Origin: Bacteroidota bacterium
GTDB taxonomy: Bacteria; Bacteroidota; Ignavibacteria; Kapaibacteriales; UBA2268
Direction: 5' to 3'
Assembly (NCBI GenBank): GCA_021780815.1
Contig: JAJXYC010000009.1
Location: 31,157-95,156 of the forward strand
Length of the DNA stretch: 64,000 nucleotides
Shown: one piece after another, positions 1-64,000 of the stretch
Layout: each line of letters opens with the position of its first letter
How positions within the stretch are numbered: position 1 is the first letter of the stretch
Position numbers and translations under genes: made by a program
The notes under the pieces: model-generated
The model's database searches: none
Told to the model about the DNA's origin: nothing
What the model saw: only the letters and a program-made list of their open reading frames with translations

Positions 1-54
1 ACTTATAATATTATGTGCAATTCATAATTTATTGCGGGAATAGTAACAAAAAAG

Positions 55-2229
55 TTACTCTAATCTTTTGAATAAATTTAATAAGATTTTCTTTGCGGCT
101 TGGGGCACAATAGTTCCAGGACCAAAAATATCAGTAACACCTGCACTGTAAAGAAAATCATAGTCTTGTTGTGGAATTACTCCACCGCAAACAATTAGAA
201 TATCGCTTCTTCCAAGTTTTTCTAATTCTTTTATTAATTCAGGGATTAAAGTTTTATGTCCAGCTGCCAAAGAACTAACACCAACGATATGTACGTCATT
301 TTCTACTGCTTGTAAAGCAGTTTCTTGGGGAGTTTGGAAAAGAGGACCTATATCTACATCAAAACCTAAATCAGCAAAAGCAGTAGAAATGATTTTAGAA
401 CCACGGTCGTGTCCATCTTGTCCCATTTTAGCAATTAAAATACGAGGCCGCCGACCAAATTTTTCTTCAAATTTATCTGTGAGCTCTATGATTTCATCAA
501 TTTCCATTTTATTCCCAAATTCTGAACTATAAATTCCACTAATAGATTTAGTCTGAGGCTTGAAACGACCAACCACTTTTTCAATTGCAAAAGAAATTTC
601 GCCAAGAGTAGCTTTTTTTCTTGCCGCTATGATAGAAAGAGCGAGCAAATTACCTTCATTAGATTCGACTGCTTGCGAAATTGCATTTAAAGCATTTTGA
701 ACATCTTTTTCGTTTCTATTGGCTTTAAGTTGTTGAAGTCTTTGGATTTGATTATTTCGTACGGTAGTATTATCTATATCTAAAATTTCAATAGGTTGTT
801 CATTTTTTGGTTTGAACTTGTTTACACCAACTATAGTTTCTAAATTAGAATCTATTCGTGCTTGACGGCGAGTAGCGGCTTCTTCAATTTTCATTTTAGG
901 TATGCCAGTGTCAATAGCTTTTGTCATACCACCTAATTCCTCAATTTGCAGTATGTGGTGCCAAGCTTTTTTAATTAACTGGTCAGTTAAAAATTCAACA
1001 TAATAAGAGCCACCCCAAGGGTCAATAACTTTTGTGATATTAGTTTCTTCTTGTAGAAAAATTTGAGTATTTCGAGCAATTCTTGCTGAAAAGTCAGTAG
1101 GCAAAGCAATGGCTTCATCTAATGCATTTGTATGGAGTGATTGTGTATGCCCAAGGACGGCAGACATTGCTTCAATTGTTGTTCTGATAACATTGTTGAA
1201 TGGGTCTTGTTCAGTTAAACTCCAACCAGAAGTTTGGCTATGAGTTCGCAAAGCCAGAGATTTAGGGTCGCTTGGATTGAACATTTTAATTATTTTTGCC
1301 CAAAGGATACGAGCGGCACGTAATTTAGCAATTTCCATAAAGTAATTCATTCCAATGCCCCAGAAGAAAGAAAGACGAGGGGCAAATTTATCAATATCCA
1401 ATCCTGATTTAATGCCAGTACGAACGTATTCTAATCCATCGGCAAGAGTATATCCTAATTCTAAATCAGCAGTTGCACCCGCTTCTTGCATATGATAGCC
1501 TGAAATCGAGATACTATTAAATTTGGGCATAAATTCAGAAGTAAATTTAAAAATATCGGATATAATTCGTATTGAGATTTCGGGGGGATAAATAAAAGTG
1601 TTGCGGACCATATATTCTTTCAGAATATCATTTTGAATAGTACCAGAAAGTTGTTCTAATTGAACACCTTTCTCTTCGGCAGCGATAATATAGAAAGCCA
1701 TAACAGGCAAGACAGCTCCATTCATAGTCATAGAAACAGAAATCTTATCAAGGGGGATTTGGTCAAATAAAATTCGCATATCTAAAATGGAATCAATAGC
1801 AACACCAGCCTTACCAACATCACCGACTACTCTTGGATTATCTGAATCATAACCACGATGAGTAGCCAAATCGAAAGCAACGGATAATCCTTTTTGACCA
1901 GCGGCAAGATTACGACGATAAAAAGCATTACTTTCTTCTGCTGTTGAGAATCCTGCATACTGACGTATAGTCCAAGGTTTGGTTACATACATCGTTGGAT
2001 AAGGTCCTCTTAAATAAGGTGGAATACCTGCAGTATATCCAAGATGTTCCAAATTTGCTATATCTGCATCGGTATAAATCGGCTTAATATCTATATTTTC
2101 TAAAGTGGAATTAAAATATTCTTCTGGGCTTTTCCCGTATTCTTTTTCAAATTTGCTTGCCCATTCATAATAACTTATTTTACGAGTTTCGTATTGAAAA
2201 TCAATTTTTGAAAAATCTGGCTTCTTCAT
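55..2229 (-). CDS. mutB: Methylmalonyl-CoA mutase large (alpha) subunit with fused C-terminal B12-binding domain
   Basis: 724 aa. Conserved MCM core ([43 protein letters not shown]) and a C-terminal cobalamin-binding Rossmann-like segment ([34 protein letters not shown]). Confidence 0.9.
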
Positions 2230-2261
2230 ATTTTTTCTTTATTAATAATATTACATTTAAT

Positions 2262-4250
2262 TTATAAACAACTATCTTGAATTCTTTTTAAAGTTTCGTA
2301 AACATTAGATTTTAAGTGAATAAATTCGTCAATGCCTAAATTTTGATATTCATCAACTTTATCTTCTGGGAAACCAGATAAAATAATAAAAGAAGAAGGA
2401 TTTTTCTTTTTTATTAAAGGGACAAGTTTGGGGACAATAGTTTCATATTTAACATCAGAAGAGCAAATCGCTATAATATTAAAAGGATTATTCTCATCTT
2501 CACTTAAAAAGTATTGATTTGCTTCTTGTAAATTTGTAAAAATTGGACTATTTGTTATTTTAAATCCACCTATGCCCATGAAGTCATTAGCAAAATCGTT
2601 ACGTGGTTTCCATTCATTTAAATCACCGAAGTTAAATAAAAGTATATTAGGGAAATCCCCGTGTTTAGATTTAAATTTCAAGGCTTTATTTCGTAATTTT
2701 TCAAAATCTGATGCAAATCGTACTAATTGCAAAGGTGGTATAACAAATGCTTTTTGTTTATACATTATATTTTTTCCATTGCTAAAATGGTAGCCAATAT
2801 CTTTTTTGGGAGGTGCCTCTTCAACATAAGCATATTTATTTGTACCAACTAGAATCTGTTTTCTTGTTTTATAATGCTGTTTTTGTATTCCTGCGATAAA
2901 GTTCAACTCAGTTTGAATATTGCCATTTGTAATATTATCTAAAAACCCACCGTCTTTTTCAGTTGTTTGTATTTTATCCCAAGTTTTTTGAATAATTTCA
3001 GAAGTGAGTTCATCAACAAAATAAGAGCCGGCAACGGGGTCAATAGTATCAAGTAAATGTGCTTCATGAAGTAGGACTAATTGAGTGTTGCGAGCAATTC
3101 GACGAGAGAACTCATTTACAATGCCATAAGCAAAATCGAAATTAGAAACCTCAATACTATTTGCATTTCCCAAAATAGCCGCTAATGTTTCAACTGTTCC
3201 TCTCAAAATATTTACCCAAGGGTCAAATATAGTTTTATTTCTTAAAGAAGTTGCACAATGTATTTGCATATTGCAATTTTGTTCATCAGCACCATATTCT
3301 TTTATAATTTTAGCCCAGATAAAACGAGCGGCACGCAATTTAGCAATTTCCATAAAGAAATTAGAACTAACGCTAAAAGAAAAACGAATAGTTCTTATAA
3401 TCTCATTAATATTTAATCCTCTTGCAAGCAATTGATTTATTGTTTCAATAGCATAAGTAAAAGTAAAAGCAAGTTCTTGAACAGCGCTTGCACCCGCATT
3501 ATGGAATAAACTTCCATTAATAGTTATTATTCCAAAATTAGAATATTCTTCGTTAAATTGTTTAATGACTTTTGCCAGTAGATTATAAAGTTGCGAAATT
3601 GGTTTTGCAGAGCCACCATTGACTAATACTTCACTAAGTATATCAGAGCCTAAATTTCCGAATATTTTATTTTTGTTATAAATTTTAGTAGAAATATAAG
3701 AATCAAAGAGGAGAGCAAATTCAAAGAAAAAATCACCTGAATTGAAGTAAATTGGGTATTTTGTTAAATCAACTCCTTCAAATGCTTGTTGAAAAGCAAC
3801 AAGATTATTTAACTTTAAACCACAATCAACACTTTCATCTGAAAACTGCTGGTATTCATTTCTATTAATAAAGACATTAATAGCATCTTGTCCAGATTGT
3901 AAATCGTTGATTAATGCATCATTAAACATTTGTGGTGCATAATAAGGAATTATTTGGGCTATTTCCCATTTGTTTTTGATATAACCTGCCGCAGAATTTC
4001 CCCGTAAATATGGTTCAAATCCAGGGAAATTTACAAAGTCTTTTACAAAATTTTGTGAATCGATTAAATTATAAATTGGTTTTAAAATAATTTCTTCATA
4101 AGTATCAGTCATTAATTTTTTTTCAAAAGGAGAACCTTTGAGGGATTTGATAGATTCTTCTTTCCATTCTTCATAAGTAGGTTTGGGAAATTCATTAAAA
4201 TTAATTTTGTCAGGAATGTTCATTTTAGCCTCTGCATAATTTGAATTCAA
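2262..4250 (-). CDS. mutA: Methylmalonyl-CoA mutase small (beta) subunit
   Basis: 662 aa and directly upstream of mutB on the same strand. Shares the MCM fold motif [19 protein letters not shown] but lacks a B12-binding tail. Typical mutA-mutB arrangement. Confidence 0.8.
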   Translation of the reverse strand: MNSNYAEAKMNIPDKINFNEFPKPTYEEWKEESIKSLKGSPFEKKLMTDTYEEIILKPIYNLIDSQNFVKDFVNFPGFEPYLRGNSAAGYIKNKWEIAQIIPYYAPQMFNDALINDLQSGQDAINVFINRNEYQQFSDESVDCGLKLNNLVAFQQAFEGVDLTKYPIYFNSGDFFFEFALLFDSYISTKIYNKNKIFGNLGSDILSEVLVNGGSAKPISQLYNLLAKVIKQFNEEYSNFGIITINGSLFHNAGASAVQELAFTFTYAIETINQLLARGLNINEIIRTIRFSFSVSSNFFMEIAKLRAARFIWAKIIKEYGADEQNCNMQIHCATSLRNKTIFDPWVNILRGTVETLAAILGNANSIEVSNFDFAYGIVNEFSRRIARNTQLVLLHEAHLLDTIDPVAGSYFVDELTSEIIQKTWDKIQTTEKDGGFLDNITNGNIQTELNFIAGIQKQHYKTRKQILVGTNKYAYVEEAPPKKDIGYHFSNGKNIMYKQKAFVIPPLQLVRFASDFEKLRNKALKFKSKHGDFPNILLFNFGDLNEWKPRNDFANDFMGIGGFKITNSPIFTNLQEANQYFLSEDENNPFNIIAICSSDVKYETIVPKLVPLIKKKNPSSFIILSGFPEDKVDEYQNLGIDEFIHLKSNVYETLKRIQDSCL

Positions 4251-4389
4251 TAAACAAAAATTAAGGCTATTTTGGTAAAAAATAGTCTTAAAATGTAAAT
4301 ATGTAACTCATAAATTATTCATTTAAATAAATTTTCGTTCAATATAATATAAATTCTTTAAAATATATTATATTCAAAATTACGAAAAT

Positions 4390-5433
4390 TTAATAAATTA
4401 ACAAGGCATCACCAAAAGCATAAAATCGATAGTTATTCTTTATAGCTTTTTTATAAGCCTTGAAGAGAAAGTCTCGTCCGGCAAAAGCTGATGATAAAAG
4501 AATTGAAGGTGTTTTTGGTAAATGAAAATTAGTTAATAAATAAGAAACTATTCTAAAATCATACGAAGGATAAATAAATTTATCAGTCCAGCCCCGACTT
4601 TGTTTAATTGCCTGAGTAGTCAAATAGGAACTTTCCAAAGCTCTGGCAACACTTGAGCCAACGGCAATGATTTTCTTTTTATTTTTTAAAGCTTTATTTA
4701 TAATTTCTGCATTCTCTTTTGTAATTTCATAAGGTTCAGTGTACATACGATGTTTAGTAAGGTCTTCAACTTCAATTTCATCAAAAATTGCTTGCCCGAT
4801 AGTAACATTAACACGTGCAAATTTTATACCTTTTTCTTCTAATTTTGTTACGAACTCTTGTGAAAAGTGTAAACCAGCTGATGGTGGTCCAATTGAAGAT
4901 AAATATTTATCATTCGCAAAAACTGTTTGATAATATTCTTTATCTTTTGTCTCTGGTTGACGATTTAAGTAAGGTGGAATTGGCATCATACCAATTTTTT
5001 CAATAACATTAAAAAGATTATCTTGGTAACTAAATCTAACTGTTCGACCACGATTTGTAGTATTATCTATAACTTCGCAATAAAATTTGTAATCATCAAA
5101 ATATATTTTATTTCCTATACGAACCTTCCTAGCAGGTTCAACCAAAACGTCCCACAATTTTTCTTCGGCATTTAATTGTCTCAGCAATAATACTTCTATT
5201 TCAGCGTCGGTTTTTTCTTTATGACCGATTAACTTTGCAGGAAATACTTTTGTTTCATTGACTACGATACAATCGCCTGGTTCCAACATATCACATAAAT
5301 GCCCTATTGTTTTTTCTCTAATATCGCCTGTTTTTCGGTTCATTACCATCATCCGGGCGGCTTCTTTGGGTTCAATAGGGTATTCTGCAATTAAGTTCTT
5401 TGGAACTTGGTAAACAAAATCAGATAATTTCAT
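4390..5433 (-). CDS. queA: S-adenosylmethionine:tRNA ribosyltransferase-isomerase
   Basis: 347 aa. N-terminus MKLSDFVYQVPKNLIAEYPIEP and overall length are typical of QueA. Confidence 0.88.
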   Translation of the reverse strand: MKLSDFVYQVPKNLIAEYPIEPKEAARMMVMNRKTGDIREKTIGHLCDMLEPGDCIVVNETKVFPAKLIGHKEKTDAEIEVLLLRQLNAEEKLWDVLVEPARKVRIGNKIYFDDYKFYCEVIDNTTNRGRTVRFSYQDNLFNVIEKIGMMPIPPYLNRQPETKDKEYYQTVFANDKYLSSIGPPSAGLHFSQEFVTKLEEKGIKFARVNVTIGQAIFDEIEVEDLTKHRMYTEPYEITKENAEIINKALKNKKKIIAVGSSVARALESSYLTTQAIKQSRGWTDKFIYPSYDFRIVSYLLTNFHLPKTPSILLSSAFAGRDFLFKAYKKAIKNNYRFYAFGDALLIY

Positions 5434-5574
5434 TGTTATTCTTTAAATTGTTGATAATTATAACTTGCTTATTATTCAATTATTTAGGATTTTTTTTTAT
5501 ATATTGTAAAAAATATAATATACATTTATTAACGTTATTAACTTTAATTTATTGATATTTATTGTTTTTTTTAT

Positions 5575-6222
5575 TTATTTTGGAATAAATTCTTGTAAAT
5601 AAATTGGCTCAAATTCATTAGATTGAATAAACTGATTATTCTGGTAAAATCTATAAGAAGTTTCAGCTAATACCCAAGGATGGATAAAATTATTTGTGTT
5701 TAAAAAAGGTCTGTCTGATATTTTGTAATTTCCTGCGATGAAAGATTTTTCTTTTGGTTGAATTTCTTGAATTTTTTCAAATATTGGTTGGGAAATTACA
5801 TTTGAGTTTAAGTTAAAAAGTTGATGATAAGCCATTCCTGAATTAGCCGTTAAAATTGTTTCGATTTGTGTGCAATTTAAAAGTTTAGCAATTTCTTCAG
5901 ATTGAACTGAAAAAAGCAATAATGTTGGCAGGGAAATTAATTTAGGGGTATTATCAATTGTTAAGCCAATTGCAAAAGCGGCACCAATTCGTAATCCTGT
6001 GAAAGAACCCGGACCAGAAGAAATTGCAACTGCATCTAAATCTGCAATTCCTAATCCTAAATTACTTAAAGATTGTTTTGCCATTTGGGCGAGAAGTTTA
6101 TCGTGCAATTTTTTAATGTTTATAGAATTTTCGGCAATTAAAGTATTTCCAGAGGAAATTGCAATTGTGCAAATTTCTAATGATGTGTCTAATGAAAGTA
6201 TTAAAGGGAATTCTTTTGACAT
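5575..6222 (-). CDS. tsaB: tRNA threonylcarbamoyladenosine biosynthesis protein TsaB (YeaZ-like)
   Basis: 215 aa. N-terminus LILSLDTSLEICTIAIS... and GPGSFTGLRIG motif of the Kae1/YgjD/YeaZ family, short inactive-paralog form. Confidence 0.8.
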   Translation of the reverse strand: MSKEFPLILSLDTSLEICTIAISSGNTLIAENSINIKKLHDKLLAQMAKQSLSNLGLGIADLDAVAISSGPGSFTGLRIGAAFAIGLTIDNTPKLISLPTLLLFSVQSEEIAKLLNCTQIETILTANSGMAYHQLFNLNSNVISQPIFEKIQEIQPKEKSFIAGNYKISDRPFLNTNNFIHPWVLAETSYRFYQNNQFIQSNEFEPIYLQEFIPK

Positions 6223-6363
6223 AATTTTTAGATGAATTAAATTTTACTTTTTTATTTTCCTGAAATTTATATAATTAAAGTTTTAATATTAATAAAAAAA
6301 ATATATTATATAAAATTACAATTTAATGTTGCAAAGAAATTAAAATCAAATCAAGTAATCAAG

Positions 6364-7095
6364 TTAAAATTTAAACTTAATGATTTTTTCTAACATAATT
6401 TTATTAATATTTTCCGATGCAAAATCATTAACATTAATAATTTCAATTTGATGTTGAATATTTTTGTTATTTAAGATGTCACCAAGTCTATAAGACTGAT
6501 TAATCAAATCCCAATTGCTATCTTCGGCAAGTAAATATACACTTTTTTGAGATTGCAAAAACGACAACCAATAATCCTCAGTGAGATTAGGCAAATAATG
6601 AAGAGGAGAATTAAAATAACAATTACTATCGTAAAAAGCACCAGAAAGCCAGCGGATATCGTAAAATCCATTAGCACCGATAGTTCCTATAAAAACATCG
6701 GGTCTGCGGAAATAAGTATTTACAGCATGAAATGCACCGATACCACCACCAGCAGTTATTATTGGGACAGGTGAACCATTATCTGAGAAAATAAACGGTA
6801 CAACATCATTCATTAGATATGCATTAAATTTATAATGATTATCAGATCGTTCCTTTGGAGAAAGAGATTGATTTTGCCAACTATCTAAATTGTTGGCTTC
6901 AATTGAGAATAGTTTAATATGTCCTTTTTCAATCAATGGAGCCAGCGATTTGATAAGTCCAACTTGTTCCCATTCAGTGGGGTCGTCATCAGTAATTGGA
7001 AAAAGTAAAAAATTTATTCCATAATGACCGAAGACATGAACTTGCATATTCTTCCCCAGAATATCACTTTTGATTGTATATACTTCTTTTCTCAT
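6364..7095 (-). CDS. Putative esterase-family (alpha/beta hydrolase fold) protein, possibly non-catalytic
   Basis: 243 aa with overall resemblance to the putative-esterase/esterase D family. The expected GxSxG nucleophile elbow appears as AGGGIGA, so serine may be absent. Confidence 0.4.
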   Translation of the reverse strand: MRKEVYTIKSDILGKNMQVHVFGHYGINFLLFPITDDDPTEWEQVGLIKSLAPLIEKGHIKLFSIEANNLDSWQNQSLSPKERSDNHYKFNAYLMNDVVPFIFSDNGSPVPIITAGGGIGAFHAVNTYFRRPDVFIGTIGANGFYDIRWLSGAFYDSNCYFNSPLHYLPNLTEDYWLSFLQSQKSVYLLAEDSNWDLINQSYRLGDILNNKNIQHQIEIINVNDFASENINKIMLEKIIKFKF

Positions 7096-7122
7096 ATTTA
7101 TGGTATTTTATATATTAAAAAA

Positions 7123-8265
7123 TTAATATGCAAGATTTAAAATTTCATAAAAATCAGATGTATCAAGTTTTATAATTCTACCTAACCGTCCATAATCTTG
7201 GACACATTTGATAATTTTACTAAAATCTGATTTATCAAAGCCAATTTCTTTTAAAGTAATGGGAGAACCCCATTCTTTAAATTTATCTTTCATTGCTTGT
7301 ACGCCGTCAAGGACGCTATTTGTATTCCAAACATTTTTAGCCCATCTTTCAAAAATAAATTCTTTGCTTTTGAAAACATAAGTAATCCAAGCAGGGAATA
7401 ATACGGATAATCCTTCGCCATGAGCAACGTTAGGATTAATTGCACTTAAAGCGTGTTCTAATCCATGTGTAGTCCATTCGCCTCCGCTCATAGAAACAGA
7501 TGTTACTCCATTTAAAGCAAGTGTAGAACACCAGGCAAAATTAGCTCTTGCATTATAATCATAAGGTTCGGAATGAAGTTTATCTATTTGTGAAATTATT
7601 GTCCTTTGGACAGATTCATTAACAGCTATGGTAACTTCGGCATCTATTCCCATAAAATAATTTTCCATCAAATGAGATAAAGAATCAACACCGCCGTTTG
7701 CTGTTTGTCTTTTTGGTAAACTCATTTGTACTGCTGGGTCAATAATTGTAACTTTTGGGAAGACCAAAGGACTACCAAATGACCATTTTTTTAATTCTTT
7801 TTCATTACTTAAAACAGCAAATGAATTCATTTCTGAGCCAGTTGCTGAAAGTGTGAGAATGACAAATAGAGGCAGTGCTTTTTGGGGAACTACTTTTTGT
7901 TCAAAAACATCCCAAATATTAGGTATGCCAACACTCACAGCAATTGATTTGGCTTCATCAATTACTGAACCACCTCCAACTGCTAATATTGCTTCCACTT
8001 TATTGTCTGCGGCGTATTTCTTTGCTAATAATGCGTGTTCTAATGTAGGGTTCGGACGAACATCCCAAAATTCAAATACTTCAATATTATGTTTAAATAA
8101 ACTATGTTGTACTTGCGAATAAACACCATTTGCCTTAATTGAACCGCTTCCAGCTAAAAGTAATATCCTCGAATAACCTGCTTTTTTTATCTCTTCTCCT
8201 ATATTCCCTATTGTATTTTTCCCGAATATTATTTTTGTTGGATTATGAAAAGTGAAATTATCCAT
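7123..8265 (-). CDS. Iron-containing alcohol dehydrogenase
   Basis: 380 aa. Fe-ADH family signature GGGSVIDEAK, NAD-binding N-terminal region and metal-binding His cluster (HGLEHALSA). Confidence 0.85.
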   Translation of the reverse strand: MDNFTFHNPTKIIFGKNTIGNIGEEIKKAGYSRILLLAGSGSIKANGVYSQVQHSLFKHNIEVFEFWDVRPNPTLEHALLAKKYAADNKVEAILAVGGGSVIDEAKSIAVSVGIPNIWDVFEQKVVPQKALPLFVILTLSATGSEMNSFAVLSNEKELKKWSFGSPLVFPKVTIIDPAVQMSLPKRQTANGGVDSLSHLMENYFMGIDAEVTIAVNESVQRTIISQIDKLHSEPYDYNARANFAWCSTLALNGVTSVSMSGGEWTTHGLEHALSAINPNVAHGEGLSVLFPAWITYVFKSKEFIFERWAKNVWNTNSVLDGVQAMKDKFKEWGSPITLKEIGFDKSDFSKIIKCVQDYGRLGRIIKLDTSDFYEILNLAY

Positions 8266-8361
8266 AGTTTGTTTATTTTTGTAATTAAAAAATATAAAAT
8301 TATTTAAAATTAGTAACTAAATTAAATTGTAAAACGTTTAAATGATATTAAAATTTATAAA

Positions 8362-9171
8362 ATGAAAAATAAACTTTTTAATATTAAAACAAATAAAACA
8401 AAAATAAAATTGAACAAAAAATTAAAAATTAAAAGCATAGTTATATTAGCAGTTTTATGTTCATTACAATTAGTTATTGTGAAGGATGTAACTGCTCAAA
8501 TATATAGTAATAAAAGCGATTTAACAAAATTAGATGGGAAAAATCAAGATACTTTAACCAACAATAAATTTGCTGATGAAGATGTAAAAACTTCGTCAGG
8601 AGCGGCAAGTAAATATAAAAGCTATCAAGATTCAATATTTCAACATTTTTTGAATATGAAAGTTACAGCACTAACATTATTTCATTTTAATTTATCATTA
8701 AGCGATGAAGAGTGGGCGGCAATAACGAAGAGTAATAGTGATTTGCCATATCAAGCGGCATTAAAAAGTTTAGCAGTTGTTCCACCTTCTGCTTTTATAC
8801 CATCAGGGCAAGAACAAGTGCTTTATGAATCAAATCTTGAAGCCGCTCAATATATCCCATTTGTTAGCCAACCAAAATATGGATTAAAAATCCCATTTCA
8901 CGATATAGGACAATTTTTAGGCTTAATAGAAGATACAAGTCCAGATATTTATTATTCAATTGATTCGCCAGAATATATACAAGTTGTTATTTATTCTTTG
9001 CAAGGAATAGTTATTGCAAAAATTTATGATGGTAAGCAAGCACCTGGAAATTATAAACTTACTTGGAATTTACGTGATGATAATGGTCGGAGAATGTCAT
9101 CTGGGGATTATATTGGTGAAGTCCGTATTGGGAATAGTAAATTTTTACGTAAAAGAATTGTTGTGCCTTAA
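8362..9171 (+). CDS. Secreted hypothetical protein with T9SS (Por) C-terminal sorting domain
   Basis: 269 aa with a basic N-terminus and hydrophobic signal region. The C-terminal approx 70 aa (VVIYSLQGIVIAKIYDG...GDYIGEVRIGNSKFLRKRIVV) fit the T9SS CTD pattern. Confidence 0.5.
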   Translation: MKNKLFNIKTNKTKIKLNKKLKIKSIVILAVLCSLQLVIVKDVTAQIYSNKSDLTKLDGKNQDTLTNNKFADEDVKTSSGAASKYKSYQDSIFQHFLNMKVTALTLFHFNLSLSDEEWAAITKSNSDLPYQAALKSLAVVPPSAFIPSGQEQVLYESNLEAAQYIPFVSQPKYGLKIPFHDIGQFLGLIEDTSPDIYYSIDSPEYIQVVIYSLQGIVIAKIYDGKQAPGNYKLTWNLRDDNGRRMSSGDYIGEVRIGNSKFLRKRIVVP

Positions 9172-9183
9172 TCTTTATTAATT

Positions 9184-9645
9184 ATGATATTAGATAGAAA
9201 TACTCTTTCAAAAGTTCTTTTTGAACTAAAGTTACAAGGAAAGAAAATTGTTTTTACAAATGGTTGTTTTGATATAATACACTCAGGTCATATATACTAT
9301 TTAACTGAAGCCAAAAAATTAGGTGATTTTTTAGTTGTTGGATTAAATTCTGATGATTCAATACGTAGATTAAAAGGTGAAAATAGACCGGTTAATATAG
9401 TGTCCGATAGAGCTATTGTTCTCTCTGCTCTCAAACCAGTTGATTTTGTCTGTGTTTTTGACGAGGATACCCCGTACAACTTAATTGATTTATTTCTTCC
9501 TGATGTATTAGTTAAAGGAGGAGATTACACAGAAGAAACTGTTGTTGGAGCAGATGTTGTTAAAAATAACGGAGGAAATGTTGTTCTTATTCCTTTTATG
9601 GCAGGCAAATCTACTACTAATATTATTAATAAAATGAAAGAATAA
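9184..9645 (+). CDS. Cytidylyltransferase-like protein (RfaE domain II / D-beta-D-heptose 1-phosphate adenylyltransferase-like)
   Basis: 153 aa. Nucleotidyltransferase motif [17 protein letters not shown] (HxGH) and a length matching standalone RfaE-II/HldE C-terminal domain proteins. Confidence 0.75.
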
Positions 9646-9756
9646 ACACGCTTTATATTTTCTTTCAAATTAATAAATTTTCTATTACTTTAAAATTTAA
9701 GCAGTTTAATAATAAATCAATCCTTTCGTCTTTAATCTCCAAATTATAGGTTAATT

Positions 9757-10107
9757 ATGGTAAATATTGAAACTTTTGAAAACCAACATCCATATAGGGA
9801 TTACGAAATTATTCACGTTAATCCAGAGTTTACTTCACTTTGTCCAAAAACAGGATTACCTGACTTTGGGACTATTACTGTAAAATATATTCCAGATAAG
9901 CTTTGTCTTGAACTTAAAGCACTGAAATATTATTTTATGAATTATCGCAATCAAGGCATATTTTACGAAGATGTTACTAATAAAATTTTAAATGATTTGG
10001 TTGAAGTTTGCGAACCAAAATATATGGAAGTCAAAACAGAATGGACTACAAGAGGCGGTATGAATTCAATAATTACAGTTAAATTCGAAAAGGGAAAAGA
10101 TGATTAA
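9757..10107 (+). CDS. queF: NADPH-dependent 7-cyano-7-deazaguanine reductase
   Basis: 116 aa, unimodular QueF. EFTSLCPKTGLPDFG motif with the catalytic Cys, in a T-fold protein. Confidence 0.9.
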   Translation: MVNIETFENQHPYRDYEIIHVNPEFTSLCPKTGLPDFGTITVKYIPDKLCLELKALKYYFMNYRNQGIFYEDVTNKILNDLVEVCEPKYMEVKTEWTTRGGMNSIITVKFEKGKDD

Positions 10108-10525
10108 AATAGGTAAAGAATATCATTGGGAAATGAGCCATAGATTGCCTTTTTATGAAGGGCTATGTTGGAATATTCACGGGCATTCATATAAAATGAT
10201 ATTAGAACTTGAAGGAACACTCAATGAAAATGGTATGTTACTCGATTTTTATGAAATCGATAAAATCGCATTGCCTATTATAAAAGAATATGACCATAGT
10301 TTAATTGTAAATGATAAAGACAATAAAGTTATTGATTTTTTGAAAGAAAATAATTTTAGGCATAAAATTCTTGGATCAACATCTACAAGTGAGAATTTAG
10401 CTCAACATTTTTGTAATTTGTTTAAAGTAGAGTTTGCTAAACATCAAAATGTTAAAATAGTTAGAGTAAGGGTTTACGAAACACACGATGCTTACGCCGA
10501 AGTAACTACCAAATGCAATGAATAA
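10100..10525 (+). CDS. queD: 6-carboxy-5,6,7,8-tetrahydropterin synthase
   Basis: 141 aa PTPS-family protein. EMSHRLP...CxxxHGHSY zinc-binding motif. Overlaps queF by 8 nt. Confidence 0.88.
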   Translation: MIKIGKEYHWEMSHRLPFYEGLCWNIHGHSYKMILELEGTLNENGMLLDFYEIDKIALPIIKEYDHSLIVNDKDNKVIDFLKENNFRHKILGSTSTSENLAQHFCNLFKVEFAKHQNVKIVRVRVYETHDAYAEVTTKCNE

Positions 10526-10530
10526 AGAAA

Positions 10531-11673
10531 ATGAAAAATATGGGAAAAGTGATGGATAAACTTGGTAAATATGAATTGAATAGTGTTTATCAAGGTGATA
10601 GTTTAGAATTTATGAAGGATTTACCAAGTAATTCAATTGATCTAATTTTTGCAGACCCACCTTATAATTTACAATTACAAAATGAACTTTATAGACCTAA
10701 TCAAACAAAAGTTGATGCTGTAAACGATGATTGGGATAAATTTAGTTCAATTGACGAATATGATAAATTTACATATAAATGGCTAAAAGAATGTCATAGA
10801 ATATTAAAAGACACTGGTAGTATTTGGGTTATAGGAACATATCATAATATTTTTCGAGTAGGAAAAATCATTCAAGATATAGGATATTGGATATTAAACG
10901 ATATTGTATGGCTAAAAACAAATCCAATGCCAAATTTCAAAGGTACAAGATTTAATAATGCACACGAAACCTTGATATGGGCAACAAAATCCAAAAATTC
11001 GAACTATACATTTCATTACCATTCAATGAAAGTGATGAATGATGATTTGCAAATGAGAAGCGATTGGCTTATACCTATATGTCAAGGAGAAGAAAGAATC
11101 AAAGTGAACGGACAAAAGGCACATTCAACACAAAAACCTGAAGAGTTGTTGTATAGAGTAATTATTTCAACTTCGAATCCTGATGATATAGTATTCGATC
11201 CATTTTCAGGCAGCGGAACAACAGCGGCAGTTGCCAAAAGATTAGGTAGAAAATTTCTTGCTTTTGAAAAAGAATCGTTTTACGTTCAAGTTGGTAGCGA
11301 AAGAGTTGAAAAAATTAAACCAATAGAAAGTTCATTATTAGAATATAAAATTGAAAAAAAAAAGCCCAAAGTGCCATTTGGTAACTTAGTTGAAAAGGGC
11401 TACATACAAATTGGTGAAAATCTATTCTCAAAAGATGGTAAATATAAAGCACAAGTTCAAGCTGATGGTTCATTAGTGTATGGTGAAATCACAGGGTCTA
11501 TTCACAAGGTCAGTTCAACAATACTTAACAAAGAAAGCAATAACGGATGGACGTTTTGGTATGTGAAAAGGCAAGATGGTATGATCTGTATTGACGAATT
11601 ACGCTGTGATTATGAAATTAAGTTCTCAATGAGAAGCAACGATATTCACTCTAAAAGCTATGTTTATATGTGA
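10531..11673 (+). CDS. Beta-class N6-adenine (N4/N6) DNA methyltransferase, CcrM/M.HinfI-like, apparently orphan
   Basis: 380 aa. Motif IV first (IDLIFADPPYNL), then HSTQKPEEL, then motif I (FDPFSGSGTTAAVAKRLGRKFLAFE), which is the beta-class order. It also has the roughly 80-aa C-terminal extension characteristic of the CcrM family. No adjacent endonuclease ORF. Confidence 0.85.
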   Translation: MKNMGKVMDKLGKYELNSVYQGDSLEFMKDLPSNSIDLIFADPPYNLQLQNELYRPNQTKVDAVNDDWDKFSSIDEYDKFTYKWLKECHRILKDTGSIWVIGTYHNIFRVGKIIQDIGYWILNDIVWLKTNPMPNFKGTRFNNAHETLIWATKSKNSNYTFHYHSMKVMNDDLQMRSDWLIPICQGEERIKVNGQKAHSTQKPEELLYRVIISTSNPDDIVFDPFSGSGTTAAVAKRLGRKFLAFEKESFYVQVGSERVEKIKPIESSLLEYKIEKKKPKVPFGNLVEKGYIQIGENLFSKDGKYKAQVQADGSLVYGEITGSIHKVSSTILNKESNNGWTFWYVKRQDGMICIDELRCDYEIKFSMRSNDIHSKSYVYM

Positions 11674-11804
11674 AATAAAATATAAAACATTAGTTAAAGT
11701 AATAAATAAAAAATTAGAAAAAATAAATAAATAATTTTAAGAAAATAATATTTATGCTATAATAAACTTAAATTATTAATTTACAAAATACTTGGCATAA
11801 AAAA

Positions 11805-12734
11805 ATGAAAGTAAATCAAGATAAAATAGATAAAATCAATCAATTAAAAAAAGAGAAAAATGCTGTTATTCTTGCTCACTTTTATCAAGAAGGTGATATT
11901 CAAGATTTGGCAGATTATGTTGGCGATTCTCTTGCCTTAAGTCAAGTAGCTCAAAAAGTCGAAGCGGACGTAATTCTTTTTGCAGGTGTAAACTTTATGG
12001 CTGAAACTGCCAAAATTTTAAATCCTTCTAAAAAAGTAATCGTTCCAGATGTTAAAGCAGGTTGCTCGCTTGCGGATTCTGCGGGACCAAAAAGATTTAA
12101 AGAATGGCGAGAAAAATATCCCGATGCTGTTGTTGTTAGCTATATTAATACAACTGCGGAAATCAAAGCAATGTCCGATATTATTTGCACTTCTTCGAAT
12201 GCAGTAAAAATAGTTAATTCTATCCCTAATGATAAATTAGTGCTGTTTGCTCCCGATAAATTTTTAGGCTCATACGTCCGTCAAGCAACAGGTCGTGAAA
12301 TGGTGCTTTGGGATGGAACTTGTCAAGTTCATGAGTTTTTTTCAGAATCCAAAGTAATCGAATTAATGGAAGAATATCCCGATGCTGAGGTATTAGCACA
12401 TCCAGAATGTCCTCCCAGTATTTTAAAGTACGCGAATGTGATTGGTTCGACTACGAAAATTATACAAAGAGCGGTTGAAAGCACCGCAGACAAGTTTATT
12501 ATTTTAACCGAACCCGGTGTAATACATAAAATGAAAAAGCTTGCCCCTGAAAAAACATACATAGAAGTGCCAAATTTGAATGGGTGCAGCTGCAATGAAT
12601 GCCCATATATGCGATTGAACACCATTGACAAAATTATTCACTCTCTCGAAACTTTACAAACAGAAATATTGATTGATGAAGAAATTAGATTAAAAGCATT
12701 AAAACCAATTCAAAAAATGTTGGAGTTAAGTTGA
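11805..12734 (+). CDS. nadA: Quinolinate synthase A
   Basis: 309 aa, typical NadA (AHFYQEGDIQDLADYVGDSLALS, three-repeat architecture with Cys ligands). Confidence 0.9.
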   Translation: MKVNQDKIDKINQLKKEKNAVILAHFYQEGDIQDLADYVGDSLALSQVAQKVEADVILFAGVNFMAETAKILNPSKKVIVPDVKAGCSLADSAGPKRFKEWREKYPDAVVVSYINTTAEIKAMSDIICTSSNAVKIVNSIPNDKLVLFAPDKFLGSYVRQATGREMVLWDGTCQVHEFFSESKVIELMEEYPDAEVLAHPECPPSILKYANVIGSTTKIIQRAVESTADKFIILTEPGVIHKMKKLAPEKTYIEVPNLNGCSCNECPYMRLNTIDKIIHSLETLQTEILIDEEIRLKALKPIQKMLELS

Positions 12735-13597
12735 TAAATTATCCTCAATACAAAGATTTACCTGAAAATTACATAAAAAGCAAAATTCAGGAATTTTTAG
12801 AAGAAGATTGTCCCAACGGGGATATTACGACAGAATTAACAATTCATCAAGACGAAGTTGCCAAAGCGATTATTTCGACAGAAGAAGAGACTGTTTTTGT
12901 TGGTGAAAAAGTATTGCCATTTTTCTTTGACGAAAATTTTAATTTTAAGCTTTTCTTTAAAGATGGGGTAAAATTAAAAAGAGGGGCAATTATTGCCGAA
13001 GTAACTGGTAAGGCACAAGCAATACTAAAAATTGAGCGCACTTTATTGAATTTATTGCAAAGGATGTGTGGAATTGCTTCACAAGTTAGACAATTTACTG
13101 AACTTGCTGATAAGTTTAATGTTCGCATATTAGATACTCGCAAAACTGTACCAGGGTTGAGATTATTTGATAAATATGCAGTTGCTGCCGCAGGAGGTTA
13201 TAACCATAGATTAGATTTATCTTCGGGCATTCTAATTAAAGACAACCATTTGTCAAATAAGGATTTAAGATACTTGCTTATCAATATTAAAAATAAAAAT
13301 ACTTCTAATTTGCCGATTGAACTAGAAGTAGATAATTTTGAACAGTTGGCAATTGGATTAGAAATTGGTGTAGATGGCTTTTTATTAGATAATTTAAAAC
13401 CTGACAAAGTAAAAGATGCCGTGGCGCTTATTCGTAATTCTACTAATGGTAACAAAATTTTTATTGAAGCATCAGGCGGCATTAATCTTATCAATTTCGA
13501 AGCATATTTAAATACAGGAATTAATGCTATTTCAATAGGCTCTTTAACGCATTCCGTTAAATCTGCAAATATTCATATTGAATTCAAACATTTATGA
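12731..13597 (+). CDS. nadC: Nicotinate-nucleotide pyrophosphorylase (carboxylating) / quinolinate phosphoribosyltransferase
   Basis: 288 aa. The 4-nt ATGA overlap with nadA is the classic nadA-nadC coupling. QPRTase family pattern (TRKTVPGLRL, ILIKDNH). Confidence 0.9.
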   Translation: MINYPQYKDLPENYIKSKIQEFLEEDCPNGDITTELTIHQDEVAKAIISTEEETVFVGEKVLPFFFDENFNFKLFFKDGVKLKRGAIIAEVTGKAQAILKIERTLLNLLQRMCGIASQVRQFTELADKFNVRILDTRKTVPGLRLFDKYAVAAAGGYNHRLDLSSGILIKDNHLSNKDLRYLLINIKNKNTSNLPIELEVDNFEQLAIGLEIGVDGFLLDNLKPDKVKDAVALIRNSTNGNKIFIEASGGINLINFEAYLNTGINAISIGSLTHSVKSANIHIEFKHL

Positions 13598-13996
13598 ATT
13601 TAATTTCATTATAAATATTTAGAATTGCAATTTTGAATTTTCAATATTAAATAAAATAAAGTCAAATAAAATAAAGTCGAATAAAATTTTTTTATATTAG
13701 AAAATCTTTAAAAAGTTTCAAATTTGACAAAAATTTATTAAATTTGAAATTCCTAGAAAAAGGGAAAAAGAAAAACAAATAAATTGAATTTATAAAAAAT
13801 TAAGTAAAAATGTGTAAATAAGTTTGTGTGTAGATTTGTGTAATAATTTCAACACTGTTTATTTAAACAAACAAAAGATAAAAAAAAAGATGAAATTTCA
13901 AGTAAAAAAAGCAAGAAAAGTGCTTTAATTTTGAATTTTACCATTAATTTTGTAAAGGTAAAAAAGTCTAAAAAGGAATTTAGAAATGTATAAAAT

Positions 13997-14070
13997 ACGC
14001 CCGTAGCTCAATTGGATAGAGTGTTGGATTCCGGTTCCAAAGGTTAAGGGTTCGAGTCCCTTCGGGCGTA
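13997..14070 (+). tRNA. tRNA-Arg (anticodon CCG)
   Basis: Hand-folded cloverleaf. Acceptor ACGCCCG/CGGGCGT, D-stem GCTC/GAGT, anticodon stem TTGGA/TCCAA with loop TTCCGGT (anticodon CCG), T-stem AAGGG/CCCTT with TTCGAGT loop, discriminator A. CCA is not encoded. Confidence 0.85.
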
Positions 14071-14108
14071 CGTCTCGGGGGAATTCAAGAAAATTAAAAC
14101 GAGGAAAT

Positions 14109-14834
14109 ATGAAAAAACAAAGTGAAAAAAATATGCAAAATCCAAATGAAGAAGTTCAAAACAAGGTAGGATTTGAGGAAGAATCTAATATAGAACAGAT
14201 TCTGAAAAAGTATAAAAATCAAGTAATAATCGGTGTTGTAGCAGTTGTAGTAATTGTGTTACTTTCTGTATTTTTATTTAATTCCAATACAAAAAAATCA
14301 GAAGAAGCTTCATTATTGCTATCTAGAATATTGCCATATTATGAACAAGGTGCTTATGATGTATCTTTAAATGGTGATAAGAAGATAGATGTTCGTGGTC
14401 AATCATTGAAAGGTTTAATATACATTGTCAATGAATATAAAAGTACCGAAGCAGGAAAACTAGCAGCGCTTTACACAGGAAGTGCATTAGTAAATTTGCA
14501 TAAATATCAAGAAGCAACAGAATACTTTGATATAGCAATGGACAATGCTTCAAAAGTTGTTAAACAAGGTGCAAGTGCAGGTATGGGACAAATAAAAGAA
14601 TATGAAAAGAACTACAAAGAAGCAAGTGATTATTACCTAAAAGCATCTGATTTTGCAATTGATAACGAAATCAAAGCGCAATATACGCTTTATTCAGCAA
14701 TTTGCTTAGAAAAGGCACAAGACAAAAATAATGCAGAAAAACAGTACAAAATAGTTTTAAATTTAGCACCAAATTCTGAATATTCAGAGTTTGCAAAAGA
14801 AGGTTTAACAAGACTTGGCATAGTTATTGATTAA
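14109..14834 (+). CDS. TPR-like repeat membrane-anchored hypothetical protein
   Basis: 241 aa. Single N-proximal TM segment (IIGVVAVVVIVLLSVFLF) followed by helical repeat-like sequence with tetratricopeptide-like spacing. Confidence 0.45.
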   Translation: MKKQSEKNMQNPNEEVQNKVGFEEESNIEQILKKYKNQVIIGVVAVVVIVLLSVFLFNSNTKKSEEASLLLSRILPYYEQGAYDVSLNGDKKIDVRGQSLKGLIYIVNEYKSTEAGKLAALYTGSALVNLHKYQEATEYFDIAMDNASKVVKQGASAGMGQIKEYEKNYKEASDYYLKASDFAIDNEIKAQYTLYSAICLEKAQDKNNAEKQYKIVLNLAPNSEYSEFAKEGLTRLGIVID

Positions 14835-14909
14835 ACATTTAGATTATTTAAATACGAAAATAATGAAAATATTTATAATTAAACAAATGTTAGAATTAGT
14901 GGAGGTATT

Positions 14910-17900
14910 ATGAAACGATTGTTTCGCCTAAGTATCCTAATGGTACTTCTGGGGGTTCTATCTTTTGGCACAATACTCGCTCAAAAGCAAGTTTTTGTAT
15001 CAGGAAGAATAGCTCCCGGAGACGTTCGGATATTTGTAAAAGACTCGGTTTACATAATTGATAGGGACTATGTAATTGGTGGTACCCTGATTATTGAACC
15101 AAGTACAACAGTGTATTTCTACCCAAATGGTAGAATCATAGACTCAACCGGCGGTAGAATTATCGCTGATGGTTATGCTTCATCAAGTTATACCGCAAAC
15201 CCAGGTGGATTAAACCCAATTGCACCAGGTTCGCCGTACGATGGATATTCTGATCCTGGTTATTTTCTTTATAATACAGGTTCAGTTAAAACAGTTAATG
15301 TTACTACTTCAAGAGATTTAACTGTTAACCCATCAAAATACAACTATTTATTTAATGTTGTATTTGATACTTTAAATAAGAAAATTATTGACCTTGCAGA
15401 TCCAACAGACCCATCTGGTGTTTATGGCAATTATCAAGGCAATAATAATCTTATAGTTATTAGCTTTGAGCAAGCAATTATGTGGCAAGCTGCAAGATTG
15501 CAATTTGCTCCAAGTGATGTAAATATTAAAATGAATCCTTGGCAAAGAATTAATCAAGGTCAAATTAATGTTCAAAATGGAGAAATTAAATTTATTGGTT
15601 CACCAGTTTCAAATTTCTCTCGTGAATGGGGACACTTTATAATTCTTCCAGGTGCTCGTGCTGCATTCTTTAGATATGCTTCTTTCAATGGATTTAGAAA
15701 AGATACTACAGTTGATAACAAAGGCTTATATAATGTTAATGCTTATCCTTGGGCCGCAACAGTTAATAAAGAGTTGAATCAATTAACAAATGGTGCTGGT
15801 GGTGCGATTACTACTTTTTCATCACGTACTTGGTTGATTGATGTAACATTCAAAAATAATATGGCTCGTTATCGTGGTGGTGCATTGCAAATTTTGCAAG
15901 CTCCAGAAGGTTTCCCTGTAGCTTCAACTACACTTGATTACTATCCACTTGATAAGAACCCAAATATTACAAATAAAGATTTATCTTTATCTTCAATCTT
16001 ATCAAAGAATCCAGTTCTAAGAACAGATAATATTGATGAAACAACAGCAGAACCATTATCTGATAATGATAGAATGGCTTATGATGATGGACGTTTAGCA
16101 TTGTATTTAGGACGTATTCGTGGATTAAAGATGGACCACAACTACGTTCAAATTGCAAATGTAGTTACAAAGAATATTGGTGGTGTAATGGTTGTTACTG
16201 ATGATGTTGACAACCCAGCTAATTACCCACAAAAATATGGTAACGGTGCTTTCGGTGGAGCAATATATATTGCTGGTCGTGATGAAAATCGTCAAATTGA
16301 AGTTGGCCTTGGTATTAATGATGCTATTAAAATTAACGGAACAACAGTTCAATTCCCTAAATACGATACATTTATAGCAACTATGAACTTTGCTGCAAAC
16401 TTCCAACAAGCAGGTAGTAGCGAAGGTGCTCGTGGTGGTGCATTATATATTGGCGACTATACATCAATGATAGTTGCTGGTGAATATTCACAAAATGAAA
16501 CATACACTAAATTTATGCAAGATGCTAATAATGGTAAAAATAGTGGTTACTACTCAATGGGTGGTGCTATCTTCTTAAGCCAAACACAAGGCAGATTGCA
16601 AATTCATGGTGGTCCTCGTCGTGCTGATTATAATAATAGTACATTATTCTATGATAATAGAGCAGGTGCTGGTGGAGCAATCTATGTTGATGGAAATGCT
16701 TTCCCGGATAAATCACCTATTATCGGTGGAACTGATTTACCTCTTGATGCTCGTAATTTTGGTTTCGGTATTAAATTTAATCAAAATAAAGCAGTTTCTT
16801 GGGGTGGTGCTATATTTACTAATCGTAATTTCTGGATTAATGGTTCTGGTGGAACTCAATCAGGCGCTTTAATCGGTTATGATGGAAACTATTCAGTTGT
16901 ATTTGATGGAAATACTGCCGGTTATGCAGGTGGTGCGATTCATGTTTCTATACCTGTTAGCGATATTACTCCATTAAGTCAAAGAACAGTTCAAATGTTT
17001 AGAACTCGCTTTTTAAATAATACAGTTGGCGAAGATATAACTGGCGATAACCGTTTAGAAGTTCGTGGTGGTGGTGCTATTTATGCTCTTAACGCTGAAC
17101 TCAACTTACTTAAAGGCGTTGAATTTAATGCTAACGCAGTTCGTAATGGTAATGGTGCCGCAATTGCATTCATTAACCCTACAAATGAAGTTAAAAGATA
17201 TTTCTTGTCAGATGTTGATGTTGCTAACTTAAATGAATCAACTGGTTTAGTTGATGGTTATACTTCAACAAATGATATCTTTACTTATAATACAAATATT
17301 CCTGCAACAGCATCTATGCTCACTCGCTTTATTGATAATAAAATATCTATTGATGATGATATTTTACAAAGTCAAAGCGGTAGCGGTGCAACTCAACTCT
17401 GGCAAGGTACTGCTCAAACAACTGAAAAATTGTTAGGTACTTATTGGATTAATCCAAGCAATGGAGTTGCTGTTGGCTATAATGGAATTATTGTTCGCTT
17501 TACTAATGGCGGTACAAATTGGTCATATCCATCTTCACCAACTTCATACAGATTAGAATCTGTTATTTTCACAAATGAAAGTACTGGTTTTGCTGTTGGT
17601 GACCGTGGAGTAATTTTAAAAACTGATGATGGTGGTTATAATTGGAGAATTATCGCTGGTGTACCAACTGATAAATGTATCCAAGATGTTAATTTTGTTG
17701 GTACAAACTATGGATTTGCTGTAACTGAAAATGGTCAAATATTAGTTTCAACAGATGCTGGTGAAACTTGGACATTAAAACACAATACATCAAATTCATT
17801 AAATGGTGTGTACTTCAAAACTAACTTAATCGGTTATGCAGTTGGACAAAATGGTGCTGTATTAAAAACAGTAGATGGTGGTTTAAACTGGGTTGTTGTT

Positions 17901-20900
17901 TCAATCCCTGGATTGCATGATGACTTAAATAAAGTAATCTTTATCAATAACTCAACTGGTTTTGCTGTTGGTAAAAATGGAACTTTGATTAAAACAGTAG
18001 ATGGTGGCGATACTTGGGATATTACTAATACAGGTACTCCATATACTTTACAATCTATTTCATTCTATGGCACAAGCGTAGGTTATATCGCTGCACAATA
18101 TGGTACAATATTAAAAACAACAGATGGTGGTGCAACTTGGAATGCTTTAACAAGTGGTACAAGCTATAGTGTTAATGATATTAATGTTGTAGATGCTAAT
18201 ACAATTTATGCAGTTGGCGATGTAGGAATGTTATTGAAAACAACAGATGCTGGTGCAACTTGGAACAATATGAAACCAGCAGATCAAAGTTACGTAGATG
18301 TTAAAAGATACCATCAAGAAATTAACTTCCCAGAAAATGGTGTAGGTCTTGGTGCTGGTATTTACATATTAGATAGATTAACTGATAAGTTTGTTCCTCG
18401 TCAGGATAGTATTATGTTTAACCGTGTTCGTTTTGAAGGAAACGAATCATACACAGGTTCTGCAATCTATTCAGATAATTATGATTTAAAACTTATCTTT
18501 AACCGTTCATTAATTACAGATAACACTGCATTATCAGAAGTTGGCAAAGCACAAAATTATATTACTGGTGCAGTATTCCAAGATGCCCAAAAGAATGTAA
18601 CTGGTAATTTTGCATCAAGTGATTTAGCAGGTGCTACAATTTATGGTGAGGTTCAAGGACCATTACCTTACTCAATTTTCTCAGAAGCTGCTAACTCAAT
18701 TTATGGTAACCAAGCACGTTTCTTAATTAGATTACCAGATGCTCCAAATACAAAAGGTATTTTGGCTGGTACAACTGGTATTGGATTTGGTGGAACAGAT
18801 ACATTACGTGGAAATTATTGGGGACATACCGAAGCTGATGTAAATTTAGCACTCTCCAATATGAAAATAAAATTCTACAATGAAAACACTGGTGAAACAC
18901 AAGAATATGATAATGTTGTAAATGAAACCTTCTTCATTGAAAAAGGCGATACTTCATATTTACCATATATATATCCAGCAACAAGTGACCCACGTAATCA
19001 AGGTCCATTTGAAATGTATGGTACAGTTATGAATGGAACAGTAGAACAAGTTAAGGAATTCGTTTATACACCGATACCTGCTAAAAATGGAGTTGATGAA
19101 AATACAACAGACGCAATGTCAATTCCAGAAAAATACTTGTTCTCAGGAAGAATATACGATATTTATGATAAAGGAACTGATATAAAAACAGCTGACTACA
19201 GCAAACGTAGATTAGTTCCAATTGAAGATTTTGCAGTTGGTATTCCACCAATCGTAAAAAGATATACAGACAACACAATGCCATCATACGGTAAATATAT
19301 CAAATTGTGGACACGTGACCCATATTATGTAGAAAGTGGTTCATATCCTCAATTATCTGCATTGCAAACTGAATTCCATGCAGATAAAGATGGTAATTAC
19401 TATCATCCAATAGGTTATCCATTATATATGGAAGCTAGTGTAGATTATAGTGGTGATGATAATACAGTAAATAATGATTATCATTTATTAAATCAAACAG
19501 TTTATTTTGTAATTAATGAAACAACTGGTGATTATATCCGTGTTCCATTAACACAAGTAAGCGAAGTTGCACCAAGTAACGAAGTATTTCGTGCAACAGT
19601 TGAATTAGTACCTGATTTATCAAGAAGAAATGCAAATCCATTAATTAGAAGAACTGCAGAAGGTTTAGCAAATTATGGAACAGGTCCATTCTTGTTAGAA
19701 AACTTGTTCCGCAATCCATATAAAGAAGATGCAGGTGCATTACAAGGACGTAAATATATTGCTGATTATCAACAATTTGGAACAGTTCCTGATTTGTTCA
19801 GCAATAGACTTGGTATGCCTCAATCTAATTTCTTAAATGGCATTTCAAATACAACATTCTTTGCAGGCGAAAAATATACTGCTCTTCCAGTAAATGTTGG
19901 CGATGTTGTAAGAATAATTTCACGTACTTCATTATGGAGAGATGGTGCAAATAAAGCTTATGAAGATGGTATTTCATTTGTAATTACAGGAAGCACAGAA
20001 CCTCCAGTATTTACGGGTAATATACCAACATTAGATAATGTAACACCAAAAGAATTTAAAGATAAAATCTTCGTATCAGAAGATAGATCATATCCTGCTG
20101 ATATTTCTGCTCCATACAGTCAATTAGATGATCCAACACGTCGTGGTCGTGATTCTATAATTACTATTACAGCAATTGATCCAAATCAATTATATGACCC
20201 ACGTTCTTGGGATAATAATAATTGGTCAAATCAATATCCACAAATTACTTATTCTTGGTCAGTAGATCAAAACTCAGCAGCTTATCGTTGGTTATTAGCA
20301 GATACAGTTAAATCAAGCAGTGATATGACTTGGGGAGCAAGAGGATATATCCATTTACATGGACAACCTCTGAATCCTTATGTAGTTCCTGGTGGTGATT
20401 CTGTTACAGTTGGAGCTGCAAACTATCCTCCAAACTTTAGAACACTTGATTCATTGAAGGCTGTTGGTGCACCACAAGATGTTATCGATAGATTTATTGA
20501 AACATTCCCATCATATTACAGTTCACCTGTTTATGATGTAGCTAATGCAAGATTCCTACAACAAGATACAATTGATTTTGGAAAGAGTTATACACGCTTC
20601 CAAGGCTTCCGTATATTTGTAGTTGATAGTGTTCCTAGATTTATTGACCCAGGTACACCACAAACAGAGTTGGGTCCAGTAAAAGTTATTACAAATCTTG
20701 ATACACGTCAAACAGAAGATAAATACTATACTCCATCTGTTTATACTTGTAAGACAACTGCTGATGGTAGATTGATTGCAAACTTAACGGACAAATTGAG
20801 ATTCCAAATAGATTTAAATACTGATGACGAAAATGAAGATAGCTGGGCTACAAAGTGGAATTGGACTTATGGTCGTACAGCTTATGGCTTTGCAAATACT

Positions 20901-22880
20901 TCCATTAGACCAGTTGAAAGAGACACCTCTGTAATTGATACAACATATTATAGTGGCGATGAATTCGGTCAAGGTGGTCCAGGTAATGTTATTATACAAA
21001 CTAAACCAGCATGGATGAACTATAATAATATGTATTTCTATGGATCAGATACAGAGAAAGATACTTACGGTTCAGACTTTACTACATTTGGAAGATTAAA
21101 TATAAGAATCCCGAGAAATCAAGTTATGCCTTATTTAATTCCACAAAATCAAACTAATATGTCCTTAAATACAGATACAACATTTGTAATTGCTTGTAAT
21201 GACGGACATGGTGGAGTAACAAATAAGAGATTAGATTTGTTTATTAACGTTCAACCACAAATAACAACAACTTCGTTGCAAGATGCAACAGAAGGAACAG
21301 ATTATAATCCACAATTACTTGATTCGACAAAGAGAATTATGATTTATGATCCAAACTTTGGACAAAAACATAAATATTCATTAGTATATGTTGATGATAG
21401 TAGAGCAACAATTGCAATTGATGATTGTTTCTCGGATGCAGGTTCATTTGATTTAACAAACTTAAAAACTACACCAAAATGGTTAAAAATTGACAAAGAA
21501 ACTGGTTTGTTATACGGAACTCCAGGAGTAAAAGATTCACCAGCAAATATATTAGTAACTGTTGTTGTTGAAGATGAAAATGGATTACGTGATTTGAAAC
21601 AAATACCAATGAAAGTCAATTCAATTAATCATAATCCATATATCGCAGGTGTTCCACCTGTAAGATGTATTGATTACGGTAAAGAATATCAAGATTACGT
21701 AAAAATCATTGATCCAGATTTAATGAGAAATAATTCAACAGAAACTATTACACTAACATTGACAGATGGACGTGATAATCCAATTACATCAGACTTGTTA
21801 ACTATCGATCCACAAGTTATTACTGGTGACGGCGTAAATGATACAGTTCAAGTAAAATTGTCAACATCGAAATTTGCACTTAATCCAGAAAAAGATGGTA
21901 AAATTACAATTCATATAATTGCAACTGACAAAGCAGGAAAATCAGATACATTGACATACAGATTACAAATTTCACAAGAAACTGACTTTGTATGTAATAT
22001 CAATGTAACAAATGCACGTGGAGCAACACAAGTACTTCAATTCGGTACATCATCACAACCAAATGCAAAAGGTGGTGTAACAACAGGTGATGGAACAGAT
22101 AGCCCAGATTTCTTAGGTTATTTAGACTATGACTTATGTGAATTTGAATTACCACCATTGCCACCACTTGATGTATTTGATGCTCGTTGGTTAATACCAT
22201 TAAGAAACGGAACACTACGTAATATCTATCCAGTTGCTACTGGTACAACTCCAAGACAAGAAATCTACAAAGCTAGATTCCAAGCTGGTGGAGAAAATGG
22301 TGGAACATCAACATTGTACCCAGTAACAATTAGTTGGAAACCAAGTGAAGTTCCAACAGTGGATAATACACAAGCTAATCCAACCGGTTCAGTATGGTAC
22401 ATCAGAGACTTCTCATCTAATGGAAATATATTCAGTTTTGAAATGACACAACCAGATAAGAAGTTCAAGAAAACAGCTGATATCGTTAGTGGATTTAGTT
22501 CACAAGACCCAACATTGTTCCAAATTATTATCAATAATCCATCACTTAACTCATTTATCATTCTTCATGACTGGTTAAATAGTGTAGATGGAAATCAAAC
22601 AATCGTTAGTGGAATAAATTCAGTTAATCCTAATCCAGTATCAAATAACTCAGTTATTACTTATGGAGTTGATAAACCTGCACAAGTGAAATTAGATGTT
22701 GTTGATAATTTAGGAAACATTGTAATGACATTAGATGATTCGTACAAAACAGTGGGAACTTACACATTGAACTGGAATGGTATTGACCAAAGTGGTAGAG
22801 CATTACCATCAGGTGCATATACTATTAGAATGTTAGTTGGTAATGAAACATCAACTTACCCAGTAGTTGTAGTTCGCTAA
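14910..22880 (+). CDS. Giant secreted cell-surface protein: right-handed beta-helix repeats plus Ycf48-like/BNR beta-propeller and T9SS C-terminal domain
   Basis: 2656 aa with a signal peptide. Recurring GGAIY/GGALY beta-helix motifs. At residues approx 840-1100, tandem GxxGxILKTxDGGxTW repeats typical of BNR/Ycf48-like propellers. C-terminus (NPVSNNSVITYGV...GAYTIRMLVGNETSTYPVVVVR) fits the T9SS CTD. Confidence 0.7.
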   Translation: MKRLFRLSILMVLLGVLSFGTILAQKQVFVSGRIAPGDVRIFVKDSVYIIDRDYVIGGTLIIEPSTTVYFYPNGRIIDSTGGRIIADGYASSSYTANPGGLNPIAPGSPYDGYSDPGYFLYNTGSVKTVNVTTSRDLTVNPSKYNYLFNVVFDTLNKKIIDLADPTDPSGVYGNYQGNNNLIVISFEQAIMWQAARLQFAPSDVNIKMNPWQRINQGQINVQNGEIKFIGSPVSNFSREWGHFIILPGARAAFFRYASFNGFRKDTTVDNKGLYNVNAYPWAATVNKELNQLTNGAGGAITTFSSRTWLIDVTFKNNMARYRGGALQILQAPEGFPVASTTLDYYPLDKNPNITNKDLSLSSILSKNPVLRTDNIDETTAEPLSDNDRMAYDDGRLALYLGRIRGLKMDHNYVQIANVVTKNIGGVMVVTDDVDNPANYPQKYGNGAFGGAIYIAGRDENRQIEVGLGINDAIKINGTTVQFPKYDTFIATMNFAANFQQAGSSEGARGGALYIGDYTSMIVAGEYSQNETYTKFMQDANNGKNSGYYSMGGAIFLSQTQGRLQIHGGPRRADYNNSTLFYDNRAGAGGAIYVDGNAFPDKSPIIGGTDLPLDARNFGFGIKFNQNKAVSWGGAIFTNRNFWINGSGGTQSGALIGYDGNYSVVFDGNTAGYAGGAIHVSIPVSDITPLSQRTVQMFRTRFLNNTVGEDITGDNRLEVRGGGAIYALNAELNLLKGVEFNANAVRNGNGAAIAFINPTNEVKRYFLSDVDVANLNESTGLVDGYTSTNDIFTYNTNIPATASMLTRFIDNKISIDDDILQSQSGSGATQLWQGTAQTTEKLLGTYWINPSNGVAVGYNGIIVRFTNGGTNWSYPSSPTSYRLESVIFTNESTGFAVGDRGVILKTDDGGYNWRIIAGVPTDKCIQDVNFVGTNYGFAVTENGQILVSTDAGETWTLKHNTSNSLNGVYFKTNLIGYAVGQNGAVLKTVDGGLNWVVVSIPGLHDDLNKVIFINNSTGFAVGKNGTLIKTVDGGDTWDITNTGTPYTLQSISFYGTSVGYIAAQYGTILKTTDGGATWNALTSGTSYSVNDINVVDANTIYAVGDVGMLLKTTDAGATWNNMKPADQSYVDVKRYHQEINFPENGVGLGAGIYILDRLTDKFVPRQDSIMFNRVRFEGNESYTGSAIYSDNYDLKLIFNRSLITDNTALSEVGKAQNYITGAVFQDAQKNVTGNFASSDLAGATIYGEVQGPLPYSIFSEAANSIYGNQARFLIRLPDAPNTKGILAGTTGIGFGGTDTLRGNYWGHTEADVNLALSNMKIKFYNENTGETQEYDNVVNETFFIEKGDTSYLPYIYPATSDPRNQGPFEMYGTVMNGTVEQVKEFVYTPIPAKNGVDENTTDAMSIPEKYLFSGRIYDIYDKGTDIKTADYSKRRLVPIEDFAVGIPPIVKRYTDNTMPSYGKYIKLWTRDPYYVESGSYPQLSALQTEFHADKDGNYYHPIGYPLYMEASVDYSGDDNTVNNDYHLLNQTVYFVINETTGDYIRVPLTQVSEVAPSNEVFRATVELVPDLSRRNANPLIRRTAEGLANYGTGPFLLENLFRNPYKEDAGALQGRKYIADYQQFGTVPDLFSNRLGMPQSNFLNGISNTTFFAGEKYTALPVNVGDVVRIISRTSLWRDGANKAYEDGISFVITGSTEPPVFTGNIPTLDNVTPKEFKDKIFVSEDRSYPADISAPYSQLDDPTRRGRDSIITITAIDPNQLYDPRSWDNNNWSNQYPQITYSWSVDQNSAAYRWLLADTVKSSSDMTWGARGYIHLHGQPLNPYVVPGGDSVTVGAANYPPNFRTLDSLKAVGAPQDVIDRFIETFPSYYSSPVYDVANARFLQQDTIDFGKSYTRFQGFRIFVVDSVPRFIDPGTPQTELGPVKVITNLDTRQTEDKYYTPSVYTCKTTADGRLIANLTDKLRFQIDLNTDDENEDSWATKWNWTYGRTAYGFANTSIRPVERDTSVIDTTYYSGDEFGQGGPGNVIIQTKPAWMNYNNMYFYGSDTEKDTYGSDFTTFGRLNIRIPRNQVMPYLIPQNQTNMSLNTDTTFVIACNDGHGGVTNKRLDLFINVQPQITTTSLQDATEGTDYNPQLLDSTKRIMIYDPNFGQKHKYSLVYVDDSRATIAIDDCFSDAGSFDLTNLKTTPKWLKIDKETGLLYGTPGVKDSPANILVTVVVEDENGLRDLKQIPMKVNSINHNPYIAGVPPVRCIDYGKEYQDYVKIIDPDLMRNNSTETITLTLTDGRDNPITSDLLTIDPQVITGDGVNDTVQVKLSTSKFALNPEKDGKITIHIIATDKAGKSDTLTYRLQISQETDFVCNINVTNARGATQVLQFGTSSQPNAKGGVTTGDGTDSPDFLGYLDYDLCEFELPPLPPLDVFDARWLIPLRNGTLRNIYPVATGTTPRQEIYKARFQAGGENGGTSTLYPVTISWKPSEVPTVDNTQANPTGSVWYIRDFSSNGNIFSFEMTQPDKKFKKTADIVSGFSSQDPTLFQIIINNPSLNSFIILHDWLNSVDGNQTIVSGINSVNPNPVSNNSVITYGVDKPAQVKLDVVDNLGNIVMTLDDSYKTVGTYTLNWNGIDQSGRALPSGAYTIRMLVGNETSTYPVVVVR

Positions 22881-22893
22881 TCTTCATAAATTT

Positions 22894-22920
22894 GGGTTGC
22901 TCTTATAAAAAGAGCAACCC
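22894..22920. other. Stem-loop immediately after the giant ORF (GGGTTGCTCTT-ATAAAA-AAGAGCAACCC)
   Basis: Perfect 11-bp inverted repeat seen directly. No downstream T-tract on either strand, so it is not a canonical intrinsic terminator. Confidence 0.3.
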
Positions 22921-22968
22921 AAAGTGAAGAATAATAGGAATATTATAATTAAAATAAAGGAGTTAAAT

Positions 22969-24903
22969 ATGAAGAGATTATTCAAAATAACTATCAGACT
23001 GATGATATTCTTTCTGATAGTTGGAATAACGACTCAACTGAAAGCACAAGTTTTTGGAGAATTCGATACAGTTAGAGTGGTAACTTCAATATATCAACCT
23101 TTGAATCCTAATGATACAGGGGTTGTTGTTATACCACGTGATGAATTCGGGTTACCACCAAATTTTGATGTTCCTGATTATGATGATGGTTATAAACAAA
23201 TTGATATTGGATTTGATTTTGAATTCAATGGAGAAGTTTATAATAAATTATGGATTAACATCAATGGCTTTGTTACTTTCGGGAAGAAAGAAAACAATAC
23301 AATACAATTGCCACCATTTTTACCACCAAAGGATCCAGATGGATTGTTCCTTGATGCAAACTCATATCCTGTAAATGTTATTGCACCTTACTGGGGAGAT
23401 CACTATTACAGAGGACTAGAAGATTTGAATGCAAGAAACTTTAAACCATCTTCAATTTTATACTATACTGATGGTAATGTGTTAATCATAGAGTGGAAAG
23501 ACTTAAACATCAATTACAATTATCAGGGAAAAGATTTAAAGAACAGTATTGGTAATTTCCAATTAAAATTATTTAAATCTAATGACCCTTATTCAAAACA
23601 AGGCGATATAGAATTCCATTATGGATTAGTTGGAGGTAATCAATATTTACAATCAACTGATGATAATAGAATTGTAACAAAAGGTGCTACAATTGGATTA
23701 AAAGGAGAAGGGAAAATCGTAGGAACAGATGCTGATTTTATTAACGCATTTTATAATGATGTGTTCTTTGCTGCAAATCCAACAGTTCCTTATACTGCAA
23801 CAAATACAACAAAATCATATTCAAATGATTGGCCACCAACAACTGTAAAAGAAGCTAAATTCTACTTTAAAGCATTCAAGAGCTTTAATATTGAAGAGTT
23901 CTGGGGTGATGGTGATGTTGATTTCTCGAAAGCACCAGGAAACAAAAACTATAACTATGGCTATCCAATTCAAGCAAAATACGTTACAGTAAACGATGCT
24001 AGATTAATTATGAAATCTGTTGCAACAGAAACTCCATTAGATCCAATACGTCGTCGTGCTGCTTATCATGGTGATGTAAACCATAATGGTCGTTATTACT
24101 ATGATGCAAATGGTGTTCGTAAAGATATTACTACTCAAAGTGATAACTACGCTGATGACCTTCCAAGTGAAGTTAGTTCTATTAAGCAAGTGTTGTTTGA
24201 AGCTAATGAATATGATGCCGCTTTAATATTATCTTATATTGCAGCAAAAATTCCTGAACTTCCATGGTTACTTGATACAACTATAATTAGAGGTAAAACA
24301 TCTGCAGAACTATCTAAATTTGATATTAATACAGGTGCAGTGAATTCATTAGGTAATAACTTATATGAAATTCCTGTTTATTTGAATCAAAACTTAGAAG
24401 GTGCACTTGGCTTGCATGCTAAACTTGATGGTGAAATTGTAAGTGTTAATTCAACTTCTGATTTGATGACTACTTATAATGGCGGTAATTTAGTTTTAGC
24501 TGGTAGTGGTAAATTTGACACGTCTGACCCAATTGCAAGCGTAATTGTAAAAACTAATAATAATACTATTGCAATGAATGATGTACGTTTAAATGATGTG
24601 CAAAAATCTAACAAGAAAATTGCATTGAATGGCAACGTAGATTTGACAGGATTAAGCGTTACAACTATTTCTAATCCCGTGAACTCAAGTTCAATCAGCT
24701 TTGTAGTGAATATACCAGATAATGGAAATTATTCATTAAAAGTTTATGATATGTTCGGTAAAGAAGTAGCAGTAGTTGCTAATTCTGAATTTGCAAAAGG
24801 TTCTTATGTACTTAATTTATCAAATACATTAAGCACAGGTGCTTATTTCTATAAAATAGAAGGTAATGGAAATACAGCAACTGGTAAAATGATAGTTGAA
24901 TAG
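22969..24903 (+). CDS. Secreted hypothetical protein with T9SS C-terminal sorting domain
   Basis: ORF track starts at 22924. A better start is the ATG at 22969, preceded by AAGGAG and giving the signal peptide MKRLFKITIRLMIFFLIVG. C-terminus (YSLKVYDMFGKEVAVV...GAYFYKIEGNGNTATGKMIVE) is CTD-like. Confidence 0.55.
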   Translation: MKRLFKITIRLMIFFLIVGITTQLKAQVFGEFDTVRVVTSIYQPLNPNDTGVVVIPRDEFGLPPNFDVPDYDDGYKQIDIGFDFEFNGEVYNKLWININGFVTFGKKENNTIQLPPFLPPKDPDGLFLDANSYPVNVIAPYWGDHYYRGLEDLNARNFKPSSILYYTDGNVLIIEWKDLNINYNYQGKDLKNSIGNFQLKLFKSNDPYSKQGDIEFHYGLVGGNQYLQSTDDNRIVTKGATIGLKGEGKIVGTDADFINAFYNDVFFAANPTVPYTATNTTKSYSNDWPPTTVKEAKFYFKAFKSFNIEEFWGDGDVDFSKAPGNKNYNYGYPIQAKYVTVNDARLIMKSVATETPLDPIRRRAAYHGDVNHNGRYYYDANGVRKDITTQSDNYADDLPSEVSSIKQVLFEANEYDAALILSYIAAKIPELPWLLDTTIIRGKTSAELSKFDINTGAVNSLGNNLYEIPVYLNQNLEGALGLHAKLDGEIVSVNSTSDLMTTYNGGNLVLAGSGKFDTSDPIASVIVKTNNNTIAMNDVRLNDVQKSNKKIALNGNVDLTGLSVTTISNPVNSSSISFVVNIPDNGNYSLKVYDMFGKEVAVVANSEFAKGSYVLNLSNTLSTGAYFYKIEGNGNTATGKMIVE

Positions 24904-24917
24904 AAAAGTTCATTGAA

Positions 24918-26090
24918 ATGAAAAGAATATTCTCGCCGGTAATATTAATTGTAACACTGGTACTTTTAAGTGCCGGCGGGAAATTATTCTCACAATTTGT
25001 CCCTTATATTCAAGTAAATCAAATTGTAGATGCTTGTGACAGTGTCTCAAAAATAAGGTTGATACTTTCAGTGAATATAGGTGCAATTGCGAAAAGTGAT
25101 TCGTTGTATGGGTACGATTTAGAAATTAAATATGACCCTACAAAAATAAAAATATTAAATTATTTAGCGGGAAATACACTTTCCGAGTTCTTTGAAGAAA
25201 GAAGTTTTAATTTTGCTCTTGATAGCAATACAATAAAAGGATATGCTACAACATTTAATTTTAACTATCCTCCTTCTTATGGAGATAGCATATTAATTGC
25301 TTTCTCTGCCGAGTGGATTGGTGGTAATTGTGCTGATAGCAGTATAGTAAGCTTAACAGGATTGAATTTTACAGAAGAATTCAAGAAAAAGATGAGTGAT
25401 TCATTAGGTTATGGAGTTGTTTATTCTATGCCTTTTAAAAATCCTAATAGGATAGCGAGTATTACTAATGATAAAAAAACTGTTTACCTTACTGATAATC
25501 AAAATGAGTTTAACTATAATTTAAAATTGTTGCTACCTAACTATAATTACTTTAAACAATTGGAATTAGACTTTAATGCAAAAGACACAATTTTAATTGA
25601 TGGAATAACTCCAACAAGCAACAATTTGAAAGTTGATAAAATAGCAGATAATGACTTCTTGATTACCAATAATTCTGAAAATTCAATAAACGAATTAGAT
25701 TTATTAGTTCAAGCACAATATTTGTTGAAAGATACTATAAAAAATTATCCTTTAATGTTAAATTTAGTTAAATTTAACGATTGTAGTTGCATATTAGATT
25801 TTACGCAAGAACAATTATTAATAAATAAAGACTCTAATTTTGTGAATGTTGTTTTAGAAAAAAATACAGAACAGATTTACAATAATTCAGATGAAATTAT
25901 AATTAATAATTCGGATAACCAAATAAATAAAGTAGTGGTTTTCAATGTTCTTGGTGAGCAAATATATAATAAAGATGCATATAACGAGAGTGAAATTAAA
26001 ATTTCTACACAAACACTAAATAAAGATGTATATTTTATATTAATATATAAAGGTAACAAAATTGAAAAATATAAGTTTTATAAATGTTAA
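24918..26090 (+). CDS. Secreted hypothetical protein (T9SS CTD-like C-terminus)
   Basis: 390 aa with a signal peptide (MKRIFSPVILIVTLVLLSAG). C-terminal VVVFNVLGEQIYNKDAYNESEIKISTQTLNKDVYFILIYKG resembles the Por secretion tail. Confidence 0.45.
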   Translation: MKRIFSPVILIVTLVLLSAGGKLFSQFVPYIQVNQIVDACDSVSKIRLILSVNIGAIAKSDSLYGYDLEIKYDPTKIKILNYLAGNTLSEFFEERSFNFALDSNTIKGYATTFNFNYPPSYGDSILIAFSAEWIGGNCADSSIVSLTGLNFTEEFKKKMSDSLGYGVVYSMPFKNPNRIASITNDKKTVYLTDNQNEFNYNLKLLLPNYNYFKQLELDFNAKDTILIDGITPTSNNLKVDKIADNDFLITNNSENSINELDLLVQAQYLLKDTIKNYPLMLNLVKFNDCSCILDFTQEQLLINKDSNFVNVVLEKNTEQIYNNSDEIIINNSDNQINKVVVFNVLGEQIYNKDAYNESEIKISTQTLNKDVYFILIYKGNKIEKYKFYKC

Positions 26091-26112
26091 TAAACAAAAT
26101 AAGGAGTTTGTA

Positions 26113-29100
26113 ATGATGAAGATTTTCTCGCTATCACGCTATGGTGGGAAAGTATTTGGGCTACTTTTCTTAGCTATGTTTTTAGTTACCGCAACAGCAG
26201 AAGCTATTGTAACTAGACCACAATCGCCCGTACTTTCATTAACGGCTGATATGGAAGGATACGACAATACAATCTACCCAGATGGTAGATTATGGATTCC
26301 TCCTTCATCCGCAACAGAAAGAGAAATTTTGGTGCCTGTATTTATCCAAAATAACTTTTTCACATTTGACGCAACACAATATGTAGTACCCCCAATTTAT
26401 AGCTTTACTTTTTCTGTATTTTATGACGCAGCGGCAGTACAAGCAACAGGTGTTCAAACAGAGCACCCAGATTATATGGGGAATATTCTTTCATTGAATG
26501 GTACTATTGATGAGGATCCTCCATTAGCTTATGGATGGAATATTACTTGGAATGACCAACAAGATTGGAACTTCTGGAAGTATATTGACTATGATACTTG
26601 GAATCAAATTAAAGATGCTCCTGGTACACAAGTAAAACGTGGTCGTAGAATTACCATTACTGGAACATCAGTAACACCAATGAGACATAATGATCCAATG
26701 TTCACAGATCAATGGTATGTTTTATTATACATCAAATTTAAAATTATTGGTAAACAAAATATTGGTGATCCTAACACAACTTATTTGCAAACACCAATGT
26801 ATATTTCACCTGATGAAATCAAATACAATGATTTAGATGTTACTAAACAACTAGCTTATGAAGGATTTTCACACATATATAAGAACCCAGCAACAGATTA
26901 TCCTTCGCTGTCTGCTTATCCAGGTCTTGGTGGATTAGATAATGAAGGATTAGTTCAACCCGATTTGTACTTGAAAGAGCCTTATAAACCAGGTTCAATT
27001 ATGGTTCGTATTTCCAACGGAGAACCTGAATTTTGGTTCCCATCAGATGCTAATGGCAACTATTCTATTACAAGAGTAGGTGATGCTGAATGGAGTTTAG
27101 ATCAAATTATCACAATTGATTCAAATAATACAACTAACCTTGTTGGAAGACAGAAAATTGTTATATCAAATGATGTTGAACGTTCCCGCTTGAACTACGT
27201 TTCAATAGAATCAGACCAACCTTGGCTTATGACTACAACTGATGATGATGGAACAGCTCGCAGAGCACGTTCAATTAAATACTTAGATAATGATATTTTA
27301 GGAGTATTGAATGATCCAGCTGGAAATGCTACAATAGGTCAAGGTCCATTTAATTTAAATATTATTTGTGACCCAACTAAATTGAACTTAAATGACCCAA
27401 CTGATGGTGAAAAAACTGGTGTTCACGTAGGATATTTAACATTTAAATCTCCAGTTGCAAAATACAACAATGTTAGATTAAAAGTTACATTTATATATGT
27501 TCGCCCACCTTATGAACCAGCAGGACCTAAGAATGTAACTGGTTATCCAGGTGGAATATTCTTAACAATCCGTAACTCACGTGGCGCACAAGGCGATGTG
27601 AAAAATTTAGTTTTTGGAACAGGCTATCGAGCTACTAATGGCGTTGATTCACTCTTTGGTGAATATCACCCAGCTACTGGTATTGATACAACAGTATTTG
27701 ATGCAAGATTCTATCCTTACGCACCTATATATCCTAATGAAGCTGCAAAATATCCAAATGGTTTTGGAGATTTTTCGCCTAATGTTAAAGCTCCATACAC
27801 TGCTTCCCGTGATATTCGTGATTATAATTATAATGGTTCACATATTTTCTACGTTAAATTTAATGCTGGTGGAGTAAGCAATTATCCAGTAGTACTTACT
27901 TGGGATACTCGTCAATTCCCTGATGGAGCAAGAGTATTTTTAAGAGATACTTTAAATGGACAACTCTTCCAACCAATTGATATGAGAACTGGTACTCCTA
28001 CTGACGGACAAGGTTATATTCGTTCATTTACTTTCCAAGATGCTTCGATTAATTCATTCATTATTGAATATACTTTACCAAAAGATATAAAATTTGTTGA
28101 TGCAAATGATCAACCAATTATTAAGAAAGGTTGGAACTTTATTTCTTTACCTGTACGTCCAGTGAACACTACTTGGAATGTAGTTTATCCACATGCAATC
28201 AATATACCTTACTTCTTCTCTCAAAATCAATATCAACAAGAAGCAAATTTGAGAGTTGGAGTTGGTTATTTTGTTAAATATGGTGATTCGGTAGATAAAA
28301 ACTTTACTGGTTCGTCATTTACTTTAATTCAAGCACCTTATGACGCAATTAAAGTTTATCCAGGGGATGCTCCTGATGTTGATGACCCAACAATTAGTGG
28401 CGGTTGGAATGCTATTGGTTCTGTTTCTACACCTGTTAATATTACAAGTGGGTTACAATTTACTCAATTTGAAAAATCACCTGTTCCTACACCTGATTAT
28501 TCATTGAAATATGGTGTTTGGGGTTATAATACAGATAATGGTTATAAAGAAGTTTCAGAAATTTTACCTGGATTAGCATATTGGGTTAAAGTTAATGGAA
28601 CTGGTTATTTGAAATTAATTGGTGGAACACCTAAATCAAGTGTAGATATCAATTCAAGTAAACAAGATATATTATCTGCTACTTCAAAATTAACTATTGC
28701 AGATAATGCACAACATGTGAATACACTTTATTTGACAAACAACAATACAATAGATGCTTCAATATTCGAATTACCACCTGTACCACCTGCTGGTTTGTTT
28801 GATATTCGCTTTAGTAACAATTTGTATTTAAGTAATTCTAATGTAAGTGTAGTAAAATTACAAGGTGTTGCTTATCCAGTATTGTTTACAATGGATAATC
28901 CAAATGCAAATTATGTAGTTACTGATGCAGTATCTGGTAAAGCTTATGGCACAATCAACAAAAATAATAAATCAATTATCATTGATAATACTACTTTTGG
29001 TGCCATAAAGATTGAAAAATCAAGTATTGTTTCTAACTTGGCTATTTCAGTATATCCTAACCCAGTTAATAATATTTCAAGTGTAGATTTTGCTGTTGTA

Positions 29101-29292
29101 GAAAATGGTAATGCTACTTTGAAATTATATAACGAAGTAGGAAATGAAGTTATGACTCTTGCTAATGGAACATATAATAGTGGTGTTTATTCAGTTTCAT
29201 TGAATGCCGCTACTTTACCTTCTGGTACTTATATGTTGAAATTAACTAATGGTTCAAACTTCCAAGTAGTAAAAGTAAACATTGTAAAATAA
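26113..29292 (+). CDS. Large secreted hypothetical protein with T9SS C-terminal sorting domain
   Basis: ORF track starts at 26062. The likely start is the ATG at 26113 after AAGGAG, which avoids overlap and begins the signal peptide MMKIFSLSRYGGKVFGLLFLAMF. C-terminus (ISVYPNPVNNISSVDFAV...GTYMLKLTNGSNFQVVKVNIVK) is a clear T9SS CTD. Confidence 0.6.
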   Translation: MMKIFSLSRYGGKVFGLLFLAMFLVTATAEAIVTRPQSPVLSLTADMEGYDNTIYPDGRLWIPPSSATEREILVPVFIQNNFFTFDATQYVVPPIYSFTFSVFYDAAAVQATGVQTEHPDYMGNILSLNGTIDEDPPLAYGWNITWNDQQDWNFWKYIDYDTWNQIKDAPGTQVKRGRRITITGTSVTPMRHNDPMFTDQWYVLLYIKFKIIGKQNIGDPNTTYLQTPMYISPDEIKYNDLDVTKQLAYEGFSHIYKNPATDYPSLSAYPGLGGLDNEGLVQPDLYLKEPYKPGSIMVRISNGEPEFWFPSDANGNYSITRVGDAEWSLDQIITIDSNNTTNLVGRQKIVISNDVERSRLNYVSIESDQPWLMTTTDDDGTARRARSIKYLDNDILGVLNDPAGNATIGQGPFNLNIICDPTKLNLNDPTDGEKTGVHVGYLTFKSPVAKYNNVRLKVTFIYVRPPYEPAGPKNVTGYPGGIFLTIRNSRGAQGDVKNLVFGTGYRATNGVDSLFGEYHPATGIDTTVFDARFYPYAPIYPNEAAKYPNGFGDFSPNVKAPYTASRDIRDYNYNGSHIFYVKFNAGGVSNYPVVLTWDTRQFPDGARVFLRDTLNGQLFQPIDMRTGTPTDGQGYIRSFTFQDASINSFIIEYTLPKDIKFVDANDQPIIKKGWNFISLPVRPVNTTWNVVYPHAINIPYFFSQNQYQQEANLRVGVGYFVKYGDSVDKNFTGSSFTLIQAPYDAIKVYPGDAPDVDDPTISGGWNAIGSVSTPVNITSGLQFTQFEKSPVPTPDYSLKYGVWGYNTDNGYKEVSEILPGLAYWVKVNGTGYLKLIGGTPKSSVDINSSKQDILSATSKLTIADNAQHVNTLYLTNNNTIDASIFELPPVPPAGLFDIRFSNNLYLSNSNVSVVKLQGVAYPVLFTMDNPNANYVVTDAVSGKAYGTINKNNKSIIIDNTTFGAIKIEKSSIVSNLAISVYPNPVNNISSVDFAVVENGNATLKLYNEVGNEVMTLANGTYNSGVYSVSLNAATLPSGTYMLKLTNGSNFQVVKVNIVK

Positions 29293-29311
29293 AAATGTAG
29301 TGATACGTTTA

Positions 29312-29348
29312 AATGGGTAGTAGGTATTCCTGCTACCCATTCTTTTTT
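29312..29348 (+). terminator. Rho-independent terminator
   Basis: AATGGGTAGTAGG-TATT-CCTGCTACCCATT 13-bp stem with one G:U pair, followed by TCTTTTTT. Confidence 0.6.
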
Positions 29349-29365
29349 AAGTAGAAAGTAAAAAA

Positions 29366-30172
29366 ATGAAGAAAAGATACAATTTAAATTTATTTTTTAT
29401 TATCACATTAGTTTCTGTGATTGTTCCTGTCTTCTCAATAAAAGCACAATTAAATCAAAATGTTTTTGTGCAAATTTTATTAGAAAACGATAAAAATAAA
29501 CCTTGGGAAAATTTATACTTTGGTATTGCTCCTGATGCTACTGATGGTATGGATTCAGTTTATAATGAATACGAAATTCCTGATATACCATTGCCTGCGG
29601 GAATATTTTATGCAGTGATGCTTACTTACAGCCCAACAGAAAACAAAGATATTTGGTCATATCGTAGTATTGTAGGACCCTCAAAGGACAAGGATTCAGT
29701 GAAATTTATGAGGGAATTTAGGTTTAAAGTATTTTATGGAAATGGGACTTATGTCCGAATGAGCTGGCAAAAACTACCGAAATATCTTGATTCTGCTATT
29801 ATTTCTGACCCTTATGGAGCTTGGTTTAAAGTTAATATGGCAGACAAAGATTCTGCGACCAATTCAGAAATATTAGTTGACCAATTCAATATTTATGCTT
29901 ACTATAATCTTGACCCGAACTCTGTACAAGTGGTTCAAGAAAAAAATTCAATAATTTATCCCAATCCTGCAAAAGATTTTTTAGTTATTAATTCTGATGA
30001 TGATATAAAATCTATAGAGATTTGTAATATTTTAGATTTTAAATTGTTATTACGTATTAATTATGACAATTCTCCAATTAATATTTCAAATTTAGAAAAT
30101 GGCACGTATTTTTTAAAATTGATTAATTCTAAAGGGAAAATATCGGTCAAAAAACTTGTAATATTAAGATAA
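29366..30172 (+). CDS. Secreted hypothetical protein with T9SS C-terminal sorting domain
   Basis: 268 aa with a signal peptide. C-terminal IIYPNPAKDFLVINSDDDIKSIEICNILDFKLLL...GTYFLKLINSKGKISVKKLVILR is a canonical Por_Secre_tail. Confidence 0.6.
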   Translation: MKKRYNLNLFFIITLVSVIVPVFSIKAQLNQNVFVQILLENDKNKPWENLYFGIAPDATDGMDSVYNEYEIPDIPLPAGIFYAVMLTYSPTENKDIWSYRSIVGPSKDKDSVKFMREFRFKVFYGNGTYVRMSWQKLPKYLDSAIISDPYGAWFKVNMADKDSATNSEILVDQFNIYAYYNLDPNSVQVVQEKNSIIYPNPAKDFLVINSDDDIKSIEICNILDFKLLLRINYDNSPINISNLENGTYFLKLINSKGKISVKKLVILR

Positions 30173-30185
30173 AATATACAATTAA

Positions 30186-31193
30186 ATGGAAAACGAAAGA
30201 AATTACAAACCATATAAAAAATATATTAATAAAGAACATATAAATAGTTCTGAGAAAAGTATTTATTTGTCAATAATAGTTCCACTCCTAAATGAAGAAG
30301 AATCACTTCCAGAATTAGTTTTACAAATAGAAGAAGTTATGGAAAAATCCAATATAAGGGATTATGAAATAATATTTGTTGATGATGGTTCTATTGACAA
30401 TTCATTTGAAACTATAAAAAAATTAAAACAGACCAATTCGAATATACATTGTATTAGATTTAGACGGAATTATGGGAAATCTGCCGCATTATCTGTAGCA
30501 TTTGAATCGGCGAAAGGAAGAGTTGTTGTTACAATGGATGCAGATTTACAAGATGACCCGAAAGAGATTCCTAACTTAATTGATAAACTTAACCTTGGGT
30601 ATGATTTAGTCTCTGGTTGGAAAAAGAAGAGATACGACCCAATTTCCAAGACACTCCCCTCAAAATTATTCAATTATGTTACGTCAAAAGTAACGGGAGT
30701 GAGATTGCATGATTTTAACTGTGGATTGAAGGCATACCGTAAATCCGTTGTTAAAAATGTACACGTTTACGGAGAAATGCACAGGTACATTCCTGCATTA
30801 GCACATCTTGATGGGTTTAAAGTTGCTGAAATACCTGTACAACATCATAAAAGGAAATATGGTAAGACAAAATTTGGATTATCTCGTTTTATTTATGGAT
30901 TCTTAGATTTGCTAACAGTGTTAGTGACAGTTAAATATATGAAACGACCTTTGCATTTTTTTGGGTCTGTTGGTTCATTACTTACTTTGATTGGTTTAAT
31001 TGTTGATATTGTGTTATCTGTCCATTGGTTTATGGGTGATAAAAATTTAAGTAATCGTCCATTACTTTGGTTTGGTATAGCGTCAATTATAGTTGGTGTC
31101 CAGTTTATTTCTATTGGGCTTATTGGCGAATTAATGACCAAGCATCAAATGATGAATAATAAAAATCTTTATAATATTTCTGAAAAATTTTAA
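30186..31193 (+). CDS. Family 2 glycosyltransferase (polyprenyl-phosphate sugar transferase, GtrB/DPM1-like) with C-terminal TM helices
   Basis: 335 aa. GT2 motifs (LSIIVPLLNEEESL, IIFVDDGSIDNS, TMDADLQDDP) and two C-terminal transmembrane segments as in GtrB/ArnC. Confidence 0.8.
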   Translation: MENERNYKPYKKYINKEHINSSEKSIYLSIIVPLLNEEESLPELVLQIEEVMEKSNIRDYEIIFVDDGSIDNSFETIKKLKQTNSNIHCIRFRRNYGKSAALSVAFESAKGRVVVTMDADLQDDPKEIPNLIDKLNLGYDLVSGWKKKRYDPISKTLPSKLFNYVTSKVTGVRLHDFNCGLKAYRKSVVKNVHVYGEMHRYIPALAHLDGFKVAEIPVQHHKRKYGKTKFGLSRFIYGFLDLLTVLVTVKYMKRPLHFFGSVGSLLTLIGLIVDIVLSVHWFMGDKNLSNRPLLWFGIASIIVGVQFISIGLIGELMTKHQMMNNKNLYNISEKF

Positions 31194-31199
31194 TTTCTT

Positions 31200-31940
31200 A
31201 TGAAAAAAAACATAATCACTATAACAATCTTTTTGTTTTTTGTTGGCATAGTCAATGCACAGACATTTAAAAACACGTCTATCGCCATCGGGTTAACAAC
31301 TACAACCATTATGGGGAATAACCCTGCTTCTAAATCTATTTTCCCTTCTTCAAATGCAGACCCTATAATAATTGGTGGTGGATTCTACGGTGCACAGCCC
31401 GGTTTAGAAGTAAGAATCACTGTCCCTATTGATGAAGATAATAGGTGGAGAATTCCTTTTGGGTTTGATAACCAGTTCTTTTCTGCGACAGAAAGAGTTC
31501 CCGAAGGTGCAAATATTGAAGATAGGGTTTCCCATACTTTAAATATCCTTACTCCATACGTTGGTGTTAGCTATGTTTTGCAAGATTTGAAGTATTTAAA
31601 AGCGAAAACTTATGTAAGTTTAGAGTTTACAACTTCCATGATACAAAATATTGATTATAGATTAACAAGGAATTATTTCTTCCTTAATCAATTAGATACA
31701 ACCGCTGTATTTCCTACAAAAGGTAATACAATAAGGTATGGCGGATTAATACGGGCAGGTGTAGAAGGGTATTTATTCTATCCTTTACAAATTAATGCAA
31801 GTGTTGGATTTACTTTGGTTAATGCGTTAGGACGAGATAATCAACGAAGCGAATTGCTTACTCCAACTCACTATCTTGAAACGAGAGAATCTTATCTTTG
31901 GAATTTCGTAATTTCGTTCCTCTTTCAATATACTATATAA
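31200..31940 (+). CDS. Hypothetical outer-membrane beta-barrel-like protein
   Basis: 246 aa with a signal peptide (ITITIFLFFVGIVNAQ). Alternating hydrophobic pattern and aromatic C-terminal residue typical of small OM beta-barrels. Confidence 0.35.
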   Translation: MKKNIITITIFLFFVGIVNAQTFKNTSIAIGLTTTTIMGNNPASKSIFPSSNADPIIIGGGFYGAQPGLEVRITVPIDEDNRWRIPFGFDNQFFSATERVPEGANIEDRVSHTLNILTPYVGVSYVLQDLKYLKAKTYVSLEFTTSMIQNIDYRLTRNYFFLNQLDTTAVFPTKGNTIRYGGLIRAGVEGYLFYPLQINASVGFTLVNALGRDNQRSELLTPTHYLETRESYLWNFVISFLFQYTI

Positions 31941-31990
31941 AATACAGTTGTTGAAGTTAACCAAATTATATACATAGAATAAAACAAAAA

Positions 31991-32030
31991 ATTCAATATA
32001 TCTTTTTTTAAGTTATATTGAATTTTTTTT
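31991..32030. terminator. Bidirectional intrinsic terminator between convergent OMP gene and alaS
   Basis: ATTCAATATA (13-nt loop) TATATTGAAT 10-bp stem, followed by T8 on the plus strand and preceded by A-run (T-run for the minus-strand transcript). Confidence 0.5.
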
Positions 32031-32049
32031 GTTAGTATTTAAATTAAAT

Positions 32050-34605
32050 TTATTTTTCAAAAATTAAATCAGGAAAAATATTTAAAAGTAAAGGTAATTT
32101 TTCAATATCTTTTCCACCGGCAGTAGCTAAATGTGGTTTTCCGCCACCACCACCATTCAAAAATCTGGCGGCTTTGCCTACTAATTTGCCAGCGGGATAT
32201 TGTGCCTTTAAATCATCAGTAACCACACAGCATAATTGAACTTTATCGTTATTTACAGATGCAAGCAATGCAATTGTATTCTTACTTGTTCTATTGCGTA
32301 TTTCATCGCCTATTGAACGTAATGCGTCTAAATCAGAATTTGCAATTTCTTTGGTTATGATATTTATCCCATTGATTTGCATCGATTGAGCAATAATATT
32401 TTCAGTATCAGAAGCAATTTCCTGCAATTTGATTGAATTTAAATTTTTTTCTAATTGTTTAATTTGACTTTTTAGGTTTTCTTTTTCTTTAATATTTTGT
32501 TCAATTTTATTGTTTAAATCAGATATATAATTTTCCAATTCAATGCTTGTAATAGCCTCAATTCTACGTACACCTGCGGCAATAGCTGATTCGGAAAGTA
32601 TTTTAAAAAATCCAATCTCGCTTGTATTTTTTATATGAGTGCCACCGCAAAGTTCTATTGAAAAATCCTCGTCCATAGTTACTGAACGAACAATATCTCC
32701 ATATTTGTCTCCGAAGAACATTTTTATTGATTGGTTGTTACGAGCTTGTTCAAGCGTCATTTCTTGGACTTTAACATCAATTGCTTCAAATATTTTCAAA
32801 TTAACAATGTGTTCAATTTCAGATAACTTATCAGCAGGAATTTTTTCAAAATGATTGAAATCGAAGCGAAGATAAGTTGATGTAACAAGAGAACCCGCTT
32901 GTTTAATGTGATTTCCAAGCACTCGCTTTAAAGCTTCGTGAAGGAGATGAGTTGCACTGTGATTTCTCATAATTTTATTTCTACGAGCAATATCTACCTT
33001 TGCTATGGCAACATCACCCACTTGTGCGCTGATTTCAGTATTGCAAATATGTATTCTTGCATTGCCTACTTTTTGAATATCTACGACATTATAAATAGTT
33101 CCATTAATTTCTAGAATACCTGTATCGGAAACTTGTCCACCACTTTCAGCATAAAATGGGGTTTTGTCTAAAATTACCTTGTTCTTTTCTACAAATAAAA
33201 TCTTTGTTTTTGTAACGAATTCATTATATCCAGTAAATTCAGTAATAAAATTGCTATCTAATGAAATAACTTCTTCATTTGTTATTTTCCGTGCCTGTCT
33301 TGAACGTTCTCTTTGGTTAGCCATATTTTCATTAAAACCAGCAGAATCAACGTCAAACCCTTTTTCTCTTGCAATAAGTTGGGTTAAATCAAGTGGAAAT
33401 CCGAAAGTATCATAAAGCAAAAAGGCATCTTCGCCTGAAATGATATTTAAATTTTGAGATTTTATATTATTTAAAATATCATCAAATTTGGCAAGTCCAC
33501 GTTCTAATGTAGCAAGGAAATTTTCTTCTTCGGCTTTAATTACACGTGAAATTGTATTTTGTTCGTGAACAATTTCAGGGAAAACATCACCGAGAGTAGA
33601 AATAAGAGTAGGCAATAATTTATAAATCATAGGCTCTTTAAACCCAAGATTGCGAGAATATCTTGAAGCTCTTCTTAAAATTCGTCTTAGCACATAACTT
33701 CTGCCTTCATTGCCGGGTAAAGCACCGTCAGCAATAGCAAAAGATAAAGTGCGAATATGGTCTGCAATAACTCTCATTGCGATGCTATCAGAGTTATTAA
33801 GTTCATTTGTATATTTTTTCCCTGATAGCTCTGAAATATGATTAATTAATGGCATAAAAACATCGGTTTCGTAGTTAGATTGCTTATTTTGAATAACAGA
33901 AACAATTCGTTCGAACCCCATTCCTGTATCAACGTGTTTTGCTTTAAGTGGTTCCAATTCACCATTTAAATTGCGGTTATATTGAATGAAAACTAAATTC
34001 CAAATTTCAATTACATCAGGTGACCCCATATTAACCAATTTCGCCCCGGATAAATCGGGAGTTTTATCAAAATGAATTTCACTGCAAGGACCACAAGGAC
34101 CAGTTTCGCCCATTTCCCAAAAATTATCTTTTTCGTTAAATCTTTGTATTTGATTTTCAGGCAAATATTTTTTCCAAATATTGAATGCTTCATCATCAGT
34201 GCGGAAAACAGTAGCATATAATCTTTCTTTTGGTAACTTCCATACTTCGGTGAGCAATTCCCAAGCCCAAAGAATGGCTTCTTCTTTGTAATAATCACCA
34301 AAGCTCCAATTGCCAAGCATCTCAAAAAAAGTATGGTGATATGTATCAACACCAACTTCTTCCAAATCGTTGTGTTTACCGCTTACACGGATACATTTTT
34401 GAGTATCAACTGCCCTTTTATAATCTCTTTCACCAGTTCCTAGAAAAACATCTTTGAATTGATTCATTCCCGCATTTGTAAATAATAATGTAGGATCGCC
34501 GTGAGGGACAACTGGTGCTGATGGTACAACTCTATGTCCTTTCGATTGGAAAAAATCTAAAAAAGATTGTCTAATTTCCTTTGCAGTAAAAATATTATTA
34601 TTCAT
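32050..34605 (-). CDS. alaS: Alanine--tRNA ligase
   Basis: 851 aa. Class II aaRS catalytic core, editing domain HxxxH/CxxxH, C-terminal DHHA1-like GGGGGKPHLATAGG. Confidence 0.95.
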   Translation of the reverse strand: MNNNIFTAKEIRQSFLDFFQSKGHRVVPSAPVVPHGDPTLLFTNAGMNQFKDVFLGTGERDYKRAVDTQKCIRVSGKHNDLEEVGVDTYHHTFFEMLGNWSFGDYYKEEAILWAWELLTEVWKLPKERLYATVFRTDDEAFNIWKKYLPENQIQRFNEKDNFWEMGETGPCGPCSEIHFDKTPDLSGAKLVNMGSPDVIEIWNLVFIQYNRNLNGELEPLKAKHVDTGMGFERIVSVIQNKQSNYETDVFMPLINHISELSGKKYTNELNNSDSIAMRVIADHIRTLSFAIADGALPGNEGRSYVLRRILRRASRYSRNLGFKEPMIYKLLPTLISTLGDVFPEIVHEQNTISRVIKAEEENFLATLERGLAKFDDILNNIKSQNLNIISGEDAFLLYDTFGFPLDLTQLIAREKGFDVDSAGFNENMANQRERSRQARKITNEEVISLDSNFITEFTGYNEFVTKTKILFVEKNKVILDKTPFYAESGGQVSDTGILEINGTIYNVVDIQKVGNARIHICNTEISAQVGDVAIAKVDIARRNKIMRNHSATHLLHEALKRVLGNHIKQAGSLVTSTYLRFDFNHFEKIPADKLSEIEHIVNLKIFEAIDVKVQEMTLEQARNNQSIKMFFGDKYGDIVRSVTMDEDFSIELCGGTHIKNTSEIGFFKILSESAIAAGVRRIEAITSIELENYISDLNNKIEQNIKEKENLKSQIKQLEKNLNSIKLQEIASDTENIIAQSMQINGINIITKEIANSDLDALRSIGDEIRNRTSKNTIALLASVNNDKVQLCCVVTDDLKAQYPAGKLVGKAARFLNGGGGGKPHLATAGGKDIEKLPLLLNIFPDLIFEK

Positions 34606-34706
34606 TTGAAAATATAAATTTGATAAAATACAAAATTAAGAAATGTAAGGAGTTATAAAGATAAAAAAATATAAAAAAGGGATTTATTTGTGTGTAAGAT
34701 TAAAGA

Positions 34707-35738
34707 TTACCAAAGTTCATGTCTAAATTTTCGGGTCATTAATTGATTTAAAGCATCTGTTGGATTTAAATTTTCAAAAAGAATTTGATAAACTTTTTCA
34801 ACAATAGGCATATCAACATCGTGTTTTTTTGCTAATGCAAAAGTAGATTTTGTTGTTTCTATACCTTCGGCAACCATTTGCATCTGCTTAATAATGTCAT
34901 TGAGACTTTTGCCTTGTCCTATTAATTCGCCAATTTTGCGGTTACGAGAATGCTGACTATTACAAGTTACAATTAAATCACCCAGCCCAGAAAGTCCTGA
35001 TAAAGTTAAAGAATTTGCACCTAAAGCCACAGAAAGGCGAGTCATTTCAGCAAGTCCTCTTGTAATTAAAGCGGCTTTGGTATTGTCACCAAACTGCAAT
35101 CCGTCAATTATGCCTGCCGCTATTGCTATTACATTTTTAACTGAACCGCCAAGCTCACAGCCTACTATATCTTGTGAGGTGTATACTCTAAAATAGTTAT
35201 TAGACAGCAATATTTGAATAAATCTTGCAAAACCTATCTCTTCCGAAGATGTTACTACTGTTGTTGGCTGTTGCAACCCTACTTCTTCTGCATGACTTGG
35301 ACCTGTCAAGATTGCATAATCGTCGGTGTTTACATTCAATTCGTAAAATATTTCTGAACAACGTAAAAGTGAATTTACCTCAATTCCTTTTGCTAAATTT
35401 AAGACTTTTTTATTAGTTAGATTAATTTTACTGTTGTTAAATGTTGCTCTAATAAATTGGGTTGGGATTGCAGAAATAAAGAAGTTCTGATTTTCAATAA
35501 TATTAATATCAGAAAATGCTGAAATATTATGATGTAGTTGAACATCAGGTAAATATGTTGAATTACAATGTCTTATGTTTATATTAGCAGCAGTTTCTTC
35601 TTCGAAAGCCCAGAGTTTTACTTTAAATTTATTTTCGGCTAAAACATTAGAAATTGCAGTTCCCCAGCCACCAGCACCTATTACGAAAATTTCATTATTA
35701 ATGATTAATTCATCAAGATATTTCTTGAATAAATCCAT
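34707..35738 (-). CDS. gpsA: NAD(P)H-dependent glycerol-3-phosphate dehydrogenase
   Basis: 343 aa. N-terminal Rossmann IFVIGAGGWGTAIS and the GpsA family pattern. Confidence 0.9.
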   Translation of the reverse strand: MDLFKKYLDELIINNEIFVIGAGGWGTAISNVLAENKFKVKLWAFEEETAANINIRHCNSTYLPDVQLHHNISAFSDINIIENQNFFISAIPTQFIRATFNNSKINLTNKKVLNLAKGIEVNSLLRCSEIFYELNVNTDDYAILTGPSHAEEVGLQQPTTVVTSSEEIGFARFIQILLSNNYFRVYTSQDIVGCELGGSVKNVIAIAAGIIDGLQFGDNTKAALITRGLAEMTRLSVALGANSLTLSGLSGLGDLIVTCNSQHSRNRKIGELIGQGKSLNDIIKQMQMVAEGIETTKSTFALAKKHDVDMPIVEKVYQILFENLNPTDALNQLMTRKFRHELW

Positions 35739-35743
35739 AAGAT

Positions 35744-36442
35744 TTAGACTTTTGGCTGAAAGAATTTAATTTTAACTAATTGTAATTTAGCAAAGTGATG
35801 TTCACGACCTTCGAGTAATCTTTTAATATTGACTCTATGAGTATAAATTACAACAATACTTAAGATAATGAAAGCATAAATAAGGAAATGATAACCGTGA
35901 ATATTAATTCCAAAAATATTATAGCGGACGAACAAAGTAGAAGGAACTGCTATTCCTGCGAGAATTGAGCCAAGTGATACGTAACCTGAAAGGAATAATA
36001 TAATCAGGAACACACCAACAGCAATTGCTACTTCAATGGGAGCAATTGCCAGGAGCATTCCTAAAGCAGTATTAATACCTTTACCACCTTTAAAGTTAGC
36101 AAAAACAGTAAATATATGTCCTAAAACAGCGGTAAAACCTGCGACAAACTTAATTATAGTTATATCTTGAAATACATTTATTACGTTAGGAAAAGTAATG
36201 CTTTTACCTAATTCGGTAGCAATAAATACAGCCGCTACGCCTTTTAGTATATCTAGTAATTGAACTATTATGCCCCACTTTACCCCAAGAATTCGGAAAA
36301 CATTTGTGCTTCCCATATTCCCACTGCCTTTTGTACGTATATCAAAACCGAAAAACTTTTTGCTGATAATTATTCCCCAAGGTATTGAGCCTAATAAATA
36401 AGATATTGCTAAAATTAATATAAACATTCCAATTGTATTCAT
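35744..36442 (-). CDS. plsY: Glycerol-3-phosphate acyltransferase PlsY
   Basis: 232 aa polytopic membrane protein. GSGNMGSTNVFR motif. Adjacent to gpsA as commonly found. Confidence 0.85.
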   Translation of the reverse strand: MNTIGMFILILAISYLLGSIPWGIIISKKFFGFDIRTKGSGNMGSTNVFRILGVKWGIIVQLLDILKGVAAVFIATELGKSITFPNVINVFQDITIIKFVAGFTAVLGHIFTVFANFKGGKGINTALGMLLAIAPIEVAIAVGVFLIILFLSGYVSLGSILAGIAVPSTLFVRYNIFGINIHGYHFLIYAFIILSIVVIYTHRVNIKRLLEGREHHFAKLQLVKIKFFQPKV

Positions 36443-36582
36443 TTTGTTATTGTTATTAATGTAAGTTAAAAAATTAAAAATTATTGTTTATTGTTTTGAA
36501 AAAGACAAAATTAAGCAAATACTTTGAATAATCAAATAATCAAGAATAATTTGTCAATAAAGGTCATCTGTATTAATCATAG

Positions 36583-38607
36583 TTATTTTCTAACAGATTT
36601 TAAAGCAAAGTTGTAAAATTCGTTAAAATTCCGTGTAAATGTTTCTGTTGCAATAACGTTACCATCAGGAGACAAAATAACATATAAAGGTAATTCGATA
36701 GAGCCAAATTTATCTTGTTGATATTTTTTATTGGAAATATAAGGTTCTTGCAATCTATCTGTGTATAATCTAACATTGACTGATTTAGACAGAATATCAA
36801 TGATTTCTGGTTTTTTGAAGGCATTTTGCTCCATCCAACGGCAATTTGTGCAAGTAAAGCCAGTGAAGTCTACAAATACATTTTTGTTTTCCTTTTTTGC
36901 AATTTCAAGTCCTTTATTTAAATTGTCTAACCATTGTGTTTGAACTTCCGTTGCTTCGTTTGTTCCAGTTGAAGGAATAATTGAAGCAGTTTTCACACCG
37001 TGTGCCGCATCCATAATTTGTTGGTATTCAGCAGGAGGTAAAAAAGCATCTAATTCTCCTAATGGTTTTCCAATTAAGCCTACAAAAAGGTAAAAAGCAA
37101 CTGATGCAAAAAACATTGCAAAAATTGCTCTTGGTGTTCCAACGCTTTCAACTGCTGTATCGTGTGGGAATTTATATAATCCAAGAATATACAAAGTGAT
37201 TAAAAATGCTATTCCAATCCAAATTGCGATGAAAAATTCTTTTGGTAAAATTCCAAGTGCTAAAACTAAATCGGCATTGCTTAAAAATTTCATAGCAGCA
37301 GCAATTTCAAGGAATCCCATAATTACTTTTACATTATTCATCCAACCACCAGATTTTGGCATCTTTTTGATAAAAGATGGGAATAATGCTAATAAGAAAA
37401 ATGGAGCAGCAAATACAGCTGAAAATGCTAACATTCCAATTACTGGGTAAAACCATTCGCCACCACTTGCTGAAATTAAGGCTGAACCAACAAAAGGCAC
37501 TGTGCAAGTAAATGATGTCAAAGAAAATGTTAATGACATCAATAATACACTTAGTATTCCAGAACTTTGATTGCTCTTTGTATTTAATATATTTAAAAGA
37601 CCTGTTGGCAACTGGATTTCAAATGCTCCAAAAAGATTAAAAGCAAAAGCAACAAAAATTACTGCTATAAATAAATTTACCCAAGCATTTGAAGCAAAAT
37701 CACGTATTCCTGTTGCTCCAAAAATTAATGCAAGTAAAAATCCAAGTGCAGTAAAAGTTAATATTATACCTAATGCATAGACTGAGGAATCCCGTAAAGA
37801 TTTTCCTTTAGCATTTTCTTTTTCAGATCTTTTAGTGAAAAATGAAACTGTTATTGGTACCATCGGGAAAACACAAGGTGTTAGTAAAGCTAATGCTCCG
37901 GCGGACATCGCAAACCAAACAAATGAAAATACTCCTTGTTTTTTTTCTTTTTCTATTTCTGTTTGTGAACTTGTTGTCAATTGCTTGTTATTATTGATAT
38001 TTTCGTTTTGTTCAGGTTTTGGTGTTGAATTATTGGTTGTTGCTTGAGTAACAATATTTGCACTATCTTGGTTTGATTGCAACTCATTTTGATTATTATC
38101 ACTAAATGTTAAAGTACTTTTATATGGTTTATTTGAAACAACAACATAATAATTATCAGGTGGCAAACAACTTACCGAATCACAAAATTGCATTACGAAG
38201 GAAAATTTTAGTTGATTTTTTGTAAAATCTATATCTTTTAAAGCTTTCATAGGTATTTCAATTTCGAATTGATCTTTATAGTATTCAATTTTCATATTGA
38301 AGCCCGCATCATTTTTTATATGAGGTTGGTCGGCTTTAATTTTTCCATTAATTTTTGCTAATGTTGGTGTTTCTACTTTAACTTCTGTTTGAGTAGGACC
38401 AATACCATCAGCACTTACCTGTTTCTTTAATGAGTATGTGTAATATCTTTTATCAATTTTGAAATGAACTTTTACTCCAAAAGATTCACCTTGCTTCACT
38501 GTTAAAGCCGAAGGATAAGCGGTCATTTTAATGATATTCTTTTGTGCAAAAGTTAGGTTAAAACTAACAAAAATCAATAGTAAGAGAAATAAATTAAATT
38601 TTTTCAT
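36583..38607 (-). CDS. dsbD: Thiol:disulfide interchange protein DsbD
   Basis: 674 aa. Periplasmic N-domain, central multi-TM core with CVFPMVP Cys pair, C-terminal thioredoxin-like domain with CTNC active site. Confidence 0.75.
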   Translation of the reverse strand: MKKFNLFLLLLIFVSFNLTFAQKNIIKMTAYPSALTVKQGESFGVKVHFKIDKRYYTYSLKKQVSADGIGPTQTEVKVETPTLAKINGKIKADQPHIKNDAGFNMKIEYYKDQFEIEIPMKALKDIDFTKNQLKFSFVMQFCDSVSCLPPDNYYVVVSNKPYKSTLTFSDNNQNELQSNQDSANIVTQATTNNSTPKPEQNENINNNKQLTTSSQTEIEKEKKQGVFSFVWFAMSAGALALLTPCVFPMVPITVSFFTKRSEKENAKGKSLRDSSVYALGIILTFTALGFLLALIFGATGIRDFASNAWVNLFIAVIFVAFAFNLFGAFEIQLPTGLLNILNTKSNQSSGILSVLLMSLTFSLTSFTCTVPFVGSALISASGGEWFYPVIGMLAFSAVFAAPFFLLALFPSFIKKMPKSGGWMNNVKVIMGFLEIAAAMKFLSNADLVLALGILPKEFFIAIWIGIAFLITLYILGLYKFPHDTAVESVGTPRAIFAMFFASVAFYLFVGLIGKPLGELDAFLPPAEYQQIMDAAHGVKTASIIPSTGTNEATEVQTQWLDNLNKGLEIAKKENKNVFVDFTGFTCTNCRWMEQNAFKKPEIIDILSKSVNVRLYTDRLQEPYISNKKYQQDKFGSIELPLYVILSPDGNVIATETFTRNFNEFYNFALKSVRK

Positions 38608-38680
38608 ATTGGTTTATAAAATTAATTAAAAAAATAGTTTGAACAAAAAATTAAAAAAGGTTTAAATTATAAGTAAAAAA

Positions 38681-39712
38681 CTATTCGGTATCTCCTTGGA
38701 AATAATTAACGAGTCTTTGAATTTTAAATTTATCTTCATGGATAGGTTCATTCATCAAAACAGATTGTAAATTATCAGCCATAACTTTTGCTGGATTATA
38801 GCCGTAAGTTCTTAATAAATAATTTAAAGCGATAGCTTCGGAAATTACAGTAATGTTTTTCCCCGGGTAAATAGGCAATTTAACATAAGAGAGTTGAACG
38901 CCCATAACTTCGGCAAAAGAGGATTCTAATCCTGTACGTGTATAATCATCATTTGCATCATATTCAACTAATTCTACAATAATTTCAAGGCGTTTTTGGA
39001 AACGTACTGAACGAATACCGAACATCGCACGCACATCTATAATTCCAACACCCCGTATTTCCATAAAATGTTTTGCAATTCTAGTGCTTGTCCCCATAAT
39101 TGTTGCATCTTGCTTGTTTGTTAGCATAACAGAATCATCAGCTACAAGGCGATGACCACGTTCTACAAGGTCTAATGCAATCTCACTTTTCCCGATAGCA
39201 CTTTTCCCAACGAACAAAACTCCTACTCCGTGTATGTCAGTAAATGTGCCGTGAACTATCATCTGAGGGGCAAAATGGTCTATCAAAAAATCAGATAAGA
39301 TATCTCTAACAACTGTTATGTCTTTATCTGTTTTCAATATTGCTATATTTTCTTTTATCAAAAGTTCCAATAAGTAATTAGGAAGGGAATATGAACTTGT
39401 GATAATAATGCAAGGCACTTGCTTTTTGATTAAGTTTTGTATGGAAATAATTTGATTATCTATAGATAAACTTTCTAAATAATCTATTTCTTCTTTGGCA
39501 AAAATTTGTATCTGAGCTTTTGGCGAAGTATCTTCAATACCTGCTAAAAGAAATTGTGGCCTATATAGCAACTTTGTCTCAATACTATTCTCTAAACTTT
39601 TAATATCAGAAAGTACTTCAAATTTAATTTGTATTGCTTCTTCTTCTAAAATTTCTTTTACAAGTAATTGCTCTTTTACCAGTATCTGATTATTAGGAAA
39701 TTTCCAAACCAT
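38681..39712 (-). CDS. hprK: HPr kinase/phosphorylase
   Basis: 343 aa. Walker A GVLFVGKSAIGKSEIALDL and the HprK C-terminal capping pattern. Confidence 0.85.
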   Translation of the reverse strand: MVWKFPNNQILVKEQLLVKEILEEEAIQIKFEVLSDIKSLENSIETKLLYRPQFLLAGIEDTSPKAQIQIFAKEEIDYLESLSIDNQIISIQNLIKKQVPCIIITSSYSLPNYLLELLIKENIAILKTDKDITVVRDILSDFLIDHFAPQMIVHGTFTDIHGVGVLFVGKSAIGKSEIALDLVERGHRLVADDSVMLTNKQDATIMGTSTRIAKHFMEIRGVGIIDVRAMFGIRSVRFQKRLEIIVELVEYDANDDYTRTGLESSFAEVMGVQLSYVKLPIYPGKNITVISEAIALNYLLRTYGYNPAKVMADNLQSVLMNEPIHEDKFKIQRLVNYFQGDTE

Positions 39713-39978
39713 AAAGTTATTACTTTTTTACAAATACGAATTTAAGAAACCTGACTCAATAAATTTTAAAATTTAATTTTATTGTTTTTAAGGATTTTGA
39801 ACATATATAAACGTATATAACAAAAATATATTGAAATATTAAGATTTAGATAAATTTTGGGTAGGGATTTTAATGAAAATTAACATAATAAAAAATGAAA
39901 AATAGATAATTTCGTAAATATAAATAATAAGATTATTGTTTTCTGTAAATATTTAAAACAAACATTAACGAGGATTTT

Positions 39979-40815
39979 ATGGCTTGGTTTGTCCGTTCAA
40001 AACAAAATATTGAAGATGCTAAACCCGCATATATGCCAGACGGTCTTTGGACAAAGTGTCCAACTTGCGGTGAAATGATATATAAAAAGCAATTAGAAGA
40101 GAATTATTATGTGTGTTATAAATGTAATTATCATTTTAGAATTAGTGGATTTGATTATATTAATTATATAATTGATGAAAATACTTTTAAAGAAACACAT
40201 ACACAAATTAAATCTACTGACCCATTGCATTTTGAAGATACAAAGAAATATCCAGATAGATTAGAAGAAGCCTATAAAAAAACAAGTTTAAACGAGGCGG
40301 TAACAACAGGAATTGGCAAAGTTAATGGCAAAGAAATTTCAGTTGCAGTAATGAATTTTAATTTTATTGGTGGTAGTATGGGTTCGGTTGTTGGTGAAAA
40401 GATTTTTAGAGCGGCAAAAGATGCATTGCAAAAGAAGATTCCTTTTCTTATTATTTCGGCATCTGGTGGTGCGAGGATGCAAGAGGCAGCTTTATCTTTA
40501 ATGCAAATGCCTAAAACTGCTGCAATTATTGCTGAACTCGGTAATAATCAGATTCCTTACATTTCTTTATTAACAGACCCAACCACAGGTGGAGTTACTG
40601 CTTCTTTTGCTATGCTCGGAGATATTAATATTGCTGAACCTGGTGCTTTAATTGGTTTTGCTGGTCCGAGAGTTATTGAACAAACTATTCGTAAAAAATT
40701 ACCCCAAAATTTTCAAAGAACAGAAACTGTAATTGAAACGGGGTTTATTGATTTGATTGTTAGCAGACAAAATTTAAAAGAGCAACTTTTTAAAATAATT
40801 AATTGGTTCTCCTAA
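39979..40815 (+). CDS. accD: Acetyl-CoA carboxylase carboxyltransferase beta subunit
   Basis: 278 aa. N-terminal zinc ribbon CPTCGEMIYKKQLEENYYVCYKCNYHFR and the crotonase-like CT domain. Confidence 0.9.
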   Translation: MAWFVRSKQNIEDAKPAYMPDGLWTKCPTCGEMIYKKQLEENYYVCYKCNYHFRISGFDYINYIIDENTFKETHTQIKSTDPLHFEDTKKYPDRLEEAYKKTSLNEAVTTGIGKVNGKEISVAVMNFNFIGGSMGSVVGEKIFRAAKDALQKKIPFLIISASGGARMQEAALSLMQMPKTAAIIAELGNNQIPYISLLTDPTTGGVTASFAMLGDINIAEPGALIGFAGPRVIEQTIRKKLPQNFQRTETVIETGFIDLIVSRQNLKEQLFKIINWFS

Positions 40816-41627
40816 AAATGAATATTTATAAAAACAAATTACTATCTATTTTAATTATTTTTTGTATTTGTAATATTAGAAGTTTTGTTCTTTGTCAAAA
40901 TGAATTAGGGAAAATAAATTTGAATTTCAATTTTTCAGTCGGGACTTCAATTCCTGCTTTTTCGCAGGGGTTTTTATCTGAATATACTTCGGTGCTTGGT
41001 GGAAAAAAGGAAGATTTCAATAATTATTCTTCTTTTGCCGCATCTTTATCAGCACAATGGATTGAATTCTTAAAATTTTCTTTGCAAGTTTCTGCTAATC
41101 GCTTTACTTTGCAAGATAAGTTTAGTAAAGAAACTTATCCAACAAGTGGTACTTGGCGAAATTTTAGTGAGGATATGTCGGTTTCTGATGTCCCAATTTT
41201 ATTGTTCGTTGATTTGGTCCATTTTTATAATAAATATAAAGTATATGTTGGTGGTGCTTTAGGAGGAAGCTTTTCTATGATGAAATGGTCTGAAATTGTT
41301 GATTCTCCTTTGAATAACGATATTAGGGTTGGTGGTACAATTATTAATAAAAATAGTTTATTTTTTGCGATAGGACTACATTCAGGGATTTCATTAGATT
41401 TTGATAAGGAATCTGTTCCATCTTTTGTTAAAGGTTTGTTCTTTGAAACAAATATTTTATTTGTTGATAGGTATTTTGATGTTTTTGAAAAATTAAGAAA
41501 TCAAATTTTACCAGTGGCAAATGAATTAAATGAAAATAAATTTATGATCCCAATTACTGTTGGGTTTCAATTAGGTATTATGTTGAATTTAGAAAGCAAA
41601 CAAATTAACCGAGTTTTCGGTAATTAA
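40803..41627 (+). CDS. Hypothetical outer-membrane protein
   Basis: 274 aa with a signal peptide and beta-strand-like alternating pattern. No recognised motif. Confidence 0.35.
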   Translation: MVLLKMNIYKNKLLSILIIFCICNIRSFVLCQNELGKINLNFNFSVGTSIPAFSQGFLSEYTSVLGGKKEDFNNYSSFAASLSAQWIEFLKFSLQVSANRFTLQDKFSKETYPTSGTWRNFSEDMSVSDVPILLFVDLVHFYNKYKVYVGGALGGSFSMMKWSEIVDSPLNNDIRVGGTIINKNSLFFAIGLHSGISLDFDKESVPSFVKGLFFETNILFVDRYFDVFEKLRNQILPVANELNENKFMIPITVGFQLGIMLNLESKQINRVFGN

Positions 41628-41662
41628 ATATATTTTTAATTAAAAATTTAAGGAGTTGCACA

Positions 41663-41950
41663 ATGAAAACTAACGTAACATTCCGACATTTCAATTCTCA
41701 ACATCCACACTTGCAAGCAGAAGCAATTGAAGAGGCTAATCACTTTACAAAGTATTTAGAAAATATTATTAGCGCTGATGTTGAGTTTATTAATGACGAA
41801 AATAAAATTGTTGAATTCACTGTTCATGTTAATGGTGATGTTCTCAAATCCGAAGGTAGCTCTGATGATTTTCACAAATCCATCAATATTGCCTCTGAAA
41901 AAATGATTAGACAACTAACAAAATGGAAAACAAAACATTACGAGAAATAA
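41663..41950 (+). CDS. hpf: Ribosome hibernation promoting factor (short HPF/RaiA form)
   Basis: 95 aa. MKTNVTFRHFNSQHPHLQAEAIEE... matches the sigma-54 modulation protein/S30EA family. Confidence 0.85.
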   Translation: MKTNVTFRHFNSQHPHLQAEAIEEANHFTKYLENIISADVEFINDENKIVEFTVHVNGDVLKSEGSSDDFHKSINIASEKMIRQLTKWKTKHYEK

Positions 41951-41972
41951 TAAAGTTGTAAAATGAAAGACG

Positions 41973-42004
41973 AAAGAGGCTATCTTTTTTTAGATAGCCT
42001 CTTT
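41973..42004. terminator. Bidirectional intrinsic terminator shared by convergent hpf and leuS
   Basis: Perfect 13-bp stem AAAGAGGCTATCT / AGATAGCCTCTTT with a T-rich loop, flanked by A/T runs on both sides. Confidence 0.75.
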
Positions 42005-42038
42005 AATTTTGACAAAGACAAATAAATTTGTTTACATA

Positions 42039-44624
42039 TTATTTAACAATAAAGTTAATCAATTTATTTTTAACAAAAATGACTTTAACAATAGATTGGT
42101 CACCAATAAATTTCTTTGTGTTTTCTTCTGCTAATGCAAGTTCTTGAATTTGTTCTTGTGTCGCATCTAAATTAGCATTAATTTTTGCACGAATTTTAGA
42201 ATTAACTTGAACAACGAATTCAATTGTTTGTTTAGTTGCTTTCCCTTCATCAAATTCAGGATAATTTGTATAAATAATTGATTTTGTATTACCCAAAAAT
42301 TCCCAAATTTCTTCTGCAATATGTGGAGCAAAAGGTACTAATATTTTGATGAACTTTTCGGCAGCCTCTTTAGGGAAAATTTTATATTTAGAGAACTCAT
42401 TAACAAAAATCATCATTTGAGAAATAGCTGTATTAAATCTTAATCGTTCAATGTCTTCGGCAACTTTTTTAATTGTAGAATGCAAAACAAATTCTTGTTC
42501 AGCATTCATTTTAGTATCTTGAATATTTTTGGATAGATGTTCATCAGTACTAATATAAAGTCTCCAAACTTTATTTAAAAAACGGAATAACCCTTCTATA
42601 CCTGTTTTAGACCAAGGTTTAGATTGTTCTAATGGACCGAGGAACATTTCAAAAAGTCGCAAAGAATCTGCTCCATATTCATCAACAACTTCATCAGGAT
42701 TTACAACATTTCCAAGAGATTTTGACATTTTACGACCATCTTCACCTAATATTAATCCTTGATGAAAAAGTTTGTAAAATGGTTCTTTTGAAGAAACAAG
42801 TTTATAATCAAAAAGGACTTTATGCCAAAATCTAGCATAAAGCAAGTGCAAAACAGCATGTTCAGCACCGCCAACATAAAGATCTACACCATTTGGTTGC
42901 ATCCAATATGATTCTTTTGTTTTGTCTGCAAAAATGCTATGATTAGCAGGGTCAATATAACGAAGATAATACCAGCAAGAACCAGCCCATTGAGGCATTG
43001 TGTTTGTTTCAAATCTTGCTTTTTTACCTGTTTTTTTATCAACAAAATTAATCCATTCTGGAACTTTTGCTAATGGGGATTCACCCGTCCCCGCAGGTTT
43101 AAAATCGCTGATATAAGGTAATGTTAAAGGTAATTCCTCTTCTTCTAATGCTCTTTTAGTTCCATCTTCAAAAAACATAATTGGAATCGGTTCGCCCCAA
43201 TATCTTTGACGAGAAAATAACCAATCACGCAATTTAAATTGAATCTTTTTTCTACCAATACCTTTTTGTTCTAACCATTCAATAATTTTTGATTTTGCAA
43301 TTTTTGTAGTAATGCCGTTCAAGCTAATTTCAGAATTTTTAGAGTTAATGCCAATTCCTTCGTAAGAGGTGAAAGCTTCCTTCTCAATATTGATTTCGGA
43401 GGCATCGGACGGCATAACAACTTGAGTAATTTGCAAGTTGTATTTTTTAGCAAACTCGTGGTCTCGTTCGTCGTGAGCAGGTACTGCCATAATTGCACCA
43501 GTTCCATAGTGTCCAAGCACATAATCAGCCGTCCAAATAGGTATGCGTTCATTGGTTGCAGGATTAATTGCAAAACCACCGGTGAAAATACCTGTTTTAT
43601 CTTTGACAAGTTCAGTCCTTTCTAAATCAGTTTTTAGCGATGCTGTTTCAATATATTTACTAACTGCACTGCTTTGTTCTGGTGAAGCAACTTCAAGAGT
43701 GAGAGGATTTTCAGGAGCAAGGACGAGATAAGTAGCTCCGAAGATTGTATCAGGGCGAGTTGTATAAACTAAAATAGATTTATCGGAATTTTCAATTTGG
43801 AATTTAACTTCTGCACCTTCACTGCGACCAATCCAATTTTTTTGCATTTCCAAAGTAGAATTAGGCCAATCAACCAAATCTAAATCATCAAGAAGCCGTT
43901 GAGCATATTTTGTAATACGAATCATCCATTGTTTCATAGGACGACGTTCAACGGTATAGCCTTTTTCACGCCATTCATCAACTTCTTCGTTGGCAAGTAC
44001 AGTACCTAATTCTTCACACCAATTGACCGGAATTTCAGCGATATAAGCTAATCGGTTCTCATCTCTAAATTTTTCAATTTCAGTAGATGTTTGTAAATAG
44101 TTGGGAATTTCTAATTCTTCAATTGGACGAGCCTTATTAAGTTTTTCATCAAAAAATGAATTATAAATTTTCAAGAACATCCATTGTGTCCATTTATAAT
44201 AATTAGGCGCAGTGGTATTGACTTCACGGTTCCAATCATATGATAAGCCTAATATTTTAAGTTGTCTGCGGAAAGTTTTGATATTATTTTCAGTAGCTAT
44301 TTCAGGGTGAATACCTGTTTTCATTGAATATCTCTCTGTTGGCAATCCGAACGCATCAAATCCCATAGGATGTAAGACATTAAATCCTTTCATTCGTTTA
44401 TACCGAGAAATAATATCTGTTGCTGTATACCCTTCTGGATGACCTATGTGTAATCCTGCACCACTTGGATACGGGAACATATCTAAAATATAATATTTTG
44501 GCTTAGAAAAATCATTTGTTGTTTCAAAAATATTGTTCTGCTCCCAATACTTTTGCCATTTTTTTTCAATTTGGTTAAAAGGATAATTTGCCATTTGCTG
44601 AAATTTATTTAATGTAAAATTCAA
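42039..44624 (-). CDS. leuS: Leucine--tRNA ligase
   Basis: 861 aa. HIGH motif ([16 protein letters not shown]), KMSKS motif and CP1 editing domain. Confidence 0.95.
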
Positions 44625-44750
44625 AATTAAGAATAAAGAAAATAAAATAAAATATTTTGAGATAATTACTCATATTTTAAAAAAAATATTTAAATTAGAA
44701 AAAAAATTGTTGTATTTTAGAAAAACTTATTTTATATAATAATTTAACTT

Positions 44751-46172
44751 ATGAAAGTAAAAAAATATATAATTGGAATATCTTCGCTAATCAGTCTGCT
44801 AATCTTTTTTGTTGGCTGTGGAAGTATAACCCGAGAAGAAAAAGATGCTTTTACAATAACAGAAATAGACACAACCTTTACAAATTTTGTCAAAAATTCA
44901 CCGGCTAATAAAGATAATGGTACAGTATTTCCATCAAGCAAAGAAGTGTTAGTTGAAAGAAATTTAACACAAAGAGATAGTGAATATACGAGATATTATC
45001 CGGATTTTATTAGATTAGGATTCTTTGAAAGTATAGGTATAGTAACAGGAAATACAGATAATGGAATAGGCACAGGGCTATTTGGTCTATTTCCTATGGA
45101 TAATATTTCGCAATCATTTAGAGGGAAGTCTGGCAAAACTTTCGCTGGTGGAATTTATCGATTGGGAATAGGGGAATGGCGATTAAGATGGTTTCGTGAT
45201 GCTCCAAATTGGACTTATGGAATATCGTTATTTGAAGCGCTGATTCCAGATGCAAAAGCAGAAGATATTTTAACTGCAATATATCCATTCTATATTAGAA
45301 AAAGGTTTTATTTAAAAGAGACCATACCTTATGTTTCTGTAACTCCATCGTTAGGAGTAGGACTTTTACCATCGCAATATTTAAATTTATCAGTTTCACT
45401 CGATGGTGGCTCAATAGGAGGTTTTAATGTTAGAGCTTATCTTGGTTTTGCTGTTGGTTATAATAGCAAAGCAACTCCTCAAATTAAAAATAATGATTAT
45501 ATACATTCTGATAAAACTATATCATTCCCGTATGCGGGTTTAGGTGTATCGTTCCTTGACTTCTTAAATATTGTCCCGGAAACTTTGGTTGAATGGAAAG
45601 ATTATCAACATTCAAGTTGGGAACTCGGATTAATTGAGATGAGTTTATTAACAACAAATTCAAAAAAATCTGTATTTGGAGATACAACTAATACTTCTGC
45701 TTTAAGTGGTTTTGATTTGCAAATTGCAAAGACCAATATAGCCATTCCTATATTAGATAATAGATTTTATGTTGGGACATCACTAATAAGGTTTCTTGGT
45801 TTAGGTAGGAACACTTGGGCAATGGCAGTTATGCCTATTAGGGTTGGATATTGGCATACATTAGTTGAAGATGAACTGACAACTACTCCTTTCCTTGAAT
45901 TTGGTTATTATCCATCATATTATATTAATATTGGTGGTGAAGTAAATTTGCGTATTAGTGATAATGTAAATATTGGTCTTAAAGGTGGTTACATTAATGG
46001 CGATTCTGGAAATATATTAGGTGGTTCGTTAGTTAATAATTTTGGAATTGCCAATACTTTTTCTAACCTTTATTTTGGTGTTTCTTTACGATTGATTGAT
46101 GATATATTTTTTGAACATCAATTGAGATACAACCGACGGGATTTACCTAAAGAGCCGAAAATTTATAAATAA
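44751..46172 (+). CDS. Hypothetical lipoprotein
   Basis: 473 aa. Lipobox LIFFVGC. Gly/aromatic-rich beta-rich composition. No recognised family. Confidence 0.4.
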   Translation: MKVKKYIIGISSLISLLIFFVGCGSITREEKDAFTITEIDTTFTNFVKNSPANKDNGTVFPSSKEVLVERNLTQRDSEYTRYYPDFIRLGFFESIGIVTGNTDNGIGTGLFGLFPMDNISQSFRGKSGKTFAGGIYRLGIGEWRLRWFRDAPNWTYGISLFEALIPDAKAEDILTAIYPFYIRKRFYLKETIPYVSVTPSLGVGLLPSQYLNLSVSLDGGSIGGFNVRAYLGFAVGYNSKATPQIKNNDYIHSDKTISFPYAGLGVSFLDFLNIVPETLVEWKDYQHSSWELGLIEMSLLTTNSKKSVFGDTTNTSALSGFDLQIAKTNIAIPILDNRFYVGTSLIRFLGLGRNTWAMAVMPIRVGYWHTLVEDELTTTPFLEFGYYPSYYINIGGEVNLRISDNVNIGLKGGYINGDSGNILGGSLVNNFGIANTFSNLYFGVSLRLIDDIFFEHQLRYNRRDLPKEPKIYK

Positions 46173-46205
46173 TAGATGTATAAAAATTAAAACAATAATG
46201 ATAAA

Positions 46206-46781
46206 TTGGGAAAAAATCTATTTTTAATATTAATTGTAATTAGTGTTTTGTCAATATTGGCAAATTCTTGTTCGCCTGATACATTTGTATTAAATAAATA
46301 TGAGGGTGATAATGTAATTTATGTAAGAATGCTTAATGGGATAGGAAAAACTGAAAAAATTAATGAAAATTCTTTAGAAATAAAACCTGATGCAATTGTA
46401 TCGTTAAAATTTATTGAAGAAACACAATTTATAGATGAATTTAATTTAACATTAAAATCTGGAAATGGTGTAAGTTTGTATTTATATACAACAGAAGCGG
46501 AATTTGGCGAGCAGAAGAATATAGAAGTAAATTTAACAACGGCAGGATATAAGATTATAAAAAATGAAGAAATGATTGCAGGTAGTGATAGTATAAAATT
46601 AGAATTAAACAAAAATTATAGAATTAAAATCCAACAAGAAGGTAACCTCCTCAAGTTTTCGGTAAACTGTGCCGATATTATTATTCAAGTATCAAAATAT
46701 GTTTCAAATGAGTATTTGATATTCCAAACTGGCAGAACAAGCGAAATTCAAATAGACGGAATAACAAAACAAGAAAATTAA
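46206..46781 (+). CDS. Hypothetical lipoprotein
   Basis: 191 aa. Lipobox LANSC. Confidence 0.35.
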   Translation: MGKNLFLILIVISVLSILANSCSPDTFVLNKYEGDNVIYVRMLNGIGKTEKINENSLEIKPDAIVSLKFIEETQFIDEFNLTLKSGNGVSLYLYTTEAEFGEQKNIEVNLTTAGYKIIKNEEMIAGSDSIKLELNKNYRIKIQQEGNLLKFSVNCADIIIQVSKYVSNEYLIFQTGRTSEIQIDGITKQEN

Positions 46782-46790
46782 CAAAAAAAC

Positions 46791-46817
46791 TAAAGTTTTA
46801 AAATTTTTTGACGATAC
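46791..46817 (+). promoter_or_regulatory. Sigma-28 (FliA)-type promoter for flagellin copy 1
   Basis: TAAAGTTT-N11-GACGATAC versus consensus TAAAGTTT-N11-GCCGATAA, located about 90 nt upstream of the flagellin ATG. An RBS AAGGAGG sits at 46894. Confidence 0.5.
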
Positions 46818-46903
46818 TTGATATAAGAAGAAGGAAAGAATTGGCAGGAGCCCAAGTTTACAAGAAAAGTGATTATTAATAAAAATAAAACAAGGAGGTT
46901 ATT

Positions 46904-47842
46904 ATGCCAACTGTATTCTCTGGAGATTCCAGAATAAGAACTAACATACCAGCTCTTAATGCGTATAACGCATTAATATCAACAAATAACGACATTGCGT
47001 TGAGGCAATTACGTTTATCAACGGGGAAAAGAATTAATTCTGCCGCAGATGATGTAGCAGGTTATATTACTTCTCGTTCTTTGCAAGCTCGTAATGATTC
47101 CTTAAATTCAGCAGTAAATGCTGTAGGTGAAGCAAAAAATGTTACATCTATTACTCAAGATGCTTTAGATAATATTAACAGCTTGCTTACAAAAATTAAA
47201 GAAAATGCGTCAACTGCGGCAAGCGGTGCATTAGGAACTGATGAAAAAATCGCTCTTGCAAAAGCTTCATATCAATTAACTCAACAAATTCAATTTATTG
47301 TAGGTTCAACAGTATTTGGTGGGAACCAATTAATTGATGGTACTTTCTCAGGTGAATGGACCGTCGGTTACAATGCGGCAAATTCATTATTGACGGTTGA
47401 AATTGATTTGAAGAATACTCAAACAGCGGCAGACAAATTTAACGTATCTGCTCCATTTGATTTAAATGCAATGTCAGTATCAAATTTTGCTGGTGTTACT
47501 GGTTTAAGTCTTGCTTCTTTGAATGAAGTTACCACTACTGATTTGGGAGTATTTAGCTATACTCAAATAGCTGTAACATTAACAAGTTTGGCAAGTGCTT
47601 TAAATAATGTTAATAAAGTTGCTTCATATTTAGGTGGTATTGAAAATAGACTAACTTCACAAGAAAGCTTGCTAAATTCTCAAGTTACCAATTATAAAGC
47701 AGCTATATCCAGAATTGAAGACACCGACGTTGCAACAGAGCAAATGAATCTTGTTAAATCACAGTTTTTGCAACAAGCTTCATTAGTTTCATTAGCACAA
47801 GCAAATCAGAATCCACAAGCATTTTTGAAGCTATTCCAATAA
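46904..47842 (+). CDS. fliC: Flagellin (short form, D0/D1 only)
   Basis: 312 aa. N-terminal LSTGKRINSAADDVAGYITS and C-terminal LSLAQANQNPQAFLKLFQ flagellin signatures. Confidence 0.85.
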   Translation: MPTVFSGDSRIRTNIPALNAYNALISTNNDIALRQLRLSTGKRINSAADDVAGYITSRSLQARNDSLNSAVNAVGEAKNVTSITQDALDNINSLLTKIKENASTAASGALGTDEKIALAKASYQLTQQIQFIVGSTVFGGNQLIDGTFSGEWTVGYNAANSLLTVEIDLKNTQTAADKFNVSAPFDLNAMSVSNFAGVTGLSLASLNEVTTTDLGVFSYTQIAVTLTSLASALNNVNKVASYLGGIENRLTSQESLLNSQVTNYKAAISRIEDTDVATEQMNLVKSQFLQQASLVSLAQANQNPQAFLKLFQ

Positions 47843-47997
47843 AAAATAGCTGAATGGTGAAATTGATTTGTTGAAAATTGTGGAATCAAATAAATAAAGA
47901 AGCATAAATATTAAGTTTGGTTATTGGTTAAATAAAATCAAAAGGACCTAAAAATTATTGTCTAATATTCGACAATAATAAAAACAACTCCGAATTT

Positions 47998-48024
47998 AAT
48001 AAAGAATGCTTCTTTATTTTATTT
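47998..48024 (+). terminator. Weak AT-rich hairpin plus T-run downstream of flagellin 1
   Basis: AATAAAGAA-TGC-TTCTTTATT 9-bp stem with only one GC pair, followed by TTATTTATTT. A second hairpin TTATTGTC-N8-GACAATAA lies at 47955..47978. Confidence 0.3.
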
Positions 48025-48129
48025 ATTTATAAATAAGTTGTAAATAAGTTTATTAGTTCGGTATGATTTTTGATAAATATTATAGTTGCAAGAAAGTTGG
48101 ATTTGTTCTTTGAAAATTTAAGATAAAAC

Positions 48130-48157
48130 TAAAGTTTATAAACCATACTGCCGATAA
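48130..48157 (+). promoter_or_regulatory. Sigma-28 (FliA)-type promoter for flagellin copy 2
   Basis: TAAAGTTT-N12-GCCGATAA. Both boxes match consensus exactly. Located about 78 nt upstream of the ATG. Confidence 0.6.
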
Positions 48158-48234
48158 TTTAATATATACAGGAATATATAAAAATAGATGGCACGGAAGC
48201 CGATGTTTAAAGTAAAATAAAAGCGGAGGCAAGT

Positions 48235-49173
48235 ATGCCAACTGTATTTTCCGGCGACTCAAGAATACGGACCAATATTCCCGCATTGAATGCATATAAT
48301 GCTCTAATATCGACTAACAATGATATAGCATTAAGGCAGTTACGTTTATCAACGGGTAAGAGAATTAACTCTGCTGCTGACGATGTAGCTGGCTACATTA
48401 CTTCAAAAGCATTAATGTCAAGAAACGAATCATTAAATTCTGCTTTAAACGCTGTTGGAGAAGCAAAAAATGTAACTGCGATATCCCAAGATTCATTAGA
48501 TAACATTTCTCAATTACTAACTCAAATCAAAGATAGTGTAGCGACAGCATCAAGTGGAGCTTTAGGAACTGATGAAAAGGTAGCACTTGCTAAATCAGCA
48601 TATCGTTTAGCAGAGCAAATTCAATTTGTTGTTAGTTCTACTGTTTTTGGTGGTCAGCAATTAATTGGAGGTGCTTTTTCTGGAACTTGGACTGTCGGAT
48701 ATAATGCGTCAAACAATTTACTAACTTTAGAGATTGATTTGCGGAACAACGATGTTGCCTCAACGAAATTTAATGTTGATGGGTTATTTAATTTGAACGC
48801 CTTGAGTATTTCTAACTTTGCTGGCGTTACAGGTTTTAACTTGACTTCTTTAAATGAGATTAGTGCTACTGATTTAGGTGTTTTCTCAGAAGCAAATGTT
48901 GGTTATATTTTGACAAGTTTAGCAGAAGCGATTGGGAATGTTTCAAAAGTTGCTTCTTACTTGGGTGGTATTGAAAATCGTTTGACGAGCCAGAATGATT
49001 TGTTGCGTTCTCAAATTACTAATTACGATGCCGCTATTTCAAGGATTCAAGATACAGATGTTGCTACCGAGCAGCTTAACTTAGCTAAATCTCAATTTCT
49101 TCAGCAAGCATCGTTAATTTCTTTGGCACAGGCGAACCAAAATCCACAATCTTTCTTGCAGTTATTTCGTTAA
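48235..49173 (+). CDS. fliC: Flagellin paralog 2
   Basis: 312 aa. N-terminal 57 aa are identical to copy 1, the termini are conserved and the central region is divergent. Confidence 0.85.
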   Translation: MPTVFSGDSRIRTNIPALNAYNALISTNNDIALRQLRLSTGKRINSAADDVAGYITSKALMSRNESLNSALNAVGEAKNVTAISQDSLDNISQLLTQIKDSVATASSGALGTDEKVALAKSAYRLAEQIQFVVSSTVFGGQQLIGGAFSGTWTVGYNASNNLLTLEIDLRNNDVASTKFNVDGLFNLNALSISNFAGVTGFNLTSLNEISATDLGVFSEANVGYILTSLAEAIGNVSKVASYLGGIENRLTSQNDLLRSQITNYDAAISRIQDTDVATEQLNLAKSQFLQQASLISLAQANQNPQSFLQLFR

Positions 49174-49287
49174 TATCAATTAGAATAATATTAGTTGAAA
49201 TAATATTAAATTTGGAGTTGTTATTAAATTTTACATTTAGCCCAATTCCAAATTTGAACAAGAAAATGTAATTTATTATGGTAAAAT

Positions 49288-49659
49288 ATGTCTGAATCAG
49301 CACAAAAATTAGCGGCATCAAAATTGTATGGCAATACATCGCCAGACGGAAAAGGTAAAATCCCTGCTTATCTTGAACAAGAAGTTTTATCTTGGAGCAA
49401 GGAAAAAATTATCTTGAAAATGTACGATTTATTTATTATTGCTAATAAAAAAGGTGATGTGAATAAAATGAGTAAAGTTCTTATTGAGTTAATGAGTGCT
49501 TTGAATTTTGAATACGAAGATACTGCAACAAGACTTTACAGATTGTATGAATATTGTCAAAGAGCAATATTCCAAAAAAAATTTGACGAAGCTTTAAAAA
49601 TTATTCAAGAATTGAGGGATACTTGGGCTAAGGCTTTTAACCTTGAACCCCAAGAATAA
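49288..49659 (+). CDS. fliS: Flagellar export chaperone FliS
   Basis: 123 aa four-helix protein with FliS-like spacing (YxxY...LxELxxALxxE...LYxLYEY). Position immediately after the flagellin genes and before fliD. Confidence 0.7.
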   Translation: MSESAQKLAASKLYGNTSPDGKGKIPAYLEQEVLSWSKEKIILKMYDLFIIANKKGDVNKMSKVLIELMSALNFEYEDTATRLYRLYEYCQRAIFQKKFDEALKIIQELRDTWAKAFNLEPQE

Positions 49660-49694
49660 CTGGAATTAAATAAATATGATATTTTGGAGGTATT

Positions 49695-51248
49695 ATGGCT
49701 GACATTAGTGGTATTTCAAGTTCTTCTTCTTCGAGTTCTACTCAATTAGACCAACTTGTAAATGCATATTTGCAAACTCAACAGCCTCAAATTGATACTT
49801 TGAATCAAAAGAAATCGGATTTGCAAACTACACAAACCTTTTATAATAATGTTTATACAAAATTAAATTCGTTAATTTCAAACCTTGATACTTTTGGTGA
49901 TTATAACGTAGCAAATAATACGGCTACTTTTACTAAAACCAACACGATTGATGCTTCTTTTGGCACAAAATCTGTTACAAGTTCTAAAACTGATGTAATT
50001 ACCGCTACTGCGACAAATGATGCAGTATTATCAACTATGAGTGTTCGTGTTGATAGACTTGCTTCTAATGATATTTTGATTTCTGACCAAATTAATTTAA
50101 ATGATACTTCTCGTATTGCAAATTATAATTTAAATACTGCAGGAGACCATAAATTTGATATTTCTGTGAACGGTGTTACTAAAACTATTACTGTTTCGCT
50201 CACTGGAACTGAAACAAATGAAGATATTTTAAAGAAAATTGCAAATGCAGTTAACCAAACAACTGATATTAATGTAAATGCCGCTTATATTAAAGATACA
50301 TCATCAACAGGGCGTATTACTTTTACTGCAAAAGATACTGGAAGTAGCAATAATGTTGTTATTTCTGGGACCGATTCTATTTTAAGCTATTTAGGGTTAA
50401 ACAATACTACTTCCAACGGTGATAGAACTCTTGCTACTGATACAACTGCCGGTTATATGAAATCAAACGCAAGTGATTTAGATGCAAAATTAAATGTAAA
50501 TGGAATTAATATTTATAGAGGTTCAAACACAATTTCAGATGTTTTAACTGGGGTTACACTGAATTTACTTAAACCGCAAGAAACAACAGAACAGCCTGTT
50601 ACACTTACTACAAGTGTTAATACAAATTCTGTTAAAGATATGATAACTACTTTTCTTTCAAATTTAAATGATATTACAAGCTTAATTAATAACACTGATA
50701 AATCACTTGTTAGAAGTGAAAGTTCAATTCAGCAATTAAAATATAACATCCGTTCAATAGGTTCATATAGAGTTGCTTCAATAACTGATGCAAATTCTCC
50801 GCAATATTTATCGGATATTGGGATTACAGTAGATAGTAATGGATTATTTAGTGTTAGTGATACAACAAAGTTAGAAAGCTATTTGAAGGATAATCCGCAA
50901 AAAGTTGCTAATTTATTTACTGCTCCTGATGGAGTAATAAGTCAAGTTAATAGCTTTATATATAACTTGCAAGGGACTAATGGATTTATTGCTCAAAGAA
51001 ATTCTTCTTTGACTCAACAAATTCAAAGTACAGACGATAGATTAAAAGAGACGCAAGATAAAATTAATACGCAAGCCGATAATATGAGGAAACAATATAC
51101 AACACTTTTGCAAACGTATTACGAAGCAATGGCACAATATAATTCTTACAGTGCATTTAATGGAACGACATCAAGTTCATCAAGTTCATCAAGTTCATCA
51201 AGTTCATTAAGTTCATTAAGTTCATCTAGTAGTTTAAGTGGTTATTAA
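49695..51248 (+). CDS. fliD: Flagellar filament cap protein FliD (hook-associated protein 2) with poly-Ser termini
   Basis: 517 aa. N-terminal LDQLVNAYLQTQQPQIDTLNQKKSDLQTTQTFYNNVYTKL and C-terminal coiled-coil FliD patterns. S8 run near the N-terminus and S13(LSS)2 tail at the C-terminus. Confidence 0.75.
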   Translation: MADISGISSSSSSSSTQLDQLVNAYLQTQQPQIDTLNQKKSDLQTTQTFYNNVYTKLNSLISNLDTFGDYNVANNTATFTKTNTIDASFGTKSVTSSKTDVITATATNDAVLSTMSVRVDRLASNDILISDQINLNDTSRIANYNLNTAGDHKFDISVNGVTKTITVSLTGTETNEDILKKIANAVNQTTDINVNAAYIKDTSSTGRITFTAKDTGSSNNVVISGTDSILSYLGLNNTTSNGDRTLATDTTAGYMKSNASDLDAKLNVNGINIYRGSNTISDVLTGVTLNLLKPQETTEQPVTLTTSVNTNSVKDMITTFLSNLNDITSLINNTDKSLVRSESSIQQLKYNIRSIGSYRVASITDANSPQYLSDIGITVDSNGLFSVSDTTKLESYLKDNPQKVANLFTAPDGVISQVNSFIYNLQGTNGFIAQRNSSLTQQIQSTDDRLKETQDKINTQADNMRKQYTTLLQTYYEAMAQYNSYSAFNGTTSSSSSSSSSSSSLSSLSSSSSLSGY

Positions 51249-51288
51249 TAAAAAAATATTTTTGTGGTAACACAAAGGAGGTTATACA

Positions 51289-51687
51289 ATGATTAACGCA
51301 ATTACAGGAGTACCTGCAATTATTACAAACCCAACCGAAAATACAAAAGCCGATGCAAATCAAAAAAATAATAATATTGCAGTACAAGAACAAAATCAAG
51401 TAAACACAAAAACTGACAGTAATGTGAATAGTGCCGATAGCTCGCAAACTTCACTTGGAAAGGTTAATTATAACGATTTAGCTGATAATATTAAATCTTT
51501 ACTTGATTTAAGCAATGTTACTTTGAAATTTAAGGTTGATGATGTGACAAAAAAAACAATTTTGCAAATAATTGATAGTAAAACTAAAGAAGTAATTCAA
51601 CAAGTGCCACCTGAAATTTCATTGAAAATTGCTCGTTTTATTGCTGAACAATTAGGTCAAGGGCGGGTTACAAATGCTAAAATATGA
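51289..51687 (+). CDS. flaG: FlaG-like flagellar protein
   Basis: 132 aa. C-terminal FKVDDVTKKTILQIIDSKTKEVIQQVPPEISLKIARFI matches the FlaG family. Confidence 0.65.
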   Translation: MINAITGVPAIITNPTENTKADANQKNNNIAVQEQNQVNTKTDSNVNSADSSQTSLGKVNYNDLADNIKSLLDLSNVTLKFKVDDVTKKTILQIIDSKTKEVIQQVPPEISLKIARFIAEQLGQGRVTNAKI

Positions 51688-52024
51688 TGCTTTGCTAAAT
51701 TGTATCGAGCGAATTGAAAAAATTACTACTGAAATTCATCTTCTCCTTATCAAAGGAGAATCTATGGATTATTCAGATATTATGGCTATCAATAACTTGT
51801 ATTTTGAAAGAAAATCTGTTCTTTCTGAATTTGAACAATTTGCTCTTACCGATGAAGGTAAAAACATCTTAAATCAAAATTCTGCAATTATTAATAATTT
51901 TATTATTAAATTGCAAGAAAATGATAAGAACAATATTGTTTTATTAAAAAATAAAATACAAAGTCTGGCAAATAAATTAAAAGAATTAAATATAAATAAA
52001 TCTTTAATGATTTATCAAAAATAA
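51674..52024 (+). CDS. Hypothetical small helical protein in flagellar locus (possible FliT/FlgN-like chaperone)
   Basis: 116 aa predicted all-helical protein. Assignment rests on position between flaG and flgM-like only. Confidence 0.3.
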   Translation: MLKYDALLNCIERIEKITTEIHLLLIKGESMDYSDIMAINNLYFERKSVLSEFEQFALTDEGKNILNQNSAIINNFIIKLQENDKNNIVLLKNKIQSLANKLKELNINKSLMIYQK

Positions 52025-52051
52025 TAGTGATAAACAAAATATGGTATATAT

Positions 52052-52318
52052 ATGGAAGTAAAATCAATCAACAAACAAAAAGCAGTTATCCAGTCGGGTG
52101 TTGCTGATAAGAAAAAAACTAAAAGCACTGACGATGCAAAAGAACCTCCTACATCCCAAGTTACTGATACTTTTGAGCAAACCCCTGATTTGACACAACT
52201 TAAACCTGTTATGGATAAACTTCGCTCAGGTTATTTTGATAAACCAGAAGTGCTACAAAAGTTAGCAAGTATTCTTGATGAGAAGTTCCCGCCCGAAATG
52301 CTGAATAAAGTCGAATAA
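52052..52318 (+). CDS. flgM: Anti-sigma-28 factor FlgM-like protein
   Basis: 88 aa. C-terminal LKPVMDKLRSGYFDKPEVLQKLASIL resembles the FlgM sigma-28-binding helix region. Confidence 0.5.
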   Translation: MEVKSINKQKAVIQSGVADKKKTKSTDDAKEPPTSQVTDTFEQTPDLTQLKPVMDKLRSGYFDKPEVLQKLASILDEKFPPEMLNKVE

Positions 52319-52352
52319 AGTTTTTCGTTTTTAACTTTCTTAAAAAATAGTA

Positions 52353-52381
52353 AAGGTTGTCTTACAAGACAGCCTTTTTTA
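52353..52381 (+). terminator. Rho-independent terminator closing the flagellar late operon
   Basis: GGTTGTCTT-ACAA-GACAGCC stem followed by T6ATTCTTTCTTTTTC. Confidence 0.65.
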
Positions 52382-52464
52382 TTCTTTCTTTTTCTAAAAG
52401 GGACATTCCGATTGATTTATCAAATTCAATTTAATTTTTATAATTTATTTTAAAAATATTTTTT

Positions 52465-55400
52465 TTACTGCTTTAAGAAGCCATATTCATAGACTTTGGG
52501 TTCGATTTTGCGTGCTAAGATTTTTAATTTATCTCGGAGATTGCCGATTAAATTCATGTATTTTTCATCTTCGCTTTTATTGTTCATCTTTCCTTTTTCG
52601 TTTCGACCTTGGAAATACTCACGGATATCGTATAGTGAGGCATTAACATTATAACCACCCCGTCTTGCTTCGCAATCCACCCCTCCGGTGGAGGGGAATG
52701 TCTGACTATGATAATATTTCCAAAGTTCCCGACCAGCATCGAAAACAGCTTCGGCTTCTGCGGAAAAGATTAGTTTTTCATTTTCTTTATTTAATTGATT
52801 GTTATTGGAAAACACCCCTTGCGTCCCCTCTAAAAGAGGGGAATTATTTGAGAACACCCCTTGCGTCCCCTCTAAAAGAGGGGAATTATTTGAGAACACC
52901 CCTTGCGTCCCCTCTAAAAGAGGGGAATTTTCTTCTTCCCCTCTCGTAGAGGGGTCAGGGGTGTTATCTATAAAATCAGGGGTGTTATCTGTTGTAACAT
53001 AATCCTTATTTTTACCTTGTAATATAGTTCTCATTTTAATTATTTCATCTTCAAGAAATTTCAAAATTCCATTAAGATTATTCATAACATCAGAAAATGT
53101 AAAATGATAGACAATTAATCCCAAACCTTTTAAATAATTATCCCTTTCAAAATCATATTCAATTTTATCATTATGACTACTTCCATCAATTTCAACAACA
53201 AATCCTAAATCTTTACAATAAAAATCAACAATAAAATTTCCAACAATTTTTTGTCGGTCAAAATCCAAACCTAAATATTTTTTATTTTTTACTTGTTCCC
53301 AAAATTTTACTTCAGCAATATTACCTGATTTCCTTAATTCTTTTGCTCTTTCAGTGAGTTTCTTATTATAAGGTAATTCATACCATTTTGGGATATATTT
53401 ATTATAATATTTTAATTGATTATTATTGGAGAACACCCCTTGCGTCTCGTCTGAAAGAGGGGAATTATTGGAGAACACCCCTTTTGTCTCGTCTGAAAGA
53501 GGGGAAATATTGGAAAACACCCCTTTTGTCTCGTCTGAAAGAGGGGAATTATTGGAGAACACCCCTTTAGTCCCCTCTAAAAGAGGGGAATTATTGGAGA
53601 ACACCCCTTGCGTCCCCTCTAAAAGAGGGGAATTCTCTTCTTCCCCTCTCGTAGAGGGGTTAGGGGTGTTATCTATAAAATCAGGGGTGTTATCTATTGT
53701 AAATAAATTTTCTTCTTCTGCTTCTCGCTTTATTTTGCCTTTGATGAAATTAGTCATAAAATTACTTCCAAATTTTTCTTTGGCATTTACTTCACTTTCT
53801 GTAAATGGGAGCCAGTGATTTGTTCCTTCTTTGCTAGTAATTTTATTTTGTCCGTGGAATAAAGTGAAGGCTAAGCAATCATTTTGAAATTCTTTATCTT
53901 CTTTCCAACCATCATTTGGAAATAAAAATTGGTCTCTATCATTTAACCAAGTTGCTTCGATACAATGGCGAACAGAAAAATAAATAACACCTTCAATAAT
54001 ATTAACAGCACATAAATTATAATAATTTACATGTCTTGTTCCATACCTTACTGTTAAACATAAGAATTTATTGTTTTGAAAATCTGGTGCTGGATTCTCA
54101 ATATATCCAATTCCATTTTCAATTTTATTGTCAAATTTCTTAATCCATTTATTAATACTTTGAGGTAATTCACCATAGAAATTTTTTAATCCAATATATT
54201 TTTCTTCTTTATTATAAATATCGCAACTGATATTAGTGATTTTCTCTTTAATTTTTAAATCCCAGATAGTAAATCCGATTGGGAAACTTCCTTTCACATT
54301 GTCGAATGTGTTTGCGGGAACTATAAATCCTTTCATAAATTTTGCTTGAAAGTAATTTTTGAAATTGATAAAATTTGTTCCTTGAATAAATTTTAATGTT
54401 GAAAATTGGGCAAGGAATGATTCAGGCATTTTATCAATTATTCTTGCCATAAATAAAGCAAAAATTTCATTTGAAGCATTTCCAATTTTAGATTTATATA
54501 TTTCATTACTTTTATTTTGGTTTGCAACTCCTGATTTGTTCTCTCCTGTACCAGTTACTGTTTTAGCAGTTGTTGCTTCGGCATAAGGAGGATTAATGTA
54601 AATAACTAATTTCTTTCTTTTCTCGGGATTATTAATAATTTCGTAAAGTGGTTTGGGTAATTTATCAAAATCATCATTCAGGAAATCGAATTGGAAAACG
54701 TGTTCTTCGAGTAAATTAGCACCGTTCTTGATTCTGTCCTTCATAACTTCGACATCTTGCTTGTCGAGAGTGGAAGCCCAAATATTATATTTATTTGTTA
54801 AGCCGTTAAGCAAGTTTCCCGTACCAGCGGCACAGTCCCAAATATAATAATCGTCCTGCCAATCTTCGCCGAGAACGTCTGTTAAATACTTTTGCGAAAG
54901 TTCAACCCAAATTTGCGGAGTAAAGAAGCTGCCTTTCCGTTCTCTCACGTCTTGTGGCACGAGTAAATCACGCCTTTCGACAATATAATCCCAATATTCC
55001 TCTTTTGGAGGGCGGTCGTATTTATTCCAAAACTGATTATGAGCGGTTTGACCGTCATTGAAAGAAGTTGATTTAGAACTGAACATCCCTGATTCGTCGA
55101 TTTTCCTGTCTAATTCATAATGGTCTTTTTTTAGTAAGACGAAAAGTTTTTCTTTGAGGGTTTCGTTTTCGAGAGAAAGCAAATCAGCAAGGTAAAAATC
55201 GCCGTCGATGATGCCTGTTTTCTTGGCAATTTCCCAATTAACGGCAATTGTGGGCTTTACGTTCTGAAGCCACTTATTATAAATCACCATAAAATTATTT
55301 TTGTCGATTTTAGTTTTTGTAATCCCGAACCTACCGACAATAAAATTATTCTTAATGAACTTAATAAGGTCTTTTTCGTCCTGTTCGTAAGTAAAGAGCA

Positions 55401-55830
55401 GAGCTTTACTGTCGATGATGGACTTAACTTTCTCATGAACAAACTTAAATTCCTTCGTATCGTAATTAGAAGGAGTAACGTTCCAATTAAAATCGTTCAA
55501 ATAGAAAACATCGTGAATTTCATTATAAGGAACGAAAGCGATTTTATCGGAATCGAAAGCACCGAGAAAGGCAGGAGGCAAATGTTTATCGAAAGTTCTC
55601 GCTTTACCGATAGTAAGGATAAGCTGAACTAAAGATTTGTAGATGTCGGAAGAGCCTTTTTTAGCTTCAGCCCAAAGAAGAGATTCTTGTTCGAAAAGTT
55701 CCTGTTTGTTTTGGAACATTCGGACACAAAAATCAACATTACCAATAATAGAAGTGCAGTCATATTGCCAAAAAAAATCTTTTGCAACTTTGTTTTTGAG
55801 TTCTTCTTCTTTGATATTAAAATAATCCAT
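52465..55830 (-). CDS. MmeI-family (type IIL/IIG) single-chain restriction-modification enzyme-like protein with in-frame DUF559 (Vsr-like endonuclease) insertion flanked by tandem-repeat linkers
   Basis: 1121 aa. N-terminal segment DFCVRMF...LLWAEAKKGSSDI resembles the MmeI-family PD-ExK motif (D...hhxExK). Gamma-class MTase motifs X (GSFFTPQIWVE), I (DCAAGTGNLLNGL) and IV (VIYINPPYAEA) follow, then a TRD-like region. Residues approx 735-820 and 960-1020 are 14-aa repeats NSPLLEGTQGVFSN, and between them is a complete DUF559 domain (AKELRKSGNIAEVKFWEQV...FIVDFYCKDLGFVVEIDGSSHNDK...). Confidence 0.7.
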   Translation of the reverse strand: MDYFNIKEEELKNKVAKDFFWQYDCTSIIGNVDFCVRMFQNKQELFEQESLLWAEAKKGSSDIYKSLVQLILTIGKARTFDKHLPPAFLGAFDSDKIAFVPYNEIHDVFYLNDFNWNVTPSNYDTKEFKFVHEKVKSIIDSKALLFTYEQDEKDLIKFIKNNFIVGRFGITKTKIDKNNFMVIYNKWLQNVKPTIAVNWEIAKKTGIIDGDFYLADLLSLENETLKEKLFVLLKKDHYELDRKIDESGMFSSKSTSFNDGQTAHNQFWNKYDRPPKEEYWDYIVERRDLLVPQDVRERKGSFFTPQIWVELSQKYLTDVLGEDWQDDYYIWDCAAGTGNLLNGLTNKYNIWASTLDKQDVEVMKDRIKNGANLLEEHVFQFDFLNDDFDKLPKPLYEIINNPEKRKKLVIYINPPYAEATTAKTVTGTGENKSGVANQNKSNEIYKSKIGNASNEIFALFMARIIDKMPESFLAQFSTLKFIQGTNFINFKNYFQAKFMKGFIVPANTFDNVKGSFPIGFTIWDLKIKEKITNISCDIYNKEEKYIGLKNFYGELPQSINKWIKKFDNKIENGIGYIENPAPDFQNNKFLCLTVRYGTRHVNYYNLCAVNIIEGVIYFSVRHCIEATWLNDRDQFLFPNDGWKEDKEFQNDCLAFTLFHGQNKITSKEGTNHWLPFTESEVNAKEKFGSNFMTNFIKGKIKREAEEENLFTIDNTPDFIDNTPNPSTRGEEENSPLLEGTQGVFSNNSPLLEGTKGVFSNNSPLSDETKGVFSNISPLSDETKGVFSNNSPLSDETQGVFSNNNQLKYYNKYIPKWYELPYNKKLTERAKELRKSGNIAEVKFWEQVKNKKYLGLDFDRQKIVGNFIVDFYCKDLGFVVEIDGSSHNDKIEYDFERDNYLKGLGLIVYHFTFSDVMNNLNGILKFLEDEIIKMRTILQGKNKDYVTTDNTPDFIDNTPDPSTRGEEENSPLLEGTQGVFSNNSPLLEGTQGVFSNNSPLLEGTQGVFSNNNQLNKENEKLIFSAEAEAVFDAGRELWKYYHSQTFPSTGGVDCEARRGGYNVNASLYDIREYFQGRNEKGKMNNKSEDEKYMNLIGNLRDKLKILARKIEPKVYEYGFLKQ
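52788..52985. repeat. Repeat module B: three tandem 42-bp units plus a 70-bp terminal segment
   Basis: Units at 52808, 52850 and 52892 read GAGAACACCCCTTGCGTCCCCTCTAAAAGAGGGGAATTATTT, each with the perfect palindrome CCCCTCTAAAAGAGGGG. The terminal segment has a second palindrome CCCCTCTCGTAGAGGGG and a duplicated TCAGGGGTGTTATCT. Confidence 0.9.
52986..53408 (-). other. In-frame DUF559 (Vsr/restriction-endonuclease-like fold) domain cassette lying between the two repeat modules
   Basis: The translated segment YNKYIPKWYELPYNKKLTERAKELRKSG...LGLIVYHFTFSDVMNNLNGILKFLEDEI matches the DUF559 family across its full length. Bounded by near-identical direct repeats. Confidence 0.6.
53409..53705. 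repeat. Repeat module A: five tandem 42-bp units plus the same terminal segment, about 95% identical to module B
   Basis: Units at 53429, 53471, 53513, 53555 and 53597. Units 1-3 carry a degenerate palindrome (TCTCGTCTGAAAGAGGGG), units 4-5 the intact one. Both modules are preceded by the same TTTAATTGATTRTTATTG. Confidence 0.9.
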
Positions 55831-56163
55831 AATTAGCTGTAAATTAAAGAAAAAATAAAATGTTATAACACAAAAATAAGGAAAAAAATTAATTTAGCAG
55901 GAACGATTTTTTAGGAGTCAAGCACACCTTTGATTTTTATTTGGATATACTTATGACCCTCTTTAAGAGCAGATATTTCTGCAATAAAATATAAGGGGAA
56001 AGGAGGGGCGAGATTTTCCTGTATTCTTTATTATACCGGATAAAACGATTTTTCCGATACCTTCCAAAAGCGATAATAAAAGGAGAAGTTAAAATTTTTT
56101 AAATTAAATCGTTAATTTAAAAAAAGTTAGTAATTTTGTAATCTTTGGTAAAAAATATTTGAG

Positions 56164-57246
56164 ATGAAAGAAAAAATACAAGAAATACTTTCTAATTATA
56201 ATAATTTAAAAAATAAATTAAGTGACCCAAATATATCTAATGATTTTAATGCTTTAAAAAGTATAAATAAGGATTTAAAATTAATACGTCCTGTCGCAGA
56301 GAAAGGCGAAGAATATTTAAAGTTGCTTTCAGACTTGCAGTCGGCAAAAGAGATGATGAATCAAGTGGGTCTTGAAAATGAATTGAGAGAATTGGCAAGG
56401 TTAGAATTTTCAGAACTTAATGAAAAGATAGAACAAGCGGAAGAAGATCTACGATTCTTGCTTTTACCCAAAGACCCTAACGATACAAAAGATTGTTTTG
56501 TAGAAATTAGAGCAGGCACAGGCGGAGATGAAGCAGGTATTTTTGCTGGCGATTTATACCGTATGTATCAAAAATTTGCAGATAGAAAAGGCTTTAAAAT
56601 AGAAACGATAGATTTTAATGAAAGTGAAAAAGGTGGTTTTAAGGAAGTGATTTTTTCAATTAAAGGCGAAGAGGCTTTCGGGTTGCTAAAATACGAAAGT
56701 GGAGTTCATCGTGTGCAACGTGTTCCTGAAACAGAAGCTAATGGGAGAGTTCATACTAGTGCCGCAACTGTTGCAGTTCTTCCGGAAGTTGAAGATGTTG
56801 AAATTGATATTAAAGAAGAAGATTTACGCATTGATATTTATCGTTCAGGTGGTGCAGGTGGGCAAAATGTAAATAAAGTTGAAACAGCAGTAAGAATGAT
56901 ACATATTCCAACAGGCATTGTTGTTACTTGCCAAGATGAGCGTTCTCAACTTAAAAATAAAGATAAAGCGATGAAAGTTCTACGGGCAAGATTGTACGAA
57001 TTGGAGTTAAAAAAACAGCAAGATGAAATTTCAAGTTCTCGAAAATCAATGGTAAAATCGGGTGACCGTTCTGAAAAAATTCGTACTTACAATTGGCCCC
57101 AAAATAGAGTTACTGACCATAGATTGGAAGGTGATGATAAAAACTTTTCACTCCGAGATATTATTGAAGGTGATTTAGAACCAATTATTGATAGATTAAA
57201 AATAGCAGAAAGAACTGAACTTTTAAAATCATCAGAAGTTATATAG
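56164..57246 (+). CDS. prfA: Peptide chain release factor 1
   Basis: 360 aa. GGQ motif (SGGAGGQNVNKVETAVR), PxT-type tripeptide region (VQRVPETEANGRVHTS) and RF1 length. Confidence 0.9.
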   Translation: MKEKIQEILSNYNNLKNKLSDPNISNDFNALKSINKDLKLIRPVAEKGEEYLKLLSDLQSAKEMMNQVGLENELRELARLEFSELNEKIEQAEEDLRFLLLPKDPNDTKDCFVEIRAGTGGDEAGIFAGDLYRMYQKFADRKGFKIETIDFNESEKGGFKEVIFSIKGEEAFGLLKYESGVHRVQRVPETEANGRVHTSAATVAVLPEVEDVEIDIKEEDLRIDIYRSGGAGGQNVNKVETAVRMIHIPTGIVVTCQDERSQLKNKDKAMKVLRARLYELELKKQQDEISSSRKSMVKSGDRSEKIRTYNWPQNRVTDHRLEGDDKNFSLRDIIEGDLEPIIDRLKIAERTELLKSSEVI

Positions 57247-57274
57247 ATATTTATTTTAACCACATTTTAAATAA

Positions 57275-57994
57275 ATGGAAAGGACTTGTTTAATTACAGG
57301 AAGTGGGAAACGGCTCGGACGTAGCTTAGCACTTCTTTTTGCAGAAAAAAACTGGAATGTGATTTTACATTCTTTTCACTCAAATGAGCAAGCACAGGAA
57401 GTTCAAAAATTAATCGAGAAAAAAGGGACACAAGTTTTTCACGTTACTTTTGATTTAACAAAAGTTGATGAGATTATTAATGGATTTGCTGATATTTCTA
57501 AAAATTTTATTTTTCCCGATGTCTTGATTAATAATGCGGCAATTTATCCCCAACAAATGAAAGTTGGGGATATAACAGAAAATTTTTGGGATATTGCACT
57601 TGATACTAATTTAAAATCACAGTTTTTTACAGCCAAAGAATTTTCAAAATTTGCGAAAACAGGTTCAAGGGTTATTAATATAGCGTCGTTGGGAGCGTTC
57701 TCCATTTGGAATGATAGATTGCCTTATAATGTTTCAAAAGCAGGAGTTATCCAATTAACAAAAGCATTAGCAAAAGGTTTAGCCCCAAGAATTAGTGTAA
57801 ATTCTGTATCACCTGGAACAATTGATTTGCAAGATATGCCTCCATCTGAGCCTTTACAAATTAATGCCGAAAGAATTCCTTTTAAAAGATTAGCTACGGC
57901 ATCTGACATTTTTGATGCTATTTATTTTTTTGCTACTTGTTCAAACTACATTACAGGTCAAAATATTAATGTAGATGGTGGTTTTGCCCTGTAA
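57275..57994 (+). CDS. SDR-family oxidoreductase, pteridine reductase/FolM-like
   Basis: 239 aa. ITGSGKRLG cofactor motif (the FolM/PTR1 variant of TGxxxGIG) and YxxxK active site (YNVSKAG). Folate genes folB and folK lie 3.5 kb away. Confidence 0.6.
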   Translation: MERTCLITGSGKRLGRSLALLFAEKNWNVILHSFHSNEQAQEVQKLIEKKGTQVFHVTFDLTKVDEIINGFADISKNFIFPDVLINNAAIYPQQMKVGDITENFWDIALDTNLKSQFFTAKEFSKFAKTGSRVINIASLGAFSIWNDRLPYNVSKAGVIQLTKALAKGLAPRISVNSVSPGTIDLQDMPPSEPLQINAERIPFKRLATASDIFDAIYFFATCSNYITGQNINVDGGFAL

Positions 57995-58177
57995 TATAAG
58001 TAAAAAATCTCTTTATCACCAAAAGCAGAGCATTCCTCGATTTATTAAACATAAATTTTTAACGCAAGTACTTTTCGATTAAATCCTTAAATAATTGATT
58101 ATTAAAAGGTTTAGATATATAATCATCACAACCTGCATTTAAGAACTCTTCTTTATCACCTTTCAAAGCAAAAGCCG

Positions 58178-60643
58178 TCATTGCAATAAACGGAATATTT
58201 TTATAATTTTCTTGTTTCTTGATTTGTTGTGTAGCATAATTCCGTTTTCGCCTTTTCCTAAATTTATATCCATTAAAACTAATGAATATTGCTTCTTTTG
58301 AACTGCTTCTATTGCTTCCGTTGCATTAGTGGCAAAATCTACATTACAAAGATTTCTCAATAAAACTAACGTTAATTGCCTTGATATTTCATCATCTTCA
58401 ACAACAAGCACATCCTTATTGAACTTTGTATTTGCACCTGTTGTATTTTGAGATTTAATTGTATCTACTTCTGTCCCAATTTCAGGTTCATTGGCTTTTA
58501 CTGATGGACTTTGGTTTAATGGAATTTTAACAGAAAATGTAGAGCCAACTCCTAATTGACTTTTTACAGAAATTTCCCAGCCAAGCATATCAGAATATCT
58601 TTTAATTAAAGATAAGCCTAATCCTGTTCCTTCATAACCTCTGGAAAAACCTTCACTTGCTTGGCGAAATTCTATGAATATGTTTTCAAAGTCTTTTTCA
58701 TCAATTCCTATGCCTGTATCTTCAATTTCAATTAATAATAAATCTTGTGTTTTACCTTTTAAGATTGCATTTCTTTCTTCTAAAACTCTAACTTCAACTC
58801 CACCTTCGTTTGTAAATTTAATTGCATTATTTATTAAGTTATTCAAAATACTATCAATTGCTTTTTGTGCTGAATAAATTTGGAAATTTCTTAATTTTGT
58901 TTTCAAATTTAAATACAACCCTTTTCTATCAGCATTTGGCTTAAAAATAGTTATTGCTTGGTTTACTTGTCTAATTAAATCAAATGTGGAAAATTCTAAT
59001 TTCATCTCGCCTGCTTCAATTCGAGAAACATCCAGAATTAAATTTAAAGTTTCAAGCAAACGTTTTCCACTTGAATGAATTATAGAACCCATTTCACAAG
59101 CGTCTTCCAATTTTTTTGTGGTTGTAATTAATTCAGAAAATCCTAAAATACCATTTAAAGGCGTGCGAATTTCGTGACTCATATTTGCAAGAAAACTTGT
59201 CTTTAATCTTACGGATTCTTCTGCTAATTCTTTTGCTTTTATTAATTCTTCTTCTACTTTTTTTCTTTCTGTTAAATTTCTATAAACACTTAATATTAAT
59301 TCTTGACCTGCCTCTATAACCATTTTACTATGTACTTCATAAAAATATTCTTTGCCATCTTTCGACACATTTATTGTTTCAAATTTATATTCTTTATTTT
59401 CTTTTAAAATTTTGAATCTATCTTTTACCAAACCCTTGTATTCTTCTGAATTTAAATTCATAATCGGCATTGATTGAAGTTCCTCTTTTGAATAGCCAAG
59501 AAGTTTAGTTGTAGCTGTGTTTGCCTCCACTACGTAGCCATTATTTGGATTTATTAATAAAATTGGGTCAGCCGCATTTTCAAAAATTGACCTGAATTTC
59601 TCTTCTCTTGTTTTAATTTCTTCTTGTTGCAAATGTTTTTCAGACTCGTCTCTAAATACAATTATTACTCCAAAAATATTTCCCCTTTCATCTTTAATAG
59701 GGGAACCACTATCGGCTATTATTCTTTCTGTTCCATCTTTGGCAATTAAAACTGTATGGTTAGCTAAGCCAATAATTTTTCCAGATTTTAAGACAAGTTC
59801 GGCTGGATTATCACAAGTTTTACGTGTAATTTGGTTTATTATATTAAATACTTCAGCGAGAGGTTTTCCAAAAGCTTCTTCATTTTTCCAGCCTGTTAAT
59901 TCTTCACACACTTTATTCATGAAAACAATATTGCTTTGGTTATCGGTAGTAATTACAGCATCGCCAATACTTTGCAAAGTAATTGATAATTGCTCCTTTT
60001 CTTTAAATAATGCTTTTTCATTTTCAATTAGTTCTGTTATAATTGGATTTGATATTCGTAGGATGATAAAATTCCCAATTACAATAATTAAAATAGTAAA
60101 GAGCGTAACATAAATTAGAGATTCATAAAAAGGAGCATTTATTTCACTTCGGTCAACTTTTGCAACTAATGCCCAATTTAATGGTTTGGTATATGTATAT
60201 GCGGCAAATACATCATGTTTTCTAAAATCTTTACCTTCATAAATTCCAGATTTGCCTTCAAATGGTAATTTGATGATTTTTATTTTATTAGATGAAACAA
60301 GATGCTTTTTCTTAATTAAACCACGATAATCTGCAGACAATAAAAAATTTATTGTGTCATCTTCTTTTACAGCAATTTCGTATTCGCCTGTTTGACCTAA
60401 GCTTTGCTTTTTACTATAAGCATTTTTAAGAATTGAAATTATTGAATCTTGGCTATAGTTCTTTTGGCTTAAAGTTTCAATCAAATTTTTTTCGTTTTCA
60501 ACTAAATCTAAAAGAGAATATTTAATTCGTTCAACAGATTTAAGATAAATAATATAAGTTGATGTAAAAGTAACTGCTATTATAGATAAAGCAAGTATTA
60601 ATGAAATAAAAAGAATTTTTTTGGATTTATAAATCTTATTCAT
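58178..60643 (-). CDS. Hybrid sensor histidine kinase (TM - periplasmic sensor - PAS - HisKA - HATPase - receiver); the receiver domain is interrupted by a frameshift and continues in another frame to about 58052
   Basis: 821 aa as given. H-box SHEIRTPLNGILGFSEL, N/G boxes and receiver start VLVVEDDEISRQ...LVLMDINLGKG. The downstream frame encodes the missing receiver end [32 protein letters not shown], with its stop at 58049..58051. Confidence 0.7.
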   Translation of the reverse strand: MNKIYKSKKILFISLILALSIIAVTFTSTYIIYLKSVERIKYSLLDLVENEKNLIETLSQKNYSQDSIISILKNAYSKKQSLGQTGEYEIAVKEDDTINFLLSADYRGLIKKKHLVSSNKIKIIKLPFEGKSGIYEGKDFRKHDVFAAYTYTKPLNWALVAKVDRSEINAPFYESLIYVTLFTILIIVIGNFIILRISNPIITELIENEKALFKEKEQLSITLQSIGDAVITTDNQSNIVFMNKVCEELTGWKNEEAFGKPLAEVFNIINQITRKTCDNPAELVLKSGKIIGLANHTVLIAKDGTERIIADSGSPIKDERGNIFGVIIVFRDESEKHLQQEEIKTREEKFRSIFENAADPILLINPNNGYVVEANTATTKLLGYSKEELQSMPIMNLNSEEYKGLVKDRFKILKENKEYKFETINVSKDGKEYFYEVHSKMVIEAGQELILSVYRNLTERKKVEEELIKAKELAEESVRLKTSFLANMSHEIRTPLNGILGFSELITTTKKLEDACEMGSIIHSSGKRLLETLNLILDVSRIEAGEMKLEFSTFDLIRQVNQAITIFKPNADRKGLYLNLKTKLRNFQIYSAQKAIDSILNNLINNAIKFTNEGGVEVRVLEERNAILKGKTQDLLLIEIEDTGIGIDEKDFENIFIEFRQASEGFSRGYEGTGLGLSLIKRYSDMLGWEISVKSQLGVGSTFSVKIPLNQSPSVKANEPEIGTEVDTIKSQNTTGANTKFNKDVLVVEDDEISRQLTLVLLRNLCNVDFATNATEAIEAVQKKQYSLVLMDINLGKGENGIMLHNKSRNKKIIKIFRLLQ

Positions 60644-60806
60644 TTTCCAATATATAAAAATTAAAAAAATATAAACGAAATAAATGAAAATTAATTGTTG
60701 TAATTACTTAAAATAAGAAAGTTAGATTAATATAAAAATATAATTAATAGTGTTAAAATTATTAATTAATAATTAATACTACATATTGAAAATATTATTT
60801 AAGATA

Positions 60807-61373
60807 CTACAAGCCGATATGAGTAGCGATAATTTTCATACCTTTCAATGTTTTATCTATTAAATCATCGAGTTGCATATTCAACATTTCAGCACCTTTA
60901 ATAATAACATCTCGATTAGCCCCAGCGGCAAAACTTTTCTCTTTCCATTTCTTTTTGATAGATTCAACTTCGACATCGCTTAAGCTTTTAGAAGGACGAA
61001 CCAAAGCAACAGCAGTAATTAAGCCTGTTAATTCATCAATGGCGAACAAAGTTTTTTCTAAATTTGTTTGTGGCTCAACATCCGTAGTAAAGCCGTAGGC
61101 GTGTGAAAGAACAGCTCGAATCCAAGTTGGGTGCCAATTTTCTGCTTCAAGGATTTGTTTGGTTACTGTACAATGTTGTTCAGGATATTTTTCATAATCT
61201 AAATCGTGGACAAGCCCAATAATTCCCCACATCTCTTCATCTTCGCCATTGATTTTTGCGAAATATCGCATTACACCTTCAACAGCAAGACCATGATTTA
61301 TTAGTGATTGGGTCTCGTTATATTTCAATAATAATGACAATGCTTCTTCTCTTGTCGGTACTTTATATTCCAT
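60807..61373 (-). CDS. HD-domain phosphohydrolase-family protein
   Basis: 188 aa. H...HD...D metal-binding pattern (HGLAVEG...GLVHDLDYEKYPEQH). Confidence 0.55.
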   Translation of the reverse strand: MEYKVPTREEALSLLLKYNETQSLINHGLAVEGVMRYFAKINGEDEEMWGIIGLVHDLDYEKYPEQHCTVTKQILEAENWHPTWIRAVLSHAYGFTTDVEPQTNLEKTLFAIDELTGLITAVALVRPSKSLSDVEVESIKKKWKEKSFAAGANRDVIIKGAEMLNMQLDDLIDKTLKGMKIIATHIGL

Positions 61374-61525
61374 TTAAATTACTCGGTTTAATTTTTCAAA
61401 ATTATGAAAAAAATATTTGATATAGTATATCCGAGTATTTTCCTTTTCGTTTGTTTTTTTATTGAATAAAAAAAGAAAACAAAGTAGATTTTTTTATTAA
61501 TTTTGAATTTTAAAACAATTGTAAG

Positions 61526-61903
61526 ATGAAAAAGTCATTAACAAAATTAACACTAAAGAATTTAGAATTTTTTGCATATCATGGTGTGAATGAAATTGAG
61601 AAGCGCAATGGCGGTAAATTCCAAGTAGATGTTGAAATTATTTATGATGCAACAGAAGCAATATTGACCGATGACCTTGCAAAAGCATTAAATTATGAGG
61701 AAGTTCTATCGATAGTCAATGATATTATTCTTGGTGAGTCGTTTAATTTAATTGAAACAATCGTTTTTGAGATTTTAGGAAATATTGCCGAAAAATTTAA
61801 TTTTATTGAAAAAATTGATGTTAAAGTAAGAAAATACAATGTTCCTTACAAAGGGATATTAAGTTTTATAGAAGCAGAGCAGTCATTTGAAAAGAAACGA
61901 TAA
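61526..61903 (+). CDS. folB: Dihydroneopterin aldolase
   Basis: 125 aa. LEFFAYHGVNEIEKRNGGKFQVDVEI matches FolB. Confidence 0.85.
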   Translation: MKKSLTKLTLKNLEFFAYHGVNEIEKRNGGKFQVDVEIIYDATEAILTDDLAKALNYEEVLSIVNDIILGESFNLIETIVFEILGNIAEKFNFIEKIDVKVRKYNVPYKGILSFIEAEQSFEKKR

Positions 61904-62411
61904 ACAAAGCCAGACAAAAGTACTTTTGTCATTAGGTTCGAATATAGGCGATAAAATTGATTATATTAAAAAGGCAATGAATTTACTTACTCGATCGGGT
62001 ATATTTAATATAATTCAAAAATCATCGTATTACTTCACCGAACCTTATGGTATATCAGAACAGAGCTGGTATGCAAATATTGTAGTTGAAGGTTATACAG
62101 AATTAGGAGCAAATTCATTTCTACAATTTTGCAAGTCTATCGAATATATGTTGGGACGAAAGATTAGAAAAAGATGGACAGAAAGAGAAATTGATATTGA
62201 TATATTGTTCTTTGGGAATTCAATAATACAAACAAAGAAATTGGAAATACCGCATCCGCAAATTCAGTTCAGAAATTTCGTTTTAGTTCCTTTGAATGAG
62301 ATTGAGCCTAATTTCGTTCACCCTGTTTTCAATGTAACGATATCTGAGCTTTTTAGTATTTCAAAAGACAAATTACAAGTAATTAAAAAAGATGACGCAC
62401 GAAGAAATTAA
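61887..62411 (+). CDS. folK: 2-amino-4-hydroxy-6-hydroxymethyldihydropteridine pyrophosphokinase
   Basis: 174 aa. VLLSLGSNIGDK... and RWTEREIDIDIL HPPK motifs. Overlaps folB. Confidence 0.85.
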   Translation: MKRNDKQSQTKVLLSLGSNIGDKIDYIKKAMNLLTRSGIFNIIQKSSYYFTEPYGISEQSWYANIVVEGYTELGANSFLQFCKSIEYMLGRKIRKRWTEREIDIDILFFGNSIIQTKKLEIPHPQIQFRNFVLVPLNEIEPNFVHPVFNVTISELFSISKDKLQVIKKDDARRN

Positions 62412-64000
62412 AAACGAGATTCTATCACGTTCAGATTTAATTGAAATTGTATCTGAATATGTAAGATTAACTAAACGTGGAAGGAATTTCGTTGGATTAT
62501 GTCCTTTTCATAATGAAAAAACGCCATCATTCACAATTTCGCCAGATAAGCAAATATATAAATGTTTTGGTTGCGGGAAAAGTGGTAATGTTATTACTTT
62601 CTTAATGGAACATAATGGTTTAAGTTACCTTGAATCTTTAAAATTTCTGGGAGATAAGTACGGAGTTAAATTTGAATATACTCAAACAAATAAAGATGAT
62701 ACTTTAAAAATAGAAGAAGTTTATGAAGTTTTAACCAAAGCAACTCAATATTTTCAGGAATTCCTTTACACAAAAGAAGGTGTGGTATGCAAAGAATATT
62801 ACGAAACTCGAGGCTTTACAAAAAAAACTTTCGAAGAATTTAAATTAGGATTTGCACCAAATTCTTTTGAACAACTTTCTAATCATTTAAAAAAGGAAGG
62901 ATTTTCGGAAGATACTATAAAAGAGGCTGGTTTGTCGGTTGAAAGTGAAACGGGAAAATACTATGACAGATTTCGTAATAGAGCAATTTTCCCTATTCAA
63001 GATATTTTTGGACGTGTTATTGCTTTTGGAGCTAGACAATTAGAAAATGAGAAAAACCAACCTAAATATATCAATTCACCCCAAACTATTGTTTATGATA
63101 AGAGTAAAGTATTATACGGGATTTTCCAAGCAAAGAATAATATTATCAATAAACAACAATCTATTTTAGTTGAAGGTTATGCTGACGTTATAACATTACA
63201 CCAGTATGGATTTAAAAATGCGATTGCATCAAGTGGAACTTCATTAACCGGAGAGCAGTTAAAACGATTAAAAAGATATTCAGATAATATTTTAGTCCTT
63301 TATGATGGCGACCAAGCTGGTATTAATGCAACCGAAAGAGCTATAGAACTTGCTTTACAACAAGCATTTAATGTGTATTCTGTTATCTTACCGAACAGCA
63401 ACGATCCTGATGTGTTCCTGAAAGAAAATGGTTCTAATGCTTTATCAAAAATTTTAGCAGAACCTCTAAATTTTATTTCGTTCTTTTTCGAAAAACATAA
63501 AAAGTTTGCGGATTTACTCTCGCCAGCAAAAAAATCAGAAATTATACAAAAAATTATTTATCTTATTAATTTAATTCCAGATGAAATTCAACAGAACTTT
63601 TTAATGCAAGAGTTAGCTTTAAAACTTGATTTTAATGATACACAAATCAAAAGCTTATATAAAATTAAAGGAAATCTAAAATCAGGTAAAACTACTACTA
63701 AAAATGAATTAAAACAAGAAAGCGTTCAATCTTCTTCTGCCGAAAAAGAATTTATTCTTGAACAAAAATCAATTAAGTTGATTGAAAAAATGTCTAATGC
63801 TGAAAATTCATTAATTAAAATTTCTTTGCAAAATGATGATGCTTTTAATTATTTCAAAAGTAAAAATTTTTATAAAGAACTTTTAATTTCTGAAATATCT
63901 CTCAAAATTATTGATTTTATCTCTCAAAGTAATAGTTTAAAAGATTTGTTCGATGAATTGAACCAAGAAAATGTTAATCCATATATTAAAAGTATTATTT
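62392..64000 (+). CDS. dnaG: DNA primase (3'-partial, continues beyond window)
   Basis: Hand-translated from the ATG at 62392 and not in the ORF track because there is no stop within the window. Zinc ribbon CPFHNEKTPSFTISPDKQIYKCFGCGKSGN, TOPRIM EGYADV...LYDGDQAG. Confidence 0.85.
   Translation, partial: MTHEEIKNEILSRSDLIEIVSEYVRLTKRGRNFVGLCPFHNEKTPSFTISPDKQIYKCFGCGKSGNVITFLMEHNGLSYLESLKFLGDKYGVKFEYTQTNKDDTLKIEEVYEVLTKATQYFQEFLYTKEGVVCKEYYETRGFTKKTFEEFKLGFAPNSFEQLSNHLKKEGFSEDTIKEAGLSVESETGKYYDRFRNRAIFPIQDIFGRVIAFGARQLENEKNQPKYINSPQTIVYDKSKVLYGIFQAKNNIINKQQSILVEGYADVITLHQYGFKNAIASSGTSLTGEQLKRLKRYSDNILVLYDGDQAGINATERAIELALQQAFNVYSVILPNSNDPDVFLKENGSNALSKILAEPLNFISFFFEKHKKFADLLSPAKKSEIIQKIIYLINLIPDEIQQNFLMQELALKLDFNDTQIKSLYKIKGNLKSGKTTTKNELKQESVQSSSAEKEFILEQKSIKLIEKMSNAENSLIKISLQNDDAFNYFKSKNFYKELLISEISLKIIDFISQSNSLKDLFDELNQENVNPYIKSII

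What the first reader, a model, noticed from the sequence alone, without database searches (positions are those of the whole stretch)
10531..11673. CcrM/M.HinfI-like beta-class adenine methyltransferase with no partner endonuclease, embedded among queuosine and NAD biosynthesis genes
The motif order (DPPY, then HxTQKP, then FDPFxGSGTT) and the approx 80-aa C-terminal extension match the CcrM family, which methylates GANTC and is cell-cycle regulatory in Alphaproteobacteria. Here it is a solitary gene in an FCB-group-like chromosome, directly after queF-queD and before nadA-nadC, with tight spacing suggesting co-transcription. An orphan CcrM-like MTase outside Alphaproteobacteria could indicate epigenetic regulation or an anti-restriction remnant. 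Its adjacency to deazapurine biosynthesis genes is curious, although queF and queD look like ordinary tRNA-queuosine enzymes and no dpdA/tgt-like DNA-modification gene is present.
Basis: partly seen in the sequence, partly recalled or inferred. Interest (0 to 1): 0.5.

Follow-up and report, generated by a model that had tools for sequence, protein, structure and literature searches.

The report
Methylase left over from restriction system
This gene is an intact DNA adenine methylase of the CcrM/M.HinfI family, but it is the surviving half of a horizontally acquired restriction-modification cassette whose endonuclease gene was deleted, not a CcrM-like regulator – a tidy but ordinary case.

Summary
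The ORF (10531-11673, +, 380 aa) is real. It is a beta-class N6-adenine methyltransferase with the CcrM-type C-terminal (RAMA) segment. It is 56% identical to Caulobacter CcrM, and all 20 checked catalytic, base-contact and strand-separation residues are conserved.

It is not a CcrM orthologue. In a tree of 82 homologues it falls in a multi-phylum clade whose members mostly sit beside an HpyAIV/HinfI-family endonuclease. It does not fall in the alphaproteobacterial clade, which has an RNase HII neighbour and no endonuclease.

Two close relatives (L081, L083) have the same queF-queD-MTase-nadA-nadC synteny with that endonuclease gene between the MTase and nadA. The window lacks about 0.9 kb there but keeps a 54-nt fossil of the endonuclease 3' end (11681-11734). 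Nine other relatives have empty queD-nadA sites, including the window's closest backbone relative (L084). The MTase lies inside a ~2.9-kb recombination tract.

No other homologue locus has que or nad neighbours, so the deazapurine adjacency is coincidental. GANTC is not notably depleted (O/E 0.91).

Verdict: a recently orphaned type II R-M methylase in a Kapaibacteriota-like chromosome. It is probably still active on GANTC-type sites. Low novelty.

The parts
10531..11673 (+). Solitary beta-class N6-adenine DNA methyltransferase of the M.HinfI/M.HpyAIV/CcrM family. The conserved start is probably Met8 at 10552.
   Evidence: ORF. Pfam N6_N4_Mtase plus RAMA. PDB 6pbd at E 2e-136. 20 of 20 CcrM functional residues conserved. 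92-94% identical to the endonuclease-paired sister protein P0002.
10636..11292 (+). Catalytic methyltransferase domain (residues 36-254), containing DPPY (42-45), loop-45 (N135, F136, R140) and FDPFSGSGTT (222-231).
11341..11619 (+). CcrM-type C-terminal DNA-binding segment (RAMA domain, residues 271-363), with S323, H325, N338, W340 and R358 conserved.
   Evidence: Role of these residues taken from PMC7672430.
11626..11680 (+). Deletion junction: about 55 bp that do not align to the intact cassette. It encodes the novel 15-residue tail SMRSNDIHSKSYVYM and the present stop codon (11671-11673).
   Evidence: Alignments to L081 and L083. No significant match inside the deleted segment.
11681..11734 (+). 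Fossil of the 3' end of the deleted HpyAIV/HinfI-family restriction endonuclease gene. It reads YKTLVKVINKKLEKINK*.
   Evidence: 92% identical over 51-52 bp to the endonuclease 3' ends of L081 and L083 (E about 1e-15), and absent from nine empty-site loci. The IYKTLxxxL motif is the conserved C-terminus of the endonuclease family.
11735..11804 (+). Spacer upstream of nadA, shared with the cassette-bearing relatives L081 and L083 but not with the empty sites.
9800..12700 (.). About 2.9-kb tract (most of queF, queD, the MTase, and nadA) in which the window departs from its otherwise 93-98% identical relative L084. This is a recombinational replacement carrying the cassette. The boundaries are approximate.
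   Evidence: Sliding identity is 0.92-0.97 outside the tract and 0.6-0.88 inside, with sharp edges.
9757..10525 (+). queF (preQ1 synthase, TIGR03139) and queD. These are flanking housekeeping genes and not functionally linked to the methylase.
   Evidence: The adjacency is absent from 80 homologue loci. queD abuts nadA directly in empty-site relatives.
11805..13597 (+). nadA and nadC, flanking housekeeping genes.

Best explanation
The gene encodes an intact and probably active m6A DNA methyltransferase of the M.HinfI/M.HpyAIV branch of the CcrM family. By inference it methylates the adenine of GANTC-type sites using the CcrM-style strand-separation mechanism.

It arrived as the M half of a two-gene type II restriction-modification cassette (M followed by an overlapping HpyAIV/HinfI-family endonuclease). 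That cassette sits between queD and nadA in some members of a Kapaibacteriota-like group and is exchanged with its flanks by homologous recombination.

In the window's lineage a ~0.9-kb deletion removed the last codons of the methylase's non-conserved tail and about 93% of the endonuclease gene. That left a solitary methylase, a new 15-residue tail and a 54-nt endonuclease fossil.

Shown here: the family, the synteny, the three allelic states, the fossil, the intact catalytic and recognition residues, and purifying selection. Inferred: the enzyme is still expressed (5 nt after queD, so probably read through from queF-queD), it still methylates, and its main present-day effect is passive. That effect would be keeping the genome and exported DNA protected from relatives' GANTC endonucleases and from re-invading cassettes, rather than CcrM-style regulation.
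For: Family: Pfam N6_N4_Mtase plus RAMA. 6pbd CcrM matches at E 2e-136. 20 of 20 functional residues are conserved (residue list from PMC13092597 and PMC7672430).

R-M clade: in the NJ tree the window and L081 sit among endonuclease-adjacent homologues from many phyla, separate from the alphaproteobacterial clade with its RNase HII neighbour.

Partner: the +1 gene in at least 24 loci is NCBIfam NF045832, the HpyAIV family type II restriction enzyme (249-254 bits against a cut-off of 160).

Same locus with the endonuclease: L081 (MTase 92-94% identical) and L083.

Deletion and fossil.

Empty sites: L084 and L166-L173.

Mosaic tract.

Not an assembly artefact: the allele with the novel tail is on 4-5 contigs from NCBI, Logan and ENA.

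Selection: dN/dS is 0.047, with 5 window-derived against 4 L081-derived amino-acid changes, all conservative.

No close endonuclease copy from any NCBI genome: the next best after the Logan sisters is 64% identical.
Against: Only 64 kb of the genome was visible. An unlinked endonuclease of another family cannot be excluded. No methylome or expression data are available, so activity and specificity are inferred. CcrM Gly39-Gly40 is Gln-Asn here, a position that correlates with central-base tolerance in PMC8919816, so the site could be narrower than GANTC. The 55-bp junction sequence is unexplained. It is unresolved whether the deletion happened in this lineage or an M-only allele was imported. 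It is also unresolved which of the window and L084 is the recombinant. The age of the deletion cannot be estimated, so an intact ORF may reflect either recency or selection.
Confidence: 0.85

Rival explanations
1. A bona fide CcrM-like orphan: a persistent, lineage-conserved solitary methylase used for epigenetic or cell-cycle regulation outside Alphaproteobacteria.
For: The CcrM architecture and recognition residues are complete. The gene is solitary in the window. The ORF is intact and under purifying selection.
Against: The score is below the NCBIfam CcrM equivalog cut-off. The protein is outside the CcrM clade and lacks its RNase HII synteny. Sister alleles have a cognate endonuclease, and a fossil of it remains here. 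The gene is absent from the nearest backbone relative and from eight other relatives. GANTC O/E is 0.91, ranking 10th of 16 comparable palindromes, and GANTC is sparser in intergenic than in coding DNA. There is no GANTC between 9356 and 11095, upstream of the gene. M.HinfI shares the C-terminal segment and the mechanism, so these features do not distinguish CcrM (PMC7672430).
Confidence: 0.05
2. Still a working R-M system, with the endonuclease encoded elsewhere in the genome (in trans).
For: Only 64 kb was examined. Separated R and M genes do exist (PMC4176335).
Against: The cognate gene was demonstrably deleted in situ. No homologue of either endonuclease family is in the window. No endonuclease more than 64% identical to the sister's comes from any NCBI-sourced genome in a database of 5.8 billion proteins, although the window's own assembly is in that database.
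Confidence: 0.05
3. A decaying, already inactive pseudogene-in-waiting.
For: The endonuclease partner is gone, so selection for self-protection is relaxed. The C-terminal tail has been rewritten.
Against: The reading frame is full length. 20 of 20 functional residues are conserved. There is no excess of substitutions on the window branch, and all five are conservative. The altered tail lies beyond the region homologous to CcrM.
Confidence: 0.05
4. Functionally linked to 7-deazapurine (queuosine/preQ) genes, for example as part of a DNA-modification island.
For: The gene starts 5 nt after queF-queD.
Against: None of 80 homologue loci has que or nad neighbours. In cassette-free relatives queD directly precedes nadA. 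queF matches the tRNA-type equivalog, and queA lies 5 kb away. No tgt/dpdA-like gene was found among the scanned ORFs.
Confidence: 0.01

Closest known systems
M.HinfI (Haemophilus influenzae) and M.HpyAIV (Helicobacter pylori): GANTC methylases of type II R-M systems
   Same: They share the beta-class motif order and the CcrM-type ~80-residue C-terminal segment. M.HinfI has been shown to use strand separation (PMC7672430). The sister alleles of the window gene are paired with an endonuclease that passes the NCBIfam HpyAIV-family equivalog. That HpyAIV and HinfI cut GANTC is from my own knowledge and from PMC8919816 (HinfI).
   Different: In the window the endonuclease has been deleted, so the methylase is solitary. 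The host is a Kapaibacteriota-like FCB-group bacterium. No direct sequence comparison with M.HinfI or M.HpyAIV themselves was possible here.
CcrM (Caulobacter crescentus, PDB 6pbd)
   Same: 56% identity over 345 residues with the same domain architecture. All 20 checked catalytic, base-contact, strand-separation and C-terminal residues are identical.
   Different: The protein sits in a different clade. It has no RNase HII synteny and is not persistent among close relatives. It scores below the equivalog cut-off. Gly39-Gly40 is replaced by Gln-Asn. There is no CcrM-like GANTC depletion or intergenic bias.
Solitary methyltransferases formed by in situ decay of R-M systems (the concept reviewed in PMC4176335)
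   Same: The endonuclease was lost first and the methylase retained. Loss of the methylase while a functional endonuclease remains may be lethal (PMC4176335).
   Different: PMC4176335 argues that this route is the minority and that families rarely contain both solitary and complete versions. Here all three states (empty, complete, and M-only with a fossil) are caught at one locus.

Membership tests
CcrM (cell-cycle-regulated orphan GANTC methylase; NCBIfam NF050803) | Beta-class motif order (DPPY before FxGxG) plus the ~83-residue C-terminal DNA-binding segment | tested here: met
   The feature is also present in M.HinfI (PMC7672430), so it is not discriminating.
CcrM (cell-cycle-regulated orphan GANTC methylase; NCBIfam NF050803) | Residues that contact G, A, T and C of GANTC and hold the strands apart (D31-Y34, L42, R44, W109, N124, F125, R129, R179, K187, K193; S315, H317, N330, W332, R350) | tested here: met
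   20 of 20 are identical. However, Gly39-Gly40 of the central-base pocket is Gln-Asn.
CcrM (cell-cycle-regulated orphan GANTC methylase; NCBIfam NF050803) | Score at or above the curated equivalog cut-off | tested here: not met
   563.5 bits against a cut-off of 830.
CcrM (cell-cycle-regulated orphan GANTC methylase; NCBIfam NF050803) | Phylogenetic placement with alphaproteobacterial CcrM and its conserved RNase HII neighbourhood | tested here: not met
   The NJ tree and neighbour clustering place it in the endonuclease-associated clade. The tree is a simple distance tree without support values.
CcrM (cell-cycle-regulated orphan GANTC methylase; NCBIfam NF050803) | Persistent solitary gene with no cognate endonuclease in the lineage | tested here: not met
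   The endonuclease is present in L081 and L083, a fossil remains in the window, and the gene is absent from L084 and L166-L173.
CcrM (cell-cycle-regulated orphan GANTC methylase; NCBIfam NF050803) | Genome-wide GANTC under-representation with relative intergenic enrichment | tested here: not met
   O/E is 0.91 (Markov-3) or 0.76 (dinucleotide shuffles). Density is 1.08 per kb in intergenic DNA against 2.16 per kb in coding DNA. The sample is only 64 kb.
CcrM (cell-cycle-regulated orphan GANTC methylase; NCBIfam NF050803) | Cell-cycle-restricted expression and proteolysis (CtrA/GcrA/Lon circuitry) | not testable with these tools
   This needs expression data and the full genome.
Type II R-M methylase of the HinfI/HpyAIV (GANTC) type | Adjacent cognate endonuclease of the HpyAIV/HinfI family | tested here: not met
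   It is absent from the window. It is present at the identical locus in L081 and L083, and a 54-nt fossil remains in the window. The gene is therefore a former member, now solitary.
Type II R-M methylase of the HinfI/HpyAIV (GANTC) type | Clusters with endonuclease-linked methylases rather than with persistent orphans | tested here: met
Type II R-M methylase of the HinfI/HpyAIV (GANTC) type | m6A at GANTC in vivo or in vitro | not testable with these tools
   This needs a methylome or a HinfI/TfiI protection assay.
Dpd-type 7-deazaguanine DNA-modification island | DpdA/TGT-like DNA transglycosylase and conserved linkage of the methylase to preQ0 genes | tested here: not met
   No such gene was found among the scanned ORFs, and there is no que linkage in 80 homologue loci.

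The most novel reading that the evidence does not exclude
The methylase is being retained by selection after loss of its endonuclease. That would make it an early stage of domestication of an R-M methylase into a host epigenetic or anti-restriction function in Kapaibacteriota, the kind of step that could have produced CcrM itself (my speculation). Independent solitary relatives in conserved synteny in five Flavobacterium genomes hint that this transition recurs in the FCB group.
Probability: 0.1. Interest if true: 0.45.

Novelty: new member of a known kind. Interest (0 to 1): 0.2.

Why it matters
Mainly as a correction. Strong similarity to CcrM, including its C-terminal domain and every recognition residue, does not make a gene a CcrM-type regulator, because the same architecture is carried by mobile R-M methylases across many bacterial and archaeal phyla.

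Secondarily, the locus is an unusually clean natural series: empty site, complete R-M, and M-only with an endonuclease fossil, all inside a recombination tract. It documents in situ decay of an R-M system into a solitary methylase, a route that large surveys (PMC4176335) considered uncommon. It also illustrates cassette movement by flanking homology rather than by a mobile element.

Tried and rejected
1. A look-up of P0001 by exact sequence found nothing. The 380-aa form did work.

2. Pfam hmmscan of the partner endonucleases gave no family, although precomputed tables label them PF09520 'HinfI'. I relied on the NCBIfam HpyAIV equivalog instead.

3. The apparent GANTC depletion against dinucleotide shuffles (131 against 172) shrank to O/E 0.91 under a third-order Markov model and is unremarkable among 16 comparable palindromes. 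I rejected it as evidence for restriction avoidance or for regulation.

4. The promoter and terminator scans were at chance level, so nothing can be said about transcription beyond gene spacing.

5. I tried to read central-base specificity from CcrM positions 39-40. The residue does not track partner type, and the published D49G mutant did not switch specificity (PMC8919816), so this is inconclusive.

6. I looked for the origin of the 55-bp junction inside the deleted segment and found no significant match.

7. The direction of the recombination event (window or L084 as recipient) could not be resolved from identity patterns.

8. Structure prediction was not run. 56% identity to a solved structure made it unnecessary.

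Full report
**Observation.** DPPY is at residue 42, HSTQKP at 198 and FDPFSGSGTT at 222, which is the beta-class order. Pfam finds N6_N4_Mtase over residues 36-254 (8e-66) and the RAMA domain over 271-363 (7e-18). The protein aligns over residues 16-360 with the solved Caulobacter CcrM structure 6pbd (E 2e-136, 56% identity). The neighbours are an rfaE-domain-II adenylyltransferase, queF (TIGR03139), queD, then the methylase, then nadA and nadC. The conserved part of the protein begins at Met8 (10552), the start used by another gene caller (P0001).

**Is it functional, and what would it recognise?** The CcrM literature gives a residue checklist:
- D31-P-P-Y34 for catalysis
- L42 and R44 in loop-2B, with R44 reading the G
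- W109 and R129, which read the T
- N124, which stacks on the C
- F125, the strand-separating pin
- R179, K187 and K193
- E280 and G305, two conserved C-terminal residues
- S315, H317, N330, W332 and R350 in the C-terminal segment, which hold the non-target strand

These come from PMC13092597 and PMC7672430. All 20 are identical in the window protein. The one noteworthy difference is the central-base pocket, where CcrM Gly39-Gly40 is Gln50-Asn51 here and in the sister protein. PMC8919816 reports that Gly40 correlates with GANTC as opposed to GAWTC specificity, although a point mutant did not switch specificity. Residue 40 does not track the type of endonuclease partner in my set. I therefore call the site "GANTC-type, central base unverified". 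PMC7672430 also shows that M.HinfI, an R-M methylase, has the same C-terminal segment and strand-separation behaviour. None of these features separates CcrM from an R-M methylase.

**Which branch of the family?** NCBIfam's CcrM equivalog scores 563.5 bits, well under its cut-off of 830. A genome-collection scan returned 80 loci with homologues at 54-78% identity. They come from Bacteroidota, Ignavibacteria, Cloacimonadota, Patescibacteria, DPANN and Thermoplasmata archaea, Chloroflexi and Alphaproteobacteria.

Clustering the three genes on either side of the methylase showed two conserved neighbours. One is a ~286-aa gene immediately downstream in at least 24 non-alphaproteobacterial loci. The other is RNase HII immediately upstream in the alphaproteobacterial loci. 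A second ~215-aa downstream family occurs in 7 loci.

The ~286-aa family passes the NCBIfam equivalog "HpyAIV family type II restriction enzyme" (249-254 bits against a cut-off of 160). In a neighbour-joining tree, Caulobacter CcrM groups with the RNase HII-linked alphaproteobacterial sequences. The window protein lies in the other clade, which is multi-phylum and mostly endonuclease-linked.

**The decisive comparison.** The closest non-identical protein is P0002 (94% by BLAST, 92% in a global alignment). It lies on contig L081 with the same gene order as the window: Fe-ADH, FlgD_ig protein, rfaE, queF, queD, methylase, nadA, nadC. The difference is a 293-aa HpyAIV/HinfI-family endonuclease gene overlapping the methylase's 3' end and preceding nadA. 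A third contig, L083, shows methylase 3' end, endonuclease, nadA, nadC and TPR in that order.

Where L081 has 958 bp, the window has 82 bp. Finer alignment shows that homology to the intact cassette ends near 11625 and resumes at 11681. The ~55 bp in between align to nothing in the deleted segment. They encode a new 15-residue tail and the present stop codon.

From 11681 to 11734 the window reads YKTLVKVINKKLEKINK*. This is the C-terminus of the endonuclease: L081 has ...EIYKTLAKVINKKLETINKKF* and L083 has ...EIYKTLAKVIDKKLDKINK*.

**Control for the fossil.** The 54-nt stretch matches only the endonuclease 3' ends of L081 and L083 (92% over 51-52 bp, E about 1e-15). It is absent from every cassette-free site. 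The IYKTLxxxL motif is the conserved C-terminus of this endonuclease family across phyla. It is therefore coding-sequence debris and not ancestral spacer.

The deletion allele is not an assembly artefact. The identical protein, including the novel tail, is recorded on 4-5 contigs from NCBI, Logan and ENA, the longest 148 kb. The window's own assembly, GCA_027401335.1, shows the same layout.

**The cassette is accessory.** Searching for the chromosomal locus through nadA found L084. Its rfaE2, nadC, TPR gene and giant gene are 93-98% identical in nucleotides to the window, but queD is followed after 232 bp directly by nadA. Eight further contigs (L166-L173) are 94-100% identical to L081 in the flanks and also have an empty queD-nadA site. 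One of them is an NCBI MAG labelled Candidatus Kapaibacteriota. So two related species each contain cassette-bearing and cassette-free genomes.

Identity between the window and L084 is 0.92-0.97 up to about 9800. It falls to 0.6-0.88 across queF, queD and nadA, then returns to 0.97 at about 12700. This is a ~2.9-kb replacement tract with the methylase in the middle. Within it the methylase and nadA are closest to the L081/L083 population: the methylase is 93% identical to L081 in nucleotides with dS 0.37 (a 176-bp 3' fragment is 97.7% identical to L083), against dS of 0.8 to above 2 for the flanking genes. I read this as cassette movement by recombination in flanking homology. Which of the window and L084 is the recipient, and whether the M-only allele arose before or after transfer, is unresolved.

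**State of the survivor.** Against L081, dN/dS is 0.047. Polarising the differences with 80 outgroups gives 5 window-derived changes, all conservative (V/I, L/I, F/L, V/I, M/L), against 4 L081-derived changes. There is no sign of decay, but the age of the deletion is unknown.

No endonuclease of either partner family is detectable in the 64-kb window. In a search of 5.8 billion proteins, no endonuclease more than 64% identical to L081's comes from an NCBI genome, although the window's assembly is in that collection.

**Tests of the regulatory reading.** GANTC occurs 131 times. Dinucleotide shuffles expect 172 ± 12, but a third-order Markov model expects 144 (O/E 0.91). That ranks GANTC 10th of 16 XYNY'X' palindromes. 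CTNAG and CCNGG are far more depleted. Density is 1.08 per kb in intergenic DNA against 2.16 per kb in coding DNA, and two of the seven intergenic sites lie inside the tRNA-Arg gene. No GANTC lies between 9356 and 11095, that is, upstream of or at the start of the gene. For comparison, Alphaproteobacteria with methylated GANTC show more than two-fold depletion (PMC8919816).

**The deazapurine angle.** None of the 80 homologue loci has queF, queD, nadA or nadC within 8 kb. queD abuts nadA in cassette-free relatives. queF matches the tRNA-pathway equivalog and queA lies at 4390-5433. The remaining ORFs I scanned are housekeeping, T9SS-tailed or flagellar genes with no tgt/dpdA-like protein. The adjacency simply reflects where the cassette landed.

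**Comparison with what is known.** The gene works like M.HinfI, M.HpyAIV and CcrM, but it fails the tests that define CcrM proper: equivalog score, clade, synteny and persistence. It is best filed as a former type II R-M methylase, now solitary. PMC4176335 discusses solitary methylases arising by loss of the endonuclease. That paper notes that losing M while R is still functional may be lethal, which explains the order of loss, but it argues that in situ decay is the minority route and that families rarely contain both solitary and complete versions. This locus is a clear example of that minority route.

**Verdict.** The gene is a new member of a known kind, with low interest (0.2). The most novel reading still open is incipient domestication of the orphaned methylase, with a probability of about 0.1.

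Noticed in passing
window 9800-12700, compared with L084: There is a sharp-edged ~2.9-kb tract of low identity (0.6-0.88) inside an otherwise 93-98% identical backbone. Within it, nadA and the methylase are closer to a different species group (L081, L083, L166-L173). This suggests the R-M cassette is exchanged between species by homologous recombination of its flanks. The direction of transfer is unresolved.
   Followed up: partly
window 10531-11598, compared with L081 8012-9059: Synonymous divergence of the methylase gene is dS 0.37. The flanking genes are much more diverged: nadA 0.80, queF 1.14, rfaE2 1.28 and nadC 2.37. Identity rises from 0.83 at the gene's 5' end to 0.98 at its 3' end.
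   Followed up: partly
L022, L023, L026, L028, L029 (Flavobacterium spp.), methylase at about 8001-9083: Five Flavobacterium genomes carry a solitary homologue (69-71% identical) in conserved synteny, with the same neighbours on both sides and no endonuclease within the available flanks. This looks like a persistent, possibly domesticated orphan, and it is a better candidate than the window gene for a CcrM-like role outside Alphaproteobacteria.
   Followed up: no
L042, L045, L054 (split endonuclease ORFs); L025 and L015 (64-65-aa remnants): Other members of the family also show broken or vestigial HpyAIV-family endonuclease genes next to an intact methylase. Endonuclease-first decay seems to recur in this family.
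   Followed up: partly
L013, L017, L018, L019, L021, L030, L031, gene immediately downstream of the methylase: A second partner family of about 215 aa replaces the HpyAIV-type endonuclease beside the same methylase family. It has a weak HSDR_N_2 (PD-(D/E)xK-like) match in one member and no NCBIfam match. It may be an uncharacterised GANTC-type endonuclease family.
   Followed up: no
L049, L052, L053, L055 (Thermoplasmata, Cuniculiplasma): These archaeal homologues have no endonuclease of either family within about 8 kb, whereas DPANN and other archaeal homologues do. They may be solitary archaeal versions.
   Followed up: no
window 52465-55830 (-): A 1121-aa protein whose only Pfam match is a DUF559 (Vsr-like endonuclease fold) domain at residues 824-924. 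It lies 41 kb from the methylase and its function is unknown.
   Followed up: no
window 14910-31940 (+): A giant 2656-aa protein is followed by three proteins with T9SS C-terminal sorting domains (Por_Secre_tail) and a glycosyltransferase. The giant gene is conserved at 84-98% nt identity in the relatives.
   Followed up: no
window 46904-52024 (+): A flagellar cluster holds two tandem flagellin genes (46904-47842 and 48235-49173) plus FliS, FliD and FlaG. Flagella together with T9SS substrates fit Kapaibacteriota/Ignavibacteria-like bacteria rather than Bacteroidota proper.
   Followed up: no
L081 9196-10077; L005 9160-10101: Precomputed tables label these endonucleases PF09520 ('HinfI'), but a direct hmmscan against the session's Pfam-A copy finds no family even at E <= 1. 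This is a database-version discrepancy.
   Followed up: partly
L164, L165 (IMG/VR contigs): Only two viral-collection contigs carry a close homologue (72-77% identical), and both also have the HpyAIV-family endonuclease next door (a partial match in L164). The family does not look like a typical phage-borne solitary anti-restriction methylase.
   Followed up: partly

What the first reader, a model, noticed from the sequence alone, without database searches (positions are those of the whole stretch)
52465..55830. Single-chain MmeI-like restriction-modification enzyme carrying an in-frame Vsr-like (DUF559) endonuclease cassette
The sequence shows one uninterrupted 1121-codon ORF. The first approx 700 codons have the architecture of MmeI-family type IIL enzymes: a PD-ExK-like N-terminus with LLWAEAKKGSSDI, a gamma-class N6A methyltransferase with FFTP / DCAAGTGN / NPPY motifs, and a TRD-like region. 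The last approx 100 codons look like a normal C-terminal tail. Between them sits a complete DUF559 domain, bracketed on both sides by the same approx 200-300 bp repeat module, so the DUF559 segment looks inserted by recombination rather than being an ancient fusion. The reading frame is preserved because the repeat unit is 42 bp (14 codons). A second nuclease fold grafted into a restriction-modification enzyme could change cleavage behaviour, for example nicking or a Vsr-like mismatch activity coupled to methylation. Alternatively it is a domesticated or parasitic DUF559 element using a restriction-modification gene as a safe harbour. The gene is solitary, wedged between the flagellar operon terminator and prfA on the opposite strand. 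It is the strongest candidate in this window for an undescribed defence or selfish module.
Basis: partly seen in the sequence, partly recalled or inferred. Interest (0 to 1): 0.85.

Follow-up and report, generated by a model that had tools for sequence, protein, structure and literature searches.

The report
Mobile DUF559 nuclease cassette inside restriction-modification gene
A restriction-modification-type enzyme gene carries, in frame within a floppy linker, a small nuclease gene (DUF559) bracketed by palindromic repeats; the same kind of cassette sits inside many other genes, mostly restriction-modification genes, across many bacterial phyla, which suggests an apparently undescribed selfish element.

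Summary
There is one 1121-codon ORF at 52465-55830 (-). It contains a complete DUF559 domain flanked by two copies of a repeat module built from 42-bp units.

The host part has no Pfam, NCBIfam, PADLOC or PDB sequence match. Its predicted fold matches type IIL, IIG and ISP enzymes (DrdV, MmeI, LlaBIII, BpuSI), and the PD-ExK and FxTP / DxAxGxG / NPPY motifs are conserved. It belongs to an unannotated family of solitary proteins of about 810 aa.

About 130 of 136 family members lack the insert. Five lineages carry DUF559 in the same hypervariable linker, drawn from at least two DUF559 sublineages. The insert is therefore acquired, not ancestral.

The flanking repeats are copies of one ~46-nt palindromic element, which I call B, that usually lacks stop codons. 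It lies forward upstream and inverted downstream of DUF559. The same B-DUF559-B' cassette lies in frame in HsdR, HsdS, type ISP, methyltransferase, QueA and LipA genes; 23 of 25 sampled hosts are R-M genes. It also occurs free-standing.

Sister strains show unit-number changes, loss of DUF559 and capture of a defence-candidate gene at the modules.

Best reading: selfish cargo, not a functional second nuclease. Whether DUF559 drives the mobility is inferred.

The parts
52465..55830 (-). Whole 1121-aa ORF: a type IIL/IIG-like R-M-type enzyme with an in-frame DUF559 cassette
   Evidence: ORF list. Homologues at 60-98% identity. AlphaFold model with mean pLDDT 75.8.
54976..55830 (-). N-terminal PD-(D/E)xK nuclease domain (aa 1-285); candidate catalytic residues D33, E55 and K57
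54241..54975 (-). Gamma-class N6-adenine methyltransferase domain (about aa 286-530), with motifs FFTP, DCAAGTGN and NPPY in that order. Boundaries are approximate.
53703..54240 (-). Rest of the conserved body (about aa 531-709): a moderately variable region likely to act in specificity, ending in ...FIKGKIK plus the start of the linker. Boundaries are approximate.
53413..53702 (-). Left module: an inverted B-like unit (GATAACACCCCT..CCCCTCTACGAGAGGGG) followed by five forward 42-bp B-like units, each encoding NSPL(L/S)(E/D)(G/E)T(Q/K)GVFS
   Evidence: The module is disordered in the model, pLDDT about 30. The A unit is the reverse complement of the B unit, read directly from the sequence and matching the general architecture.
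52998..53412 (-). DUF559 (Vsr-like PD-(D/E)xK) nuclease segment. The Pfam domain spans aa 824-924, which is 53059-53361. There is no in-frame ATG between the repeat array and the domain.
52792..52997 (-). Right module: an inverted B-like unit followed by three forward 42-bp units. It is a direct repeat of the left module.
   Evidence: 195 nt at 94% identity to 53508-53702. As single-stranded DNA it folds at -49.2 kcal/mol, z = -7.5. Sister strains carry 2 units here.
52465..52791 (-). Conserved C-terminal helical tail of the host family (aa 1014-1121, stop codon included)
   Evidence: Conserved in all homologues. pLDDT is about 90-98 apart from the aa ~1045-1060 loop that holds the solo B element.
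52654..52699 (-). Solitary canonical B element (TTCCCCTCCACCGGAGGGGTGGATTGCGAAGCAAGACGGGGTGGTT) inserted in frame in a tail loop, where it reads FPSTGGVDCEARRGG
   Evidence: Homologues have this loop either empty (QPNCNV) or holding 1-3 such elements.

Best explanation
The ORF encodes a solitary single-chain enzyme of restriction-modification type. It has an N-terminal PD-ExK nuclease, a gamma-class N6-adenine methyltransferase, a region likely to act in specificity, and a helical tail. It belongs to a widespread but unannotated family of about 810-aa proteins.

In this lineage the short hypervariable linker before the tail has acquired an in-frame copy of a mobile cassette. The cassette is a DUF559 (Vsr-like) nuclease coding segment without its own start or stop. 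It is bracketed by copies of one ~46-nt GC-rich palindromic element, which I call B. B lies forward upstream and inverted downstream, and it can usually be read without stop codons.

Here B has degenerated and been amplified into 42-bp arrays, and the whole inverted-plus-forward module is present on both sides as a direct repeat. Because the flanks translate as disordered Pro/Gly/Ser-rich linker, the host protein is probably still made. DUF559 would be tethered in a loop and the tail would still be able to fold back onto the body.

The cassette is cargo of a selfish element, not a designed part of the enzyme.

Shown:
- the anatomy of the cassette;
- presence/absence polymorphism among homologues;
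- acquisition from at least two DUF559 sublineages within this family;
- the same cassette in many unrelated host genes and in intergenic DNA;
- recombination at the modules in sister strains.

Inferred:
- DUF559 is the nuclease that promotes the spread of the cassette and of solitary B elements. It could do so by cutting at B or at empty sites, followed by repair-mediated copying, or through circle-like intermediates that recombine at B;
- the bias towards R-M genes reflects tolerance of insertions and hitch-hiking on horizontally transferred genes.
For: Host identity:
- There is no sequence-family hit.
- Catalytic motifs are invariant across members down to 30% identity.
- Foldseek top hits are DrdV (E 1e-9) and MmeI (1.3e-7).
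- Homologues are solitary and sit in unrelated genomic contexts. Some are on small plasmids.

Insertion:
- 117 of the best 120 homologues are 778-875 aa long and lack DUF559.
- The linker census covers 136 members, six of which (five lineages with the window) carry DUF559.
- The window's nearest relatives (77-78% identity) lack the insert. It is only 71-72% identical to the DUF559-bearing P0002 and P0120.
- Its DUF559 is 66-72% identical to copies embedded in N6_N4 methyltransferase hosts, but only 54-64% to those in its own host family.

Generality:
- 580 confirmed DUF559 loci were found in genomes of many phyla.
- In 27 of 64 parsed loci the domain lies inside a long stop-free ORF.
- 23 of 25 such hosts are R-M components. 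The other two are QueA and a lipoyl-synthase-like radical-SAM gene.
- A free-standing copy with its own ATG, flanked by 66-nt 92% direct repeats, occurs in a Melioribacteraceae genome.

Flanks:
- Within 120 nt upstream of the domain, B is forward in 29 loci and inverted in 6. Downstream it is inverted in 29 and forward in 4. Background is 17 hits in 200 kb.
- Long flanking direct repeats occur in 14 of 54 loci, against 5 of 54 controls. They are made of inverted plus forward B.

Solitary elements:
- 47 of 57 testable canonical B elements in metagenome contigs are solo and 9 have DUF559 just downstream. 54 of 149 lie in stop-free ORFs of at least 150 aa, in several frames.

Dynamics in sister strains:
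- Unit numbers are 5/3, 5/2 and 2/2.
- A 1082-nt duplicate of cassette plus tail brackets a DUF3644 gene.
- One copy has lost DUF559 between its modules.

Structure and precedent:
- The modules are disordered, while DUF559 and the tail are folded.
- Vsr-like nucleases are known as homing endonucleases inserted in coding genes (PMC2677866; 3r3p; PMC3424549).
Against: - No experiment or within-genome census shows transposition or homing. I could not count near-identical copies within one genome.
- The window's own 42-bp module was not found elsewhere: 0 hits in the genome and metagenome scans. This particular copy may therefore be old and immobile.
- Long flanking direct repeats are present in only about a quarter of loci.
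- The strong bias to R-M genes (23 of 25) could instead mean that DUF559 has a function there.
- The sample of 80 loci was chosen by similarity to the window's DUF559 subfamily and is not unbiased.
- The NJ tree of the host family is star-like, so many losses cannot be formally excluded by the tree alone.
- Host enzyme activity and its specificity are unknown.
Confidence: 0.67

Rival explanations
1. Functional fusion. DUF559 has been recruited as a second catalytic module of R-M enzymes, for example for nicking, second-strand cleavage or repair coupled to methylation. This would explain why it recurs in R-M proteins.
For: - The DUF559 catalytic motif is intact and the domain is well folded.
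- The frame is maintained in several strains.
- 23 of 25 embedded hosts are R-M components.
- COG2852 is listed among R-M/defence-associated families (PMC7251935).
- In the window there is no separate start codon, so DUF559 can only be made as a fusion.
Against: - Only six of 136 family members carry it.
- It is tethered by roughly 70-110 aa of disordered, copy-number-variable repeats.
- The host already has its own conserved PD-ExK nuclease.
- The same cassette sits in HsdS, which has no catalytic role, in QueA, in a lipoyl-synthase-like gene and in intergenic DNA.
- DUF559 subtypes are mixed among host families.
- In L015 the cassette breaks the reading frame.
Confidence: 0.12
2. DUF559 is a passenger. 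The palindromic B elements are the mobile or recombinogenic entity and are moved by some other enzyme or by the host recombination machinery. DUF559 genes are merely trapped and shuffled between B copies, as the DUF3644 gene was in sister strains.
For: - Most B elements are solitary: 47 of 57.
- A DUF3644 gene is bracketed by module-containing direct repeats in L087 and L001, so the modules can capture other genes.
- Unit number and cassette content change by recombination.
Against: - The association is specific and oriented. B is forward upstream and inverted downstream of DUF559 in most loci, across many phyla.
- 9 of 57 testable B elements have DUF559 immediately downstream, which is far above any chance expectation.
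- No other gene family was seen repeatedly in that position.
Confidence: 0.18
3. Artefact or decaying pseudogene. The chimera is a mis-assembly across repeats, or an inactivated R-M gene that is accumulating junk.
For: - The repeats are of a kind that can confuse assemblers. Several metagenome contigs end inside the gene.
- In L015 the related gene is frame-broken.
Against: - Four independent assemblies give the same structure at 99.5-100% identity outside the repeat-number differences.
- There is no stop or frameshift in 1121 codons.
- All catalytic motifs are intact.
- All length differences between strains are multiples of 42 bp.
Confidence: 0.03

Closest known systems
Type IIL / IIG single-chain R-M enzymes (MmeI 5HR4, DrdV 7LO5, BpuSI 3S1S) and the type ISP enzyme LlaBIII
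   Same: The domain order is the same: an N-terminal PD-ExK nuclease, then a gamma-class N6A methyltransferase with NPPY, then a C-terminal DNA-recognition region, all in one chain. These enzymes are the best structural matches. The gene is solitary.
   Different: There is no detectable sequence relationship: no Pfam MmeI_N, MmeI_hel, MmeI_Mtase, MmeI_TRD, MmeI_C or Eco57I hit, and no PDB profile hit. The protein is shorter, about 810 aa without the insert. The family is unusually conserved, 70-78% identity across phyla. Activity and recognition site are unknown.
Vsr-like (EDxHD) homing endonucleases such as I-Bth0305I, and the 'fractured genes' of Dassa et al. 2009 (PMC2677866)
   Different: Those elements are free-standing ORFs that split the host gene, often between split-intein halves or inside group I introns. 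Here the nuclease is translated in frame as part of the host protein, has no intein or intron, and is bracketed by a specific palindromic element that usually lacks stop codons.
Rickettsia palindromic elements (RPEs; Ogata et al. 2000, recalled from memory) and other in-frame MITEs
   Same: These are short palindromic selfish DNA inserted in frame into coding genes at permissive loops and translated as extra peptide. The B element behaves this way.
   Different: The sequence family and host range are different. B elements are consistently associated with a nuclease gene (DUF559), whereas RPEs have no known dedicated enzyme.
REP / RAYT (REPIN) systems (recalled from memory)
   Same: A small nuclease-type gene is flanked by inverted copies of a short palindromic repeat, and that repeat is also dispersed in many solitary copies.
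   Different: RAYTs are HUH/Y1 transposases and REPs are extragenic. Here the enzyme is a Vsr-like PD-(D/E)xK nuclease and the repeats and gene live inside ORFs.
Inteins carrying homing endonucleases
   Same: Both are in-frame insertions that carry an endonuclease domain and leave the host function intact.
   Different: No Hint/splicing domain or junction residues were found. The flanks are disordered repeats. No splicing is expected.

Membership tests
MmeI-family type IIL R-M enzymes | Sequence membership: Pfam MmeI_N, MmeI_hel, MmeI_Mtase, MmeI_TRD or MmeI_C, or detectable similarity to MmeI or DrdV | tested here: not met
   No such Pfam hit at E<=1. None appears in 29 divergent family members at E<=0.1. 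The family profile finds nothing in PDB sequences.
MmeI-family type IIL R-M enzymes | N-terminal PD-ExK nuclease domain with a D...ExK motif | tested here: met
MmeI-family type IIL R-M enzymes | Gamma-class N6-adenine methyltransferase (motif order X, I, IV, with NPPY) followed by a target-recognition domain in the same chain | tested here: met
MmeI-family type IIL R-M enzymes | Biochemistry: cleavage about 20 nt from an asymmetric site and methylation of one strand only | not testable with these tools
   This needs purified enzyme and a methylome.
DUF559 (PF04480), Vsr-like PD-(D/E)xK clade | Match above the Pfam gathering score, with the conserved core motif and fold | tested here: met
Intein | Hint splicing domain with a Cys/Ser at the N-terminal junction and Asn plus Cys/Ser/Thr at the C-terminal junction | tested here: not met
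   No Hint or intein Pfam hit. The junctions are repeat-encoded disordered peptides.
Homing-endonuclease-type selfish gene | Same insertion site in homologous host genes, with filled and empty alleles | tested here: met
   Five lineages of the host family have DUF559 in the same linker, while about 130 members are empty. Nine HsdR genes share one insertion site.
Homing-endonuclease-type selfish gene | The endonuclease cleaves the empty allele and the element is copied by repair | not testable with these tools
   This needs biochemistry and genetics. Precedent exists only from the related fold I-Bth0305I.
In-frame palindromic element (RPE-like MITE) | Short palindromic repeat, multicopy, inserted within ORFs without breaking the frame | tested here: met
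   B is about 46 nt with a CCCCTCC-N3-GGAGGGG hairpin. 54 of 149 metagenomic copies lie in stop-free ORFs of at least 150 aa, in several frames and both orientations. The tail-loop site is filled with 1-3 copies in some family members and empty in most.
REP/RAYT-type system | The enzyme is an HUH/Y1 transposase (RAYT) | tested here: not met
   The enzyme here is DUF559, a PD-(D/E)xK fold. Only the layout, a gene between inverted palindromic repeats, is alike.

The most novel reading that the evidence does not exclude
DUF559 proteins of this subfamily are the dedicated nucleases of a previously unrecognised, pan-bacterial class of mobile element. The autonomous form is a DUF559 coding segment between inverted copies of a ~46-nt palindromic element (B) that usually lacks stop codons. 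Solitary B copies, possibly including the Rfam motif whalefall-1, would be its MITE-like non-autonomous derivatives. The element survives by living in frame inside genes, preferentially restriction-modification genes, on which it hitch-hikes between phyla. It can also nucleate recombination that captures other defence genes, such as DUF3644 / PDC-S19.
Probability: 0.35. Interest if true: 0.85.

Novelty: new variant of a known kind. Interest (0 to 1): 0.66.

Why it matters
It would give a biological role to part of a very large family of unknown function, DUF559 / COG2852. Its reported association with R-M and defence loci has so far been only a statistical observation.

It would add a nuclease-plus-palindrome element that lives inside coding sequences to the short list of such elements (inteins, homing-endonuclease genes, RPEs).

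It warns annotators that fusions of DUF559 with HsdR, HsdS and methyltransferases are insertions, not designed architectures. DUF559 proteins are enriched among predicted programmed-inversion targets (PMC9881135). Whether these fusions explain that enrichment is my speculation.

It also flags a widespread, highly conserved type IIL-like enzyme family of about 810 aa. This family is absent from Pfam, NCBIfam and PADLOC, is annotated as hypothetical, and is found on small plasmids including one from Helicobacter pylori.

Tried and rejected
- Exact scan of genome contigs for the 33-nt core of the 42-bp unit: 0 hits.
- Degenerate-unit scan of metagenome contigs: 0 hits. The window's own module variant is therefore private to its lineage. 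I could not find other copies in the source genome.
- Family profile against PDB sequences: nothing.
- NCBIfam and PADLOC on the host protein: nothing.
- Rfam on the window's gene: only sub-threshold miRNA-family matches to the palindromes, taken as noise.
- First viral-contig scan for B used a wrong 4-nt loop and found nothing. The corrected scan found 16 stretches, none next to a DUF559, so phages are not an obvious vehicle.
- The intein reading was rejected because there is no Hint domain.
- Literature searches for DUF559, COG2852, Vsr-like with HsdR/HsdS, and in-frame palindromic elements found no description of this cassette. This covers the held library only.
- I looked for a conserved partner gene of the host family and found none.
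- I did not pursue the target-site consensus, because the linker is too variable to define breakpoints at DNA level.


Full report
**1.

The minus strand of 52465-55830 is one ATG-started ORF of 1121 codons. Pfam finds a single significant domain, DUF559, at aa 824-924 (E 8.4e-26).

Tandem Repeats Finder reports two arrays of a 42-bp unit: 5.1 copies at 53422-53634 and 3.0 copies at 52802-52929. A 195-nt stretch that includes these arrays is repeated directly on both sides of DUF559 at 94% identity. The unit contains the hairpin CCCCTCT-AAA-AGAGGGG. It occurs nowhere else in the 64-kb window, and none is expected by chance.

The gene lies between the end of a flagellar cluster (FliD, FlaG and a terminator at 52352-52377) and a divergent prfA. 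Three further assemblies of sister strains carry the same chimera at 99.5-100% identity outside repeat-number differences. It is therefore not an assembly artefact.

**2. What the host protein is**

Apart from DUF559, the protein matches no model of Pfam or NCBIfam, and it has no PADLOC hit at all. A profile of the family finds nothing among PDB sequences. It is thus not a sequence-level member of the MmeI family.

It does belong to a large family:
The best 120 hits are 60-98% identical and mostly 805-820 aa long.
- An exhaustive search of cluster representatives finds 1788 clusters, reaching down to about 30% identity.

Across that diversity the following residues are conserved:
- D33, E55 and K57, the PD-ExK motif;
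- G300, T304 and P305;
- D332, G336 and G338;
- D382;
- N413, P414, P415 and Y416.

A few divergent members touch Pfam N6_Mtase or Cas4 weakly.

An AlphaFold model built with 69 sequences is confident for the body, with most of aa 1-703 at pLDDT 80-97. Its fold matches are:
- Foldseek against the PDB: the type IIL enzymes DrdV (E 1e-9, 692 columns) and MmeI (1.3e-7). These are followed by CamA, M.BseCI, the type ISP enzyme LlaBIII, BsaXI and BrxX.
- A separate model of aa 1-285 (pLDDT 90.3): DrdV, the type IIG enzyme BpuSI and HsdR come first, followed by other restriction-fold nucleases.

The enzyme's activity and recognition site remain unknown.

Homologous genes are solitary and sit in unrelated housekeeping contexts. 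Some lie on small plasmids, including a Helicobacter pylori plasmid at 48% identity, where they are annotated as hypothetical.

**3. The DUF559 segment is an acquisition**

In the alignment the extra ~300 residues fall in a short hypervariable linker. This linker lies between the conserved body (...FIKGKIK) and a conserved helical tail (PL.FS.EA.AVF.AGRELWKYYH...).

Of 136 family members that could be anchored on both sides, about 130 have a short linker. DUF559 occurs there in five lineages:
- the window species;
- P0002;
- P0120, a Kapabacteria genome;
- P0232;
- L015, a Flavobacteriia genome. There the cassette breaks the frame, so the body and DUF559-plus-tail are separate overlapping ORFs.

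These lineages are not each other's closest relatives. The window protein is 77-78% identical to empty homologues but 71-72% to P0002 and P0120, and those two are 66% identical to each other.

The DUF559 domains tell the same story. The window's copy is 66-72% identical to copies embedded in an unrelated N6_N4 methyltransferase family. It is only 54-64% identical to the copies in its own host family. At least two independent acquisitions are needed.

**4. What the flanking modules are**

Read on the coding strand, each module is a unit GATAACACCCCT..CCCCTCTACGAGAGGGGAA followed by tandem units AATTCCCCTCTTTTAGAGGGGACGCAAGGGGTGTTCTC. The first unit is essentially the reverse complement of the second. 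This explains the strong fold-back of the module: -49 kcal/mol, z -7.5.

Other DUF559 loci show that this is a degenerate form of a conserved ~46-nt element, which I call B. Its consensus is AATTCCCCTCC-N3-GGAGGGGTGGCAG-(second hairpin)-GACGGGGTGGTT.

A canonical solitary B sits in frame in a loop of this gene's tail at 52654-52699, where it reads FPSTGGVDCEARRGG. In homologues that loop is either empty (QPNCNV) or holds one to three B copies.

The peptides seen next to DUF559 in many proteins fall into a few recurring types:
- SPPLEGWQAKPDGVV;
- FPSxGGV..RGG;
- NHPALRAPLQRRGI;
- HPSxGGE;
- PPRQ..ATPPxEGN.

By hand translation of the B consensus, these are reading frames of B in its two orientations.

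**5. The cassette is general**

A scan of one genome per species found 580 confirmed relatives of this DUF559 subfamily. The 80 kept come from many phyla: Bacteroidota, Ignavibacteriota, Spirochaetota, Cyanobacteria, Proteobacteria, Bacillota, CPR, Acidobacteriota and others. They are 46-65% identical to the window copy.

- In 27 of 64 parsed loci, DUF559 lies inside a long stop-free ORF.
- Of 25 such ORFs scanned with Pfam, 9-10 are HsdR. Nine of these share one insertion site, between the nuclease and motor domains.
- The others are three HsdS (inserted between the two recognition domains), five Eco57I/N6_Mtase-type enzymes of which three carry Type_ISP_C, four N6_N4 methyltransferases, one QueA and one lipoyl-synthase-like radical-SAM protein.
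- A Melioribacteraceae genome has a free-standing 130-aa copy with its own ATG in intergenic DNA, flanked by direct repeats about 620 nt apart. That is the same spacing as in the window.

The orientation of B around the domain is strongly biased. Within 120 nt, the upstream copy is forward in 29 loci and inverted in 6. The downstream copy is inverted in 29 and forward in 4. Background is 17 hits in 200 kb.

Long flanking direct repeats like the window's occur in 14 of 54 loci, against 5 of 54 controls. They reach 276 nt at 90% and 183 nt at 99.5% identity, and they consist of inverted plus forward B.

Among canonical B elements in metagenome contigs, 47 of 57 testable copies are solitary and 9 have DUF559 directly downstream. 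Overall, 54 of 149 lie in stop-free ORFs of at least 150 aa.

The layout is therefore a nuclease gene between inverted palindromic repeats, with many solitary repeats elsewhere. It resembles an insertion sequence with its MITEs, or RAYT with REPs. The difference is that the ends can usually be read through, so the element can sit in frame.

**6. Dynamics at this very locus**

Sister strains differ in unit number: 5 and 3 units here, 5 and 2 in L001, 2 and 2 in L087. All differences are multiples of 42 bp.

In L087 a DUF3644 gene follows the stop codon. It matches the PADLOC candidate defence gene PDC-S19 with E 2e-114. It is bracketed by a 1082-nt, 97.7% direct repeat made of module-DUF559-module-tail. 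In L001 the distal copy has lost DUF559, leaving a solo module plus tail.

The window allele has neither the duplication nor DUF3644. Its tail is the variant found in the distal copy. The modules are thus active recombination substrates that can duplicate, delete and capture genes.

**7. How it most likely works**

Shown: the anatomy, the polymorphism, the acquisition from at least two DUF559 sublineages, the spread across unrelated hosts, and the recombination at the modules.

Inferred: the fusion protein is made, because there is no in-frame ATG before DUF559. In the model the modules are disordered (pLDDT about 30), while DUF559 (71-88) and the tail (about 90-98 outside the loop that holds the solo B) are folded. 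Host function is therefore probably retained.

The main rivals are these:
- DUF559 is a functional second nuclease of R-M enzymes. The R-M bias speaks for this. Against it are the cassette's rarity in the family, the disordered tethers, and its occurrence in HsdS, QueA, a lipoyl-synthase-like gene and intergenic DNA.
- B is the mobile part and DUF559 only a passenger. The capture of DUF3644 speaks for this. The specific, oriented association speaks against it.

**8. Novelty**

The association of COG2852 with R-M and defence loci is known as a statistic. DUF559 proteins are also enriched among predicted programmed-inversion targets (PMC9881135).

I found no description of the cassette, of its palindromic ends, or of the host enzyme family in the searchable literature.

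A B copy in one locus matches the orphan Rfam motif whalefall-1 just below threshold: 32.2 bits against a cut-off of 37. This is a lead, not a finding.

I rate the finding as a new variant of a known kind, namely selfish nuclease-bearing or in-frame palindromic elements, with interest 0.66.

Noticed in passing
L087:106-5667 (NCBI GCA_027401335.1, DAHYUZ010000003.1) and L001:8001-12919; corresponds to window 52430-55830: Sister strains have a DUF3644 gene immediately 3' of the R-M-like gene. It matches the PADLOC candidate defence gene PDC-S19 with E 2e-114. It is bracketed by a 1082-nt 97.7% direct repeat of module-DUF559-module-tail. In L001 the distal copy has lost DUF559. The window allele lacks all of this.
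   Followed up: partly
window 52824-52926 and 53613-53631, + strand: On the strand antisense to the gene, each 42-bp unit scores as an intrinsic terminator (an 8-bp GC stem followed by a T-rich run). This would stop read-through from the convergent flagellar operon. On the sense strand there is no T-run.
   Followed up: no
L076:334-387 and 1127-1179: The palindromic B element flanking a Balneolaceae DUF559 matches Rfam whalefall-1 (RF01762). That is an orphan candidate ncRNA known only from a whale-fall metagenome. The scores are 32.2 and 21.7 bits, below the gathering score of 37. The motif may be a relative of B.
   Followed up: partly
Plasmid NZ_KM583817.1 (H. pylori) 3546-6097, plus Acinetobacter and Fluviibacter plasmids: The host enzyme family occurs on small plasmids at 29-48% identity over more than 90% of the query. 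It is annotated there as hypothetical protein or not annotated at all.
   Followed up: no
P0258 (1054 aa): One family member fuses the nuclease plus methyltransferase part (aa 5-525) to an LPD3 domain, which is typical of polyvalent proteins of conjugative elements and phages.
   Followed up: no
L015:677-3699: In a Flavobacteriia genome the same host family carries DUF559 in the same linker. However, the 39-bp repeat array shifts the frame, giving a 751-aa body ORF and an overlapping 300-aa DUF559-plus-tail ORF. This could be a fractured gene, phase variation or a sequencing error.
   Followed up: partly
Alignment A5 (25 DUF559-embedded ORFs from L008-L086): Two of the 25 host ORFs that carry DUF559 also contain a GIY-YIG nuclease domain, another family typical of homing endonucleases. 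I did not identify which two.
   Followed up: no
window 49695-51248 (+): The FliD (flagellar cap) ORF has poly-serine runs at both its N- and C-termini.
   Followed up: no
L076:2390-2434: There is a sub-threshold match to the Rfam Acido-Lenti-1 RNA: 27.7 bits against a gathering score of 37, E 0.01-0.03. It lies about 1.5 kb from the DUF559 gene.
   Followed up: no

What the first reader, a model, noticed from the sequence alone, without database searches (positions are those of the whole stretch)
52788..53705. Duplicated arrays of 42-bp tandem repeats with perfect 17-bp palindromes inside a coding region
Two direct-repeat modules (52788-52985 with 3 units, 53409-53705 with 5 units) are about 95% identical, including the same 18-bp lead-in and a 70-bp terminal segment with its own palindrome (CCCCTCTCGTAGAGGGG) and a duplicated TCAGGGGTGTTATCT. 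Each 42-bp unit carries CCCCTCTAAAAGAGGGG, a strong hairpin in DNA or RNA. It is unusual to find a hairpin-forming minisatellite inside an ORF with a copy number that differs between the two modules. Unit length is a multiple of 3, so expansion or contraction is frame-neutral and would only change the linker length (NSPLLEGTQGVFSN repeats). Possible roles are a recombination substrate for gain or loss of the DUF559 cassette, a programmed length-variable linker, or a REP/MITE-like element that happens to be translatable. The GC-rich palindromes stand out in an AT-rich genome.
Basis: seen in the sequence. Interest (0 to 1): 0.7.

Follow-up and report, generated by a model that had tools for sequence, protein, structure and literature searches.

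The report
Translatable hairpin repeats flanking DUF559 nuclease
The 42-bp repeats are multiplied end-pieces of a small, probably selfish DNA cassette encoding a DUF559 (Vsr-like) nuclease; the cassette sits in frame inside a restriction/methylase-like gene, and similarly bounded DUF559 cassettes lie inside other proteins in metagenome contigs of widely differing GC content.

Summary

The 42-bp unit ("U") is a short form of a conserved two-hairpin DNA motif:
- AATT-CCCCTC(C)nnn(G)GAGGGG-TG-[variable hairpin 2]-CGGGGTGGT.

In 80 metagenome loci carrying related DUF559 genes (GC 27-64%):
- The motif lies in forward orientation upstream and inverted downstream, so it forms terminal inverted repeats.
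- It is about 20-fold enriched next to DUF559.
- Synonymous codon positions inside it are frozen, and hairpin 2 shows compensatory changes.
- In 27 loci the frame stays open at least 150 aa on both sides, and in 10 more on one side. Pfam-confirmed hosts: HsdR, HsdS, Mod-type, Eco57I-type and Type ISP enzymes, MetRS, AspRS.

A covariance model built from loci other than the window and its strain relatives finds 11 copies in the 64-kb window. All lie in this one gene.

Two near-identical genomes carry other alleles:
- Unit numbers are 5/5/2 and 3/2/2.
- One has a second DUF559 copy.
- One has lost that copy, leaving a solo module.
- Both have a 2.4-kb DUF3644 segment between 1-kb DUF559+module repeats.

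Best reading: a REP/MITE-like but translatable element family associated with a Vsr-like nuclease. The arrays arise by slippage or recombination and mediate cassette gain and loss. That the nuclease drives mobility is inferred. I found no description of it in the literature library.

The parts
52465..55830 (-). Host ORF of 1121 aa. It belongs to a conserved family of about 810 aa with a PD-ExK-like motif (ESLLWAEAKKG), an AdoMet-binding-like motif (WDCAAGTGNLL) and an NPPY motif. It carries the insertion in its variable C-terminal linker.
   Evidence: ORF list. Of the 120 best homologues listed, 117 are 778-875 aa, 60-77% identical, and lack DUF559. The motifs were read directly from the sequence. 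There are no Pfam, PADLOC or PDB sequence hits for the host part.
53409..53705 (-). Module A, on the N-terminal side of DUF559. On the coding strand it reads U' (inverted unit, with the outer GATAACACCCCT duplicated) followed by 5 U units. The two units next to U' are intact; the three nearest DUF559 have a broken palindrome.
   Evidence: TRF array. Covariance-model hits: U' at 53638-53672 (+), E 1.4e-7; U at 53598-53635 and 53556-53593 (-), E about 1e-8; degenerate units at 53514-53551, 53472-53509 and 53430-53467, E 0.01-0.3. Predicted disordered.
52990..53412 (-). DUF559 (Vsr-like PD-(D/E)XK nuclease) segment, aa 807-947, in frame and without its own start codon. The Pfam match maps to 53059-53361.
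   Evidence: Pfam PF04480, E 8.4e-26. All residues invariant across 15 family members are retained. pLDDT about 95. Fold matches: 3hrl (TM 0.91) and the catalytic domain of homing endonuclease I-Bth0305I, 3r3p_B (TM 0.77). PDB profile hit to 3hrl.
52788..52989 (-). Module B, on the C-terminal side of DUF559: U' followed by 3 intact U units. It is a direct repeat of module A.
   Evidence: TRF array. 94% identity to module A. Covariance-model hits: U' at 52933-52967 (+), E 1.5e-7; U at 52893-52930, 52851-52888 and 52809-52846 (-), E 2e-9 to 5e-9. The shared module boundaries run from TTACAAyAGATAAC to AATCAATTAAA.
52652..52701 (-). Solo full-length U element with two hairpins (CCCCTCC-ACC-GGAGGGG and TTGC-GAA-GCAA, followed by CGGGGTGGT). 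It is in frame in the C-terminal tail and encodes FPSTGGVDCEARRGGY.
   Evidence: Best covariance-model hit in the window, E 8.7e-11. The site is empty in homologues L088, L090 and L062, and filled in L002 and L089 (three tandem copies, two of them degenerate, in L089).
52465..52787 (-). Conserved C-terminal tail of the host protein. It is the 'KQ' type, which equals the second (downstream) tail copy in the related genome L102.
   Evidence: Alignments.

Best explanation
The two arrays are the amplified ends of a DUF559 nuclease cassette inserted in frame into the variable linker of a restriction/methylase-like gene.

Anatomy (shown):
- The building block is a structured DNA motif, U, of about 38-50 nt: AATT, then hairpin 1 (CCCCTC(C)nnn(G)GAGGGG), then TG, then a variable second hairpin, then (C)GGGGTG(G/T)T.
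- In DUF559 cassettes in the 80 metagenome loci, U lies upstream in forward orientation and downstream as its reverse complement (U'). Together they form terminal inverted repeats.
- Both orientations read through without stop codons. U gives NSPPxEGW...GVV or FPSxGGV...GRGG. U' gives TPPxEGN or NHPALRAPLQRRG.
- In the window each flank is a foldback module: U' followed by several tandem U units. The architecture is therefore [U'-U5]-DUF559-[U'-U3], plus one solo U further downstream in the same gene.
- The repeat peptides are predicted to be disordered. This would explain how a cassette can sit inside a protein as a separately folded domain on floppy linkers without destroying the host ORF.
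- The directly repeated modules (with DUF559) are substrates for recombination that deletes or duplicates the cassette and neighbouring DNA. This is shown by comparing near-identical genomes.

Mechanism (inferred):
- The hairpin-forming 42-bp units expand and contract by replication slippage or unequal recombination.
- The DUF559 nuclease recognises or cleaves the U structure, or an empty target site, and so promotes copying or transposition of the cassette. The relationship would resemble REP sequences and their RAYT transposase, or MITEs and their parent transposon.
- The [U'-U] module corresponds to the abutted right and left ends of the element. It is what integration or excision of a circular DUF559-U'-U form by recombination with a resident module would leave behind.
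For: Membership of the motif family:
- A covariance model (R1) was built from 53 distinct motif copies, none from the window or from its strain relatives L001 and L102; nearly all come from the 80 metagenome loci, a few from the homologue loci L002, L003 and L089. It hits all 8 units, both U' copies and the solo U in the window, with E from 9e-11 to 0.3. Nothing else in the 64 kb scores better than E 1.6.

Association with DUF559, in 80 metagenome loci of GC 27-64%:
- Perfect GC-rich hairpins occur at 5.96 per kb within 200 bp of the DUF559 core, against 0.30 per kb elsewhere in the loci.
- 177 of these 186 flank hairpins have the stem CCCCTC.
- 62 of 80 loci have one upstream, 71 of 80 downstream, and 55 have both.

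Inverted orientation:
- The nearest upstream copy is forward in 45 loci and reversed in 12. The nearest downstream copy is reversed in 62 and forward in 2.
- The commonest architecture is +[D]- (22 loci). Window-like -+[D]-+ variants occur in about 6 loci, and tandem runs also occur.
- The flank consensus is AATT..TG upstream and cA..AAT downstream.
- In the window, U and the reverse complement of U' match at 30 of 33 aligned bases.

Constraint at the nucleotide level:
- In motifs defined by peptide alone, the Pro codon is CCT in 99 of 102 (27% in DUF559 cores) and the Gly codon is GGG in 92 of 102 (16% in cores).
- The same hairpin is read in all three frames.
- Hairpin 2 is 98.6% paired, with changes on both sides at 3 pairs (19, 10 and 10 of 53 sequences). 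Slid-register controls show at most 1 such change. There are almost no G-U pairs.

In-frame residence:
- 27 of 80 loci stay open for at least 150 aa on both sides, and 10 more on one side.
- Hosts confirmed by Pfam: HsdR, N6_N4 methyltransferase, Eco57I-type, Type ISP, HsdS, MetRS and AspRS.
- Solo U or U'-U copies lie in frame elsewhere in these contigs.

Movement between hosts:
- The window's DUF559 has the 'KWYE' junction subtype and is 69-70% identical to copies in Mod-type hosts. The three other copies in its own host family are the 'RNTKNY' subtype and 60-67% identical.
- 17 of 38 nearest neighbours lie in a different host class.

Structural alleles in near-identical genomes:
- Unit numbers are 5/5/2 (module A) and 3/2/2 (module B).
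- L102 has a second, identical DUF559 copy inside a 1041-bp direct repeat (98.9%).
- L001 lacks that second copy and retains a solo module at the same position.
- The window lacks the 2.4-kb tail-DUF3644 segment altogether.

Protein level:
- The repeat peptides have pLDDT below 50 and no predicted secondary structure. DUF559 has pLDDT about 95.
- Fold matches are 3hrl, the catalytic domain of the homing endonuclease I-Bth0305I, and Vsr.
Against: - No activity of DUF559 on U has been shown. No empty-versus-filled pair has a base-precise boundary or an identifiable target-site duplication.
- In the 64-kb window, and in the stretches of the two related contigs that were read, every copy lies in or next to this one gene. 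Dispersal within this genome is therefore not shown.
- The exact 20-mer is at chance level in 185,579 representative genomes.
- The 80 loci were selected by similarity to this DUF559. The hairpin statistics were partly defined with the CCCCTC regular expression, although hairpin 2, the codon test and the covariance-model scan do not depend on it.
- Unit-number differences between short-read assemblies could be partly assembly artefacts.
- Recurrent insertion at the same permissive linker could reflect selection on what the protein tolerates rather than targeting.
- The predominance of restriction-modification hosts fits equally well with DUF559 being a useful accessory nuclease domain.
Confidence: 0.65

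Rival explanations
1. DUF559 is a genuine accessory nuclease domain recruited by restriction-modification enzymes. The repeats are selected as flexible Pro/Gly/Ser/Glu-rich protein linkers, and the palindromes are a by-product.
For: - Most in-frame hosts are restriction-modification proteins.
- The DUF559 copy in the window retains every residue invariant across 15 family members.
- The repeat peptides are predicted to be disordered, as linkers would be.
- The ORF is intact in all three related genomes.
- 'DUF559 domain-containing protein' is listed among products enriched at programmed inversion targets, together with methylases (PMC9881135).
Against: - Synonymous positions are frozen: CCT in 99/102 and GGG in 92/102.
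- The same DNA hairpin is translated in different frames in different loci.
- Hairpin 2 shows compensatory base changes.
- Copies also sit in MetRS and AspRS, and many are stand-alone small ORFs with the same flanks.
- 117 of the 120 best homologues of the host lack the domain.
- The DUF559 tree is incongruent with host class.
Confidence: 0.12
2. The U hairpins are REP/MITE-like elements moved by some other, trans-acting enzyme (for example a RAYT-like or IS200/IS605-type transposase). DUF559 is only a passenger, or a preferred landing site.
For: - Solo U and U'-U copies exist without DUF559 nearby.
- Subterminal hairpins are typical of HUH-transposase substrates (general knowledge).
- No nuclease activity of DUF559 on these sites is known.
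Against: - Hairpins are about 20-fold enriched within 200 bp of DUF559, and their inverted orientation is conserved across 80 loci spanning GC 27-64%.
- Symmetric terminal inverted repeats and the near absence of G-U pairs fit recognition of double-stranded or cruciform DNA better than strand-specific single-strand hairpins.
- No transposase showed up in the gene lists and ORFs inspected for a handful of loci. This was not surveyed systematically.
Confidence: 0.13
3. The arrays are an ordinary intragenic minisatellite or contingency locus that tunes the restriction-modification enzyme by changing linker length. They have no connection to mobility.
For: - Unit number differs between near-identical genomes: 5/5/2 and 3/2/2.
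- The unit is 42 bp, so changes are frame-neutral.
Against: - The unit belongs to a motif family that bounds DUF559 genes in many unrelated hosts.
- Frame-neutral changes cannot switch the gene on or off.
- The peptides are predicted to be unstructured.
- The same arrays also occur at stand-alone DUF559 genes.
Confidence: 0.05
4. The element acts at the RNA level. U and U' pair in the mRNA and loop out the DUF559 coding segment, for RNase III-type processing, translational control or bypassing.
For: - U and U' are complementary, and the modules fold strongly as RNA (z = -6.7).
- In stand-alone copies U lies just upstream of the start codon.
Against: - Hairpin 2 has almost no G-U pairs (2 of 583 cells), and copies occur in both orientations relative to transcription. 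This fits pairing on both DNA strands.
- There is no Rfam family match; only spurious miRNA-precursor hits appear.
- DUF559 is kept in frame with the host in many loci, which would be unnecessary if it were removed from the mRNA.
Confidence: 0.05

Closest known systems
Rickettsia palindromic elements (RPEs) and other intragenic MITEs
   Same: [quoted passage not shown] They are translated into extra peptide segments that the host protein tolerates (review PMC10969869). Solo U and U'-U copies behave this way.
   Different: - RPEs are about 100-150 bp, confined to Rickettsia and have no associated enzyme gene.
- U is 38-50 nt and occurs in contigs of very different GC content (27-64%).
- U forms the inverted ends of a nuclease gene and is tandemly amplified.
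REP sequences / REPINs and their RAYT transposases
   Same: A short GC-rich hairpin motif flanks its associated enzyme gene in inverted orientation and also occurs as solo or paired copies elsewhere. This is the same logic as U-DUF559-U' plus U'-U modules.
   Different: - RAYTs are HUH/Y1 (IS200/IS605-like) transposases, whereas DUF559 is a Vsr-like PD-(D/E)XK nuclease.
- REPs are extragenic, whereas U is typically intragenic and translatable in both orientations.
Vsr-like (EDxHD) homing endonucleases such as I-Bth0305I
   Same: - The catalytic fold is related: 3r3p_B has TM 0.77 and probability 1.0.
- Both occur sporadically at the same site of conserved host genes (PMC2677866, PMC3239194).
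   Different: - Those enzymes reside in group I introns or inteins, or between split-intein gene halves, and are removed by splicing.
- Here there is no intron or intein signature.
- The cassette stays in the protein and is bounded by structured inverted repeats.
Intragenic tandem repeats / minisatellites in bacterial surface and restriction-modification genes
   Same: The unit length is a multiple of 3, and copy number varies between strains.
   Different: The units are palindromic and constrained at the nucleotide level. They belong to a motif family tied to a nuclease gene.

Membership tests
DUF559 / Vsr-like PD-(D/E)XK nuclease (PF04480) | Significant match to the family profile over its full length | tested here: met
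   Pfam E 8.4e-26, profile positions 2-102 of 109. NCBIfam DUF559 model PRK09767.1 is matched at E 2.6e-14, but the score of 53 bits is below its 218-bit equivalog cut-off. PDB profile hit to 3hrl at E 2.9e-21.
DUF559 / Vsr-like PD-(D/E)XK nuclease (PF04480) | Vsr-like fold with conserved acidic and histidine core residues | tested here: met
   The model has pLDDT about 95. Foldseek: 3hrl TM 0.91, 3r3p_B 0.77, 1vsr 0.51. The residues invariant in alignment A2 (D51, E62, D64, H68 and others) are present in the window copy.
MITE / RPE-like in-frame palindromic element | Short non-coding-capacity element with terminal inverted repeats or a foldback structure | tested here: met
   The U'-U module folds as a long hairpin, z = -8.2. 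Inverted-repeat arms are reported. U and the reverse complement of U' match at 30/33.
MITE / RPE-like in-frame palindromic element | Many dispersed copies within one genome | tested here: inconclusive
   All 11 copies in the 64-kb window lie in one gene. In other contigs, solo copies lie in other ORFs. No complete genome could be surveyed, and the exact 20-mer is at chance level in representative genomes.
MITE / RPE-like in-frame palindromic element | In-frame insertion that leaves the host ORF open | tested here: met
   Window ORF of 1121 aa. 27 of 80 loci are open for at least 150 aa on both sides. Empty versus filled alleles at the third site.
MITE / RPE-like in-frame palindromic element | Target-site duplication at the element ends | tested here: inconclusive
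   The outer AATT is conserved, but no pair of closely related empty and filled alleles allowed a base-precise boundary.
REP / RAYT system | Hairpin repeats flank the associated gene in inverted orientation | tested here: met
   The nearest upstream copy is forward in 45 loci and the nearest downstream copy is reversed in 62.
REP / RAYT system | The associated gene is an HUH/Y1 (IS200/IS605-like) transposase | tested here: not met
   The gene is DUF559, a PD-(D/E)XK nuclease.
REP / RAYT system | Extragenic location | tested here: not met
   Copies lie inside ORFs and are translated.
Homing endonuclease gene (intron-, intein-borne or free-standing) | Residence in a self-splicing intron or an intein | tested here: not met
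   No group I or II intron family was matched in 52300-53900. There is no intein or Hint domain in the protein. The junction sequences vary between loci.
Homing endonuclease gene (intron-, intein-borne or free-standing) | Sporadic presence at one site of a conserved host gene | tested here: met
   3 of the 120 best homologues listed carry DUF559, plus L062, all in the same linker. 12 or 13 HsdR loci carry it at one site.
Homing endonuclease gene (intron-, intein-borne or free-standing) | The enzyme cleaves the empty allele and is copied in by repair | not testable with these tools
   This needs biochemistry or genetic crosses.
Phase-variable (contingency) repeat locus | Repeat-number change shifts the frame or the promoter spacing to switch expression | tested here: not met
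   The unit is 42 bp (14 codons). All alleles remain in frame.
Type IIG-like restriction-modification enzyme (host gene) | PD-(D/E)XK nuclease motif plus a gamma-class N6-adenine methyltransferase motif I and NPPY in one polypeptide | tested here: inconclusive
   The motifs are visible in the sequence (ESLLWAEAKKG, WDCAAGTGNLL, INPPYAEA). No Pfam, NCBIfam, PADLOC or PDB sequence match covers the host part.

The most novel reading that the evidence does not exclude
U plus DUF559 is a previously undescribed, widespread class of mobile element. A Vsr-like nuclease gene is bounded by structured terminal inverted repeats that can be translated in either orientation. The element can therefore live inside protein-coding genes, including essential aminoacyl-tRNA synthetases, as an extra domain on disordered linkers, with no need for intron or intein splicing. 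Solo U and U'-U copies would be its MITE-like derivatives, and the nuclease would recognise the hairpin or cruciform ends. This would give the large DUF559 family a concrete function.
Probability: 0.35. Interest if true: 0.9.

Novelty: new variant of a known kind. Interest (0 to 1): 0.75.

Why it matters
DUF559 is a large bacterial family with no assigned role. This analysis ties one clade of it to a precisely defined, covariation-supported DNA motif and to a repeatable gene architecture. It also links it to observed gain and loss events, which makes a function directly testable: nuclease against U hairpin or cruciform.

If the cassette is mobile, it would be a third way for a selfish nuclease gene to reside in a coding sequence without killing it. 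The two known ways are introns and inteins. This one would use ends that translate into harmless disordered linkers.

There are also practical consequences:
- Annotation: 'fusion' proteins such as HsdR-DUF559 or AspRS-DUF559, and odd P/G/E-rich peptide repeats, are explained.
- Assembly: these palindromic arrays break contigs and vary in copy number.
- Restriction-modification biology: the elements create recombination hot spots inside defence genes.

Tried and rejected
- A protein search with the translated repeat module (99 aa) returned nothing, not even the 98%-identical homologue. The likely cause is the compositional filter. One capped search was lost.
- An exact 20-mer scan of 185,579 representative genomes gave 4 single hits. 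Three look like ordinary terminators. One, in a Patescibacteria intergenic region (L005), resembles the short form of U. This gives no evidence of dispersal of the exact unit.
- Rfam returned only sub-threshold miRNA-precursor hits, which reflect the long foldback. No known RNA family matched.
- Viral contigs gave only 10 weak DUF559 relatives, mostly at contig ends. I did not follow these up.
- For the host protein, searches of Pfam, NCBIfam, PADLOC and PDB sequences found no family.
- An exact look-up of the window protein's contig found nothing on record, although the cluster table lists the protein as P0241 from NCBI.
- Seven literature searches (DUF559; Vsr-like homing endonucleases; in-frame palindromic elements; motif strings) found no description of hairpin-flanked DUF559 cassettes. 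The library is incomplete, so prior description elsewhere cannot be excluded.
- I rejected the idea that the window allele is a module B / module C recombinant. Its module B equals L001's module B plus one unit. The crossover that removed the DUF3644 segment lies in the repeat shared by the two gene-end copies.
Full report
**1. The observation**

Tandem Repeats Finder reports two arrays of period 42 at 52802-52929 (3.0 copies, 97% matches) and 53422-53634 (5.1 copies, 92% matches). A 195-nt stretch, 52803-52997, matches 53508-53702 at 94%. The pattern CCCCTC-N(1-9)-GAGGGG occurs 8 times in the window and never in 100 shuffles.

Both arrays lie inside one ORF, 52465..55830 on the minus strand (1121 aa). 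They flank a DUF559 domain (PF04480, E 8.4e-26, aa 824-924).

Three corrections are needed:
- Three of the five units of the upstream array carry a broken palindrome, CTCGTCTGAAAGAGGGG.
- A further solo copy lies at 52652-52701, outside the reported range.

The modules fold far better than shuffled sequence, with z = -8.2 as DNA and -6.7 as RNA. The inverted copy pairs with the adjacent unit to give a foldback of about 80 nt. Rfam offers only spurious miRNA-precursor hits.

**2. The host gene**

The 1121-aa protein belongs to a very large family: 8000 candidates were scored and all were significant. Of the 120 best listed, 117 are 778-875 aa and 60-77% identical, and they lack DUF559.

The alignment shows a conserved N-terminal region of about 715 aa, a hypervariable linker and a conserved C-terminal region of about 105 aa. 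The insertion sits in the linker.

The N-terminal region contains ESLLWAEAKKG, WDCAAGTGNLL and INPPYAEA. I read these as a PD-ExK nuclease motif plus N6-adenine methyltransferase motifs I and IV, which suggests a Type IIG-like enzyme. This rests on reading the sequence only. Pfam, NCBIfam, PADLOC and PDB sequence searches find nothing for the host part.

Only three listed homologues carry DUF559: P0001, P0002 and P0120. One metagenome locus, L062, does too. In all of them it sits in the same linker.

**3. What the repeats are**

The closest relatives of this DUF559 (55-68% identity) are small ORFs annotated in diverse lineages, including Parcubacteria, Cloacimonadales, Francisella, Betaproteobacteria, Scalindua and Bacteroidetes. 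Their N- and C-terminal extensions carry the same kind of peptides as the window's repeats:
- N-terminal side: NSPSLKGWQAKPDGVV, FPSERGVPERRGV.
- C-terminal side: TPPLEGN, HPSTGGE, NHPALRAPLQGGE.

A metagenome scan with a DUF559-core alignment returned 80 loci with GC from 27 to 64%. In these loci:
- Perfect GC-rich hairpins occur at 5.96 per kb within 200 bp of the DUF559 core, against 0.30 per kb elsewhere.
- 177 of 186 flank hairpins have the stem CCCCTC, the same stem as in the window.
- 62 loci have one upstream, 71 downstream and 55 both.

The upstream consensus (AATT-CCCCTC..GAGGGG-TG) and the downstream consensus (cA-CCCCTC..GAGGGG-AAT) are reverse complements. After orienting every copy by its GGGGTG tail, the nearest upstream copy is forward in 45 loci and reversed in 12. 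The nearest downstream copy is reversed in 62 and forward in 2. The commonest architecture is +[DUF559]- (22 loci).

So these DUF559 genes carry terminal inverted repeats made of a motif I call U. Its order is AATT, hairpin 1, TG, a variable hairpin 2 and CGGGGTGGT.

The window's 42-bp unit is a short form of U in which hairpin 2 is reduced to ACGCAAG. Its 'terminal segment' is U'. The solo copy at 52652-52701 is a full two-hairpin U.

**4. The constraint is on the nucleic acid, not the peptide**

- In flank motifs defined purely as peptides ([ST]P[PLS]x1-2[EKRQ]G), the Pro codon is CCT in 99 of 102 cases (27% in DUF559 cores). The final Gly codon is GGG in 92 of 102 (16% in cores). The first codon ends in CC in 100 of 102.
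- The same hairpin is read in all three frames in different loci, giving for example NSPPxEGW or FPSxGGV.
- In 53 distinct 44-nt copies, hairpin 2 is 98.6% paired. Changes on both sides occur at three pairs (19, 10 and 10 sequences). The seventh pair of hairpin 1 switches C-G to T-A in 4 sequences. Slid-register controls show at most 1 such change.
- G-U pairs are almost absent: 2 of 583 cells. Together with the occurrence of copies in both orientations, this fits pairing on both DNA strands better than an RNA structure. That last point is an inference.

A covariance model built from these 53 copies contains no sequence from the window or its strain relatives L001 and L102. In the window it finds the solo U (E 8.7e-11), five intact units (E 2e-9 to 1e-8), both U' copies (E about 1e-7) and the three decayed units (E 0.01-0.3). 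Nothing else in the 64 kb scores better than E 1.6. The same model gives 276 hits at E <= 0.001 in the 331 kb of related loci.

**5. In-frame residence in many hosts**

The frame containing DUF559 stays open for at least 150 aa on both sides in 27 of 80 loci, and on one side in 10 more. Pfam confirms the following hosts:
- HsdR, with the insertion between HSDR_N and the SWI2/SNF2 ATPase. The same site recurs in 12 or 13 loci.
- N6_N4 methyltransferases.
- Eco57I-type and Type ISP enzymes.
- HsdS.
- Methionyl- and aspartyl-tRNA synthetases.

Solo U or U'-U copies also sit in frame at other positions and in other ORFs of these contigs. At the window's third site, homologues L088, L090 and L062 are empty (CAG CCC AAT ATC AAT GTA). 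The window, L002 and L089 are filled, and L089 has three tandem copies, two of them degenerate.

In the AlphaFold model of aa 690-1121:
- The two module peptides have pLDDT below 50 and no secondary structure.
- DUF559 is a confident separate domain (pLDDT about 95).
- The C-terminal tail is helical.
- The solo-U peptide is a low-confidence loop.

Fold search gives 3hrl (a DUF559 structure, TM 0.91), the catalytic domain of homing endonuclease I-Bth0305I (3r3p_B, TM 0.77, probability 1.0) and Vsr.

**6. Evidence for movement**

The window's DUF559 has the 'KWYE' junction type. It is most similar (69-70%) to copies in Mod-type methyltransferase hosts. The three other copies in its own host family have the 'RNTKNY' junction type and are 60-67% identical to it. 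Across the hosts that could be classified, 17 of 38 nearest neighbours lie in a different host class. This implies at least two independent acquisitions in the same linker and transfer between host genes.

**7. Structural alleles in near-identical genomes**

The 90%-identity cluster of the window protein contains proteins of 1121, 1107 and 1065 aa, plus fragments of 323 and 144 aa.

L102 (GCA_027401335.1) spans the whole locus. Outside the variable segment it is 99.99% and 100% identical to the window on the two sides. Its order is:
- prfA
- N-terminal host part, module A (2 units), DUF559, module B (2 units), tail of 'KE' type, stop
- DUF3644 gene
- spacer with a remnant of a DUF559 3' end
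- module C (2 units), a second DUF559 identical to the first, module B' (2 units), tail of 'KQ' type
- flagellar genes

The two gene-end copies form a 1041-bp direct repeat at 98.9% identity.

L001 matches the window at 99.96% over the 5,157 bp up to the variable region and L102 at 99.99% over 8,283 bp. It has module A with 5 units and module B with 2. At the second position it has no DUF559, only a solo three-unit module followed directly by the second tail.

The window has a single copy with 5 and 3 units and the 'KQ' tail, and no DUF3644.

Three kinds of change are therefore seen among close relatives:
- Unit-number change.
- Loss (or gain) of DUF559 that leaves one module.
- Loss (or gain) of a 2.4-kb segment between DUF559+module repeats.

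Module C of L001 is a mosaic of A-type and B-type units, which indicates exchange between modules.

Unit-number differences between close relatives recur in other loci: L008 versus L009, and L023 versus L033. A caveat applies: these are metagenome assemblies, and short tandem arrays can be mis-assembled. The duplicated tail is, however, seen independently in several contigs.

**8. Mechanism**

Shown:
- The anatomy: a structured motif used as inverted ends.
- Its tight and oriented association with DUF559.
- Its translatability, its in-frame residence in many hosts, and the recombination outcomes in related genomes.

Inferred:
- Units expand and contract by slippage or unequal exchange at hairpin-forming repeats.
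- DUF559 acts on U, or on empty targets, to promote copying or transposition.
- The [U'-U] module is the abutted right and left ends of the element. [U'-U]-DUF559-[U'-U] is what recombination between a circular DUF559-U'-U form and a resident solo module would produce, and excision would reverse it. The window-like architecture recurs in L044, L061, P0002 and others.

**9. Comparison with known systems**

- RPEs and intragenic MITEs share the in-frame palindromic insertion but have no associated enzyme (PMC10969869).
- REP/RAYT shares the arrangement of hairpins flanking their enzyme gene in inverted orientation, with solo copies elsewhere. It uses an HUH transposase and is extragenic.
- Vsr-like homing endonucleases share the fold and the sporadic site-specific distribution. 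They depend on introns or inteins (PMC2677866, PMC3239194).

The element fails a defining test for each of these families, so I do not file it under any of them. It works most like a REP/RAYT or MITE/transposon pair, adapted to coding sequence. I found no description of it in the held literature. That does not exclude one elsewhere.

**10. Verdict**

The finding is real and is not an isolated oddity. It is one locus of a widespread and apparently undescribed association between a two-hairpin, translatable DNA motif and DUF559 nucleases, and there is direct comparative evidence that the repeats mediate cassette gain and loss.

- Confidence in the structural interpretation is high.
- Confidence that DUF559 itself drives mobility is moderate.
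- Overall confidence in the explanation as stated is 0.65.
- Interest is 0.75.

Noticed in passing
L102 9203-10525 and L001 9329-10650 (absent from the window; the deletion or insertion point maps to window ~52465-52990): Two near-identical genomes carry a DUF3644 gene (327 aa) plus a second copy of the gene's 3' end between this gene and the flagellar cluster. The segment is bounded by a 1041-bp direct repeat (98.9%) made of DUF559, module and tail. The first tail ('KE' type) differs from the second ('KQ' type, as in the window) at a few sites. This looks like Campbell-type integration or excision, or a duplication.
   Followed up: partly
window 52465-55830 (-), and homologues P0003-P0119: The host protein family (~810 aa) is huge: 8000 candidates were all significant. 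It is 60-77% identical across Bacteroidota and other MAG lineages, yet has no Pfam, NCBIfam, PADLOC or PDB sequence match. It shows PD-ExK-like and NPPY motifs and often sits alone beside housekeeping genes (prfA, serS, purA). It may be an uncharacterised single-chain restriction-modification enzyme family.
   Followed up: partly
L086 2-1438 and L074 2034-4052: DUF559 with U flanks lies in frame inside an aspartyl-tRNA synthetase (before the GAD domain) and at the N-terminus of a methionyl-tRNA synthetase. The cassette is therefore tolerated in essential housekeeping genes, as inteins are.
   Followed up: partly
L055 ~3327-3640; L019 ~2816-3015; L023/L033; L056; L065: Other loci show long tandem runs of U or U' units: NHPAFQAPLQGRGM repeated at least 6 times, (I/T)SPPLE(E/G)Q(E/G)VV-type units repeated many times, and TTPHLE x9 versus x5 in two related contigs. 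Amplification and copy-number change of the end units are therefore general.
   Followed up: partly
L101 (Synechocystis sp. B12 plasmid CP101712.1, 35379-35846): In a finished plasmid, a more distant DUF559 (42% identity) splits a DUF1156 methyltransferase gene into two ORFs. It is flanked by a different GC-rich repeat type (LPSPVGEGPGVRP, SPVGEGLGVR). Other DUF559 clades may have their own hairpin ends.
   Followed up: partly
L005 4083-4115 (Patescibacteria SAG, after a yidC-like gene): An intergenic copy of the short form of the motif, TTCCCCTCTTTTAGAGGGGACAGGGGTGTG, with no DUF559 within 2 kb.
   Followed up: no
window 49695-51248 (+), tandem repeat at 51169-51239: The FliD-like protein has poly-serine tracts at both termini. 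The C-terminal tract is encoded by a 9-bp tandem repeat (CATCAAGTT, 6.9 copies, 94% matches).
   Followed up: no
alignment A3 (53 U copies), columns 24-34: Hairpin 2 nearly always closes a GNA-type triloop (GAA, GCA, AAA). It has almost no G-U pairs. GGGGTG occurs twice per unit (after hairpin 1 and after hairpin 2), so tandem arrays carry many G4 tracts on one strand.
   Followed up: no
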